Shown piece by piece: positions 1-64,000 of a stretch of 64,000 nucleotides of DNA. The stretch covers positions 187,178,001 through 187,242,000 of the forward strand of contig OZ360223.1 of NCBI GenBank assembly GCA_977017645.1. The letters run 5' to 3'. The notes beneath the pieces are model-generated. The model did no database searches and was not told the DNA's origin. It saw only the letters and a program-made list of their open reading frames with translations. The first letter of the stretch is position 1. Every line of letters starts with the position of its first letter. The position numbers and the translations under genes are program-made. The DNA comes from Torpedo marmorata (lineage: Eukaryota).

Positions 1-245
1 GCACAGAAACTGACCCTTTGGCCCTTCTGGTCTGTGCAGTACTATCATTCTGCCTAGTCCCACTGACCTGCACCTAGTCCATATCCCTCCATACCCCTCC
101 CATCCATGTACTTATACAAATTTTTCTTAAATATTAACATGTAGCCTGCATTCACCACTTCAGCTGGCAGCTTGTTCCACACTCCCATTATCCTGTGTGA
201 AGAAGTTCCCCCAAATGTCCTTCAACTTTCCCCCTTTCATCCTTA
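1..245 (-). mobile_element. CR1 LINE 3' end fragment
   Basis: Reverse complement resembles the CR1 3' end at about 39110-39345 (aagggctgaatggcctgttttctgtgc). Confidence 0.65.
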
Positions 246-1433
246 ACATATTCTATCTCCCATATTTTATTTGCTGTAAAGTTTTCAGTAAGGGAACCAA
301 TCTATTTGCATTTACATTTACTTTCTGAACAGTGATTCCATGAAACTGAATATAACAGGAGATAACACAGTGTCCTAGAAAAAGAATTAATGATAACATG
401 AACTGTTTTGTGTTTGATTTTAGATCAATAGATTCTCATTACTCGACAAATCAATAGTGACAGCCAGTTTAAAATACAATGGGTCTACAAATTTTGTCAA
501 GAATCCAGAATGTTCCATGCTAAAGATAAACAATGATATTTCGACATGATTAGGCAGAAGTTAGCAATGTTTGACTGGAGGCAAATGTTAGTGTAACATC
601 ACGACTGCCAAATGGGGGTGTTTAAGAGTGTGAAGGTCCAGTAAAACAGTTCCAAGTAGGGTAAAGTTCAAGAATGAAGGTAAAGGGCCCCTGGTTAACA
701 AGAAATATGGAGGCAGAGAACAGAAAGAAAACAGACTCATATATCAGATACAAACAGACAGGTTTAAGGGAATCCCTTGAGGAATATAAGAAATGTAGTG
801 AAGAGAAAAATAATGAGGGCCAGAAGAGGTTTTGAGATGGCTTCAGCAAACAGTGTAAGGAGAATCAAAAATGATTTTATAAGTATATTAAGTACAAAAG
901 GATTACATGAAATAATAGGTCCTCTTAAGAATTAGGAGGCGTGTCTATGAGCCAGATGATTTGGGGAAGATCTTAAATGTATATTTTGAAAACATGTTTA
1001 CTGTGGAGTAAGATAAACAGGAGTGGGAGGTGAGGGAAGTAACTAAAGATACCCTAGGGTATGTCTGTATCAGTAGTGAAGAGGTGTTAGCAGTCTTGTA
1101 TCATATCAAGGTAGATAAATCTCCAGGTTCATATCATGTACGTCTGAGAACATTGTGGAGAGGCAGGAAGGAAATTGTTGGAGCCGGACAGACATTTTTA
1201 ACTCATTATGGAGGATAGGAGAAGTTGTGGAGGACTGAAGGATGAGAAATGTGGTGCCAATATTTTTAAAAGGCTATTGGCATAATTGAGGTAGTTGCAG
1301 ACCTGTTTGTCTGATGTCAGCTGGAAAGGAATCTGAGAGATAGAATCTATCAACATTAGGATGGCCCAGGAAAAATCAAGGAGAGCCAGCAAGAATTTGT
1401 GAGTGGGAAATAGTGTCTCATGAACTTGACAAA

Positions 1434-2145
1434 TGTATGTGTGATCAAATCAGGTTCCATGGGTTCACAGAGAAACAAGTCCAGACACAGGCAAATCAAA
1501 CAAAGGATGATCTTTATTGCAACACAGGGAAATAATGGGGAAGACACAAAACAACACTTGGTACTTTAAACAATGTAAGTAGTCACATCAGACAGCAATC
1601 TCCGATACCAGTGGCTGCTTATTCTCTCTCTCTCTCACACAAGTGCAGTAATATTCAGTAACTACCACACTCTTACTATACAGGGACTTCAACACGTACT
1701 CCCGGTTCCCTGTTCCCACGGTGCTGTTCAACACTAAGTATTCCCACATAATTCTACAGTCCCACTCTCAGTGTTGTGCACACCTTACCAATGACTCCTC
1801 CAGCAATGTCCACAGTTCGTGACCTGGCGTAGAGCAGTGTTCATAGTCAGGACCAAGGAGAATGAGCTGCTGCACGTGGTGAGCTTTTAAAGTGCAGTAA
1901 GCTGGGGAGTCAGGCTCAGGTAATCACTTAAGTGATTTAAAGGGGCCAATGGTCTTGTGTGCACCAACCTTGATTGGCAGGTGATGTGTCTTCTGACTAG
2001 GTTCCAGAGGGAGAGGTCACGTGACCTTCCACAATCCACATTCCCACCTGGTTTCAGACTGAGAGGTCACATGACTCTCCACAATCCACATTCCCACCAG
2101 GTTCCAGAACGAGAGGCCACATGACCCTCTACGATCCACACTACA
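1434..2145 (-). mobile_element. Probable solo LTR inserted in CR1
   Basis: TGT...ACA ends with imperfect terminal inverted repeats; splits the CR1 NL|IEFF segment; AATAAA on the - strand near 1513-1518; TSD degenerate (acaaa/ataga). Confidence 0.6.
2001..2145. repeat. Three tandem ~50-bp units carrying E-boxes
   Basis: gtt(c/t)cag..gagagg(t/c)cac(g/a)tgac...ac(a/g)atccaca repeated with a 50-nt period. Confidence 0.85.
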
Positions 2146-3154
2146 ATAGAATTTTTTGGAAAGGTGTCAAAGAGTGTAGATAGGGCAATACAGCTGATGT
2201 TATCTATTTGGATGTTCGTAAAGCATTAGATAAGGTCCCACATGGTAGATTGGTATGGAAAGTTAGAGCATATGAGATAGCAGGCCAGTTAGCAATGTTG
2301 TGACCAATGGAGAGCCTCAGGGTTCAGTACTAGGACCCTTGCTTTTTGTTATATACATCAATGATTTGGACAAATATGTTTGTGTGAAGGTGAGTAAATT
2401 TGCTGATGACATAAAAATATGTGCCATGGTAGACAGTAAAGAAGGTTACCTGGGTTTATAACAGAATCTTGATCAAATGGGGAACTGGGCTGAGGAATTG
2501 TAGGTATAGTTCATCTCAGACAAGTGTGAGGTACTGCATTTGGATAAATTGAACCAGGGCAGCACTTGCTCTGTTAGTGGCAGTGGCCTAAAAAGTGTAA
2601 TGGAGCAGAGGGACCTAAGGGTACAGGTATAAAGCTCTTTAATGATGGCCACACAGGAAGACAGAATAGTAAAGAGTGTGTTTGGGATGCTTGCCTTATC
2701 TATTGTGGCATTGAATACAAGTGTTAGAAATTGAGAGGACATAACTATAAGGTGAGGGGGTGAGATTTAGAAGGGATGTGAGAAGACAGTTTTCACTCAG
2801 AAGGTGGTGGGCATATGGAATAAACTTTCAGTCAAAGTGGTAAAGGCAAGTATGTTAACTTCCTTTAAAAAACACTAGGTTAGTTAGGTGGATAGGGGAC
2901 CTTGGAGGGGACTGGTCCTAATGCAGGTGTGGGACTAAAGCAGGAGAATATGTTGTTTGGCATGGACAAGCTGGGCCTGTGAACCTGTTTCTGTGCTCCA
3001 TGACTCAATGAAGCTGAGCAAAGAATAATGCATCCAGTATGGCATTGATAGACATTACTGTTATGATACACGGATGAATCTGCTTACTGTTAATTACTGT
3101 AATAATTTTGCTTGGTGTATTTTATAATTTTAATGTGACATTTTTTAATTTTAG

Positions 3155-3231
3155 TTCTAAGACCTGCTTCAACAAATGAAGAATTGAAGGGCAGGTGGGA
3201 AAATTTGTTGGGGGCAGAGTATGAAGTGATG
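3155..3231 (+). CDS. PATJ: PATJ/INADL coding exon (linker before PDZ4)
   Basis: ttttag acceptor and GTATGA donor; translates xLRPASTNEELKGRWENLLGAEYEVM, matching recalled human PATJ ENELKSRWENLLGPDYEVM. An alternative AG at 3160-3161 makes the 5' boundary slightly uncertain. Confidence 0.9.
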
Positions 3232-3711
3232 GTATGAATTTCTAATACTATTTGACAATGGAAAAATACTACTGTGAAAAATAAATATTTGACAATAAAT
3301 ATTTTAATTTTATTTGCATAAATTGTAAAATTTAGTGTCCATTTTCAAATGTAAAATATATTTCATAGAACTAATCAATGTTCAATTTTAAGGAGTATTC
3401 CTGACCGTTAGAATGGAAATTTATTAGGTTTAATGAAATGTAGTTCTGAACTAATTGCAACATTATGGAGGACTATCATTCCCCCCCCTGAAAAAAAGCA
3501 TGACAATATATTTTATAATTGAGAAAATTTCCTCCATTCTATAAATAAAATTTCTTAAGTTACCATATTCATATTAGCTCTATTAATTTGTGATTGGGAT
3601 GTTAAACTGTATCAGTAGAAATCATCCACTTATTGATATTTAAGTGAAAACAAATTGATCATGTGTTACATTCATTCTAACTAACTTAATATTTTCCTTA
3701 TTCATAATTAG

Positions 3712-3768
3712 GTGGTAAATGTTGACCCTCAGTTCTTTAATGATGCAGATATGAAGAAATATTCTAAG
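3712..3768 (+). CDS. PATJ: PATJ coding exon
   Basis: AG/GTAATG boundaries, 57 nt, phase 0-0; VVNVDPQFFNDADMKKYSK vs human VATLDTQIADDAELQKYSK. Confidence 0.9.
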
Positions 3769-3802
3769 GTAATGTAACTCAGTCATTAAGACATTAATGA
3801 CT

Positions 3803-4204
3803 AATCTGATTTAGATTTAGGATTAGAAAGATGGCATGCAGAACTTCGTTCGTGTATACCACTTGAAAAAATTACTTATAATTTACGTAATAAATACTAT
3901 TTTTTCTTAAAAATTTGGAGCCCATATATGAAGGCTGTGGGTTTAAGGATTTGATGATCTCTGGATATCGGATCTACTGGCATATTTGACCTCCATAATA
4001 GAATTAGTTTATAGATGGCATTCCCCTTACTCTATCTTTTCTTTCTTTTTTTTTCTATTTTTACTTTATATTTTTTAGATTAGTGGGGATGGGGGGTTAG
4101 GGAGGGAGGGGGGGTTAAAATGTATCACATGTATTTTGATAATTTTATATTTTATCTTATGTATCTTGTGATTTAAAAATTTAAATAAAATATTTTTTTT
4201 TAAA
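3803..4204 (+). mobile_element. 5'-truncated L1 (family A) 3' end
   Basis: TSD aagacattaatgact (3788-3802 / 4205-4219); ORF2 C-terminus RWHAELRSCIPLEKITY; G-rich 3' UTR; AATAAA. Confidence 0.92.
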
Positions 4205-5329
4205 AAGACATTAATGACTGCTATAGGTAAGACTTCATTTGTTTTCATGTTGAGTTTTTCAGCAGAATGTTAAGTACGCTGGTGTACCTGTTTGATTTAG
4301 CAGTGGCACATAACATTTATGATCTTTATTGCCTGCAACACTTCCAGTGTTGCCCATGACTTTTTTGTGACTAGGACATGGAGATGTTATTTCTCTTTTT
4401 AAAAAATAAAAAATAAAAATCTTACATTACAGTATTTATGGAATTAGGAAGAGTAACATTTGGTTCAGAATGTTTTTCTCTGCTTTTTGTAATCTATAAT
4501 AGTGGGTCAGTCAATTTGTGCCTCTTTAATCGAATAGTTGAATCTTTATCTCAACTTATCTCTATTCTCTTAATCAACACAAATTTTCTGAGGGGGGATA
4601 TGGAGCAGGTAGAAAGTGCAATTTCCATTTTTCCACCTTTTAATACAGGTACTGTAAGGGCTTTGTGATTTTGCTCCTAAATAATGTATTCTTAATTTTA
4701 AAACCATGCTTCTTTGTTCTGCATGTCAAACTGGAGAAATTTAATCCTTTTATCAACTTTTTTACTGAAGTAGATGTTTGGTCCAGTAACTCTTGGCTCA
4801 GATTTCAATGGTGAAGAATCCTGTGCTCCAAAAGATACTTAAAATTAAATTTCACCAAATTGCTCACTTTACTGTCAGTGAAGAAAAAATATCTTTCCAC
4901 TGTGAAGTTTCGGGGTTAAGTTATTAGGAACCATTGTGGTAAAGGATCCATTAGTTGCCTGACCAGAGTCAGCCTTCCCATTCTGGCATTGGCAGTCATG
5001 TCCTCAGACAGAGCCAGAAATATTTCTGAATGTTTCAGATATTCAAAAATAAGAAGTGATAATAATGTTGAAACTGAGAAATGTAAAGCACACAAATTTT
5101 AAAGCAAAAAAGAAAATTAAAATGCTTGCTTAATCCCTGCCATTCAAATTGCTGAAGAAGCCTGCACCTCTTCTGATCTTGCACAAAAAATGTTGAGGGA
5201 AGCTCCACTGTTAGTTGTGCAATGACCTGATCCCTCTGAACTCCCAGCATTGGACCAGAGCCTTCTACCCAGATGCAAATGACAGAAAGTAACTTCAGGA
5301 TTTCCATGTTCACACCATATGCACAGAAA

Positions 5330-5950
5330 TCCTGGACTTCGTATCAGTTGAATGAGAGGTTTCAGTAAATATCAATGGATTTAACATAATTGTCCCACAA
5401 ATTTATATTATGATTAGACAGATTAGACATGACCTTAAGCCCAGTTTAAAGCTCATGTTTTACAATGTGGCAATGATCCCTGCCCTCTTGTACGCTTCAG
5501 AAGCATAGTTTTCCTAAAGCAATCCACTGGTACATGAATGCATTGGCATCCTCCCCCAGGTCAACATCTCCAGCATCAAAGTCTCGAATTGCAATCTGCC
5601 CATTCCCATAGGTGTGTCACAGCATAACACCAATAATTCTAGTTCAGATTCCATCCAGGCAAAACATTGTCAGCAGGCAGAAGAAATGCTTCAATGAAGC
5701 TTCAAAGTTTCCTCGAAAAAATGAATGTCATCATCAACCGGTGGGAATTTCTGGTTCATCTCTAACGGAAAAGAATCATCCAAGATTATGACAAAAAACT
5801 TGGAATTCACTTTGTTAAGAGCCCACAAATTCCTAGTGAAAATGGTAGAAGGAGTATAACACTTTTCATACAACAAGCCCATCATTCCTCACTTGTTCCT
5901 GTAGCAGAGCCTGCCACTCACACTTGGATTTGCCAGTCATCTCAAAATCT
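5330..5950 (+). mobile_element. Highly decayed RTE-clade LINE fragment
   Basis: About 5452-5508 reads LMFYNVAMIPALLYASEA*, resembling the RTE motif YxAVVLPTLLYGSETW; boundaries approximate. Confidence 0.4.
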
Positions 5951-6191
5951 ATAGTAAGACATTCTCAACACCAAGGGGCAGTCAGAGGAAAAGCAGATTT
6001 TCACTTGACAAGCTTTCATGAGGTTGATTTTCTGGACAGCCAGAGTGAAAGCAGAGCAATATTTTCTTTGCTGAATTGCAGAGCCTTTGAATCTGCTTTG
6101 AAAGAGCCATGATTGCTCATGGAGATCAGGGATGTAGACTGAATAGGTGAAGATCCTGTTGTAGTTGTAATGATTCTGTAATCAGTAATAT

Positions 6192-7000
6192 ATATATATA
6201 TATTTTGAATATTTCACAGTATACATGAATAATATACATTGTTAACTTCAGAAAGATCTTTTATAGTTATATTGTATTACATAGTGTATTCTACCCCTTC
6301 CCTTAACCCCCAAACCTTTATAACATTTTTCCAACAGTTCAAATTAAAATTATTACTTAATATTTCTAATCCCACCCTCTACCCACTCCCTCCCCTTACA
6401 TTCCCTCCCCTTCCAAAAATCTACAAAAGAAAGAAGGAAAAAGAAAAAAGAAAGTAAGATAATATTACTTATAAAAGACATCTATGTGGATCGCCCGGGG
6501 ATTCATAGTTCGACGCAAGGTTTTCAACAGTGTTTTTATTATTTAGATTTGAGGGAGTTAGCATAAGGCCTAGGGTATGGAATAACATATTTACATATTT
6601 ATACCTAATATCTGGATATATGGATGCCAAATTTGCAAAAATACCCCATATTTATTTCTTATATTGTATGTTATTTTTTCCAATGGAATGCAACTCTGTA
6701 TCTCTGTATTCTATCTTTCCATACCTAAATTTGTATCTGACTTCCAAGTTTCTGCTGTACACTTCCTTGCTACCGCTAGGGCAATTTTAACAAATTTCAA
6801 TTGATATATTGATAACTTCAATTTTGGTCTGGTTCCTTCAACATTCCCGAATAAAAATAAATCAGGGTTTTGTGGGAGTGTAACACCCGTAATTTGCTTT
6901 AACAAATTTCCTATTCCCACCCAGAAGGGTCTTACCTTAGAGCATAACCAAGTTGAATGTAAAAAAGTTCCCACTTCTTCACCACATCTAAAACACTTAT
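6192..7000 (-). mobile_element. 5'-truncated L1 (family B, like 57190-63005)
   Basis: TSD tcagtaatat (6182-6191 / 7001-7010); ORF 6711-6974 is nearly the same as ORF 62268-62576. Confidence 0.88.
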
Positions 7001-7309
7001 TCAGTAATATCTTAATGATAGAAATTGAGATTGCAGATTTTCGTGTTTCATTCTCTCTTCATTGCAATTACTGTGACAGTTTTGAACAATGATGTGATAT
7101 CAAATGGCTGAGCAGAAAATTTATTGAACTGATTTATCTGAAGACTAAAGTGCCATTAAAATATGCCAACTCTGACTAAACATACAATTTTCTGGAAGAT
7201 TCTCCAATAGGAATGATAAATTTGACCAAATATGTATCCCTTATTTTAAGTTAAATCATGAGGTAATTATGTTATTGTTACTATCACTTAAGTAAAGTGG
7301 TTTAGGTAG

Positions 7310-7910
7310 ATAAATACCATTTATTGTCATGTAATAAAATAGAAATGTAATATTATACAAAATTAACGTTAGTCTGCCGAAAGGCAGATAAAGATTTTAT
7401 ATTAGCATTAGCATTGCCCGGCGCCCCTTTCAGTCAGAGAAAAAGAAATGAAAGAGAGTCGCTCCAGTCACCAGGTGTCTGTGAATTCACCTCCAGCGCT
7501 CCCACAGCCTCTGCAGCCACACAAGACTCTTGTTTAGTTCAAACCATCGGCAACCTGAGCCCAGATCCAAACCTTTTACATGATAAGAAAGCCTTCAGTG
7601 CCAAGGGCCCTTCGGTAGCCCTCCTTGCCCTCAGCATCCTCTCGAATACCTGGTTCTCATGAGCCAGTCTCCAGCAGCCCACAGCCTGGTACGAGTCCTT
7701 TGACCTCGTCGCCAACAGCCCATGGCCTGTGTGGGTTCCTCGCCAACAGCTCGCCACCTGTGTGTGTCCTTCAGCCTCGTAGCCCCTCGCTGGTCTGTCA
7801 CCATGGTCACCGTCCTTAAGGTTGTCTCCTCTGCTTTTGCTTCTCAATGGGGGTGTTCTCCCCATTACTGGTGCCCTGCACCAGTCCACTGCTCCCCCGG
7901 AGTCTCAACC
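7310..7910 (-). repeat. Unclassified interspersed repeat (LINE-tail-like end, GC-rich body)
   Basis: Abrupt GC shift; tttattgtca end like the Rex1-type tails at about 18405 and 45552; hairpin TCTGCC-GAAA-GGCAGA at 7373-7388. Confidence 0.35.
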
Positions 7911-8302
7911 GCTCGTGATTATGGCAAAGTTCTGCTTGGAAAAGAAAAGTCTTTAAATAATAGTGTTCATTTCAAAAGGCACTTCCAAAGTGCCTTCAAT
8001 GAGACTTTATTTCCCCTGGCATGCAGAATTGATCTCTGATTAGCATTGTCCTTGAAAGCAAGTACCTCAGTCATTGTAACCCTCCCTCAGTATTGCAGTG
8101 AAATATGAACGACATCATTATCTCAAGCTTTATTGTGGGCTTCTAACTCCTGCAGGAGAATTCTCCCCTGAGCCAAGGTTGATACCTATATTGTTCTGAA
8201 GCTTCATACCACACATTAACATGGGATAGTGTGAAAGAAATAATTTGAAAGTAACTGGATGATAAACTAAAGCAAAGAAAATATTGCATATTCATTCTAA
8301 TT

Positions 8303-8920
8303 CTTTATTTTTCAATCTTTTTATTAATCGTATTATGGTAAACAATACATGAGGAGAATAGGAGTACATAATCAAGAAGAAAAAAAAAATCACTATGACA
8401 TCATATGATGTTACATATTGCATTACACCACTTGTTCTCATCTCCTCAAACTGAAATCTTCCAAAAAAAATAAAAAAAAATAAAATTTATTATATAAAAT
8501 CCCACCTAATCTAAGAAAAAAAAACACAAAAAAAAGAGAGACTGGGCAGCCTATCCTGAGAATTTATTAATAAAAATTAATCGTCTGGTCTTCACCAACA
8601 AAGAGGAAAGAAATAAAATTAAATATAGTCCAGAAAGGAAAATAATTATACTAACTAAGTCATGAGGAAATAATTTACAAAAGGTCGCCAAGTCTCTTCA
8701 AATTTAACAAAAGTATCAAATGTACGACTCCTAACTTTCTCTAAACTTGAACATGACATAATTTGAGAGAACCATTGAGTCAAAGTAGGTGGATTAGAAT
8801 CTTTCCATTTAAATAAAGTAGCTCTTCGAGCCAACAATGGAGAAAAGGCTACAACCCAATGTGTGGAAGTGGGAACTCGTCCCACTTCTGAAACTATAAT
8901 TCCAAAAAGAGCAGTCAATG
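8303..8920 (-). mobile_element. 5'-truncated L1 (third family)
   Basis: TSD tattcattctaatt (8289-8302 / 8921-8934); ORF 8655-8927 has an L1 ORF2 C-terminus (LLARRATLFKWKDSNPP...LEKVR...W.PF). Confidence 0.85.
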
Positions 8921-8958
8921 TATTCATTCTAATTAACTTGAATTTTGTTTTAATATAG

Positions 8959-9093
8959 TTGTTACCAGTTCATACCTTGAATCTTGGAGTGGAGCTAGAC
9001 TCATTTGATGGACATCATTACATTTCATCAGTTATTCCTGATGGACCAATAGGCAAAACTGGATTACTAAAAGTAGAAGATGAGCTTTTAGAG
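8959..9093 (+). CDS. PATJ: PATJ coding exon (PDZ4 N-terminal half)
   Basis: AG/GTATGG boundaries, 135 nt; [45 protein letters not shown]. Confidence 0.95.
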
Positions 9094-9309
9094 GTATGGC
9101 TTTTTAAAAAAAAACTAATTAAAATTTGAAATGAACCCCTCTATTTAAATATTCATTCATGCCAAAATTATTTTTTAGTTGAATTAGTTCATACAACAAC
9201 CACAACATGGGACAGGATGAGGTAATCATTGTAAAATAATTTAATGATTTTGTTTGTTGATTTTTGAGAATGTTGGTCATTTGGTATAATTAATGAAAAG
9301 GAGAATTCA

Positions 9310-10889
9310 ATGGTACCAATGAGAATCCCTGCAGAAGCTGTCGACCCTGTGACATCTGTTTCTGAGGCCAGTGCCAGAACATCCTTCAAGGGGGTGAATC
9401 CTCGCAAGGCGCCAGGCCCTGATGGCGTACCTGATAGGGTACTGAAAATCTGTGCCAACCAACTCGCCTGAGTGTTTGCGGACATTTTCAATTTCTCATT
9501 GCTGCAATCGGAGGTTCCTACCTGCTTTAAAAGGGCATCGATCATACCCAAGGAGAGCAGAGCAAGCTGCCTCAGTGACTGTCACCCAGTAGCACTCACA
9601 TTTACTGTAATGAAATGCTTTGAGAGGTTGGACATGGCCAGAGTTAACTCGTACCTAAGTAAAGATCTGGACCAACTGCAATTTGCTTACTGTCACAATC
9701 GCTCCACAGCAGATGCAATATCACTGACTCTCCACTCAGCTCTGGATCACCTCGACAGCAGCAGCACGTACATCAGGCTACTCTTCATCGACTTCAGCTC
9801 AGGCTTCAACACCATCATTCCCTCAGTGCTGGTCAACAAGCTCCAAACCCTGGGCCTCTGCACCCCGCTCTGCAACTGGGTCCTTGACTTTTTCATCAGA
9901 AGACCACAGTCAGTGCGAATGGGAAATAATGTCTGCTCCTCACTGACAATCAACACAGACACACCTCAAGGATGCGTTCTTAGCCCAATGCTATACTCGC
10001 TCTACACCCATGACTCTGGCTAGGTACAAATCAAGTGCCATCTACAAATTTGCCGATGACACCACGGTCGTCAGTAGAATCACAGTTGGCAATGAGGAAG
10101 TGTACAGGAGTGAGATAGATCAGCTAGTTGAGTGATATAACAACAACAACAACCTTGCACTCAACATTATCAAAACTAAGGAACTGATTGTGGACTTCAG
10201 GAGGGGGAAATCAGAACACAAACTAGTCCTCATCGAGGGGTCAGCAGTGGAACTTCACATTCCTGGGTGTGAACATCCCTGAAGATCTGACTTGGGGCCT
10301 CCATGTTGATGCAATCACAAAGAAGGCTTGCCAGTGGTTCTACTTCGTGAGGAGTTTGAGGAGATTTGGTATATCACCAAAGATTCTTTCAAATTTCTAC
10401 AGGTGTATCATGGAGAGCATTCTGACTGGCTGCAGAATGTCTGGTATGGAAGTGCCAATGCACAGGACAGAAAAAGACTACAGAGAATTGTGAACTCGGC
10501 CAGTGCCATCATCGACATCAGTCTTCACCTCATTGAGGACATCTCCAAGAGGCGGTGTCTTAAGAAAGCAGCCTCTATCCTCCAGGACCCTCACCACCCA
10601 GGCCATGCCCTCTTCACACTGCTACCATTAGGAAGGGGATACAGGAGCCTGAAGACAAACCCCCAACAGCATAGAAACAGCTTCTTTCCCTCTGCCATCA
10701 GATTTCTGAATGGACAATGGCCCACAGACACTACTGCACTTTCTCTTCTTTTTGCTCTAATTTATTTATTTTTAAAATATAATTTATAGCTTTAATATTT
10801 GCACCTGCAATAAATATTTGCACCTGTAATGCTGCTGCAAAACAACAAATTTCGTACATGTTAATGACAATAAATTCTGATTCTGATTC
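9310..10889 (+). mobile_element. Rex1/Babar-type LINE, 5'-truncated and decayed
   Basis: RT motifs [30 protein letters not shown]; C-terminus NSFFPSAIR; ttctga tail after AATAAA. Confidence 0.85.
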
Positions 10890-11589
10890 ACATTTTTAAA
10901 TCAAAGAATCTTCCAAGGGTAAATAAAAATGATTTCAGTTTCCAGTGCTCTACAGATTACGATGCTGTTTGACACTTGTTTAGGGTTTTATTTTTGTCTT
11001 TTTTCTCAGTTTTACATTTTATTTTTTGAATTGGTTGTGATGAGCAGTCATTTCCACTTGTGAGTAACCTTTAGGCCAGAATTTATATCGAGAATTATTT
11101 AGAGACTGATAGAAATGGAGACCTGAAGTTGATTATTTACAAACTTCTGCTTTGTCAAGCACTTTCTTAAGCATGAACTGTCAGTAAAGGTGAATTTTGG
11201 TCAGTTCCATTCCACGTAATTAATGTGCTCTGGAGAGAAAATTGTCATGCATTATTGGCAAATTGAGGAAGTAAATGAGGAGAATTAAATGAGATACTGC
11301 TGGAATAGGAAAGTAGTTCATACAAATAGGAAGTGCAATAAATGCTGGTCTGATATCCTTGTCCCACAAATGAATTTAAAATCAAGTACCCAAATGAACA
11401 TTGCAGATAACCTGATCAACCTCCTAATTGTTTCATGAATTACACTTCCACACAAGGTGAAGAATATTAGAAAATCCATTATAATACAAGAATTAAAGCA
11501 GGTAAAATTTGTAAAAATGTTTTGTTAATTCTTGACAATAATTGTTTAAAATACCTTTTTGTAATCCAAATATTTGCATTCTATTTCAG

Positions 11590-11751
11590 GTGAATGGAAA
11601 GCAGTTATATGGAAAATCGCGCCGTGAAGTGGTTTTATTTCTGAAAGACATGTCCCCTCCGTTCACTTTGGTCTGTTGTAGACGACTGTTTGAGGAGGGA
11701 AATGAGATGCCTGTAGATGAACCAACTGCCATGGCAAGAGAAACTTCCCAG
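11590..11751 (+). CDS. PATJ: PATJ coding exon (PDZ4 C-terminal half)
   Basis: tttcag acceptor; [54 protein letters not shown]; donor CAG|GTGGAG keeps phase 0 but is a weak consensus. Confidence 0.9.
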
Positions 11752-13400
11752 GTGGAGTTCGGGAAAACTATACTGATATGTTCCAAGCTACAGAATTTCA
11801 TATTAACTTTCATATTGGTTGAGCTATTTGGGAGTCAAAAATCTCCTTGATCATGCTACTCTTTAAACATGTTCATATGTACTCAGATTGTCATCTCATC
11901 AATTTTTAGTGATTGACAAATACATTGTCTTCATGCAGCTGTTCTTGAAGGCTGGGTCAATATGTTAGCTGCATGAAGACCGAATACTCAGAGTGATGAA
12001 ATGTTTGTAAAATATCTGACAGTTGCACTCATTCTTTGGTACCATTCCATGTTACTTTATTATTTATATTAAGTATAGAAGGATAATTCTATCACAACAA
12101 CATAAGCAGTAAATATTTATGCTAAATAAATTATTTGAATGTACTTGTGACATCTTAAAAGTTAAGAAAACTTCACTTACCTTTTAAAAACAGTTGTTGT
12201 CCTCCCTCCATTGTTATGTACACCTTAAACCCATCTGTTTTCCTTTACTAATGCCACATCTAACTTCAGTACCTGCTCGCGTTCCCATTGAGTTTGATAG
12301 TGTTGGTGGTTGTGGGTTTGGGAGGTACTGTCAGAGTAGACAAGTATCTGCAGTACATTTAGTGCTAATGGTCAAGTGAACAAATGCTGAGGGCAGCAGA
12401 AAGGATATAAATCAAGTGAGCTGATTTACAATGGGTAGCAATGAGCTATTTGACAGCCATCACTGCTGTGCTCATCCGGGCAAGTGAAGTGTATTAAGTG
12501 AAGTGCGTCAAAAATGTGGATGATGGTACAACGATATAGGAACCTGATAAGACCATGCCTGAAGTGTTGTGTAGAATTTTGGTCCCTTTACCAAAGATGG
12601 GTATACTTGCTATAGAGATTCTCCAGACTGCCTCCTTTATGTCAACTGAAGAAAGATCGAGTAAGCTAGGCCTCGAATATTTAGACGTAGAAAAGTGAGA
12701 GATAACCTCAATGAAATTCATCTTTAATATTTAATATTCCAGGAAATGTTGGGAAATGTAATTTTCCAAGAAATGTGGGTAAAATTTAATATTCCAGGAA
12801 AAATGCACTATGTTCAGCTTTATGACTATTGGTATTACTAAATTCAGTTGGTTTATTATTACGTGGAACTTCATGATTTACACTGGTGCAGTTAGATTCC
12901 AAAACGTCTGCTTTTCTGTTTAGTTGTTCAACTATTGCCTTGCTTCAACTTGTTTGAAACATTGAAAATTATGACACAGGCATTGTCATGATTCAAACCT
13001 GAAGGACTGCAAAATTTCTGTCAAAACAGTTCAGTATAGAGCTGTATGACACATGTTTACATTAGGGCTTGAAGGAAACAAAATCACTTGGTGACCCCGT
13101 AACATTTCTCAGGTTTTGCTTTCTGACATAATGTCTCAGTGCTTTATATTTTAAAATAATAATTTCTGTTCGATTTTGTAATCTGCAAAAATAATAGTTT
13201 CAACGGCTGAATTTTGCCTTTTTCAAAATCCATTTTCCATGTGAAGTAGATGGTTGAGAAAAGTTTAAGCTTCAGTAATTCACTCTTAGATTTGTAACTA
13301 ATTTTCTGTGTATATTCAACCTGTTATTTTCTAAAATCATTTAAGTTTCTATAAGAATCAACTCTACTATCATTAACTATTTGTATGTTCCTATTTTTAG

Positions 13401-13466
13401 GCTTTTGAGGAGTACGAGTTGATTAGGCCACCTTCTCCGTGGTGTAGTGAAAATTGTAGCCACCAG
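13401..13466 (+). CDS. Candidate alternative (cassette) PATJ exon in the PDZ4-PDZ5 linker
   Basis: ttcctatttttag acceptor and CAG|GTAAAT donor; 66 nt, phase 0-0, open in the PATJ frame (AFEEYELIRPPSPWCSENCSHQ). No homology recognised. Confidence 0.4.
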
Positions 13467-14109
13467 GTAAATTTAACTTTTGAAATGAGAATCAAATGAG
13501 TTGTGTATGTGTGCGTGGGCATATCACATTGTCTTTCATTCCTCCCATATTTTGCCCTTGTCCATAGGATTTCCATGTCAAACTTAATTATAAGATTCAT
13601 AAGAGTAGTTCAATAGGGCTTGGCCTGTGCTCTTTTTATGATCTTGACACTACTGTGTAAGGAACAGTAGCTTTGCATCTTACCGATGGGCTACACCATT
13701 GAACTAATAAAATTTCTATTGTGGAATATAGTGCCATGAATTTTGACATCCTACGAATTATGTTTGATGTTTGAATGATGTGTAAAATATGCAGCATTAT
13801 TGCAGCCAAAAACACAGCTATTCTGAGCTTGGCTTTACATCAGTAGTGGAAAAAGTAGTGTTTAAATCAACATCAATTCCACCATGCTGATTTGTACAGA
13901 TGTGCATTTGATTTTGTTGTCAATGTGGCAAGCCCATGTGAAATAGATTTTGCAATTAAAATTCAGAGAATTAGCCAGCATATAAACAGACTGCCATTTT
14001 AATAACAGGTGCAGGAAATGGAGATAAAATATAAAGTATTGTGCTAAAATGGTTTGTAGTAGAATAAACATTGTTCATGTTTTCTCTAATGCTAATGCAA
14101 CTGACTTGG

Positions 14110-14550
14110 AAAAGGTTGTTACACCTCATGGAAATGGGCTCTTGGGTCCACCATGTCTGTGACTTCTATCAAACAACTTTGTATGTTAAGCCCATTTTCC
14201 AGCACAGTGCTGTTCAAGTGCTCATCTAAATACTTCATAAATATTTGCCTCCATCACCCCCTTAAGCAATGTGTTCCAGATTTCTACAACACTCTGGTTG
14301 GCAACATTCTTCAAATTTCTATATCTCCTTTCCATTATCTTACGTCTATGCCATCTGATTATAGACACCTGTTTCTCACTATTTACTAACTATGCTTCCT
14401 CGTAATTTGTATATATATTCAAGTCCCTCCTCAGCCTTCAGAAATCCAAACTAAACAAATACAACCTATCTAGTATGTCCACATAGCTGAAATGTTTCTT
14501 CTGGTGAATCTCCTCCTCATCCTCTCTAATGCAGTCACCATCTTGGAATC
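14110..14550 (-). mobile_element. CR1-type LINE 3' remnant
   Basis: Reverse complement resembles the CR1 3' region (LDRLYLFSL...); heavily decayed. Confidence 0.5.
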
Positions 14551-14605
14551 CTTTAAAATATTTCACTGACAAAACAGTTATTATGATTGCAGAGAAGTTG
14601 ATATA

Positions 14606-16172
14606 CAGTAAGTCCTCGAATAACGTCGTTTTGTTACCATGTTGATGAGAAAAAAAAATAGAATGCCACGCCACACTTTATGGTTTGGGTTTGAACTGAA
14701 TGCTGGTAGGTGCTGCCTCTTACAATTTTTGCTTTTCAAACATTTATTCCTTGATTTATCCCTGTTGCAATGAGTGCTAAACATGTAGAAGTGTTAAGGA
14801 GATTTGCATTGGTCAGCGAGCTGTGGATATTGGAAGAGCTCTCGATTGGTTTTCTTCGTATTTCTGCCCAGCTGTCAAAGAATATTGTCAAGCTAAGAAC
14901 ATTGAAAATAAAGCCTTGCATCTTCTGGACAATGCTCCAGGTCACCCACCTAACATGGATGATCTGACAGATAATGTTCAAGTAACTTATCTGCCTCCAA
15001 ACACAACCAGCTTGATTCAACCTGTGGATCAGGGGGTTATTGCTACCTTCAAAGCCTACTATTCATGGTGCACCTTTAAGCAATTAATTACGTTCTTAGA
15101 TGGTGAAACTAAGTCTACTGAAAGGGAATTTTGGCTTGGTTACCATATCATGAATGCGATTGACAATTTGACAGAGGCATGGCGGGAAGTGAAAACAACC
15201 ACAATGAATCTTTTGTGGCATAAAATCTATCCAGAATGCGTTGCAGACTTCCTGGGTTTTGAGGAGCAAATACAAAATGTTCATCAGGAGATTGCTGGGT
15301 TGGCACACCAGGTTGGATTTAATGAAATAAATGAAGAAGATGTAGTGGAGTTACTTGAATCACATGGTGAAGAATTATCTAATGAGCACCATGGAGATGG
15401 AACAGCAACATGCTGAGGAAGATGATGAAACTGAGGAAGCAGAAACACCACAAATTTTAACAACTAAAAATTTGTCTGAGGCTTTCCAGTTGTAAGATAA
15501 AGCTGTGGTTGTTTTCACTGAGAAAGATCCTCAAAGAGAGAGAAGTGCAGAAGAAAACAGGATGATAATGAATGGAAGTAAAACATGAAAGTGCAGGCAC
15601 CGTGGTTGAAGTAAAAACACAATGCTGGAGAAACTCAGCTGGTCAAACAGTGTACTTTATATAGCAAAGGTAAAGAAACATAACAACGTTTAGGGCTTGA
15701 GCCCTTCATCAAGGTATCAATCTTGTTGAAGGGGTCAAGCCTGAAATGTTCGTTATGTATTTTATCTTTGCTACATAAAGTACACTGTTTGACCTGCTGA
15801 GTTCCTCCAGCATTGTGTTTTTACTGATAATGAATGGATACAACTTTTACAAGGAATTATACAAACAAAAGAAAAAAAATGCACGACAACGGACCTTGGG
15901 CATGTTTTTTTTAAAACCCCAGCTAATCAAGAAGTTCGAGCAGTCACAACACCATGAGCATCAACACCACCTATCACTCCACCTCAACCTGAGGCAACAC
16001 CAGGTTCCTCAGGAATTTCTTGCAACACTCCCACCCTCACCTTCTGTGATGATGATGACCAAGCTGCTTCTCTGCCCTTCAGTGATGATGATCACTGCGG
16101 GATACCAGTAGCCTCCCTCCCCATACCAGCCACCACCACTACGACCGCCCTCACTCACTGATTCACCAAAAT
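14606..16172 (+). mobile_element. Tigger/pogo DNA transposon remnant (DDE_1 transposase pseudogene)
   Basis: TA followed by CAGTAAGTCCTCGAATAACG TIR-like start; ORF 14823-15416 has LLDNAPGHP and LPPNTTSLIQPVDQGVIATFKAYY; C-terminus YKELYKQKKK..RQRTL; right end runs into an N gap. Confidence 0.85.
15577..15824. mobile_element. Non-autonomous Penelope-derived fold-back mini-element with two inverted hammerhead-like motifs
   Basis: TSD tgataatgaatgga (15563-15576 / 15825-15838); ~105-bp inverted arms homologous to the Penelope termini at 52060-52170 and 55262-55370. Confidence 0.8.
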
Positions 16173-16379
16173 NNNNNNNNNNNNNNNNNNNNNNNNNNNN
16201 NNNNNNNNNNNNNNNNNNNNNNNNNNNNNNNNNNNNNNNNNNNNNNNNNNNNNNNNNNNNNNNNNNNNNNNNNNNNNNNNNNNNNNNNNNNNNNNNNNNN
16301 NNNNNNNNNNNNNNNNNNNNNNNNNNNNNNNNNNNNNNNNNNNNNNNNNNNNNNNNNNNNNNNNNNNNNNNNNNNNNNN
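16173..16379. other. Assembly gap (207 N)
   Basis: Run of N. Confidence 1.
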
Positions 16380-16459
16380 TTAAAGTAGCACTTTACAAGT
16401 ATCAATAATGTTAAGTGAGGACCTGAAAAATGTTTTACAAGTTAATTTATTTTCCAAAG

Positions 16460-16591
16460 GTGGATATGGAGACTGAGACAAATGCAGAAGAGGAGGAAAT
16501 TGGGGAGCTGGCTTTATGGACTTCAGAAGTGAAAATGATTGAGCTGGATAAAGGTTCTAAAGGTTTAGGTTTCAGCATCCTGGATTATCAG
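16460..16591 (+). CDS. PATJ: PATJ coding exon (linker plus PDZ5 GLGF loop)
   Basis: AG/GTATTT boundaries, 132 nt; [44 protein letters not shown]. Confidence 0.95.
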
Positions 16592-16679
16592 GTATTTTCC
16601 AATATGTACAATGTACACTTTTTAACAATGGATGTAACCTGCAGATTGTAACTTAAAAAAAAAAAGTTTTGGAATATTT

Positions 16680-17240
16680 TGAGCAAACAAAGAATTGCTG
16701 GAGGCACTCAGTAGGTCAAACGGCATTTGTGGGTAGAAATGGTTAGTCGACATTTTGAGTTGAAGCCCTTTATCAAGACTAAGATGGAATAGGTGAGATT
16801 ACATATAAAGGGGGAAAGAAGCTGGGGGAGGGACCCAGAAGTGATACAGTATTGTACGAAGGGCATGGGAGGTGGAGAGACTTGGTAGAGGGAGAAACCA
16901 TTCGGAAGGCAGTTGGGGGGAAGAAAAGTTAAACAGAAAGAGACAAAAGTAAGTACAGGAGGAAGGAAGGAAGAAACGGAAACAGTGGAATCAGATATGG
17001 GTAGGGGTTGTGTAAAAGTAGAAAAATCAGTTGTTCATGCTATCAGGTTTAAGGCTGTCCAGGAGGCTGTTGTTCCTCAAGCTTACACTTAGCCTTGCCC
17101 TGACAATGGATGAGGCCAAGGACTGACATGTCACTGTAGGAATGGTGGTGGGAGTTGAAATGGTTGGCTACAGGAAGCCCAAGTTTAGACCCACAACAAG
17201 AAAGTTGTTCGCTTAAGTGGTCATCCAATCTGCATATGTT
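16680..17240 (-). mobile_element. Penelope-like element 3' fragment (old)
   Basis: ORF 17049-17279 has LPVANHFNS...KLEEQ (GIY-YIG C-terminus); terminus tgctggaggcactcagtaggtc with a decayed hammerhead-like motif. Confidence 0.7.
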
Positions 17241-19910
17241 TGATTGAATAAAAACCCTTTTCCAAAGTAGTGAATACAATTTTGAAGGTTTTGATAACAG
17301 GATAATTTTACATATAAAAATGATTAAATCTGCTTGAGCATCAGCAACAATTTAGTAATAGCTGGTGAACAAGAAATAAACAGCCTCCATTTGGCTGCTC
17401 CCCTGCAAAGTCTCTTTGAGGGATGACTACCCTGAAGAAGTTCTCCTTCTCTCTCTACCCATTAAAAAGGGTTCAGACCTGAAACTCTGACTGCCCTTTA
17501 CTATCTATGGATGCTGCATGACCTGCTGAGTTTCTCCAGCAAGTTTGGTTTCACAATTTCAATTATTCCATCCGAAAAGCCAAATTGGAGCATCCTCATT
17601 TACCTGATTAATAACAGTCCTAACCACATTCTGTCATGAACAGTGCGAACAGCTAACACATTAATGGGAGGAGAACATGTCAAGACCATCAAACTTTAGT
17701 GATGGCAGAGTCCACCATGTACATCTGGACACAAAGCGGACGCACTTGCCACCATCTTCAGCCAGAAGTGCCACGTGTCCTGCAGACAATCTTGCCAATA
17801 CAAAACCTATTCTCAAGCCATTTCAGTTCACTCCACATGATTTCAAGAAGTGGCTGGAATACTAGATACAGAAAATGCTACGAGATCAGACAACATCCAG
17901 ACCATAGTTGAAGGCGTGTACCCCTGAACTGGCCAAGCTACAATGATCTGATTTAATGACTCAAGTGGTCATTTCACCTACATTCTTGCTTGAGTTTGGA
18001 TTAAATCTTGCTGCTTGGTATTAGATAAAACTGATTCGATATGAAAGATAATGGTTTCATCTGACATTTCTAATAATTCTAATTTGATTCTAACTTGTTA
18101 AGTTGTCCACAATTCCAGAATGTCAAGCATCAATAGTTTGATAAATATTAGGCCAAGATATTTTTTCCATCCTTGGGGAAAGATTTTGATTTTTCACATC
18201 TGCTTCCAGTTTATTTTTGAAAAAGAATAATTGCCAAGAAATTGAATTACATAAATACCATTTTTTGTGCTTTGTGATTCCATTTCAATTACAAAGGAAA
18301 ATTGAGCACCCTTTGCAAGTTCTGAGATGTCAGGGGTTCCTTCCAGGTTCTTTGTGTGCCTAAGGTGTTATTACACTGATGTGCTCAAGTCAAGTCAAGT
18401 CACCTTTATTTGTCGTTCATTACCATATACACAGTAAGACGAGATAGCGTTTCTCCAGGACCATGGGCAGATGTACATAAATATCATAATACAATAGAAA
18501 AACTATAACATGCTAATACACATATATATCTAGGAATTGAGGAGCCTGATGGCTTGGGGGAAAAAACTGTTGCACAGTCTGGACGTGCGAGCCCGAGTGC
18601 TTCGGTACCTCCTTCCAGGTGGCAAAGGGGAAAACAGTTTACCAAAGGGGTGTGATAAGTCCTTCACAATGTTTTTAGCCTTCCTCATGCATCGTGTGTT
18701 GTAAATGTCTGTCCTGGTGGGGAGAGAGACTCCAATAATTTTCTCCGCTGCCCTCACTATCCTCTGCAGGATCTTTCGGTCCGAGGTGGTACAGTTTCCA
18801 AACCAAGCGGTGATGCAATTGCTCAGAATACTCTCAATGCATCCCCTGTAGAATGTAGTAAGGATAGGGGGTGGGAGATGAACTTTCCTCAGTCTTCGCA
18901 GGAAGTAAAGACGCTGCTGGGCTTTCTTGATATGGAACTGGTGTTTAGGGACCAGCTGAGACTCTCCGCCAAGTGCACTCCAAGAAACTTGGTACTCTTT
19001 ACGACCTCAACGGTAGAGCCGTCCATGGTCAAAAGAGAATGATCCCCCGGGCCCTTCTGAAGTCAACAACCAACTCTTTTGTTTTGTTCACGTTCAGCTG
19101 CAGGTTGTTGTTTCCACACCATTCCATTAGTGACTGCACCTCATCTCTGTATGCTGACTCATCATTCTTACTGATAAGGCCCACCACGGTTGTATCATCA
19201 GCAAACTTTATGATGTGATTCGAGCTGTGTTTTGCTGCACAGTCATGAGTCAGCAGGGTGAACAGCAATGGACTAAGCACACAGCCCTGGGGAGCCCCCG
19301 TGCTCAATGTAATGACCTTGGAAGTGCTGTTTCCAATCCGGACTGCCTGAGGTCGTCCCGTCAGGAAGTCTAGGATCCAATTATAGAGGGTGTAGTTTAG
19401 GCCCAGCCCCGTCAACTTCCCTATCAGGTATGATCGTGTTTAATGCCGAGCTGAAGTCAATAAACAGCATTCGAACATACGTGTCCTTATTTTCCAGGTG
19501 GGTGAGGGCTAGGTGGAGGGTGGTAATGATGGCATCATCTGTGGAGCGATTTGATCTATATGCGAACTGCAGGGGGTCCAGTTAGGGGGGCAGCAGAAGC
19601 TTGATGTGCCTCATGATGAGCCTCTCGAAGCACTTCATGACGGTGGATGTGAGTGCGACAGGGCGGTAGTCATTGAGGCAGGACACCGTCAACTTCTTCG
19701 GCACGGGGATGATGGTAGCGGCTTTGAAGCACGTTGGTACCACGGCACTGGTCAGGGAGATGTTAAAGATGTCGGTGAGAACATCAACCAGCTGGGCCGC
19801 ACATCCCCTGAGCACTCTGCCAGGAATGTTATCTGGCCCAGCAGCTTTCCGCGGGTTAACCCCGCCTAACACTCTCCTCACGTCGGCCACTGTGAATCAC
19901 AGCACCTGTT

Positions 19911-21440
19911 AAAGTTGGCAAGGGTAGGTATAGAAAAATTTACTTGGAATTATGAAAAGGGTGGTTTACAACTTCCTAATTTTCAAAATTATTATAAAGC
20001 AGCTCAATTAAAATTTATTAATGAATTTTTTGATTTAACTAAATCTTCTGCTTGAATTAGAATAGAATTAAATAATATAGGAGAAGATTCTAAAGAAGAA
20101 GTTATTTATAAATGGGATTCTAAATTAATATCAACAAAAAGGAAAAATTCTCCTATTCTTAAACATCTGTTAGAAATTTGGAGTAAGACGGATAAAGAAA
20201 TAGGAGGAAAAGGAACGATTTCTCCTAAGATGCCTATATATCAAAATGAACTTATTCCATTTACTATTAATAATCAATTATTTAAAATTTGGTTTCAAAA
20301 AGGAATTAAGAAAATAAATGACTGTTTTGAAGCTGGGAAATTTATTACTTTTCAAAGAATGAAAGATAAATTCAATATATTGGATAATACACTTTTTGCT
20401 TATTATCAAATTAGAGCATTTTTGGTTGAGAATTTAGGTTATAGTTTGATTTTACCAAGACAGAATGAATTAGAATTATTAGTTACTAAAGGAGATGTAA
20501 ATAAATTTATTTCTCAAATGTATAGATTGTTTCAGAGAAAAGTTCCTAAAGTAGGAATTCATAAATCAAGATTAAAGTGGGAATTAGATTTGAATGTAAC
20601 AATAGATGAAAATCATTGGAAAGAATTATGCAAATTAAGTATGACAAAGATTATTAATGTTAGATATAGATTAGTACAATACAATTTTTTTCATCAATTA
20701 TATTTAACACCTAAAAAATTAAAGAAATTTAATCCGACATTATCAGGTTTATGTTTTAGATGTAATAAAGAGGAAGGTTCTTTCGTACACTCTACATGGT
20801 TTTGTTCAAAAGTTTATGATTTTTGGTTGAAAGTTAAAAAATTTTAGATAAAGTATTTAAGATTATATTTCCAATGGACCCTATGTTATTTTTATTTGGA
20901 GATATTAAAAAATTTAGTATTAAGATGAAATTAAATATGTATCAAATAGAATGTTTGCGAATTGCTTTAGCTGTTTCAAAGAAATGTATTGCTATTACTT
21001 GGAAATCTGATGTAGATTTAGGGTTAGAAAGATGGCATGCAGAACTTCGTTCATGTATACCACTTGAAAAAATTACTTACAATTTACGTAATAAGTATCA
21101 TTTCTTTTTAAAAAATTTGGAGCCCATATATGAAAGTTGTTGGTTTAAGAATTTGAAAATCTCTGGACATCGGATCTACTGGCGTACCTAACCTCCATAA
21201 TAGAATTAGTTTATAGATGTATTTTTAGATTGACATTCTCCTTATTCTATCTTTTTTCTATCTTTTTTATTTTTTTATTTTATTTTATTTTATTTTATTA
21301 GATTAGTAGGCAGGGGAGGGTTAGGGAGGTGGGGGTGGGAGGGGGGGGGTGAAAATATATCACAAGTATTTTGATAATTTTATAATTTTATCTTATGTAT
21401 TTTGTGGTTTAAAATTTTAAATAAAATATTTTAAAAAAAA
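19911..21440 (+). mobile_element. 5'-truncated L1 (family A) nested in Rex1
   Basis: TSD cacagcacctgtt (19898-19910 / 21441-21453); ORF2 C-terminal CFRC..H..C knuckle; poly-A tail. Confidence 0.92.
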
Positions 21441-21571
21441 CACAGCACCTGTTCATTTGGAGGAGGTGTTGTCTTCTTTGCCACTACATCATTTTTTGCC
21501 TCAAAACGCACATAGAAGTTGTTCAGTGCATCTGGGAGGGAGGCATCACCAGCACAGTCAGATGATGTAGT

Positions 21572-21826
21572 TTTAAAAAAAAATATTTTATTTAAAATTT
21601 TAAATCACAAAATACATAAGATAAAATATAAAATTATCAAAATACTTGTGATATATTTTCAACCCCCCTCCCACCCTCCCCTCCCTAACCCTCCCATCCC
21701 TACTAATCTAATAAAATAAAAATAAAAAGAAAGAAAAAGATAGAGTAAGGAGAATGTCAATCTAAAAATTAAATCTATAAACTAATTCTATTATGGAGGT
21801 TAGGTTCGCCAGTAGATCCGATGTCC
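21572..21826 (-). mobile_element. L1 (family A) 3' UTR-only insertion in Rex1, no TSD
   Basis: Reverse complement of about 21165-21440; flanks do not repeat. Confidence 0.85.
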
Positions 21827-22859
21827 TTGCTGTCCGGAAAGTGACTCTGAATTCGCTGGGCCTGTGCACGCTTTGCCTCCCTGATGGCCTTAGACAGCTT
21901 GGCTCTTACGATAGCTAGGGTCACCTTGTCACCCGCACTGAAGGCAGAGTTTCGGCTCCTCAGCAGCACACGCACCTCCGCAGTCATCCATGGCTTCTGA
22001 TTAGAGCGAGTAATGATGGTCTTGGGCACAGTGACTTCGTCAGTTCACTTACTAATGTAGCTAGTCACCAATGCTGTATACTCCTCCAGATTGATGCAGT
22101 CGCCATTGGTTGCTGCTTCCCTGAACATGTGCCAATCAGTGCGCTCAAAGCAGTCCTGAAGTGCATGGATGGCACCTGCTGGCCAGGTTTTAACCTGCTT
22201 CCGAACTGGTCTGGAGCGTCTGGCGAGCGGTCTGTATGCTGGGGTTAGCATTACTGAGATATGGTCTGAGTATCCGAGGTGGGGGCGGGGCTCTGCCCGA
22301 TACGCGCCGGAAATGTTCGTGAACACAAGATCCAACGCGTTCGCCCCTCTTGTAGCAAGGTCCACATACTGGTGAAATTTTGGTAGCCCTGTCTTGAGGT
22401 TCGCCTGGTTGAAGTCGACAGCGATAATCAGCAGTCCATCAGGGTGTGCGGTCTGCAGTTCGCCTATAGCCCCACACAGTTCCCAGATCGCCTCCTTGGC
22501 ATTAGCGCTGGGGGGGATGTACACTCCAACTATAAGGACCGTGGTAAATTCCCGCGGTAGGTAAAATGGTCTACATCTTACAGTCACAAATTCCACCAAC
22601 GCTGAGCAGTGACTGGAGACTAGTACAGAGTCCTTACACCATTCTGTGTTGATGTAAACACACAAGCCACCGCCACGGACTTTTCCACAGAGAGCAGCAT
22701 CTCTGTCAGCCCTAAATAAAGTGAGTCCATCCAGCTGAATGGCAGCGTCCGGGACTCTGTCGCTGAGCCACGTTTCCACAAAGACCAACACACAGCAGTC
22801 CCTATACTCACGTTGTGCAGACCTCTGGAGTCGGATGTCGTGTACTCATTGAAGTTCAG

Positions 22860-23725
22860 CTCTGGCTGACACTTCCATGAATTTGGACACATGGGTGGCC
22901 AGGGTTGCATCCAACGTATTGCTCTCCACAATTTCCACCACCTACATCGGGATCCTACTACTCGACATATCTTCACTTTTCCTCCTCTCTCCGCTTTCTG
23001 CAGGGATCTCTCTCCACAACTTCCTCGTCCACTTATCCCCTCCCCTCCCCTGGCACCTCCTCTTGCACTGGCACCTCCTTCGCCACCACCATTCTGGGCC
23101 CCAAACAGTCCTTCCAATTGAAGCAACACATCAACGGTGAATCTGTAGGGGTCACTTACTGCATCTGGTGTTCCCGGCAGCCTTCTCGGGTACTCTCAGG
23201 GGATGCAAATTGGGGGATCACTTTATTTGGCACCTTCGCTCTGTTTGCTGCAACAGCAAGGACCTCCCAGTGGCCAACAACTTCAATTCCATACCCCATT
23301 GTTGAGGCCGCTTGTAAATTGGTGGAAGAACACCTTATTTTCTATCTCTGCAGTCTCCAACCAGGTGGCATCAATGTAGACCTCCAATTTCTGTTCACCC
23401 TCTCCCTCAGTCTCCATTTTTTATACATCCCTCTGTCTACGTTCATACAGCTCGCCAGCCCCTTCCTTCTCCTATGAGCTATCTTTCTTCACCCTCTGCT
23501 CTCTCCCCTGTCTAGTCCTAGCTCTTTTCTCTTCCCCCTCCCACCTGAATCCACCTATCACCTGCTAGCCTGTGCTCCACCACCACCCCTTCCCCCCCCC
23601 CCCCCACCTTCATATTCGTATCTGCCTAATTTTTGGCATTCCTGAAGAAGGGCACAGGCCTGAAACTTCGACTGCCTTTGGCTTTCTTTTGGACCTGCTG
23701 AGTTTCTCCAGCACTTTTGTGTACT
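22860..23725 (+). mobile_element. Penelope-like element 3' fragment (old)
   Basis: HNFHHLHRDPTTRHIF and GVTYCIWCS (GIY-YIG) remnants; terminus cctgctgagtttctccagcac. Confidence 0.75.
23635..23676 (+). ncRNA. Minimal type I hammerhead ribozyme-like motif
   Basis: GGCAUUC-CUGAAGA-A-GGGC ACAG GCCU-GAAA-CUUC-GACUGCC: canonical CUGANGA and GAAA boxes, stem II, and a 6/7-bp stem I. Confidence 0.55.
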
Positions 23726-26139
23726 GAACAAGGGGTTGAAGTTGAGTTGGAAAGAAAAGGGTATGTGAGAGGAACTCAGTGGATGAAAAGGACAAAACAA
23801 GATAGCACAGAAAAATTGAATATAGAGTTATTTTTAAGGAAAAACAATGATTTTAGCTGACAAACCCAGTGAGTGGGCCAGATCTAGCACCATCCAGTCC
23901 ATTCTGAAATTGATAGCAATTTCTAACCAGAACATGCCTCTTGGCTCCATCTGCCTTTTGTTATGCTCTTCGTCTGCTTCCACCAATCACTTTCCCACCT
24001 CTTGTCTCTCAGTTCCATCCTTCCTGCTCCCTCAGGGTATCAAAGGTTGTGGGGAGAAGGCAAGGGAGTGGGGCTGAGTGGGAGAATGGATCAGCTCATG
24101 ATAGAATGGCAGAGTGGACGAGTTTTGACCTAAAATGCACCTAATAACTTTTTGTCTATAGTTTTATGTTTATGGGGTCTCTACTCATCTCTAAATGTCA
24201 GTGTCTTTTTACCATTTCTCAAACGTTTACTCATGATGTTATACCTGAATGGCAAACATTGAATTAAGGGAGGTATATGCAAATTTGGTGGTTTGTCTAA
24301 TCTGGTATGCTCATAAATGCTTAACTTTTTTTAGTTTTTGGAACATGACCATAGCGATGAAGCCAGCTGCACAATTTGATTAACGTTGCCTTATTCACTT
24401 TGTTTATTGAATTATTTTTGTGAAGTTCCAATTTATTTTAAACTGAAGGTTTAAATTGCTGTATTCAAATCTAATTTTTGGACCCTAATGTGTAATGTTC
24501 AACCATGAAGACATTTTTCACATTTACAGTCATGACAAATAAAATGAAAGTTATTTAAAATGAAGAAAAATAAATAAATTTGACAACATGACGAATCCTT
24601 AATTGTTACAATATCTAGGATTAGTGAATCAAAATTTACAAAATATTCTAATAAGTATAACATGATAAAGGGAAAAAAACTGAAAGAGAAGTGTTGATAA
24701 ATTTTAGGATAACATTATCAATATATGAACTAGTGAAGCTAGACATACACTTAGAATTAGAAACTAACCACCTATAGAAGTTACAATTTTGCTTTATTTT
24801 CATTTTAATCTTTGTTGAAAATCTGCCATCATTTTTTTTATTGAAGCTCCTGCAAATGTACTCATTAACTAAAGAAATTTGGAGTATTTTCACAATAATC
24901 TAACATAGTTTTGCACAAAAGATTGGAAGTATTAAGTTTCTGCAGCACTAACTGTTCAGTGTAGTAAGATATTTCCAATCAATTTTGCATTTATTTTTAC
25001 CACGGGATAAAGTTTTTTTTAATGATGATGAAATTTGCATGTAACTGCAAAATGAAATGCTGCTTTTCTGTAAACAGATATTTTCCCCAGGCTCTAGACT
25101 AGAGACTGAGATTGACACCAGCTGTTTAATGGAACATATGTACTTTCCTTTTTTATTTTCCAGCTGCAAGATAAAGTATTACATTACTAAAACAAATATT
25201 TAAAGAATATTTACAGACTTTATTCAGATACTTTTTAGAAACTTCTTCATATTTTTTTTCTATTAAGATTAAATAAAAGTTGTTTGACAAATAAAACTGC
25301 TATTATCAATTTTCTATAGTTTGTACACATTACTGACAATTTTTTGAACTTTCTAAAACATTCTGTTGAAAAAGCTGCAATTACAACAGACTACTTTGAT
25401 TTTTCAATTGTTTTACCTCGGGCTTTAAAGTCAGTAATTGGAGTTGTAATCAGTAATTGGTATGGGGTGGAATTTCCTGGATTGTACATAGAATGGTGCA
25501 ATTTCTTCATCATTCTTCACCTCAAAATTTTTCTTTGCAACACAAATTGCTGGAAATACAGGCTGATAATGGGACATCTGGAACTTTGTTAAAACATTGA
25601 TGGAAAGAAATTTTAACTGAGATTTAAGGAGGGAAATAGGATGTGCAATGAAGTTGGGTGCATTAAAAACAGTATGGGAAGTAAATTGGAAAGATCAGTC
25701 CGAAGAGAACAGATTGAGACAATCACAGAAGGGAAAAAAGAAAAATAACAAAATATAAGATTTCCGATCGCCAAGATTTTAGAAAACTAAGTATAATTGC
25801 TAACTGCTGGCTTGAGACTTTGCAGTTCCAATTGTTCTCAGTCTCAGCTGGAAAGATTGAGTGACATGCTCGGAGCATAAATCTTCTTTTTAAAGGGATT
25901 CATATGTTACTAAGTTTTACTTTGATACTTTTCTGAAATACTTTTTATTTGTTTTAGCAATATAAATGCAGTAGTTTCTTCAAACATTTAAGTTGCTGTT
26001 CTCAGAAGATTAACATAAAATTAGCAACAGAAATTATTCAGCATTTCCTGCAGATTAATACTTTTTTTCTTGTCATAAACTTTTGTCTTATACACATAAA
26101 TAACCATGTACACATTAATCATGCCTTGATTTTCCAGCA

Positions 26140-27480
26140 AATTCTGGGCCAATCAGTAGGAAGGAAATTATTGAAGATTCTTAGGGATAAGAGGTACTCG
26201 ATTTGGAAAAGCAAGGACTTACGAGGAATAGTCAGCAAGGCTTTGTGCAAGGGAGGTCATGTCTTACAAACTTGAGTTTTTTGAAGAGGTGACAAAGATA
26301 ATTGAAGAAGGTAGGGCAGTGAATGTTTGTACACTTGTACTGGATGTTGTATACTTTGTTTACTTTTCCGTGCAATACCTCTCAACAAGGTCCCTCATAG
26401 TAGGCTAATCCAGAAGATTAAGGCGCATGGGATCCACTGAGGTTTGATAGATTAGATTCAAAATTGTCTTGGCCATAGAAGACAATGAGTAGTGGTAAAG
26501 GGATGTTATGTGGTGTTTATCAAGGATCAGTGCCAGAAGGCCTATTTGTGATGGACATAAATGATTTGCCAAAAAAATGTAAATGGGCTAATTAGTAAGT
26601 TTGCAGCTGATACAAATTTGGCAGAGTTGTGGATATTGAGGACAATTGTCAAAGGATTCAGCAGGATATCGACATGAGAGATGCAGGCAAAGAAATGGTA
26701 GATAAAGTCTAATGTTAGTGGTGTTGCACTTTGGGAGTTCAAATGTTAGAGAAAAATAGGAGCATTGATGTGTTGAGGGAATTTGGGATGCAAGTCTATA
26801 GCTCTCTGAAAGTGGTAAGACAAGTAGATAAGGTTGTAAAGAAGGCTTTACAGCACACTTGTCAGTTGGGGAATTGAGTATATAAGTTGGGACATCATGT
26901 TGCGGGTGCACACTTTGGTTAGGCCACATTTAGTATTGTGTGCAGTTTTGGCTGCCATATTACTTGAAGCATATGGAGGTTTTGGAGAGCATTCAGAAGA
27001 GGTTCACCAGGATGTTGCCTGGATCAGGGACTATTAGCTATAAGGAGAGATAGAAGGGACTTACAGTAGCTATAAGGATGGACACATTTGGACTGTTTTC
27101 TCTGGCACATCAGAACTTGAGGGGTGAACTGATATGTACATAAAATTATGAGAAACGTCAATATGATAGATAGGTAGAAATATCAAATGCTAGAGGGCAT
27201 ACCTTCAAGATGAGAGGAAGAAAGTTTGAAGGGATTTACGGGGCAATTTTTTTTTAGACACAGTGTCAGGTGCCTGGAACGTGCTGCCGGTGGAAGTGAT
27301 GGAAGCAGATACATTGGCAATGTTTAAGAGGCATTTAGACAGACACCTGATCAAGCAATGGAAGGAGATAAACCATGTGCAGCCAGATGTACAGTTTAAA
27401 TTGGCATTATGGTCGAGACAGACATCTTGGGCTGAAGAACCTGTCCCTGTTCTGTTCTGTTCTATGCTCTTTGTCCTCTG
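26140..27480 (+). mobile_element. Decayed CR1 LINE 3' portion
   Basis: SQQGFVQGRSCLTNL, KFAADT and later CR1 motifs with stops; (tgttc)n-like tail. Confidence 0.8.
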
Positions 27481-28242
27481 TTGAGATGTTAAATGTGCAG
27501 TTCAAAGTCATTAACTCGGATGGAAGGAACATAATTACAGTTCTTATTGTTGATGGAACTTGTATAGAAGATTTGAAAATCTTTCTGTGCTGAGGGAAGA
27601 GGGAAAATAAATTGCAGTAACTTAGGATCTTTAACTTAAAAGGTAGTTCAGTATTTTACTGTAGAATTTGATTTGTTTTTACTATATTGCCACATCAAGA
27701 TCATTCTTTATTTTCGCAGGAATAATTTAGTATTAAATGAAAGATCACTTCTCGAACCAAATTTGAATAGTGATTTTTAAATATCAGCAATTTTTCCATC
27801 TTTATTCTAAATATTGGATCAGAAAGATCACACATTATTTTTATGCATCGTTAATATGTGTTCAACACCTCTAGAGATTTGTTCCAGCTTCACTAAGTAT
27901 GACAGGTGTACGTGGAGTTTGCCAGGCTGTGCAGGAATGTCTGACCTCAGTCTTTGCCTTGTATCGTGGTGCATCATGTTCAGTCATGGCAGTCATGTAC
28001 ATCGATTGACAAACTCCAGCATATTCACAGACAGAATTTACAGTGAAGCTCCAATATACTGTACTTTGAAGATTGATCATTATTCAGTTCTGATCATAAA
28101 CCTTTACTACTAAAGGTTTATGGTGCAGGAGGGAGGGCTTCATGTTTCTGGACAATTGGGTTTTGTTCCAGGGAAGGTGGGACCTGTTCCGACGGGACAG
28201 TTTACACCTGAACTGGAGGGGGACTAACATCCTTGCGGGTAG

Positions 28243-29185
28243 TGTTACAAACTCAAACCAGCAACGACAGAAGACGCTATGCAAAAGGGGTAAAATTGAA
28301 ATTTATATTTATTAAAGATAATAAAACATAATTTTTTAACAATTAACCCCACTATAATGTCTATAAACACTATTCTTATCTAAAGAGTGTGTGTGTGTAA
28401 AGCCCAGACCATTACAGTCTGTGCCCAACCCTCATGTAAAAATGGAAAACCTTCCCCAAAACCCCCAAGTCAGTCATAAAAATAAGTCAGTCCCAAAAAT
28501 ACAGTCCACAAAAATCACTCTCGATGTTCAGGGTCCAAATTCAGCTCTGTGCGCTGGCACGAAGGACTTCTTAATGAACGTTGGAGAGAGAGAGACAATG
28601 ACCGTTTAAGCTTACGAATGGTTGGTCTGCTTTTCTTCCCTGATGACTTTCCCTTTTGGTAGGTGCACGAGGATTGCGATTCCAAATCCGTATACCACTG
28701 ATTGAGGTGTATACTTGGATCTCACAGCCTGTCTCGCTGATCTCACGCTTGTACTCCACGAAATGTGCTTTATCTCAGGATTTTGCTGATACAGGAGGCC
28801 ATGTGCTATTCTCCCAGCCTTTCTAGCTGGAATGCACAAGCCTCTGGTTTTGCTGTGTTGCTCCAGCCTTTTACAACTCCAAACTGAATGCTTTTTGCAG
28901 AGGTTTGCACCTGCTTTTGCAAAAGTGCAACAAAGNNNNNNNNNNNNNNNNNNNNNNNNNNNNNNNNNNNNNNNNNNNNNNNNNNNNNNNNNNNNNNNNN
29001 NNNNNNNNNNNNNNNNNNNNNNNNNNNNNNNNNNNNNNNNNNNNNNNNNNNNNNNNNNNNNNNNNNNNNNNNNNNNNNNNTGGGCAAGTTAATTCTTTCA
29101 GTACCTGGTCCCAGTGTGTACTCAAAAGACTTCATCCTTTCTGCTGACCGTCCACAGTCCAAATGGTCAGTCATGGTCCATAACA
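28243..29185 (-). repeat. 3' LTR (contains N gap 28936-29080)
   Basis: Direct repeat of 35542-36385. Confidence 0.93.
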
Positions 29186-30939
29186 CCTCCCACCCACAAA
29201 GAAAATTTTGGTCTGCAAGAACAACATTTTGGAAATTAATTGAGGTGTCACAATATAAACAAAACCCACAAGGTTCATCCATAAACACAAAAATATGAAC
29301 TATTTTCATTTATAAAGTTTAGCATCTAGAAAGACAATCAGCGATTACATTATCTTTCCCTTTTATATGTGTTATCATTAAATCATATTCTTGCAAAATT
29401 GGACTCCAATTCAACAACTCGATTCTTATTTTTCATTTTACAAAGAAAAACCAATGGATTGTGGTCAGTGTACACTGAGTGTTTTTTGAGCTGTACAGAT
29501 ATACACATCAAAGTGTTGTAGAGCCAACACAAGAGCTAACAACTCTTTCTATGGTTGAATAATTCCTTTGATGATCATTGAACTTCTTCGAGAAGTAGGA
29601 TACCAGATGGTCAATGTCCGCTTCGTTCTTCCTCTGTAACAGCACCGCACCCACAGCTCCATCGCTGGCATCCACGGCTAAAGAAAATGGCTTTTCTAAA
29701 TCAGGTGACTTAAGCACAGGTTGGTGGCATAAAATGGCTTTCAATTTGACAAATGCTTCCTGACAACATGTCGACCATACAAATTTTTCTCTCTTTCTAA
29801 GCAAATTTGTGAGAGGGAGCGCAAGATCTGCAAAGTTTTTACAGAACTTGCGGTAGTAGCCAATCATTCCCAGGAACCTCCTCAGAGTTTTCTTACCAGT
29901 TGGAACAGAGAACTCGGAAATAGTCACAACCTTGGCCTCTACTGGTGCCAACTGCCCCTGTCCTACCACATAACCCAGATAAATAACAGTCTCATGTCCA
30001 AACTCACTTTTACTAAATTTAACTGAGAGATTTGCTTTCGGCAGTCGTTTGAACAATTGTTTTAACTCAAAGACATGCTCTTCCCAGGTGTCATTACTTA
30101 CAATTAAATCATCAACGTAAGCACCTGTGTTTTTCAACCCTTGAATTACTGAATTAATCATTCTCTGAAATGTTCCTGGAGCATTCTTCATCCCAAAAGG
30201 CATACCTTTTGGGCTGTATGAGTATAATGTTGTTACGAATACATAAATCTCCCTAGCCCTTTTTGTCAAAGGAACACACGAGTACCCTTTCAATAAGTCA
30301 ATTTTTGTAAGAAATTTGGCCTTCCCCACCTTGTCTATACAATCGTCTATTCTAGGAATAGGATAAGCATCTGTCTTTGTCACAGCATTTACTTTCCTAT
30401 AATCAGTGCAAAACCTAACCGTTCCATCAGGCTTAGGAACTAAAACACAAGGGGAACTCCAATTGGAAGTAGACTTCCAAATGATATTGTTCTTTATCAT
30501 GTAGTCAATTTCCTGATCTACCAGTTTGCACTTTTCTGCATTTATTCGATAGGGTTGCTGTTTTATAGGTCTTGCATCTCCTACATCCACATCATGATAA
30601 GCTAACTTTTCTGAGGCACATCGGGAAATAAATTTTAAAAATAACTGACATCTCTTCCTTTTCAGAAGTTTTGAGATGAGCCAACTTTGTCTCCAGATTG
30701 CGCAAAATCATGGAATTTTCTAACCTCGGGCTTATCAATTTCTGTGTCCCATGACCCTCTCGGAAACTATTTTATCTGTCTCCTCCGTACCCTGGTCGAT
30801 AACCAGCACCTCTGGTAAATGGTCAGTCGCTTTGTGCGGCACCTGTTCAAAATATGGCTTAATCATATTCACATGACAGACCTGTGTGTCTCGTCTGCAA
30901 TTAGGTGTTTCTATGACATAGGTGACCTCATTAATTTTT

Positions 30940-32550
30940 TTTATTTTTTTTTTTTTTTATTATTTTATTTAAATTTTTAAATCACACAATACATAAATCA
31001 AAATATGTAATTTCCAAAATACAAGTGATATAAATTTCCTCCCCCCACACCCTCCCACCCTTCCCTAACCCCCCCAACCCCACTATTCTAAAAAAAGAAT
31101 AATAAAAAAAAATACATAGTAAAAGAAAAAGAAAAATAGATTAATAGTGAGGAGAGAACCATCTAAAAACTAATTTTATCCTGGAGGTTAAACTCGCCAA
31201 TAGACCTGATTTCTAGAGATTTCAAATCCTTAAACCCATAACTCTCATATATGGGCTCCAAATTTTTAAAAAAGAATGATATTTATTGCGTAAATTGTAA
31301 GTAATCTTTTCCAAAGGAATACACGAACGAAGTTCTGCATGCCACCTATCTAAACTTAAATCTAAATCTGATTTCCAAGTAATAGCAATACATTTTTTTG
31401 AGACAGCTAAAACAATTCGCAAAAATTCTACCTGATACATATTCAATCTATTCCTAATACTAAATTTTCTAATATCTCCAAATAGAAATAACATAGGGTC
31501 CATTGGAAACATAACATTAAAAACTCTATCTAAAAAATTATTAACTTTCAACCAAAAATCTTGAATTTTTGGACATAACCATGTAGAATGAACAAAAGAA
31601 CCTACTTCATTCTTACATCTAAAACACAAATCCGACAATGTCGGATTAAATTTCTTTAATTTTTTTGGTGTTAAATATAGTTGATGAAAAAAATTATATT
31701 GTACTAATCTACTAATCTATATCTAACATTAATAACTTTAGTCATACTTAATTTACATAAATCTTTCCAGTGATTTCCAGCTATATTAACATTTAAATCT
31801 AATTCCCATTTTAATCTTGATTTATGTAATCCTTCTTTTGGCATTTTTTTCTGAAATAATTTATACATTTGAGAAATAAACTTATTAACATTTGCTTTAG
31901 TTATTAATAATTCTAACTCATTATGTCTTGGAGCAATCAAATTTTCTCCTAATTTCTCAATCAAAAAAGCTTTAACTTGATAATAAGCTAACCATGTATT
32001 ATCTAATACATTAAATTTTTCCTTCAATCTTTGAAACGTAACAAATCTTCCAGCCTCAAAACAATCTTTAAAATTCTTAATTCCTTTTTGAAACCATGCT
32101 TTCAATAACTGATTATTCATAGTAAATAATAAAAGTGGATTTTGATATAATGGCATATTTAAAGAAATTAATCCTTTCCCACCTATTTCTTTATCTACCT
32201 GTGTCCATATTTCCAACAAATGTTTAATAATCGGTGAATTTTTCTTTTTTACTAATAATAATTTAGAATTCCACTTATAGATAATATCCTCTTTATAATT
32301 TTCTCCTATATTATTTAATTCTATATTAACCCAGGCAGAAGTTTTAGTTAAATCAAAAAATTCATTAACAAATTTTAATTGAGCTGCTTTATAATAATAT
32401 TGAAAATTAGGAAGTTGCAATCCTCCCATCTCATAATTCCATGTTAACTTATCCATACTCACTCTTGCTAACTTCTCTTTCCATAAAAAGTTCCTAATAA
32501 TAAACTTTAAATCTTTAAAAAAAAAATTTGGAATTCCAAAAGGAATTGAT
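30940..32550 (-). mobile_element. 5'-truncated L1 (family A) nested in the LTR element's pol
   Basis: TSD tgacctcattaattttt (30923-30939 / 32551-32567); ORFs 31222-31638 and 31704-32462 are L1 ORF2 C-terminal. Confidence 0.92.
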
Positions 32551-35541
32551 TGACCTCATTAATTTTTGACTTAAATCTATAGGGTCCTGAAAATCTAGCC
32601 CTAAGAGGATTTGAATGTGTGGGAAACAGAACTAATACGTTCTCACTAGGTTTAAAAGTTCTCATCTTTGCCTTTCGATCATACCCAACCTTCATTCTCT
32701 GTTGAGTGGCCTTTAAAGTCTCCTTTGCCATCTCACAAGCTTTATGCAACCGATCCTTAAATTTGGAAACATAATCTAACAGATTTATATGCATATCAGT
32801 ATTAATCCACTGTTTTTTAATAACCTTAAAGGACCTCTCACCTCGTGTCCGAAAACTAACTCGAATGGACTAAAACCAAGTGATTCTTGGACAGACTCCC
32901 TCGCTGCAAATAACATCAAATGAACCCCCTCATCCCAATCCTTTTCCTTCTCACAACAATAAGTTCTAATGATGTTTTTCAAAGTCGAATGGAACCTCTC
33001 CAAGGCCCCTTGACTTTCTGGATGGTACGCAGAGGATACAATCTGTTTAACTCCCAGTCTATCAACCACTTGTTGGAATACGCCTGACATGAAATTACTA
33101 CCCTGATCTGATTGAATTTCCATTGGGAAACCTACTAAGGTGAAAACCTTTACCATAGTCTTTACAATTGCCTTTGGTTTAATGTTTCTCAGAGGAATGG
33201 CCTCTGGAAATCTGGTGGCTGCACACAATTGTTGACAAATACTCATTCCCCGCTTTGGTTTTAGGCAATGGGCCAACGCAGTCCACAATCACTCTCGAGA
33301 AAGGCTCACTGAAAGCAGGGATAGGTTGTAAGGGTGCCACTGGGGGACCCTGATTAGGTTTACCCACCACCTGACAAGTGTGACCGGCCCGGCAAAAGCT
33401 TACAACCTTCCTTCTCAAACTGGGCCAATAAAATTGTTTCATTATCTTCTGTATAGTTTTCTTCACCCCAACGTGACCACCTAAGGGTGTGCTATGAGCC
33501 AAAGTTATTATTTCGTCCCTATATACTTTAGGGATCACAACCTGCTGCACTACTGCCCATTCTTCACTGGCAGGAACATCACATGGTCTCCACTTTCTCA
33601 TCAACACCCCATCTTTTTCATAATAACCCACTGGCACCTTTTTAATCTCCTCTTCAGAGAGAACCTTATCCCTCACCTCAGCAAGATCAGGATCCTACTT
33701 TTGCCTTGCTATTAGTTCCTGTCGGGATAGGTGTCTTATCAGTGTGAGGGTGTAACACAGAAGATTGTTCAAGCTTTTCCTGGTGTTTTTTTTATTATCA
33801 CCGACTTTTTCTTTCACCAATTTATTTTCCACTGCCTTCTCTACAGTGACATTTTTCTTAGACATGGCCCTGGTTATGGCACATGCCGGATAAATATCAG
33901 AGTCCTTCTCTGACTTATCAATGACTGGCTTAGTGGTCATTCGCACTGCAGGAACTACTTTATCCTCAGCCAAGTCATTGCCTAGCAACAGTGAGACTCC
34001 TTCTACTGGCAACTCTGATCTCACTCCTATTATAACAGGTCCTTCCACCAAGGCTGAGTCCAACACTATTTTGTGCAAAGGAATGGACTCAACATCACCC
34101 CCAATTCCTTTGATCAAATTCATTTCACTGGTGTTGTAGCTTCACAAAATTCCAAGACCCTATCTAACACAAGTGACTGAGCAGCTCCAGTATCTCGCAA
34201 GATTTTCACTGGAACTTGCTTTGATCCTGCCTTAACTGAAACAAAACCATCAGTCACAAAAGGTTTAAATACATCCCTAACTTTGTCAGTAAATTTGTCT
34301 TCTTCCTGTGTGTTATGCCTCTTCTCACTCTGAATGCATCCTTTTCTCTCTTCTTTTTCAACACTGGACAGCTTGCTATCATATGACCAGCCTTCCTACA
34401 GTAGTGGCAAATGGGACCCGAAGGGTTTTCCCTTTTCCACTTTCCTTCATCCCTTTCCTTAACACCACTTCCAAATTTACTTTCCACAGTGCCCTTTTGG
34501 AAAATTCTGCCTGACGTCCACTTCGGCTTGTGGGTTAAAGCATATTCATCTGCTAATTTAGCTGAATTTTTCCAAGTTTTCACCTCCTTTTCATCTAAGT
34601 ATGCCTTAATATCCTCAGGAACACACCTTTTTATCTCCTCAATTAGTATAAATTCTCTCAATTGATTGTAATCATTATTTACCGCCTTAGATGTGCACTA
34701 CCGGTCAAAAAACACAACCTTTACATAGGCAAACTCTGTAAGATTGGGTTGCTGATCTTTTAAAATTTCTAAACTTCTGTCTATGAGCCTCTGGAACTAA
34801 CTCATAAGCCTGGAGTTTTGCCTTTTTCAACATTTCATAATCAGCAGCTTGCTCCGTGGTAAGAGTAGATAAGCTTGCTGAGCTTTTCCTTTAATTACAC
34901 TTTGTAACATAAGAGACCATTGGTCTTGTGGCCATTTTAATTTCACAGCCACCTTTTCAAAATGTTGGAAGTACTTATCTATTTCCGCCTCCTCAAATGG
35001 AGGAACCAACCTAACTTCTTTACTGGCCAAAAACCTCTCATCGGACCACAAATTTGATCTTGGGGTTCTTCTTGTCTCCTCTCATTTTCCAACTTAATTT
35101 TTTCCAGCTCATATTGCCTAATTTTCTCCTCTGCCTGCAAGTCTAATCTCTTTTGTACCAATTCCAATTTCTTTAGTTCCAACTGTATGTTTTCAGAAGG
35201 TTTACCCTTGGGAAAACTGCTCCAACAACGCTCTCCTCAAACGTTTTCCCTTTTATATAGTTTTTGGCAATTTTTCTTCCAATCTCCACCTTTTTCATTG
35301 ATGGTTTTACAGAAGCAATTCCCAACTCTCTTGCTATAGCCACTAACTGTTCCTTTTTAACCTTTTTTAAAGTATCAGGTTCAGGTGATTCCAAAAAATT
35401 TTCTTCATCCTTTGTTGCTGGTTTTTGTTACCCACACACTAGCTTTTAATTAGCTTTACAAAAGGAATGACTTAAACCAGACTGGGATTCCTTCATTTAC
35501 CAAGCTGGAGCTTGATTCAATCCTTGGACGAACCCCCAATT

Positions 35542-36385
35542 TGTTACAAATTCAAACCAGCAACGACAGAAGACGCTTTGCAAAAGGGGTAAAATTGAAA
35601 TTTATATTTATTAAAGACAAACATATAATTTCTTAACAATTAACTCCACTATAAACGTCTATAAACACTACTCATATCTAAAGAGTGTGTGTCTGTGTAA
35701 AGCCCAGACCATTACAGTCTGTGCCCAACCCTCATGTAAAAATGGAAAACCTTCCCCAAAACCCACAGGTCCGTCATAAAAATAAGTCAGTCCCAAAAAT
35801 ACAGTCCACAAAAGTCACTCTCTATGTTCAGGGTCCAAATTCAGCTCTGTGCGCTGGCACGAAGGACTTCTTAATGAATGTTGGAGAGAGAGACAATGAC
35901 TGTTTAAGCTTACGAATGATTGCCCTGCTTTTCTTCCCTGATGACTTTCCCTTTTGGTGGGTGCACGAGGATTGCGATTCCAAATCAGTTTTGATTGAGG
36001 CGTATACTTGGATCTCACAGCATGTCTCACTGATCTCTCGCCTGTTTTCCACGAAAGTTTCTTTTTCTCAGGATTTTGCTGATACAGGAGGCCATGTGCT
36101 ATTCTCCCAGCCTTTCTAGCTGGAATGCAGAAGCCTCTGGTTTTGCTGTGTTGCTCTAGCCTTTTGCAACTCCAAACTGAATGCTTTTTGCAGAGGTTTG
36201 CACCTGCTTTTGCAAAAGTGCAACAAAGTATCTTTCCACAGCCTCTCTCTCTGTCTCTCTCTGAGCACAGCCAGTCCTGGGCAAGTTAACTCTTTCAGTA
36301 CCTGGTCCCAGTGTGTACTAAAAAAAAAACTTCATCCTTCCTGCTGATCGTCCGCAGTCCAAATGGTCAGTCATTGTCCATAGCA
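35542..36385 (-). repeat. 5' LTR
   Basis: Direct repeat of 28243-29185; followed on the - strand by the PBS. Confidence 0.93.
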
Positions 36386-39384
36386 GTAGGTTTGCTAGTG
36401 CTGCTCTGGGCGGTTTAAACTAGATTGGCAGGGGGATGGGAACCAGAGTGTTAGAGCAGGTAGTGAGGTGGAGGAGAATAAAGGTCATGCGAGGACTGCA
36501 TGTATAGATAAATCAAAAGTTATTACGTGATATAAATGTTCTCAGGTGTATTTATTTCACTGCAAGGAGTATTGTCAGAAAGGTAGACGAGCTTAGGGCG
36601 TGGATTGGCATGTGGGATTACGACATTATTGCTATTAGTGCGACTTGGTTGCAGGAGGGGCAGGACTTGCAGCTCAATGTTCCGGGGTTCTGTTATTTCA
36701 GATGTGAAAGAGGGGGAGGGATGAAAGGGGGAGGAGTGGCATTGTTACTCCGAGAAAATATCACAGCTGTGCTTAGACAGGACAGCCCAGAGGGCTCGTC
36801 TACAGAGGCCATATGGGTGGAACTGAGGAACGGGAAACTTGTGACCACACTGATAGGGTTGTATTATAGACTGCCCAATAGTCAGAGAGAATTGGAGGAG
36901 CAAATCTATAGAGAGATAGCAGACCGATGTAAGAAACAGAATGTTGTGATAGTAGGAGATTTTAACTTTCCAAATATTGACTGGGACTCCCATACTGTAA
37001 AAGAGTTGGATGGCTTGGAATTTGTCAAATGTGTTCAGGAAAGTTTTCTAAATCAATATAAAGAGGTACCAATGAGAGAGGATGCTAGGGAACCAGACAG
37101 GTCAGGTGGCAGAGGTATGTGTAGGAGAACATTTTGGGTCCAGTGACCATAATGTCATTAGTTTCAAGGTAATTATGGATAAGGATAGGTCTGGTCCTCG
37201 AGTTGAGATTCTAAATTGGAGAATGGCCAATTTTGTGGAAATGAGAAAGGATCTAGGAAGAGTGGATTGGGATAAGTTGTTGCCTGGCAAGGATGTGTTC
37301 AGTAAGTGGAAGGCCTTCAAAGGTGAAATTTTGAGAGTGCAGAGTTTGCATGTTCCTGTCAGGATTAAAGGCAAAGTTAACAGGTATAGGGAAGCTTGGT
37401 TTTCAAGGGATATTGGCGTTCTGGTTAAGAAGAAGAGAGAGGTGTGCAGCAAGTATAGGCAACAAGGAGCAAATGAGGTACTAGAAGAGTATAGAAAATG
37501 TAAGAAAATACTCGAGAAGGAAATCAGGAAGGCAAAAAGAAGACATGAGGTATCTTTGGCAAATAATGTGAAGATAAACCCAAAGGGTTTCTATAAGTAT
37601 GTTAAGAGTAAAAGGATAGTAAGGGACAAAATTGGTCCCCTCGTAGATCAGAATGGTCATCTATGTGTGGAGCCTCACGAGATGGGGAAGATCTTAAACA
37701 GTTTTTTTGCATCAGTATTTACACAGGAAACTGGTATAGTGTATAAGGAAGGGAAACAAGCAGTTGTGGCATGGAACATATAGAGATTAAAGAGGAGGAG
37801 GTGCTTGCTATCTTACAGTGAATAAAGGTAGATAAATCCCCCAGGCCTGACAATATTCCCTCGGACCTTGAGGGAGACAAGTGTAGAGATTGCAGGGGCC
37901 CTGGCAGAAATATTTAAAACATCCTCATCCACTGGTGAGGTGCCGGAGGATTGGAGGGTAGCTCATGTTGTGCCGTTGTTTAAAAAAGGCTCCAAAAGTA
38001 AACCAGGAAATTACAGGCAGATGAGCCTGACGTCAGTAGTTGGTAAATTATTGGAGGGTATTCTGAGAGATCGGATATACAAGTATTTGGACAGCCAAGT
38101 GCTGATTAAGGATAGTCAGCATGGCTTTGTGCGTGGTAGGACGTGTTTAAAGAATCTTAAAGAGTTTTTCGAGGAGGTTACCAAGAGTGTAGATGAAGGA
38201 AAGGCTGTGGATGTTGTCTACATGGACTTTAGTAAGGCCTTTGACAAGGTCCCACACGGGAGGCTAGTTCAGAAGGTTCAGACACTAGGTATCCATGGAG
38301 AGGTTGTAAACTCGATTCGAAATTAGCTGAATGGGAGAAGACAGAGAGTGGTCGTGGATGATTGCTTCTCAGACCAGAGGCCTGTGATTAGTCGTGTGCC
38401 TCAGGGATCGGTGCTGGGACCATTGTTGTTTGGTGTCTATATCAATGATCTGGATGATGATGTAGTAAATTGGATCAGCAAGTTTGCTGATGACACTAAG
38501 ATTGGAGGCGTTGTGGACAGCGAGGAAGGCTTTCAAAGCTTGCAGAGGGATCTGGACCAACTGGAAAAATGAGCCAGAAAGTGGCAGATGGAATTTAATG
38601 CAGTAAAGTGTGAGGTGTTGCATTTTGGAAGGACAAACACAGTAAATGGTAGGGCACTGAGGAGTGCGGAGGAACAAAGGGATCTGGGAATTCAGATACA
38701 TAATTCCCTGAAAGTGGCATCACAGGTAGACAGGGTTGTGAAGAAAGCTTTTGTCATTTTGGCCTTCATAAATCAAAGTATTGAGAACAGGGGTTGGGAT
38801 GTTATGGTGAGGTTGTATAAGACATTGGTGAGGCCAAATTTGGAGTATTGTGTGCAGTTCTGGTCGCCAAACTACAGGAAGGATATCAGTAAGATTGAAA
38901 GAGGGCAGAGACGATTTACTAGGATGTTGCTGGGTCTTCAGGAGTTGAGTTGCAGGGAAATATTAAACAGGTTAGGCATTTATTCCTTGGAGCGTAGAAG
39001 AATGAGTGGAGATTTAATAGAGGTTTACAAAATTATGAGAGGTATAGACAGAGTAAATGCGAGTCGGCTCTTTCCACTTAGATTAGGAGAGATAAATACA
39101 AGAGGACGGCTTTAGAGGGAACTTTAGGGGGAACTTTTTCACAGAGTGGTGGGAGTGTGGAACGAGTTGCCATCTGTCATGGTAAATGCGGGCTCACTCT
39201 TAAGTTTTAAAAATAAACTGGATAGATACATGGATGGGAGAGGTCTGGAGGGTTATGGAATGGGTGCAGGTCAGTGGGACTAGCGGTATGATGTTTTCAG
39301 CACAGACTAGAAGGGCTGAATGGCCTGTTTTCTGTGCTGTTGTGTTCTATGGTTCTTCTACTAAATTGACCATGGGTTTCGAAA

Positions 39385-39610
39385 ACTGTTTTCTTCTGTT
39401 TGGACTTTATATAGCAATGATAAAGATATATAACCAATGTTTTGGGCTTGAGCCCTTCATCATGGTATGAACAAAATGTAGGCAGTCTCCTGAACAAAAT
39501 GGTGGTGGTTGGGGGTGGGGGGCAGGGGGATGAGCACATTCCCACAGGCTAATACAAGCCTGAATAAGTATGAGGGCATGAGGCGTGTGGAGGGGAGAAT
39601 GGAAACGGGT
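39385..39610 (-). mobile_element. Penelope terminal remnant with decayed hammerhead-like motif
   Basis: ctttatatagcaa...tgttttgggcttgagcccttcatca matches the Penelope terminus at 52105-52170. Confidence 0.6.
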
Positions 39611-39619
39611 TGATTTTTT

Positions 39620-41450
39620 GATACAGAGTGTAGTGATCTAAGTTTGTTAATGACACTAAATTGGGTGGAAAAAAATTGCGCAGAGGATGCGGAGAGTCTG
39701 CAGAGAGATATAGATCGGTTAAGTGAGTGGGCAAGGGTCTGGCATATGGAATACAATGTTAGTTAATGTGAGGTTATCCACTTTGGAATGAAAAATTGAA
39801 GATCAGATTATTATTTAAATGGCTAGCAATCACAGCATGGTGCCATGCAGAAGGACTTGGGAGTGCTTGTGCATGAATTGTAAAAGGTTGTTTGGCAGGT
39901 GCAGCAGGCTATAAGAAGGCAAATGGGATGTTGGCCTTCATTGAAAGAGGGATTGAATTTGGGGGCAGGGAAGTTATGCTGCAACTGTACAAGGTACTGG
40001 TGAGGCCGCATCTGAAGTACTGAGTGCAGTTCTGGTCTCTTTTCTTGAGGAAGGATATACTGGCTTTGGAGGCAGTGCAGAGGAGGTTCACCAGGTTGAT
40101 TCCAGAGATGTGGTTAGCCTATGAGGAGAGATTGAGTCATCTAGCGCTGCACTTGCTTGAATTTAGAAGAATGAGATGGGATCTTATAGAAACGTATAAA
40201 ATTATGAAAGGCATAGATAAGGTAGAAGTAGATACGTTGTTCCCATTGGTAGGGGAGACGAGAACTAGGGGACATAGCCTCAAGATTCAGGGTAGTAGAT
40301 TTAGGACTGAAATGAGGAGGAACTGCTTTTCTCAGAGGGTGGTGAATCTGTTAAATTCGCTTCCCATTGAAGCAGTGGAAGCTACCTCGGTGAATATATT
40401 AAAGACAAGGTTGGATAGATTTTAACAAAGTAGGGGAATTAAGGTGTTATGGACCATGACTGACCATTTGGACTGTGGACGGTCAGCAGGAAGGATGAAG
40501 TCTTTTGGAGTACACACTGGGACCAGGTACTGAAAGAGTTAACTTGCCCAGGACTTGGTGTACCCAGAGAGAGAGCAGAGAGAGAGAGAGAGAGAGAGAG
40601 ACAGGCTGTGGAAAAGATACTTTGTTGCACTTTTGCAAAAGCAGGTGTAGACCTCTGCAAAAAGCAGAGTTTGGAGTTGCAAAGGCTAGAGAACACAGCC
40701 AAATCCAGGCTTGTGCATCCCAGAGAAAAGGCTGGAAGAATAGCACATGGCCTCCTGTCTCAGAGAAATTTTGAGGTAAAGCAACTTTTGTGGAGAACAG
40801 GCGTGAGATCAGCGAGACCAGCTGTGAGATCCAAGCACACGCCTAAATCAGTGGTATACTGATCTGAATTTGCAATCCTTATGAAAACACAAGAAGGGAA
40901 CGTCATCAGAGAAGAAAAACAAGCCAAGTATTTGTAAGCATAAACAGTCATTGTCTCTCTCCAACGTTCATTCGGAAGTACTTCTACCAGCACACCGAGC
41001 CGAATTTGAAACCTGAACTTAGAGAGTGGAATTTTGTGGACTGTATTATTCTTTTTTTGACTGACTTGTTTTTATGACTGATCTGGGGTTTTTGGGGATA
41101 TTTTTTCCATTTTTCCATAAGGGTTGGGCACAGACTGTAATGGTCTGGGCTTTACACACACGCAAACACACCTTTTAGATAAGAATAGTGTTTATAGACG
41201 TTTATAGTGGGGTTAATTGTTGTGAAATTATATGTTTAATTGTCTTTAATAAATATAAATTTCAATTTTACCCCTTTTGCATTGCGTCTTCTGTCGTTGC
41301 TGGTTTGATTTTGTAACAAAGGGATATGGGGAAAAGGCAGGTAGGTGGAGATAAGCCTATCATCAGATCAGCCATGATCTTATTGAATGATGAAGCAGGC
41401 TTGACGGGCCGGATGGCCTACTTCTGCTCCTATTTCTTATGTTCTTGTGT
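39620..41450 (+). mobile_element. CR1 LINE 3' portion interrupted by a solo LTR
   Basis: ORF 40024-40425 (QFWS...VQRRFTRLIP...RTRGHSLK); the 3' UTR resumes after 41322. Confidence 0.85.
40445..41318 (+). mobile_element. Solo LTR of the same Gmr1-like family, opposite orientation
   Basis: TGTTA...TAACA ends; TSD aagg (40441-40444 / 41319-41322); reverse complement of 35542-36385. Confidence 0.92.
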
Positions 41451-42719
41451 TGCAGGTGATGAGCAGGGCCTCACCATAGTTAAATACAAAATGATGATCA
41501 TGCAAGGTCATTTATCCCTGAATGTACATTAAGCATTTGTGCATGTGCTCCACCAAAGTTAGTACATTTAAATTCCTCACTTGCCCTACCTGGGATATAC
41601 TGTAATCTTTTGACATGATGATATGAAGAACTTTTTCAGCAAAAGTTTCTCAATCATGATTCAGCACCCACTTGATTTTTGCTCTCTCTGATTTTATAAT
41701 AGAGCTTCTCCTATTTGAACCAATCACTAGTTTTTTAGATGGGGGCCTTTCAGCAGTGTTGCCGAAATTAATTGCAAAATTGAAAGTCATTCAGAAAATG
41801 GCAAAATTTTCAATGCAAGAGCATTCATGAGAAGTGTGAGATGATGCTACTTAATATAATGATCAGATCTTCCTGGCTGAGTGTTTTTAAAAGCTCATTA
41901 GGAAAAAAAAATGCTGCTGCAGAATTTGGGGAAAAAGTGTGCGAAGCTGCAGAACTCTTGCACATTTGAATACTAAATGATTCATGGTAATTTGCATCAG
42001 GCAGCACAGTATTTTGTGCAATTGACACGTACAGTTTTTATAGATAGTGAATTGCATGAGGTTGTGTTCCATTGTATTGCCCAGTCAGTTGCACTGTAAT
42101 CTTTATAGAGTTAATAAAAATTATCTTCGTGAAATAGATCTTCAACGTGGTGTTTCTTAGAATGTAGCAATACCTGTAACTCAGTGGACTGAAACACATT
42201 GTAATATTGTGTGGGGTTGCTGGATTCCAACAACATACTGCACTAAAATAAACTTTTCATCATATCACTCCTAACTATCTTTCCCTGATCTCTAGGCTTT
42301 TGTTTTTTAGACAGAAATCCCGCGATATTACCGCAAGGAAGACCCGGCATGAAGCCGGCTTTGGTTGTTTACAATGAAACGAACAAAGCCGGCATTTTTC
42401 GGAGTCAGTGTGTCTTTTTACACAGCAAGCCGGCATTCCGCGAGCAAAAGAGGCGGGACATGTAACTCAACGACGACGGCGTCTCGTGTCACGTATAACA
42501 TACCGTATTTGACGGCATGTTCGACCAACATTTTTTCCCCAAAAAAAATATTCCCCCGGTCTTATGTGAGGTTGAAATTAGGGTGATAATGGTGAGTCAC
42601 GCCGACAGTATTGCTGTCGGTCCCTGCACTGGTCATTGTGTTGATAAAGTGTCAGGTTCGTGAGAGACGAATCTGGACACAAGGGTTTGCAATCATATGT
42701 TACTTTTGTTAACACACAA

Positions 42720-42907
42720 CAATTAATAGAAGAGCGTGGGAAAATCGTAGCGGGAATAAAACACACACACGCGCACAATTTATAAAAGAGCGTGGGAAAA
42801 TACGCGCACAATTTAATAAAACATACGCGCACAATCTATAAAAGTGTGGGAAAATACGCGCACAATTTAATAAAACGCGCACAATGTATAAAAGAGCGTG
42901 TGAAAAT
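42720..42907. repeat. Irregular CpG-containing minisatellite
   Basis: acgcgcacaat core repeated about 5 times, alternating with (gagc)gtgggaaaat. Confidence 0.8.
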
Positions 42908-42930
42908 CTACTGCAAGTATTGATCTGTAG

Positions 42931-43062
42931 CAGTGGATTTCAAACTTTTTCTTTCCACTCACTTACCACCTTAAGTAATCCCTATGCCATAGGTGTTCTG
43001 TGATTAGTAAGGGATTACTTATGGTGGTATGTGAGTGGGGAAAAAAAGGTTGAGAACCACTG
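42931..43062. mobile_element. hAT/Charlie-like palindromic MITE (partial second copy at about 43557-43620)
   Basis: CAGTGG..TCAA..TTTT / AAAAGGTTGAGAACCACTG TIRs; near-perfect hairpin along its length; TSD not recognisable. Confidence 0.65.
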
Positions 43063-43142
43063 CTCTAGTCCCAATTGTTACTGAAATATTTTGCTTGAGA
43101 AAAATTGTCATTGGCCCATTTCCTTTGGAGTTATGAAACTGT

Positions 43143-43520
43143 TGAAGCTGACTGCTACGAAGAAACACACACGCAGTGTGGAAGGTTAAGCTTTCTCTTT
43201 TTTTGAGGCTGGAAATGCTTCTTTTATACAGTTGGAGTTCCTGCCGTTTGGTTGATTGGTTGACATCAGCCGCATGAATAACAATAGCGGGCGGGAACGT
43301 TCTTACATGTGAATACCCTTCTTCCCCAGCCTGGTATTGATCTGTTAGCTGGGCAGCTTGGCCAGCGCCATTTTAGGGCTGCTGGTCTTGTACTGCTCCA
43401 GCTTTTAACCGCGCCGGTTCGCTATGCTAAGGGTCGCGTTACAGTGTGTTATTCCGCTGTTTGCTACCGCGCGCGCCACGCGATGTGCCGGCTCGATCTC
43501 CGTGGTGGCGGGCCGCCACA
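43143..43520 (-). mobile_element. Short CpG-rich solo LTR (Gypsy-like)
   Basis: TG...CA ends; 4-bp TSD ctgt (43139-43142 / 43521-43524); TATAAAA on the - strand near 43222-43228. Confidence 0.6.
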
Positions 43521-45670
43521 CTGTGCACATAACAAGTCAATTAGGTACGATTAAAACAGTGGTTTTCAAGCTTTTTCTTTCCACTCACATACCACCTTAA
43601 ATAAACCCTTACTAATCACCACTATCTATCGTTGGGGGCTGGTGGCGGGCTGTTGGGGGGCTTCAGATTGTTCAAACTGAGGACAAACCCACAGACCAGC
43701 TTGCTCACAGTACCAGGTGACTAGAGACACCTGGGGACAGCTGAGAGCAGGGCAGTGGGATCAGTGCGGGGACTGGTCTTTTATCACAATGCAACTCCTT
43801 AACACTAATCTCCTCTCCCTTAGTCTGTCAGTGACTGTCTTGAATACATCCAGTAACTGAGCATTCACACCCTCCTTCTGTAGAGTTCAGATTCAGTACC
43901 CTTTGATACATACTTTTTATCTTATTCATGAATGATCAAGCCCTATTTTGAAAGACCAACAGCCACCCCACATCTGTCCTGTCAAAACCATGAATTATGT
44001 ACTTATGAATTAAATCATTTCTCATTCTCCTCCCAGCAACACGTCAGTGCTTCACCCACCTAACGAAACGGTGAGTCTTGTAGAGGATGCATCACTATTT
44101 CACCACCAGCTCATTTCATCTTCAGCTCCAGCCATTTCATCTGCAGCTCATTTCAGACTTCTGCATTTATGGGAGCATGCATAGACATCCGAGATAGGCT
44201 AAACCCCAAGTGCCTGCCTAGTGAACTACTCGCTATCAGCCAGATCGACTCTGCCTTTTTCCTTTGCTGTATAATTGCAGCTCAATCTGGCAGACCTAGT
44301 GTCAAATCAGTGATGTACTGGGAATGATACCTTGCCGGGTTGGTGCTGGACCCAGCCACACTTTGTGATTGCCCTCACCTCTCTCCATAAGTAGCCCACA
44401 GCAACAGAGAGCAGGCAGTGGGCTGTCAGGAGAGAGTGGGACAGCGGACCGCCAGGAGAGAGCAGGCAGCGGGCCGCCGGGACAGTGGTATTATTATTAA
44501 AAAGATTTTCCTTTTGCATGTTTTGTCCAAGTTTTAAATGCTTACCCGTAAATACACTAAAAAGATTACGGTACACATATACATCCTTACCCGAATTGGT
44601 CACGGAATGCCGGATTCACCTTTTACACAGCCCGCGTTACTAGGTCTGCTGCCGGAAAAAATCCGGGATTGGAATGATCCCCCCCCATTCCTTCTTGGTG
44701 CTTTTTAGACAGCAGGTGTTCCATTAAAAAGGAACAAATGTCCCGGAACAAAAGGGCTGTGTAAAAAGCATATTTGACACATCCATGAGTGGTACATTCT
44801 TCCACTATCGGCTAGTCTAGGCGCCTCATAATTTTATATACGCCAAATAATCTCCCCTCAGTCTTCCTTCTCAAAAAAACAGTCCTACCCCTCAAATCGG
44901 TTCTTGTATCTTTGTTGATCCTTATCTCAGCAGCCAATCCTGTCCATCTTTTCTGAATTGTCTCTAATATCTTCACATCCTACCTATAAAATGACAACTA
45001 GATTTATAGCAATAATTTGGCTGGGGCCAAACCAGAATTTTATCGAGATTCAATATCACTTCCCTACCTTTATAATTTGTGCCTTTACGGAACTATATTG
45101 ATGAGCTTGTAAAATGGACAGAGCAATGGCAGATGGTGGTGGATGGAGGCAGATAGATTTAGATACACTCTACCGCCATCTGCTAGAAAATGGGATTAAG
45201 ATAGCTACTTGATGCCTGGCACAGACGTTTTGGGCTGAGGGGGTCTGTTTTCGTCTTGTATGATACTATGATAAAACCAAGAATTGTGATTGCCTCATAC
45301 TGACTTTCTCCACCTGCAATGCTACCTACAATGATTGGTGCATGTCCCTCTGCTCTTGTACATTTTTTAGAACAGGAATATTTTATTCTCAATTGCCTCT
45401 CCACATTCCTCTCTCAAAATGGTCGCTAATATTTGTCCATGCTAAAGTTCATCTGCCCATTCCACCAGCCCATTTATGCCCTGCAACAATTTATCACATC
45501 CTCTTTGAATTTCATAATACTGTCAATAATGCTTGCACCTCAAAGTTCAGATTTATTGTCAGAGTTTATACATGACATCACATACAACCATGAGATTCTT
45601 TTTCCTGTGGGCAGGCAGTATTTCTACTTATCGGTAGTGCAAAAAACTGGACTCAAGAAAAGATACGTAC

Positions 45671-48600
45671 TTGATAAGGAACATCAAAAGTTAAAAAGAG
45701 ACTGGGTGGGACATGTAGCAGCTTCATCATTTAATTCTAAAGCGAGAGGTGTAGCGATTTTAGTTAATAAAAAATTACCATTTAAAATACAATCAGTAGT
45801 GACTGATGTAGCTGGTAGATATGTTTTAATACATTGTCAAATTTATTCAGAAATATGGACTTTTTTGAATTTATATGTTATAAATCCGGATGACGAACAG
45901 TTTATTCAAGATGCTTTTTTACATTTATCTGAGGCTAAGGAAAATATTTTAATTGGTGGAGACTTTAATTGTTGTTTAAATGCGAGCATGGATAGGACTA
46001 CTAGAACACTTGCTAGACCTAAAATAGTTAAAAGAATTATTAATTTAATGGAAGATTTGAATCTGGTAGATATTTGGAGGAAATTAAACCCTAGAGAAAA
46101 AGATTATTCATTTTATTCTTTTAGACATAATTCATTTTCTAGGATTGATTTGTTTTTGATATCTTCACAAATTCAAGATAGAGTAACTCAAATATCTTAT
46201 AAAGCAAGAATAATTTCAGACCATTCACCTTTATTGATGACGTGTATAATTCCAGAGAAAGAAAAAACTGTATATAATTGGAGATTTGATTCTTCTTTAT
46301 TGAAAAGGAAAGATTTTTGTGAATATATGAGAAAAGAAATCCAGGAATTTTTAAGAATAAATAATAATTCGATTAATGATAAATTTATAATTTGGGAATC
46401 TTTAAAAGCTTACTTAAGAGGTTTGATAATAAGTTTTTTGGCAAAAATTAGAAAAGATTATTTGAAAGAAGAAGGAAAATTGGAAAGGGAGATTGAATTT
46501 ATGGAGAAAGATTTTCAAAGAAATAAAACAATTTTTAGGAGACAACGTTTAATTAGGAAGAAACTGCATTATAATATATTACAAACTCGAAAAATAGAAA
46601 AATTAATTGACAGAACGAAACAAAGATATTATGAATTAGGAGAAAGAGCACATAAAGTTTTAGCATGGCAATTAAAAAAAGAACAAGTTTCTAAAACTAT
46701 AAACGCTATAAAAAAAAAGTACTGGTGAAATAACTTATAAACCTCAGGAAATAAATGAATCTTTTAGAGAATATTATCAGAACTTATATACCTCTCAGAT
46801 TGATCATGATGATACAAAAATTAATAGATTTTTATCCAAAATTACATTACCTAGACTAAATAATTTTAATAGAGATATGTTAGATTTACCTATTACAATG
46901 AGAGAAGTAGTTGAAGCTTTATCGACATTGAAAAGTGGTAAATCTCCTGGTGATGATGGATTTCCGATAGAGTTTTATAAAGAGTTTAAAGATTTATTGA
47001 TACCTATATATATGGAAGTATTGAGTCAAATTAAGGAAACTCATTTATTACCGAAAACTTTTTTGAATGCTATTATTACAGTTATACCAAAGAAAGATAG
47101 AGATGTATTAAAAACTGAGTCATATAGACCTATATCATTGTTGAATGTAGATTATAAAATAATGGCAAAAATTTTAACAAACAGATTAGCTAAGTATTTA
47201 CTGATTTTAATACATTCAGATCAAGCAGGATTTATTAAAAATAGATATTCGAAAGATAATATAGCAAGATTAATAAGTTTAATTAATTTGCAAAAAAGGA
47301 AACAAGATTTGCCGTTGGTGATAACATTAGACGCGGAAAAAGCATTTGATAGATTAGAATGGAATTTTTTATTTAAGGTCTTAGAGAAATATGGATTTGG
47401 GAATACTTTTATAAATTGGATTAAAACTATATATAAAGAACCTACAGCTAGAGTAATTACAAATGGTCAAATATCATCTAAATTCCCCTTGATGAGGTCA
47501 ACAAGACAAGGATGTCCTTTATCACCTGCTTTATTTGTATTGGCAATAGAACCGTTGGCTGAAATGATTAGGAAAGATATTAATATAAATGGGATTAAAG
47601 TAGGTACAGAAGAGCATAAAATTAGTTTATTTGCAGATGATGTATTAATATATATGACAAAGTCTATTGAATCACTTCAACAATTAGCTAAGATATTGAG
47701 GGAGTATGGTGAGATATCTGGTTATAAAATAAATTCGGATAAGAGTGAGATAATGGCTTTATCTCAGGGAGATTATACTAAATGTAAAGAAGTTACAGGA
47801 TTTAAATGGGCTAAAGAAGGAATTAAATATTTGGGAGTTAAAGTAGATACAAAATTGGAAAATTTATATAAATTAAATTATATACCTTTATTTCAGAAAA
47901 TAAAGAAAGATTTGGAGAATTGGAAAGATTTACCTATAACTTTAATGGGAAGAGTGAATTGTATTAAAATGAATATTTTTCCAAGAGTTCAATACCTTTT
48001 TCAATCTATTCCTTTTGGAATTCCTCAACAATTTTTAAAAGATTTAAAAATTATTATTAGGAAATTTTTATGGAAGGGAAAATTAGCGAGAGTAAGTATG
48101 GATAAATTAACTTGGAATTATGAGATGGGTGGATTACAACTCCCCAATTTTCCACATTATTATAAGGCAGCTCAATTAAAGTTTATTAATGAATTTTTTG
48201 ATTTAACTAAATCTACTGCTTGGATTAATATAGAATTGAATAATATAGGGGAGAGATATAAAGAAGATATTATTTATAAATGGAATTCTAAATTATTATT
48301 AGTTAAAAAGAAAAATTCACCGATTATTAAACATTTGTTGGAAATTTGGACATAGTTAGACAATGAGATAGGACGAAAAGGGTTATTATCTCCAAATACG
48401 CCATTGTATCAGAATTTACTATTACCTTTTTCTATTGATAATCAATTTTTAAAAATATGGTTTCAAAAAGGAATTAAGAAGATTAAAGATTGTTTTGAGG
48501 CTGGAAGATTTGTTACATTTTCCAGACTGAAAGAAAAATTTGGAATATTGGATAATACAATTTTAGCTTATTATCAGGTTAAAGGATTTTTAGTTGAGAA

Positions 48601-49620
48601 ATTGGGGAATCAATTAATAGCTCCAAGACAGGATGGATTAGAATTATTAATTACTAATGGAAATGTTAATAAATTTATATCACAAATGTATAAATTACTT
48701 CAGAGAAAAATGCCTAAGGTAGGATTTCATAAATCAAGATTAAGATGGGAATCAGATTTAAATATTAGTATAGATGAAAAACATTGGAAAGATTTATGTA
48801 AATTGAGTATGACTAAAATTATTAATGTTAGGTATAGATTAGTACAATATAATTTTTTTCACCAATTATATTTAACACCTAAAAAATTAAAGAAATTTAA
48901 TCCGGCATTATCAGATATGTGTTTTAGATGTAAGGATGAAATTGGTTCGTTTGTTCATTCAACATGGTTATGTTCTAAAATTAAGGATTTTTGGTCTAAG
49001 GTTAAAGATTTTTTGGATAGAATTTTTAATATTACGGTTCCAATGGATCCTATGTTATTTTTATTTGGAGATATTAAAAAATTTAGTATTAGAAATAGAT
49101 TAAATATGTATCAAATAGAATTTTTGCGAATTGTTTTAGCGGTTTCAAAAAAATGTATTGCTATTACTTGGAAATCAGATTTAGATTTGAATTTAGATAG
49201 ATTGCATGCAGAATTACGTTCATGTATACCATTGGAAAAGATTACATATAATTTACGTAATAAATATCATTTCTTTTTGAAAATTTGGAGCCCATATATG
49301 AGAATTATGGGTATGAATTAATTCTCTAGAAGTCGGCTTCGCTGGCGAAATTAACCTCCAATATATAAATAGAATTAGCTTGTAATTTGTTTTCTCCTCA
49401 CTTTAATTCTTCAATTCTTTATTATTCAACATTTTTCTTTTTTTTTTATATAACCTTTTTTTTTCTTTTTCTTCTTTTTTTTTTAGAGTAGTGGTGGGCG
49501 GGTTGGGGAGGGGAGGGTGGGAGGGGGGGAGGAAATATATCACATGTACTTGGAATGATATATTAGTTTTGATCTATGTATTTTGTGATTTTTAAAATTT
49601 AAATAAAATTATAAAAAAAA
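45671..49620 (+). mobile_element. 5'-truncated L1 (family A), ORF2 almost complete but broken
   Basis: TSD aagaaaagatacgtac (45655-45670 / 49621-49636); EN (GGDFN, SDH) and RT (LDAEKAFD, LFADD); frameshift at the A-run near 46710 and a stop at 48353-48355. Inserted in a - strand Rex1-type tail (about 45540-45670 plus 49637-49840). Confidence 0.95.
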
Positions 49621-50507
49621 AAGAAAAGATACGTACACAAAAGAGAGAAATGTAAAAAACAAAAGAATTTGTAAACAAACTGTGCAATACAGAAAAAAAT
49701 CAGTAATAAATAATGTGCCAAGTAAGAGTTTGAATGAGTCCCTGATTGAGCTTGTTGTTTTGGAGTATGATGGTGGAGGGGTAGCAACTGTTCCTGAACC
49801 TGGTGGTACGAGTCTTGTGGCAGCTATACTTCTTTCCTTGTTCTGGTGGTCAAATCGGGCATATAAGGCATTAAGTTCATCTGGGAGTAAAGCTTTGCTG
49901 TCTTCTACGGCACTGGATTTGGTTTTGTAGCAATTTATGGCATCATGTCATTAACATCAAAGTCTATGCCAATAATATAGATGAAGAAATAGCAGCAACC
50001 CTAACACCATTCCCTGGGGCACCCCATTATTCATCTTTCTCGTCTGAAACCAACCATTGTCTATGACCCTTTTTTGAGTGTTACTTAGCCAACTTCGTGT
50101 TCATCAACAACAATGTTGTAATTTTAAACTGTTTTGTCTATTTTTGCTAATCATTTCACTGTGAATAAACTAAAAAAAAATAATTTCAAGAAATTGAATA
50201 TTCAAAAAAAATTGTTTTACGTACTTGCATAATAATCCTTTACGTGTAGTAATGAAGGCATTTAAGAATGTGTTTGTGTAATCTTCATCTAATGGATCTG
50301 TGATTCAGTGTGTCATTCAGAAAATCTTCCAAAGCCAATTTCAAATCTACCAACACACGTTAGCTCTGTACTACTGTTGCCTGAAGGAAAGACACAGTTC
50401 TACACAATAATGTACTTTTTCACTTGTTCCAAATCACTTTATCATTGGGACTTGATTTCGCCCTCTACCACAATCTCTCATTAAACCAGGCTGCTTTTAT
50501 TGTGAGA

Positions 50508-50707
50508 GTGAAACATAAAAGTCTGCAGACGAGATTGTTGTAAAAACACAAAAATGCTGGAAGAACTCAGCAGGTCTCGTAGCATCCATAGGAGGCAAAG
50601 ATGTAGACCTTGAAGAAGGGCTCAGGCCCGAAAGGTCGGTTATATATCTTTACCTCCCATGGACGTTGCGAGACCTGCTGAGTTCCTCCAGCATTTGTGT
50701 TTTATTA
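50508..50707. mobile_element. Non-autonomous Penelope-derived fold-back mini-element with one apical hammerhead-like motif
   Basis: TSD gct(t/g)ttattgtgaga (50493-50507 / 50708-50722); ~65-70 bp inverted arms enclosing TTGAAGA-A-GGGC TCAG GCCC-GAAA-GGTC. Confidence 0.78.
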
Positions 50708-51433
50708 GCTGTTATTGTGAGACAGGATGGAAATCAGATCATGGATCTTCCGTCAAAGTCCTGACGAGGTAAAGCCCCATGTCCTCTCTCCATGGTGCGC
50801 AGTGCTTGCAGCCAGCAGGGCCAAGTGTTGCCTGCTATTAGTGATTTATCTCTGCTGTGTTATTAACTTCAATATCTCTGTCTTACTGTAACTCAAAAGA
50901 ACCTTAATGAGCCAATACATTTACTGTTAGCAATAGAATTTTATTATTCACTCAGTTTCATATACTTGTTCCTCTGTATGATGTACTATTCATTGCTGAC
51001 TTTACTGTCCTGTCCTTTCAAGTCGCAAAGAATGATTATAAATATGAATAGAAGGAAGCTGGCAACTGTGCCCTTCCCCTTCGTACCTGAAAGAAAGCAA
51101 TTAGTTTTGAATGTTGGGTTCTGTATTATTATTCATTAATACTGTGTGGGTAAAGTGGCATCTCAAGCTTGCATGCATATTCTTCTATTCTTAAAAGCTA
51201 TTTTACTCTGATCAATATATATTGGTTAATCTATTTGTTTTAAGAACACTACCTGAAAATAGATTTTTTTCCATGTCATATTTCTGGATTGAAAGTTTGT
51301 TAAATTTGATTATGCAGAAAGCATGTGAGATTCATGAAGGTGATAGCTTTGTGTACTGCATACCATTGTCTCAGCTTGCAACAGATCTTGCTTTGTCTAA
51401 TCTACTTCTCATTGTCTCTGGCTCCCTCTGCAG

Positions 51434-51643
51434 GATCCTTTAGATCCCACACGCACTGTTATTGTAATTCGCTCTTTGGTGGTTGGTGGGGTTGCTGAAT
51501 GTGATGGCAGGGTGCTACCCGGGGATCGTCTCGTCTTTGTCAATGACCAAAATCTAGAGAATACTGCTTTGGCGGAAGCTGTTCAGGCTTTGAAAGACGC
51601 TCCGTCTGGCAAGGTCCACCTTGGCATCTGCAAACCAATGGTG
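51434..51643 (+). CDS. PATJ: PATJ coding exon (rest of PDZ5)
   Basis: ctctgcag acceptor and GTAAGC donor, 210 nt; [70 protein letters not shown]. Confidence 0.95.
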
Positions 51644-52025
51644 GTAAGCACCAATAATGTCCATGACTTGTAAACATTTGATAACCTCCAATCTCAGCCT
51701 CCAGGAAATTATGCATGCAAGAAAATAACATTAAAGTTGTCATTTTACTGTGGAATTCTGTATTTTGTTTCTTAGTATGAATGCAATTAAAATATGACAT
51801 AAGCTAACTTTTTTTTCTGCATTCGACAGTTGATTTTCAACAAATATTTTCATTTTAGACTGACTCCAAATTTTGACTGACAATGCTGACCATTTCAGTG
51901 TCAAGCCCTTTTTACACTGAAAAGCCACGTTATTGCCATATACACGACACGTCTCTGGAAGCCGGCTTGCTTGTTCACACAGAACAGAAGAACAGCCGGA
52001 TCCATGAGTCTTTTTACACAGCAAG

Positions 52026-55000
52026 TAAAACAAGAAAATCTGTAGACACCGTGATTGAAGTAAAAAACACAAATGCTGGAGAAACTCAGCAGGTCAAACA
52101 GTGTCTTTTATGTAGCAAAGGTAGAAATACATAACCGACGTTTCGGGCTTGAGCCCTTCATCAAAGTATGAGAAAATGCCGGCAGGCATCCGAACAAAAG
52201 AGTGAGGGGGGAAGGGGGGTGGCAAAGGCAGGAGATGATAGTTGGAGAAAGGAGGGACGGGACAGCAGCAAAGAGGGGGAGGAGGGATGGGTGGATAGGT
52301 GGAGGAAAGCAGGAAGGACAGGTGAGGGGGGAGGGGAAGGGAACGACAAGCAGGTTTAGTGGAAAGCAGAAAAGTCAATGTTAATGCCATCTGGCTGGAG
52401 AGTGCCGAGACGGAAAATGAGATGTTGTTCCTTCAATTTGCGGGTAGTGTGGGTGGGATAGTACATAAGGCCATGGACAGACATGTGAGTGTGGGAGTGT
52501 GACCCGGAATTGAAATGGTTGGCTACTGGGAGGTCGCTGTTGTTGCGGACGGAGAGGAGGTGCTCAGCAAAGCGGTTTCCCAATCTACGACCGGTCTCTC
52601 CGATGTAGAGAAATCCACAAAGGGAGCACCGGATGCAGTAAATAAGTTCTCTGGATGTACAAGTGAAGTGTAGTTTCACTTGGAAGGCCTGTTTGGGGCC
52701 CTGGACCGTGATGAGGGGGGAGGTGCAGGCGCAGGTGTTGCACCTCCTGCGGGCACAGGGGAAGGTGCCGGGGGTGCGATGGGTGGGGAGGGATGAGTGC
52801 ACGAGTGAATCGCGGAGGGAACGGTCCCTACGGAAGGCCGAGAGGGAAGGAGAAGGAATAATGTGTCTGGTGGTGGGATCCTGTAGTAAGTGCCGGAAAT
52901 TCCAGCGGATAATGTGTTGGATGCGGAGGCTGGTGGGGTGGTTGGTGAGGAGGGGATTCTATGTTTGTTGCGTCTGGGGGCAGAGGGGGCCAGGGCAGAT
53001 GAGCGGGAAATGGAGGAGATGCGGGTGAGGGCTGAGTTGATGGTGGTGGAGGGGAAGCCACGGTTGTGGAAAAAGGCAGACATTTCAGAAGATCTGGACT
53101 GGAACACCTCATCTTGGGAACAGATGCGGCGGAGGTGGAGAAATTGAGAGAAGGGGATGGAATCCTTGCAGGGGACAGGGTGTGAGGAAGTGTAGTCCAG
53201 ATAGTTGTGGGAGTTGGAGGGTTTGTAGTAAATGTCGGTGGAATGCTTGTCTCCTGAGATGGAGACAGAGAGATCCAGGAAGGGGAGAGTGTTATCGGAG
53301 ATGGACCAGGTGAGTTTGAGATCGTGGTGGAAGTTGGATGCGAAGTGGATGAAGTTGACAAGCTCATCGCGGGTGCATGAGGCAGCCCCGATGTAGTCGT
53401 TGATATAACGGTGGAAGAGATGAGGGGTCTTGCCTGTGTAGGCTTGCAGCATGGATTGCTCCACATAGCCCACAAACAGGCAGGCGTAGCTGGGACCACC
53501 CCCCCCCCCCACCTCATTCTCCCCCACCCCCGCACTGCCCGTTTCTACCTTCTACCCAAGATACACAAACCCAACCATCCGAGCAGACCTATTGTTTCTG
53601 CCTGCTCCTGCCCCACCGAACTAGTTTCATCTTACCTTGACTCCATCTTTTCTCCCCTGGTCCAATCCCTCCCCACCTACATCCGTGACACCTCATATGC
53701 CCTCCATCTCCTCAATGACTTCAGATTCCCTGAACCGGACTGCATCATCTTCACCATGGATGTCCAATCCCTTTATACCTCTATCCCCCACACAGAAGGT
53801 CTGAAAGCACTTAGCTTCTTCCTGGACCAAAGAACCGACCCGTCACCCTCTACCACCACCCTCCTCCGCCTGGCAGAACTTGTCCTCACTCTCAATAACT
53901 TCTCTTTCAACTCATCCCACTTCCTCCAAATCAAAGGAGTAGCATTGGGTCCCCGTTACGCCTGCCTGTTTGTGGGCTTTGTGGAGCAATCCATGCTGCA
54001 AGCCTACACAGTCAAGACCCCTCATCTCTTCCTCCGTTATATCGACGACTACATCGGGGCTGCCTCATGCACCCGCGATGAGCTTGTCAACTTCATCCAC
54101 TTCGCATCCAACTTCCACCACGATCTCAAACTCACCTGGTCCATCTCCGATAACACTCTCCCCTTCCTGGATCTCTCTGTCTCCATCTCAGGAGACAAGC
54201 TTTCCACCGACATTTACTACAAACCCTCCAACTCCCACAACTATCTGGACTACACTTCCTCACACCCTGTCCCCTGCAAGGATTCCATCCCATTCTCTCA
54301 ATTTCTCCACCTCCGCCGCATCTGTTCCCAAGATGAGGTGTTCCACTCCAGATCTTCAGAAATGTCTGCCTTTTTCCACATCCGTGGCTTCCCCTCCACC
54401 ACCATCAACTCAGCCTTCACCTGCATATCCTCCATTTCCCGCTCATCTGCCCTGGCCCCCTCTGCCCCCAGACGCAATAAACATAGAATCCCCCTCATCC
54501 TCACCTACCACCCCACCAGCCTCCGCATCCAACACATTATCCGCCGGAATTTCCGGCACTTACTACAGGATCCCACCACCAGACACATTTTTCCTTCTCC
54601 TCCCCTCTCGGCCTTCCGTTGGGACCGCTCCCTCCGCGATTCACTCGTGCACTCATCCCTCCCCACCCATCGCACCCCCGGCACCTTCCCCTGTGCCCGC
54701 AGAAGGTGCAACACCTGCGCCCACACATCCCCCCCTCACCACGGTCCAGGGCCCCAAACAGGCCTTCCAAGTGAAACTACACATCACTTGTACATCCAGA
54801 GAACTTATTTACTGCATCCGGTGCTCCCTTTGTGGCTTTCTCTACATCGGAGAGACCGATCGTAGATTGGGAGACCGCTTTGCTGAGCAACAACAGCGAC
54901 CTCCCAGTAGCCAACCATTTCAATTCCGGGTCACACTCCCACACTCACATGTCTGTCCATGGCCTTATGTACTATCCCACCCAGACTACCCGCAAATTGG

Positions 55001-55370
55001 AGGAACAACATCTCATTTTCCGTCTCGGCACTCTCCAGCCAGATGGCATTAACATTGACTTTTCTGCTTTCCACTAAACCTGCTTGGCGTTCCCTTCCCC
55101 TCCCCCCTCACCTGTCCTTCCTGCTTTCCTCCACCTACCCAGCCATCCCTCCTCCCCTCTTTGCTGCTGTCCCCTCCCTCCTTTCTCCACCTATCATCTC
55201 CTGCCTTTGCCATCCCCCTTCCCCCGTCACTCTTTTGTTCGGACGCCTGCCGGCATTTTCTCATACTTTGATGAAGTGCTCAAGCCCAAAATGTCGGTTA
55301 TGTATTTCTACCTTTGCTACATAAAAGACACTGTTTGACCTGCTGAGTTTCTCCAGCATTTGTGTTTTTT
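52026..55370. mobile_element. Penelope-like (Neptune-type) retroelement, head-to-head inverted structure
   Basis: TSD (ttttt)acacagcaag (52011-52025 / 55366-55380); + arm RT (FTMDVQSLYTSIP, FLRYIDD), Cys linker CARRRCNTC and GIY-YIG LIYCIRC..LYIGET; the - arm 52060-53496 is its inverted copy. Confidence 0.92.
52130..52170 (-). ncRNA. Minimal hammerhead ribozyme motif in Penelope terminal repeat
   Basis: - strand CAUACU-UUGAUGA-A-GGGC UCAA GCCC-GAAA-CGUC-GGUUAUG: perfect stem II, palindromic ACGU in place of stem III, bulged stem I, C3->U variant. Confidence 0.65.
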
Positions 55371-56576
55371 ACACAGCAAGCTAGCTTCCTGAAGCAAAAG
55401 AGGCGGGACGTGTAGCACAGCAACGTGGCAACACGGCTCGCCGTTTTAGATTGGTCCCGCATCAATACGCTCCATCTCTGATACTACCTACCTTGGCGGA
55501 TAAAAGCCGGGTAAGTTTTGACCCCCCAAATCCGCCTTCGATGTGTTCACACAGCGCTCGAAAGCCAGATAATACCCGGCTTTCAAGTGCCGTATAAAAG
55601 GGGTATTTGATAACCTCAAAACAAAATCAGTCATATTGCTTCCTCATCTTTAAGAAATCCAGTGTTACACATTTGTGCACAAAAATGACAAAGTGCGCAA
55701 ATTCATTATTTAGAGGCTTATGAAGTGTTCTGAAATTGTTTCAATACACTTTGGCCATTAGGTATGATGCGGTTATATTTACATTATTTTAACTGAACTA
55801 GTTTGAAACATTGAAACAGAATGGTTTCAATAGATTCAAGGCGGTTAACAAAACATTTAGAAGATAGATGAGATTTTATTTTTTTCTGCATCAAATTATT
55901 TTGGTTTGAAATGGACTGCCTAGAAGGATGATGATTGCAAAGGAAAAATATTGCAAGGCTGGGGTGGAGAGTGGAGGAAAGGAGCTGAAGAGTTGAGCTC
56001 CTGGTGTAGCTTCTTCCAAGAGCTCACACGGATAGGATGGACTGAATGATTTACTTCTGTGCTGTAAGGTTCTAAGGATTGTTTGCCCCAGAGTCAATAA
56101 GTTACAATGTCTAAGTATCAAGCTGAGATAATTGTCCCTCATTTTGCTGGATCCAATTTTCACACTGTCTATATAAATAGCTCCAGAATGGTTACAAATT
56201 AAGAATCTGGTGGAGAGTTTGCCGCCTCTAACTGTGGTTAACTGTAATTCTTCAATTACTGCTTTTGGTTGAAAATGTAGTAAGTAGGGATTCAAAATAT
56301 TACTTTTTAGTTCTGCACACCTCAGATTAATAACAGGCTGTGCCTTGGGTCACTAAGTTACCAGAGAATCCTTTTGTTTTAAATAACGTATAACCAAGAT
56401 CCATAACATTGATGGTCATGCAATTCCACTGAATCTGATTTATTTTCTGTAAAGACACAAAGAATGGTTGTCATATTCAATCAACATAGATGACATGAAT
56501 CATTGAGATGAATTGCAACAAATTCACAAATTCAAAACTGGAAGCTTATTACAGGCATAATAATAAGTCATTAGTC

Positions 56577-56581
<5 letters not shown>

Positions 56582-56612
<31 letters not shown>
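56582..56612. repeat. (TA)n microsatellite
   Basis: Visible TA run. Confidence 0.95.
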
Positions 56613-56618
<6 letters not shown>

Positions 56619-56902
56619 TGTCAGCTATATGTCAGTATGAAAATATTAGATCTTCGCTTGTGAGCACATTGTTTGCTTCATCAAATGATAAGTTGAAGCC
56701 CCAATAAGGAGAATAACTTCTCATTATAAATTTTATTTGGATAGATTATTGCCTTCATTACATTTGTTAACATTCTTAAGCATTACTGCAATATGTGGAA
56801 ATGATTGAGGCAAAAAGAAAAAAAAGTCTCTCAAAAATCCATTGCTGAAAATAGGGTGAGAACTGCTCATTTCATTTGCAAAAATTACATTTTTTCTTTC
56901 AG

Positions 56903-57022
56903 ACTGAAACAAATGACAAAGAAATTTCAGATTTTGCTGGCTCAATTACTGCTGGAGAGAATATAAAACACAATTCAGATGTCTTTAATTTAGCCTATTC
57001 CACAAACCTGCCAGTACCCCAT
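56903..57022 (+). CDS. PATJ: Probable next PATJ exon (linker after PDZ5)
   Basis: tttttctttcag acceptor and GTAAGT donor; 120 nt, phase 0-0, open frame TETNDKEISDFAGSITAGENIKHNSDVFNLAYSTNLPVPH; weak likeness to recalled human NEDKTEFSGTI and similar length. Confidence 0.7.
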
Positions 57023-57329
57023 GTAAGTACCTATATATTAGGAGTTTAAAATTAATGTTGAAGTATTTCTATATGGGTGTTTGTGATGCATGTATGAAGT
57101 GTTATGGTTAATTACTGAACTACTAATCTGGAGGATTACACTAATGATCTGGAGATGGAAGTCAATTATCACCTGAAAAGATGGGAAATGGACGTCACGT
57201 GATGGAGTGGAGTCAGGGCGTAGAAACCCGACTCTCCTGGGACCATTAAAAAAAGTTTAATTAAAAAACGTTTTTCTAAAGTTTAAACTTATTTAAAAGT
57301 GATATAAAGTTACTAAAGAAAGAATAAGA

Positions 57330-58451
57330 ATGCCTCCAAAGAAGGATAAAACAGTTAAAGACTTACCAAAACTTCAACGGAGAGAGAAGACCTCGACTGT
57401 GAAAAGGCCTCGGCAGCAGGGAGCTGGAGTGCGAACGGAGCCCCAGGAAGAGGCTCCGTTGATGGGAACGGCTGCAGGCACTGATCCCTCCCGACGCCAA
57501 AAACATGGCGCCGGTGAGGAAATCGGGCCTGCTTCGCGCATGCGCGAAACTCTGCCAATAACATCGGAGACAATGACCTCAGATCAGGGAGACACGAGCA
57601 GCTCTGATCTGGAAGACGAAGGAGACCAGCTGGAGGCCGAAGCGTTACAACAACAACCACCGGAGACGTCACAGCAAGTATTTAAAGGGAAAGCATCAAC
57701 CACTACAGCTATACTAACAGCACTTAATGAATTAAAAGAAGATATGAAACATGTGAAAAAGGTGATTGATGATATGAAAGGTTTGAAGTTAAAAGTGAAC
57801 AAGATTGAAAATAAAGTTAAGAAAATAAAAGTAGAAGTGGAAAATACTGAAGGAAGAGTGGAGGTAGTGGAAAATAATTATACTGTTTTAGAAATGGAAA
57901 ATAAAAAGCTCAAGCAGCAAGTGGACATATTGGAAAACTTTAGTAGAAGAAATAACATAAAGATCGTTGGTCTTAAAGAAGGTGAGGAAGGACAGGATAT
58001 GATCGCTTTTATGAAGGCCTGGCTACCTGACGTGCTGGGCGCAGATAAGTTTGATCATGAAATTGAAATCGAAAGAGCCCACAGGGCATTAAGAGCAGGA
58101 CCAGCACAAGATCAGTATCCGTGTTCTATACTGGTCAAATTTTTAAGATATCAAGATAGGGAGCGAATTTTGCAGATCGCAATGGAGGCAGCCAGACAGA
58201 GAGGAGGTCCTTTGATGTGTAAAGCAGCCAAAGTTCTTTTTTACCCTGACATAAGCGCCGACTTGATGAAGAGGAGGAAAGAATTCAATGCAGCTAAAAA
58301 GACTTTGTGGGAGAAGGGATATAGATTTGTGCTGCGACACCCAGCGACCTTGAAGATCTTCATACCAGACCAGCAAAACAAATTTTTTACAAACTATACT
58401 TTAGCAGAGGAATTTGCTAATGAGCTGCCGCCGATTAGGGATGAGCGTTGA
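57330..58451 (+). CDS. L1 ORF1p (coiled coil, RRM, CTD), intact
   Basis: 373-aa open frame with LENFSRRNNIKIVG, IERAHR, FYPD motifs. Confidence 0.92.
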   Translation: MPPKKDKTVKDLPKLQRREKTSTVKRPRQQGAGVRTEPQEEAPLMGTAAGTDPSRRQKHGAGEEIGPASRMRETLPITSETMTSDQGDTSSSDLEDEGDQLEAEALQQQPPETSQQVFKGKASTTTAILTALNELKEDMKHVKKVIDDMKGLKLKVNKIENKVKKIKVEVENTEGRVEVVENNYTVLEMENKKLKQQVDILENFSRRNNIKIVGLKEGEEGQDMIAFMKAWLPDVLGADKFDHEIEIERAHRALRAGPAQDQYPCSILVKFLRYQDRERILQIAMEAARQRGGPLMCKAAKVLFYPDISADLMKRRKEFNAAKKTLWEKGYRFVLRHPATLKIFIPDQQNKFFTNYTLAEEFANELPPIRDER

Positions 58452-58885
58452 AAAATGAATGTTTTTTTTATATTATATATTGGTAAAAAGTGTGATATAT
58501 ACCAGTTTATAACTTGGTAAATCTGATGATAAAAGAATGTTTATGCTAAAAGTGTGATACCAGGGGGGTCGGGGAGAGGAGGGTGAGATCCTGACTTCTG
58601 CTATAATCATGTGTACTTTTGCGGCTAAGGCCGCGGCCCGTAAAATAGAGGGGGGTAGCGCTGTATATATTAATAGCGCTAGTGGGGTTATAGTTAGACT
58701 ATGTTTTCTTTTCTACAGGGAGGGGGGAATGTATTTATTAACTATATTTTTCTTATATTAATTGTATGTATTATTGCAAGGAATACATGTTGGCTCGATG
58801 GAGATTGAAGAAAGTAGTTATGGAGGGTGAGAAAGGGGTCTGGGATGGAGGGGGTAACATTAACAGAAACGAAACATAATTAAAA

Positions 58886-61800
58886 ATGAGTAATGTATTA
58901 AGATTTTTGAATTTTAATATTAATGGGATAAATGGACCAATTAAAAGGAAAAGAGTTTTAGCATATATTAAAAAATTGGGTGTTGATGTGGCTTTCTTTC
59001 AAGAGACACATTTAACAGAGAAGGAACATCTGAAATTAAAAAGAGATTGGGTGGGATATGTAATGGCTTCTTCATTTAATAGTAAGGCAAGGGGTGTGGC
59101 AATTTTAATAAAAAAGAATCTTCCAATTAAGATACAAAATGTTGTAACAGATCCCGCAGGAAGATATGTAATGATTAATTGCCAGATATTTTCTGAACTT
59201 TGGACCTTTTTGAATATATATGCTCCTAATACGGATGATGATAAATTTATTCAAGAGACCTTTCTTAACATAGCGGAAGCGCATGAAAATATCATAATTG
59301 GGGGAGATTTCAATTTTTGTCCAGACCCGGTTCTGGACAAATCTACAAGAGGAGGGAGGAGAACTAAAGCAGCAAAAGCCACGTTGGTGTTAATGAATGA
59401 TTTAAATTTGATTGATGCTTGGAGGAGAATTCACCCTAGAGATAAAGATTTTTCATTTTATTCTACTAGACATGATTCTTATTCTAGAATTGACTTATTC
59501 TTAGCTTCAGCTCAAATACAAGATAGAACTTTGGAAATAGAATATAAAGCTAGAATCCTGTCTGATCATTCACCTTTATTGATGACAGTGATTGTACCTG
59601 ATAAAGAGAAATCGATATATAGTTGGAGATTAAACCCTATGTTATTAAAAAGAACAGATTTTTGTGATTTTATAAAGAGGCAAATTCAGATATTTTGTGA
59701 AACAAATTTAAATTCAGTGACTGATAAATTTGTAATATGGGAAACTTTAAAAGTATTTTTAAGAGGTCAAATTATAAGTTACTCTTCAAAAATTAAAAAA
59801 GATTATATGAAAGAAATAGATAAATTAGAAAAAGAGATAACGATTTTAGAAAAGGACTTGCAAACGAGGAGTTCTGTAGATAAAAGTAGACAATTAACTA
59901 ATAAAAAGTTACAGTATAATATGTTACAGACTTATAGAACGGAAAAAACTATTATAAGAACTAAGCAAAGATATTATGAGTTAGGTGAACGTGCACATAA
60001 AGTATTAGCATGGCAATTAAAAACGGAGCAGGTATCAAGAACAATTAATGCAATTAAAACTGAGACTGATGTCATTAGTTATAAGCCCCAAACAATAAAT
60101 GATTCTTTTAAAAAATTCTATTCTAATTTATATAAATCAGAATCTTTACAAGATGATAGTAAAATTGATAATTATTTATCTCAGATAAATTTGCCAACAT
60201 TAAATGTACAAGAGCGATTAGAACTAAGCACACAGTTTACACAAAGGGAAGTAAAGGATGCAATTAGCTCATTACAAAGTAATAAAGCACCGGGAGAGGA
60301 TGGTTTCCCACCAGAGTTTTATAAAGAATTCAAGGAATTATTGACTCCCATTTTTATGGATATGTTACAACAAGCATCAGTGACCCATACACTTCCAGAA
60401 TCTTTTTCAACTGCAATAATTACAGTAATACCAAAAAAGGATAGAGATCCATTGAAACCATCGTCATATAGACCAATTTCATTATTGAATACAGATTATA
60501 AGATTGCAGCAAAAATTCTGGCAAATAGGATAACAAAATTTCTGCCAAAGTTAGTAAATATGGATCAAACAGGCTTCATAAAAAAAAGACAAGCAGCAGA
60601 TAATGTAGCAAGGTTACTTAGTATTATGTATTTAGCTCAAAATAGGAAAGTACGAAGTGTAGCAGTGGCATTAGATGCAGAAAAAGCTTTTGATAGGTTG
60701 GAATGGGACTTTTTATTTAAAGTTTTGGAAAAATTTGGGTTTGGGAAGACTTATATAGATTGGATTAAAGCGTTATATAACGCTCCAAAAGCCAAAGTAG
60801 TGACAAATGGACAAATATCAACCCCTTTTTGTTTAACAAGATCTAGTCGGCAAGGGTGCCCATTGTCACCAGCTCTATTTGTATTAGCTATAGAACCGTT
60901 AGCAGAGGCGATTAGAAGTTATGTGGCAATTAAAGGATTTACAGTTGGTCAAGAGCAACATAAAATAAGTCTATTTGAGGATGATGTTTTAATATATTTG
61001 ACAGAACCTGAGACTTCTTTGCAAAGGTTACATTTTAAATTGGAGGAATATGGCAAAGTTTCTGGATATAAGATAAATTGGGATAAAAGTGAAGTTATGC
61101 CTCTTACAGAAGGAGACTACGCTGTATGTAAAAGAATTACCCAGTTTAAATGGCCACATAATGGAATAAAATATCTAGGGGTTCGGACAGATAATAAATT
61201 AAATTTATATAAATGGAACTATGTACCATTACTTAATAAGATTAAGGAGGATCTAGAGAAATGGATTAATCTACCAATCACATTGATAGGAAGAGTTAAT
61301 TGTATTAAAATGAATATATTTCCAAGGATACAGTATTTGTATCAGACTATACCTATTTCATTATCACAGGTATTTTTTCAAGACTTAAATAAACAGGTGC
61401 GAAAATTTTTATGGAAAGGCAAAATGTCAAGAGTATCGATGGAACGTTTAACATGGAAGTATGAATTGGGAGGTTTACAACTCCCTAATTTTAAGAACTA
61501 TTATAGAGCGGCACAGATGCATTTTATTGCTTCTTTTTTTGAAACTGAAGAAAGACCTGCGTGGTTTGGAATAGAACTTGGAGAAATAGGAGAGAAGACA
61601 CCACAAGAATTTATATATAAATGGAATTCAAAATTGTTGACAGGTGTTAAAGAAACACCGTTATTAAAACATCTGATTAATGCTTGGAATAAGGTTAATG
61701 ACGATATAGGATTGAAAGGAAGTATATCACCTAAAGTGCCATTGATACAGAACAATTTGATACCATTTACAAAGGATAACCCTTTTTTAAATACATGGTC

Positions 61801-62660
61801 ATTAAAAGGAATAAAGAAGATAGAAGATTGTTATGAAGGAAATCAAATGATGTCATTTATACAATTACAGAATAAATATGGAATACCTAGAAATATATTT
61901 TTTTGCTATTTTCAACTAATAGCTTATTTAAGAGAAAAATTAGGTCCAGATATGTTGTTACAAGATTGTAGTGAGGTAGAAACTATTATCAGGAAAGGAA
62001 ATACTAAGAAATTTACTTCTATAGTATATTCTTTGTTACAGAGGGGAGCTTTAAAACGAGGACTTCATAAGTCTAGACAAAGATGGGAACAAGATCTTAA
62101 TATTACAATTGATGAAAAAAGATGGTCGGATCTATGTTTAGATAGTATGACTAATACTGTTAATGTAAGATATAGACTGGTACAGTACAACTTTTTACAT
62201 CAATTATATCTCACACCACAAAAATTGAACAAGATGAACTCTGCAATATCAAATAGATGTTTTAGATGTGGTGAAGAAGAAGGAACTTTTTTTACATTCA
62301 ACGTGGTCATGTTCAAAAGTTAAAGATTTTTGGACAGAGTTAGGAAACCGGTTAAAACAAATTACAGGTGTTACATTTCCTCAGAATCCTGACTTATTCT
62401 TATTGGGAAATGTAGAAGGAACTAGACCAAAATTGAAATTATCTATATGGCAATTAAAGTTCGTAAAAATTGCATTAGCAGTAGCTAGGAAATGTATAGC
62501 AGTAACTTGGAAATCGGATACAAATTTAAGTATGGATAGATGGAATTCAGAGATGCAGAGTTGTATCCCATTGTAAAAAATAACGTACAATATGAGGAAT
62601 AAATATGGATTCTTTTTGCAAATTTGACGTCCATTTATCCAATTATTAGGAATGAATATT
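58886..62660 (+). pseudogene. L1 ORF2p (EN-RT-CCHC), inactivated
   Basis: Open 1145-aa frame to 62323; RT motif reads LFEDD rather than LFADD; frameshift in the T-run near 62286-62293; C-terminus continues in ORF 62268-62576 with stops. Confidence 0.9.
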
Positions 62661-63174
62661 TAAATATGTTGCCCTACATCCCAGACCCTGCTGACTCTCT
62701 TAAGTTTAAATTTGAAGAATGAACATTGTTGAATTTCTTGCATCGAGCCATGGATCTGTACAGATATATTTTCACTTTTTCTTTTCCTTTCTCTTTTCTT
62801 TTTTAGTTCTAGTATGGGGAGGGGATAAGGGATGGGAAGGGTGGAGGGTGGGTTGTTTTAGTAAGGGTGGGTTTAGATGGGGTTAGATTCATGGTAATAC
62901 GAAATTCCTATGTATCGAACTTAACCAATGTTTACTATGTATTATGTTATTTTGTATTATTGTGAAAAATTTGAAAAATTTAAAATAAAATATTAAAAAA
63001 AAAAAGAAAAGATGGGAAATTTAAATTCAAGTAAGTAATTAAATAAATTTGGCCTAAAACTAATATGTGGCAAGAAACAGCAAACTACTGGATCATCATA
63101 AAAACCCTATCTGTTTTACTAACATACTTTAGAAAAAGAAAACTGTTCTTCTCGACTTACAGAAATACTGTTTA

Positions 63175-64000
63175 TCTGACTACACTTCCTCACACCCTGT
63201 CCCCTGCAAGGATTCCATCCCCTTCTCTCAATTTCTCCGTCTCCGCCGCATCTGTTCCCAAGATCAGGTGTTCCAGTCCAGATCTTCTGAAAAGTCTGCC
63301 TTTTTCCACAAACGTGACTTCCCCTCCACCACCATCAACTCAGCCCTCGCCCGCATCTCCTCCATTTCCTGCTCATCTGCCCTGGCCCCCTCTGCCCCCA
63401 GACGCAACAAACATAGAATCCCCCTCATCCTCACCTACCACCCCACAAGCCTCCGCATCCAACACATTATCCTCCGGAATTTCCGGCACTTACTACAGGA
63501 TCCCACCACGAGACACATTTTTCCTTCTCCTCCCCTCTCGGCCTTCCGTTGGGACCGCTCCCTCCGCGATTCACTCGTGCACTCATCCCTCCCCACCCAT
63601 CGCACCCCCGGCACCTTCCCCTGTGCCCGCAGGAGGTGCAACACCTGCGCCCACACCTCCCCCCTCACCACGGTCCGGGGCCCCAAACAAGCCTTTCAAG
63701 TGAAACTACACTTCACTTGTACATCCAGAGAACTTATTTTCTGCATCTGGTGCTCCCTTTGTGGCTTTCTCTACGTCGGAGAGACCGATCGTAGATTGGG
63801 AGATCGCTTTGCTGAGCACCTCCTCTCCGTCCGCAACAACAGTGACCTCCCAGTAGCCAACCATTTCAATTCCGAGTCACACTCCCACACTCACATGTCT
63901 GTCCATGGCCTTATGTACTATCCCACCCAGACTACCCGCAAATTGGAGGAACAACATCTCATTTTCCGTCTGGGCACTCTCCAGCCAGATGGCATTAACA
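63175..64000 (+). mobile_element. Penelope-like element 3' portion (runs off the window end)
   Basis: Near-identical to 54247-55052 (thumb, linker, GIY-YIG). Confidence 0.92.

Follow-up and report, generated by a model that had tools for sequence, protein, structure and literature searches.

Penelope-like elements (PLEs) are already known to leave truncated copies in inverted orientation, with a tail on one side and palindromic junctions (PMC8557442, PMC3846280), and the layout of target-site duplication (TSD), tail and inverted copy has been published for them (PMC8557442, PMC3846280, PMC4209133). As set out in the accessible text of PMC8557442 and PMC3846280, endonuclease-bearing (EN+) PLEs of the Neptune/Nematis clade insert as strongly 5'-truncated copies with head-to-head pLTRs, a tail of 30-40 nt on one arm only (also described in PMC11167929), a TSD and a hammerhead ribozyme in the pLTR. 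The minimal hammerheads of metazoan PLEs lack helix III, dimerise through a palindrome at positions 15.2-16.2 and are inactive as monomers; the core pairs described as active in the available text are C3-G8 and U3-A8, and pairs of such hammerheads on opposite strands, 100-700 bp apart, are known (PMC4209133). For PAc, a Poseidon element of Anolis, two reverse transcription starts that bound the tail, together with cleavage of both target strands, fit an insertion made from two cDNAs; hammerhead mutants left PAc insertion unaffected, and in the sections available no RNA-seq reads ended at the cleavage site and no map of inversion junctions is given (PMC11167929).

Here we describe an intronic hairpin insertion of 200 bp at positions 50508-50707 of the window (the whole 64-kb stretch of DNA that was analyzed). 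It derives from an ordinary PLE and is both old and very short. Position numbers with a sign are counted from the predicted cleavage site of its hammerhead, so that +1 is 50638. The insertion and its flanks comprise the following features:

50493-50507 (+): left TSD, 14/15 against the right copy; its last two bases also match the end of the family tail
50508-50540 (-): PLE 3' tail, unpaired, 33 nt, on the left arm only; homologous to the tails at 52024-52059 and 15577-15612
50541-50605 (-): left arm, antisense to the stretch of the pLTR that follows the hammerhead, with no ambiguity from +6 onward
50606-50609 (+): junction; 50607-50609 is the family's stem I 5' strand and doubles as a 3-nt microhomology
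50610-50637 (+): minimal type I hammerhead core (UUGAAGA-A / GGGC-UCAG-GCCC / GAAA-GGUC), predicted cleavage after C50637
50638-50707 (+): right arm, the part of the pLTR past the cleavage site in sense orientation, with no tail at its end
50708-50722 (+): right TSD, 14/15 identical to the left copy

Anatomy of the insertion

The insertion has the hallmarks of an EN+ PLE copy: it is inverted and 5'-truncated, carries a 33-nt tail on one side and lies within a TSD. A match of 14/15 is far from chance, as none of 197,615 random pairs of 15-mers 150-400 nt apart reached it. Including the end of the arm, the tail is 79% and 75% identical, each over 73 nt, to the two other tails in the window. The inverted arms (50541-50605 and 50643-50707) span 65 nt at 85% complementarity, and all seven differences between them within 44 ungapped nt are transitions. 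The hairpin folds at -108.4 kcal/mol (z = -13.8), a value equaled by none of 200 shuffles. An earlier sequence-only reading had described a TSD of about 15 bp, an unpaired tail of about 33 nt and inverted arms of about 65-70 bp, and our coordinates bear out all three. The insertion is common to two related organisms, A and C (records 1, 8, 25 and 32 of the aligned contigs), and is therefore old. Compared with the published EN+ PLE insertions in their accessible descriptions, both arms are short (no more than 100 nt), so that no coding sequence is left, and the TSD of 15 bp is longer than the 8-10 bp of the rotifer examples.

The same reading had placed a hammerhead core at the apex of the hairpin, and this holds: 50610-50637 is of the minimal type I kind found in PLEs. 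It shares with the motifs in PMC4209133, as far as these are described in the available text, the core boxes, the extra base between 9 and 10.1, the G10.1-C11.1 pair and the lack of helix III. Measured against a core of CUGANGA, GAAA and UH with stem II and an extra base before 10.1, it deviates at one place, a U at position 3. Stem II comprises 4 bp (50618-50621 with 50626-50629) at a pair probability of 1.0. Among the nine hammerhead-bearing ends tabulated within the window, six have U at position 3, and in five of these it lies opposite G8; judging from these sequences, U3 opposite G8 looks like a trait of the subfamily, whereas the U3 pair given in the available text of PMC4209133 is U3-A8. 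Rfam returned no hammerhead match at 50508-50707 at the gathering score or up to an E value of 1; its miRNA-like and generic hairpin matches, below the gathering score, were discarded as hairpin artifacts.

This copy is most likely a dead ribozyme, to judge from its sequence and predicted fold. Base 50634 is a private G, a base that accounts for at most 1.5-4.3% of family depth against 96-98% for C and T together. Because of this G, the palindrome needed for a dimeric helix III has been lost: the 15.1-16.1 segment is not self-complementary in 50508-50707 (nor is 15.2-16.2, the stretch palindromic in PMC4209133), while it is intact in the copy at 52.1 kb and across 48-85% of family depth. G50634 also gives rise to a rival helix of 6 bp (50606-50611 with 50632-50637) that would bury the core, with a probability of 0.82-0.85 in the predicted ensemble. 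Stem I reaches only 0.11-0.15, contrary to the earlier proposal that stem I of the ribozyme extends into the whole hairpin. The hammerhead-like fold lies only 1.4 kcal/mol above the minimum in a model that leaves out tertiary contacts. As a side observation, 50606 also departs from the family, and the two off-family bases 50606 and 50634 complete a perfect 6-bp inverted repeat (50606-50611 and 50632-50637), a possible trace of hairpin-templated repair or of an arm that once ran through the cleavage site.

Relatives in the window

A BLAST search against the window recovered several relatives of 50508-50707, two of which share its layout:

52011-55380 (unstranded): long relative; TSD 15/15, tail, two head-to-head arms (1.44 and 1.9 kb), a hammerhead at each end
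15563-15838 (unstranded): short relative from a sister subfamily; TSD 14/14, tail, two decayed head-to-head hammerheads, junction at about -27 to -32

Alongside these two, 50508-50707 is the shortest member of a series of insertions left by PLEs. The long relative (3.4 kb) sits in the same gene; its arms are 95% identical to each other and reach -1347 and -1797, and its left hammerhead has kept the palindrome. Its coding sequence includes the YIDD motif of RT, a linker of the form CxxxxCxxC and a GIY-YIG/CCHH region, with the RT and GIY-YIG motifs frameshifted. Pfam matches were weak and below the cut-off (RVT_1, E = 0.0016; GIY-YIG, E = 0.00066), and no solved structure matched the RT stretch. 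The proteins closest to its coding sequence are 57-64% identical, the top one from the whale shark, which points to a cartilaginous fish as the probable host, and the linker agrees with the Cys-rich linker between RT and EN published for the Neptune/Nematis clade. The pLTR of 50508-50707 is 76-78% identical to the pLTRs of this coding element (52024-55372), which supports the earlier suggestion of Penelope-type machinery with RT and GIY-YIG domains. No autonomous, ORF-bearing partner of the exact 50508-50707 subfamily was seen.

Further PLE remnants lie at 16685-17255 (-), 17452-17551 (+), 22907-23722 (+), 39406-39499 (-) and 63173-64000 (+), and the one that ends at 23722 has the canonical C3 core. 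Long inverted matches of 83-89% (31234-32553, 48001-49312, 19912-21117) belong to dispersed copies of another, probably LINE-like, repeat. The assembly contains runs of N at 16173-16379 and 28936-29080, away from the insertion.

The junction and the family around it

The position of the junction relative to the cleavage site is the point on which the sequence-only reading was most specific, holding that the left arm ends exactly opposite that site. Two repeat finders instead end the arm at +6. Pairing at ACC (50607-50609) is expected in any copy, because ACC is the family's own stem I 5' strand, as can be told from contigs of related organisms that continue upstream there into PLE-like sequence. 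Readings of the junction range from -3 to +6: it may be an overlap that ends at +1 (with two more changes), an arm end at +6 plus a single added base, or an arm continuing past the cleavage site up to -3 with 5 nt deleted. A single copy cannot decide among the three. In the open-access literature (supplements and subscription papers lying outside the search) we found no report that maps inversion junctions against the hammerhead cleavage site.

To place this copy within its family, contigs from four of nine sequencing runs of related organisms were aligned to 50380-50830; the best run shares 0.36 of its words with the reference, and contig counts are not copy numbers. Between 13,856 and 42,887 contigs per run align on the element in all four runs. 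Upstream of 50607, 572, 549, 1,037 and 208 contigs per run (2,366 in total) continue into sequence like the coding relative's 3' UTR, and in one run (X9) 476 contigs pass from the left arm to a hammerhead in inverted orientation. Read depth at 50603 is 0.3-1.7% of that at 50596. The family thus mostly reads on past both sides of the junction of 50508-50707. No empty target site was seen among the contigs.

Exact strand-switch joints from 50607 to +2, +6 or +7 were nevertheless found in 17 contigs, with 20 more that have unknown letters in between, and such junctions make up five of the best 15 of 366 joint classes; in addition, 11 of the 32 pieces listed run co-linearly across the junction. 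They amount to about 0.4-2.2% of the read-through contigs. The size of any enrichment is not derivable from these figures, because the reference favors its own junction and only the best 15 of the 366 classes are listed. Within those 15, no joint class falls at stem II or at the ACGT palindrome, where the microhomology is just as good and where a model of microhomology alone would place joints as well. Four joint rows (50576-50651, 50593-50646, 50594-50651 and 50576-50672) were not counted as fold-back junctions, since they probably stem from subfamily indels or divergence. The 17 exact and 20 ambiguous joints stand against 2,366 read-through contigs.

Origin of the insertion

The explanation that we favor, with a probability of roughly 70%, is that 50508-50707 is the shortest form of an ordinary EN+ PLE insertion of the Neptune/Nematis type, in which early-stopped cDNAs joined through stem I. 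What is seen is two 5'-truncated 3' ends of the element, head to head within a 15-bp TSD, one with the tail and one without, and the relatives of the same layout have other junctions (about -30 and -1347/-1797). By analogy with PAc, as described in the available text of PMC11167929, the PLE protein would nick both target strands, and reverse transcription would start at both of the sites flanking the tail. Two cDNAs could then grow toward each other, stop early and be joined at the DNA level by their stem-I complementarity; alternatively, one cDNA may have folded back on itself through the stem-I complement. The inserted copy would then have decayed. Stem I of every type I hammerhead adjoins the cleavage site. 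A join through stem I therefore lands near that site without any cleavage. Against this explanation stand the recurrence of similar junctions in related genomes, the lack of joints at stem II and the ACGT palindrome among the classes listed, and the fact that no autonomous partner of the exact subfamily was seen.

A different hypothesis is that the junction records ribozyme activity: the arm with the tail would have been copied from hammerhead-cut RNA, and the end of the run-off cDNA would have annealed to a second cDNA via the stem-I complement. We consider this unlikely. It draws on the joints from 50607 to +2, +6 and +7, which recur in all four runs, on the one junction reading that sets the arm end at +1 and on conservation, since the family keeps stem II and mostly also the palindrome or its CpG-decay form (C or T at 50634). 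By sequence alone, however, it is inseparable from microhomology in stem I, which predicts the same sequence without cleavage, and the alternative reading that takes the arm through the site to -3 counts against it. No pile of loose ends appears at 50638 among the six top places per run (24 of 1,137 rows), and depth shows no consistent step there across runs. The U3 opposite G8 of the subfamily also differs from the C3-G8 and U3-A8 pairs described as active, and PAc worked with unprocessed RNA in vitro, according to the accessible text (PMC11167929). Read as an in vivo footprint of self-cleavage, with cleaved PLE RNA as template, run-off reverse transcription and stem-I-guided joining, the recurring stem-I junctions would likewise have a rather low probability.

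Unrelated hammerhead families offer a comparison for this hypothesis. A scan of metagenome contigs with a generic minimal-hammerhead pattern gave at least 121 loci (L001-L121). An upstream inverted arm was present in 34 of the 121 listed hits with at least 40 nt of upstream sequence (e.g., L008:401-479, L071:401-426 and L011:106-131). The 34 hits lie in 29 loci and reduce to about 22 distinct junctions once L043 and L115 are dropped and duplicates merged by eye. None of the 34 arms in these listed hits ends between -3 and +6, the nearest lying at -9 and +18, and the arm detector, run as a control, does find 50508-50707, at +6. The upper 95% bound for a cleavage-site class is accordingly 8% on the 34 arms and 13% on the 22 or so distinct junctions. 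Many of these junctions have overlapping bases. A hot spot of 5' ends at the 5' edge of the ribozyme was not supported in these loci: in 68 of 111 locus groups, the ends are broadly spread, at 0.011-0.019 per nt from -28 to -65. Thus, short fold-backs are common products of PLEs, and arms do not generally stop at the cleavage site; as those loci belong to other families, the result is compatible with a cleavage effect specific to the present one. The conserved pLTR motif itself had no match in metagenome, prokaryote or viral contigs.

A third hypothesis, which we regard as quite improbable, is that the insertion was once a longer, two-hammerhead fold-back resembling 15563-15838 and later lost its apex by deletion between the short direct repeats of stem I. 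Such a two-hammerhead form is present in the window and is common among the metagenome loci, microhomology deletions have been reported in PLE copies (PMC3846280, in its accessible part), and the insertion, common to organisms A and C, is old. No longer allele was seen, however, and the listed orthologous pieces stop short of the junction.

Finally, the proposal of the sequence-only reading that 50508-50707 represents a distinct non-coding element of retrozyme or SINE type does not stand as it was put, because every base belongs to a PLE 3' end, insertions with the same ends differ in their junction and the family mostly reads through. A separate, non-autonomous fold-back family, whose transcript PLE proteins would copy as a whole (200 nt), is very improbable: paralogous contigs of about equal length and junction do exist (e.g., X2 record 9, 50508-50693), PLE proteins can act in trans (PMC3846280, available part) and animal retrozymes are thought to stem from pLTRs, but these contigs are about 11-18% diverged from 50508-50707, their joints vary (+2, +6, +7), they make up about 0.4-2% of read-through contigs, there is one ribozyme and no tandem array, and the 64 kb hold no other copy that has the 50508-50707 junction. 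Animal non-LTR retrozymes, in their accessible descriptions, resemble the insertion in being non-coding, 170-400 nt long, equipped with type I hammerheads and probably of PLE origin; they differ in forming head-to-tail tandems with two or more hammerheads and circular RNA (PMC7229834, bioRxiv 10.64898/2026.07.22.740005). The insertion is instead a single head-to-head copy with one minimal motif, and no head-to-tail units each bearing a hammerhead were found at 50508-50707.

As found, the ordinary EN+ PLE insertion at 50508-50707 has little significance of its own: truncated PLE ends are very numerous, and the layout is already published. The recurring stem-I junction is one testable lead, and a cleavage footprint is unproven and, in our estimate, improbable. 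Should the excess of such junctions depend on cleavage, it would bear on the role of the hammerhead in EN+ PLEs, described as unclear in the available text of PMC8557442; the one reconstituted element, PAc, which belongs to another clade, did without cleavage (PMC11167929, accessible text). In that case, the function of PLE hammerheads could be probed with fossil insertions, and a family of high copy number would prove to have a working U3-G8 core. Given such a family, rich in short fold-backs, the hammerhead question would become countable from genome sequence.

Host gene context

The insertion lies in an intron of the following gene:

51434-51646 (+): host PATJ (InaD-like) PDZ exon, 726 nt downstream of the insertion; 3' end approximate

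The best solved match of this exon is the InaD-like protein PATJ (E = 3.3e-23). The motif is thus in sense orientation in a PATJ intron, in agreement with the distance of about 730 nt upstream of an exon given in the sequence-only reading. Within the host gene, the insertion is most likely a neutral intronic hairpin. In the host pre-mRNA, the predicted 65-bp hairpin (50541-50707) could be a substrate for editing or for small-RNA production.
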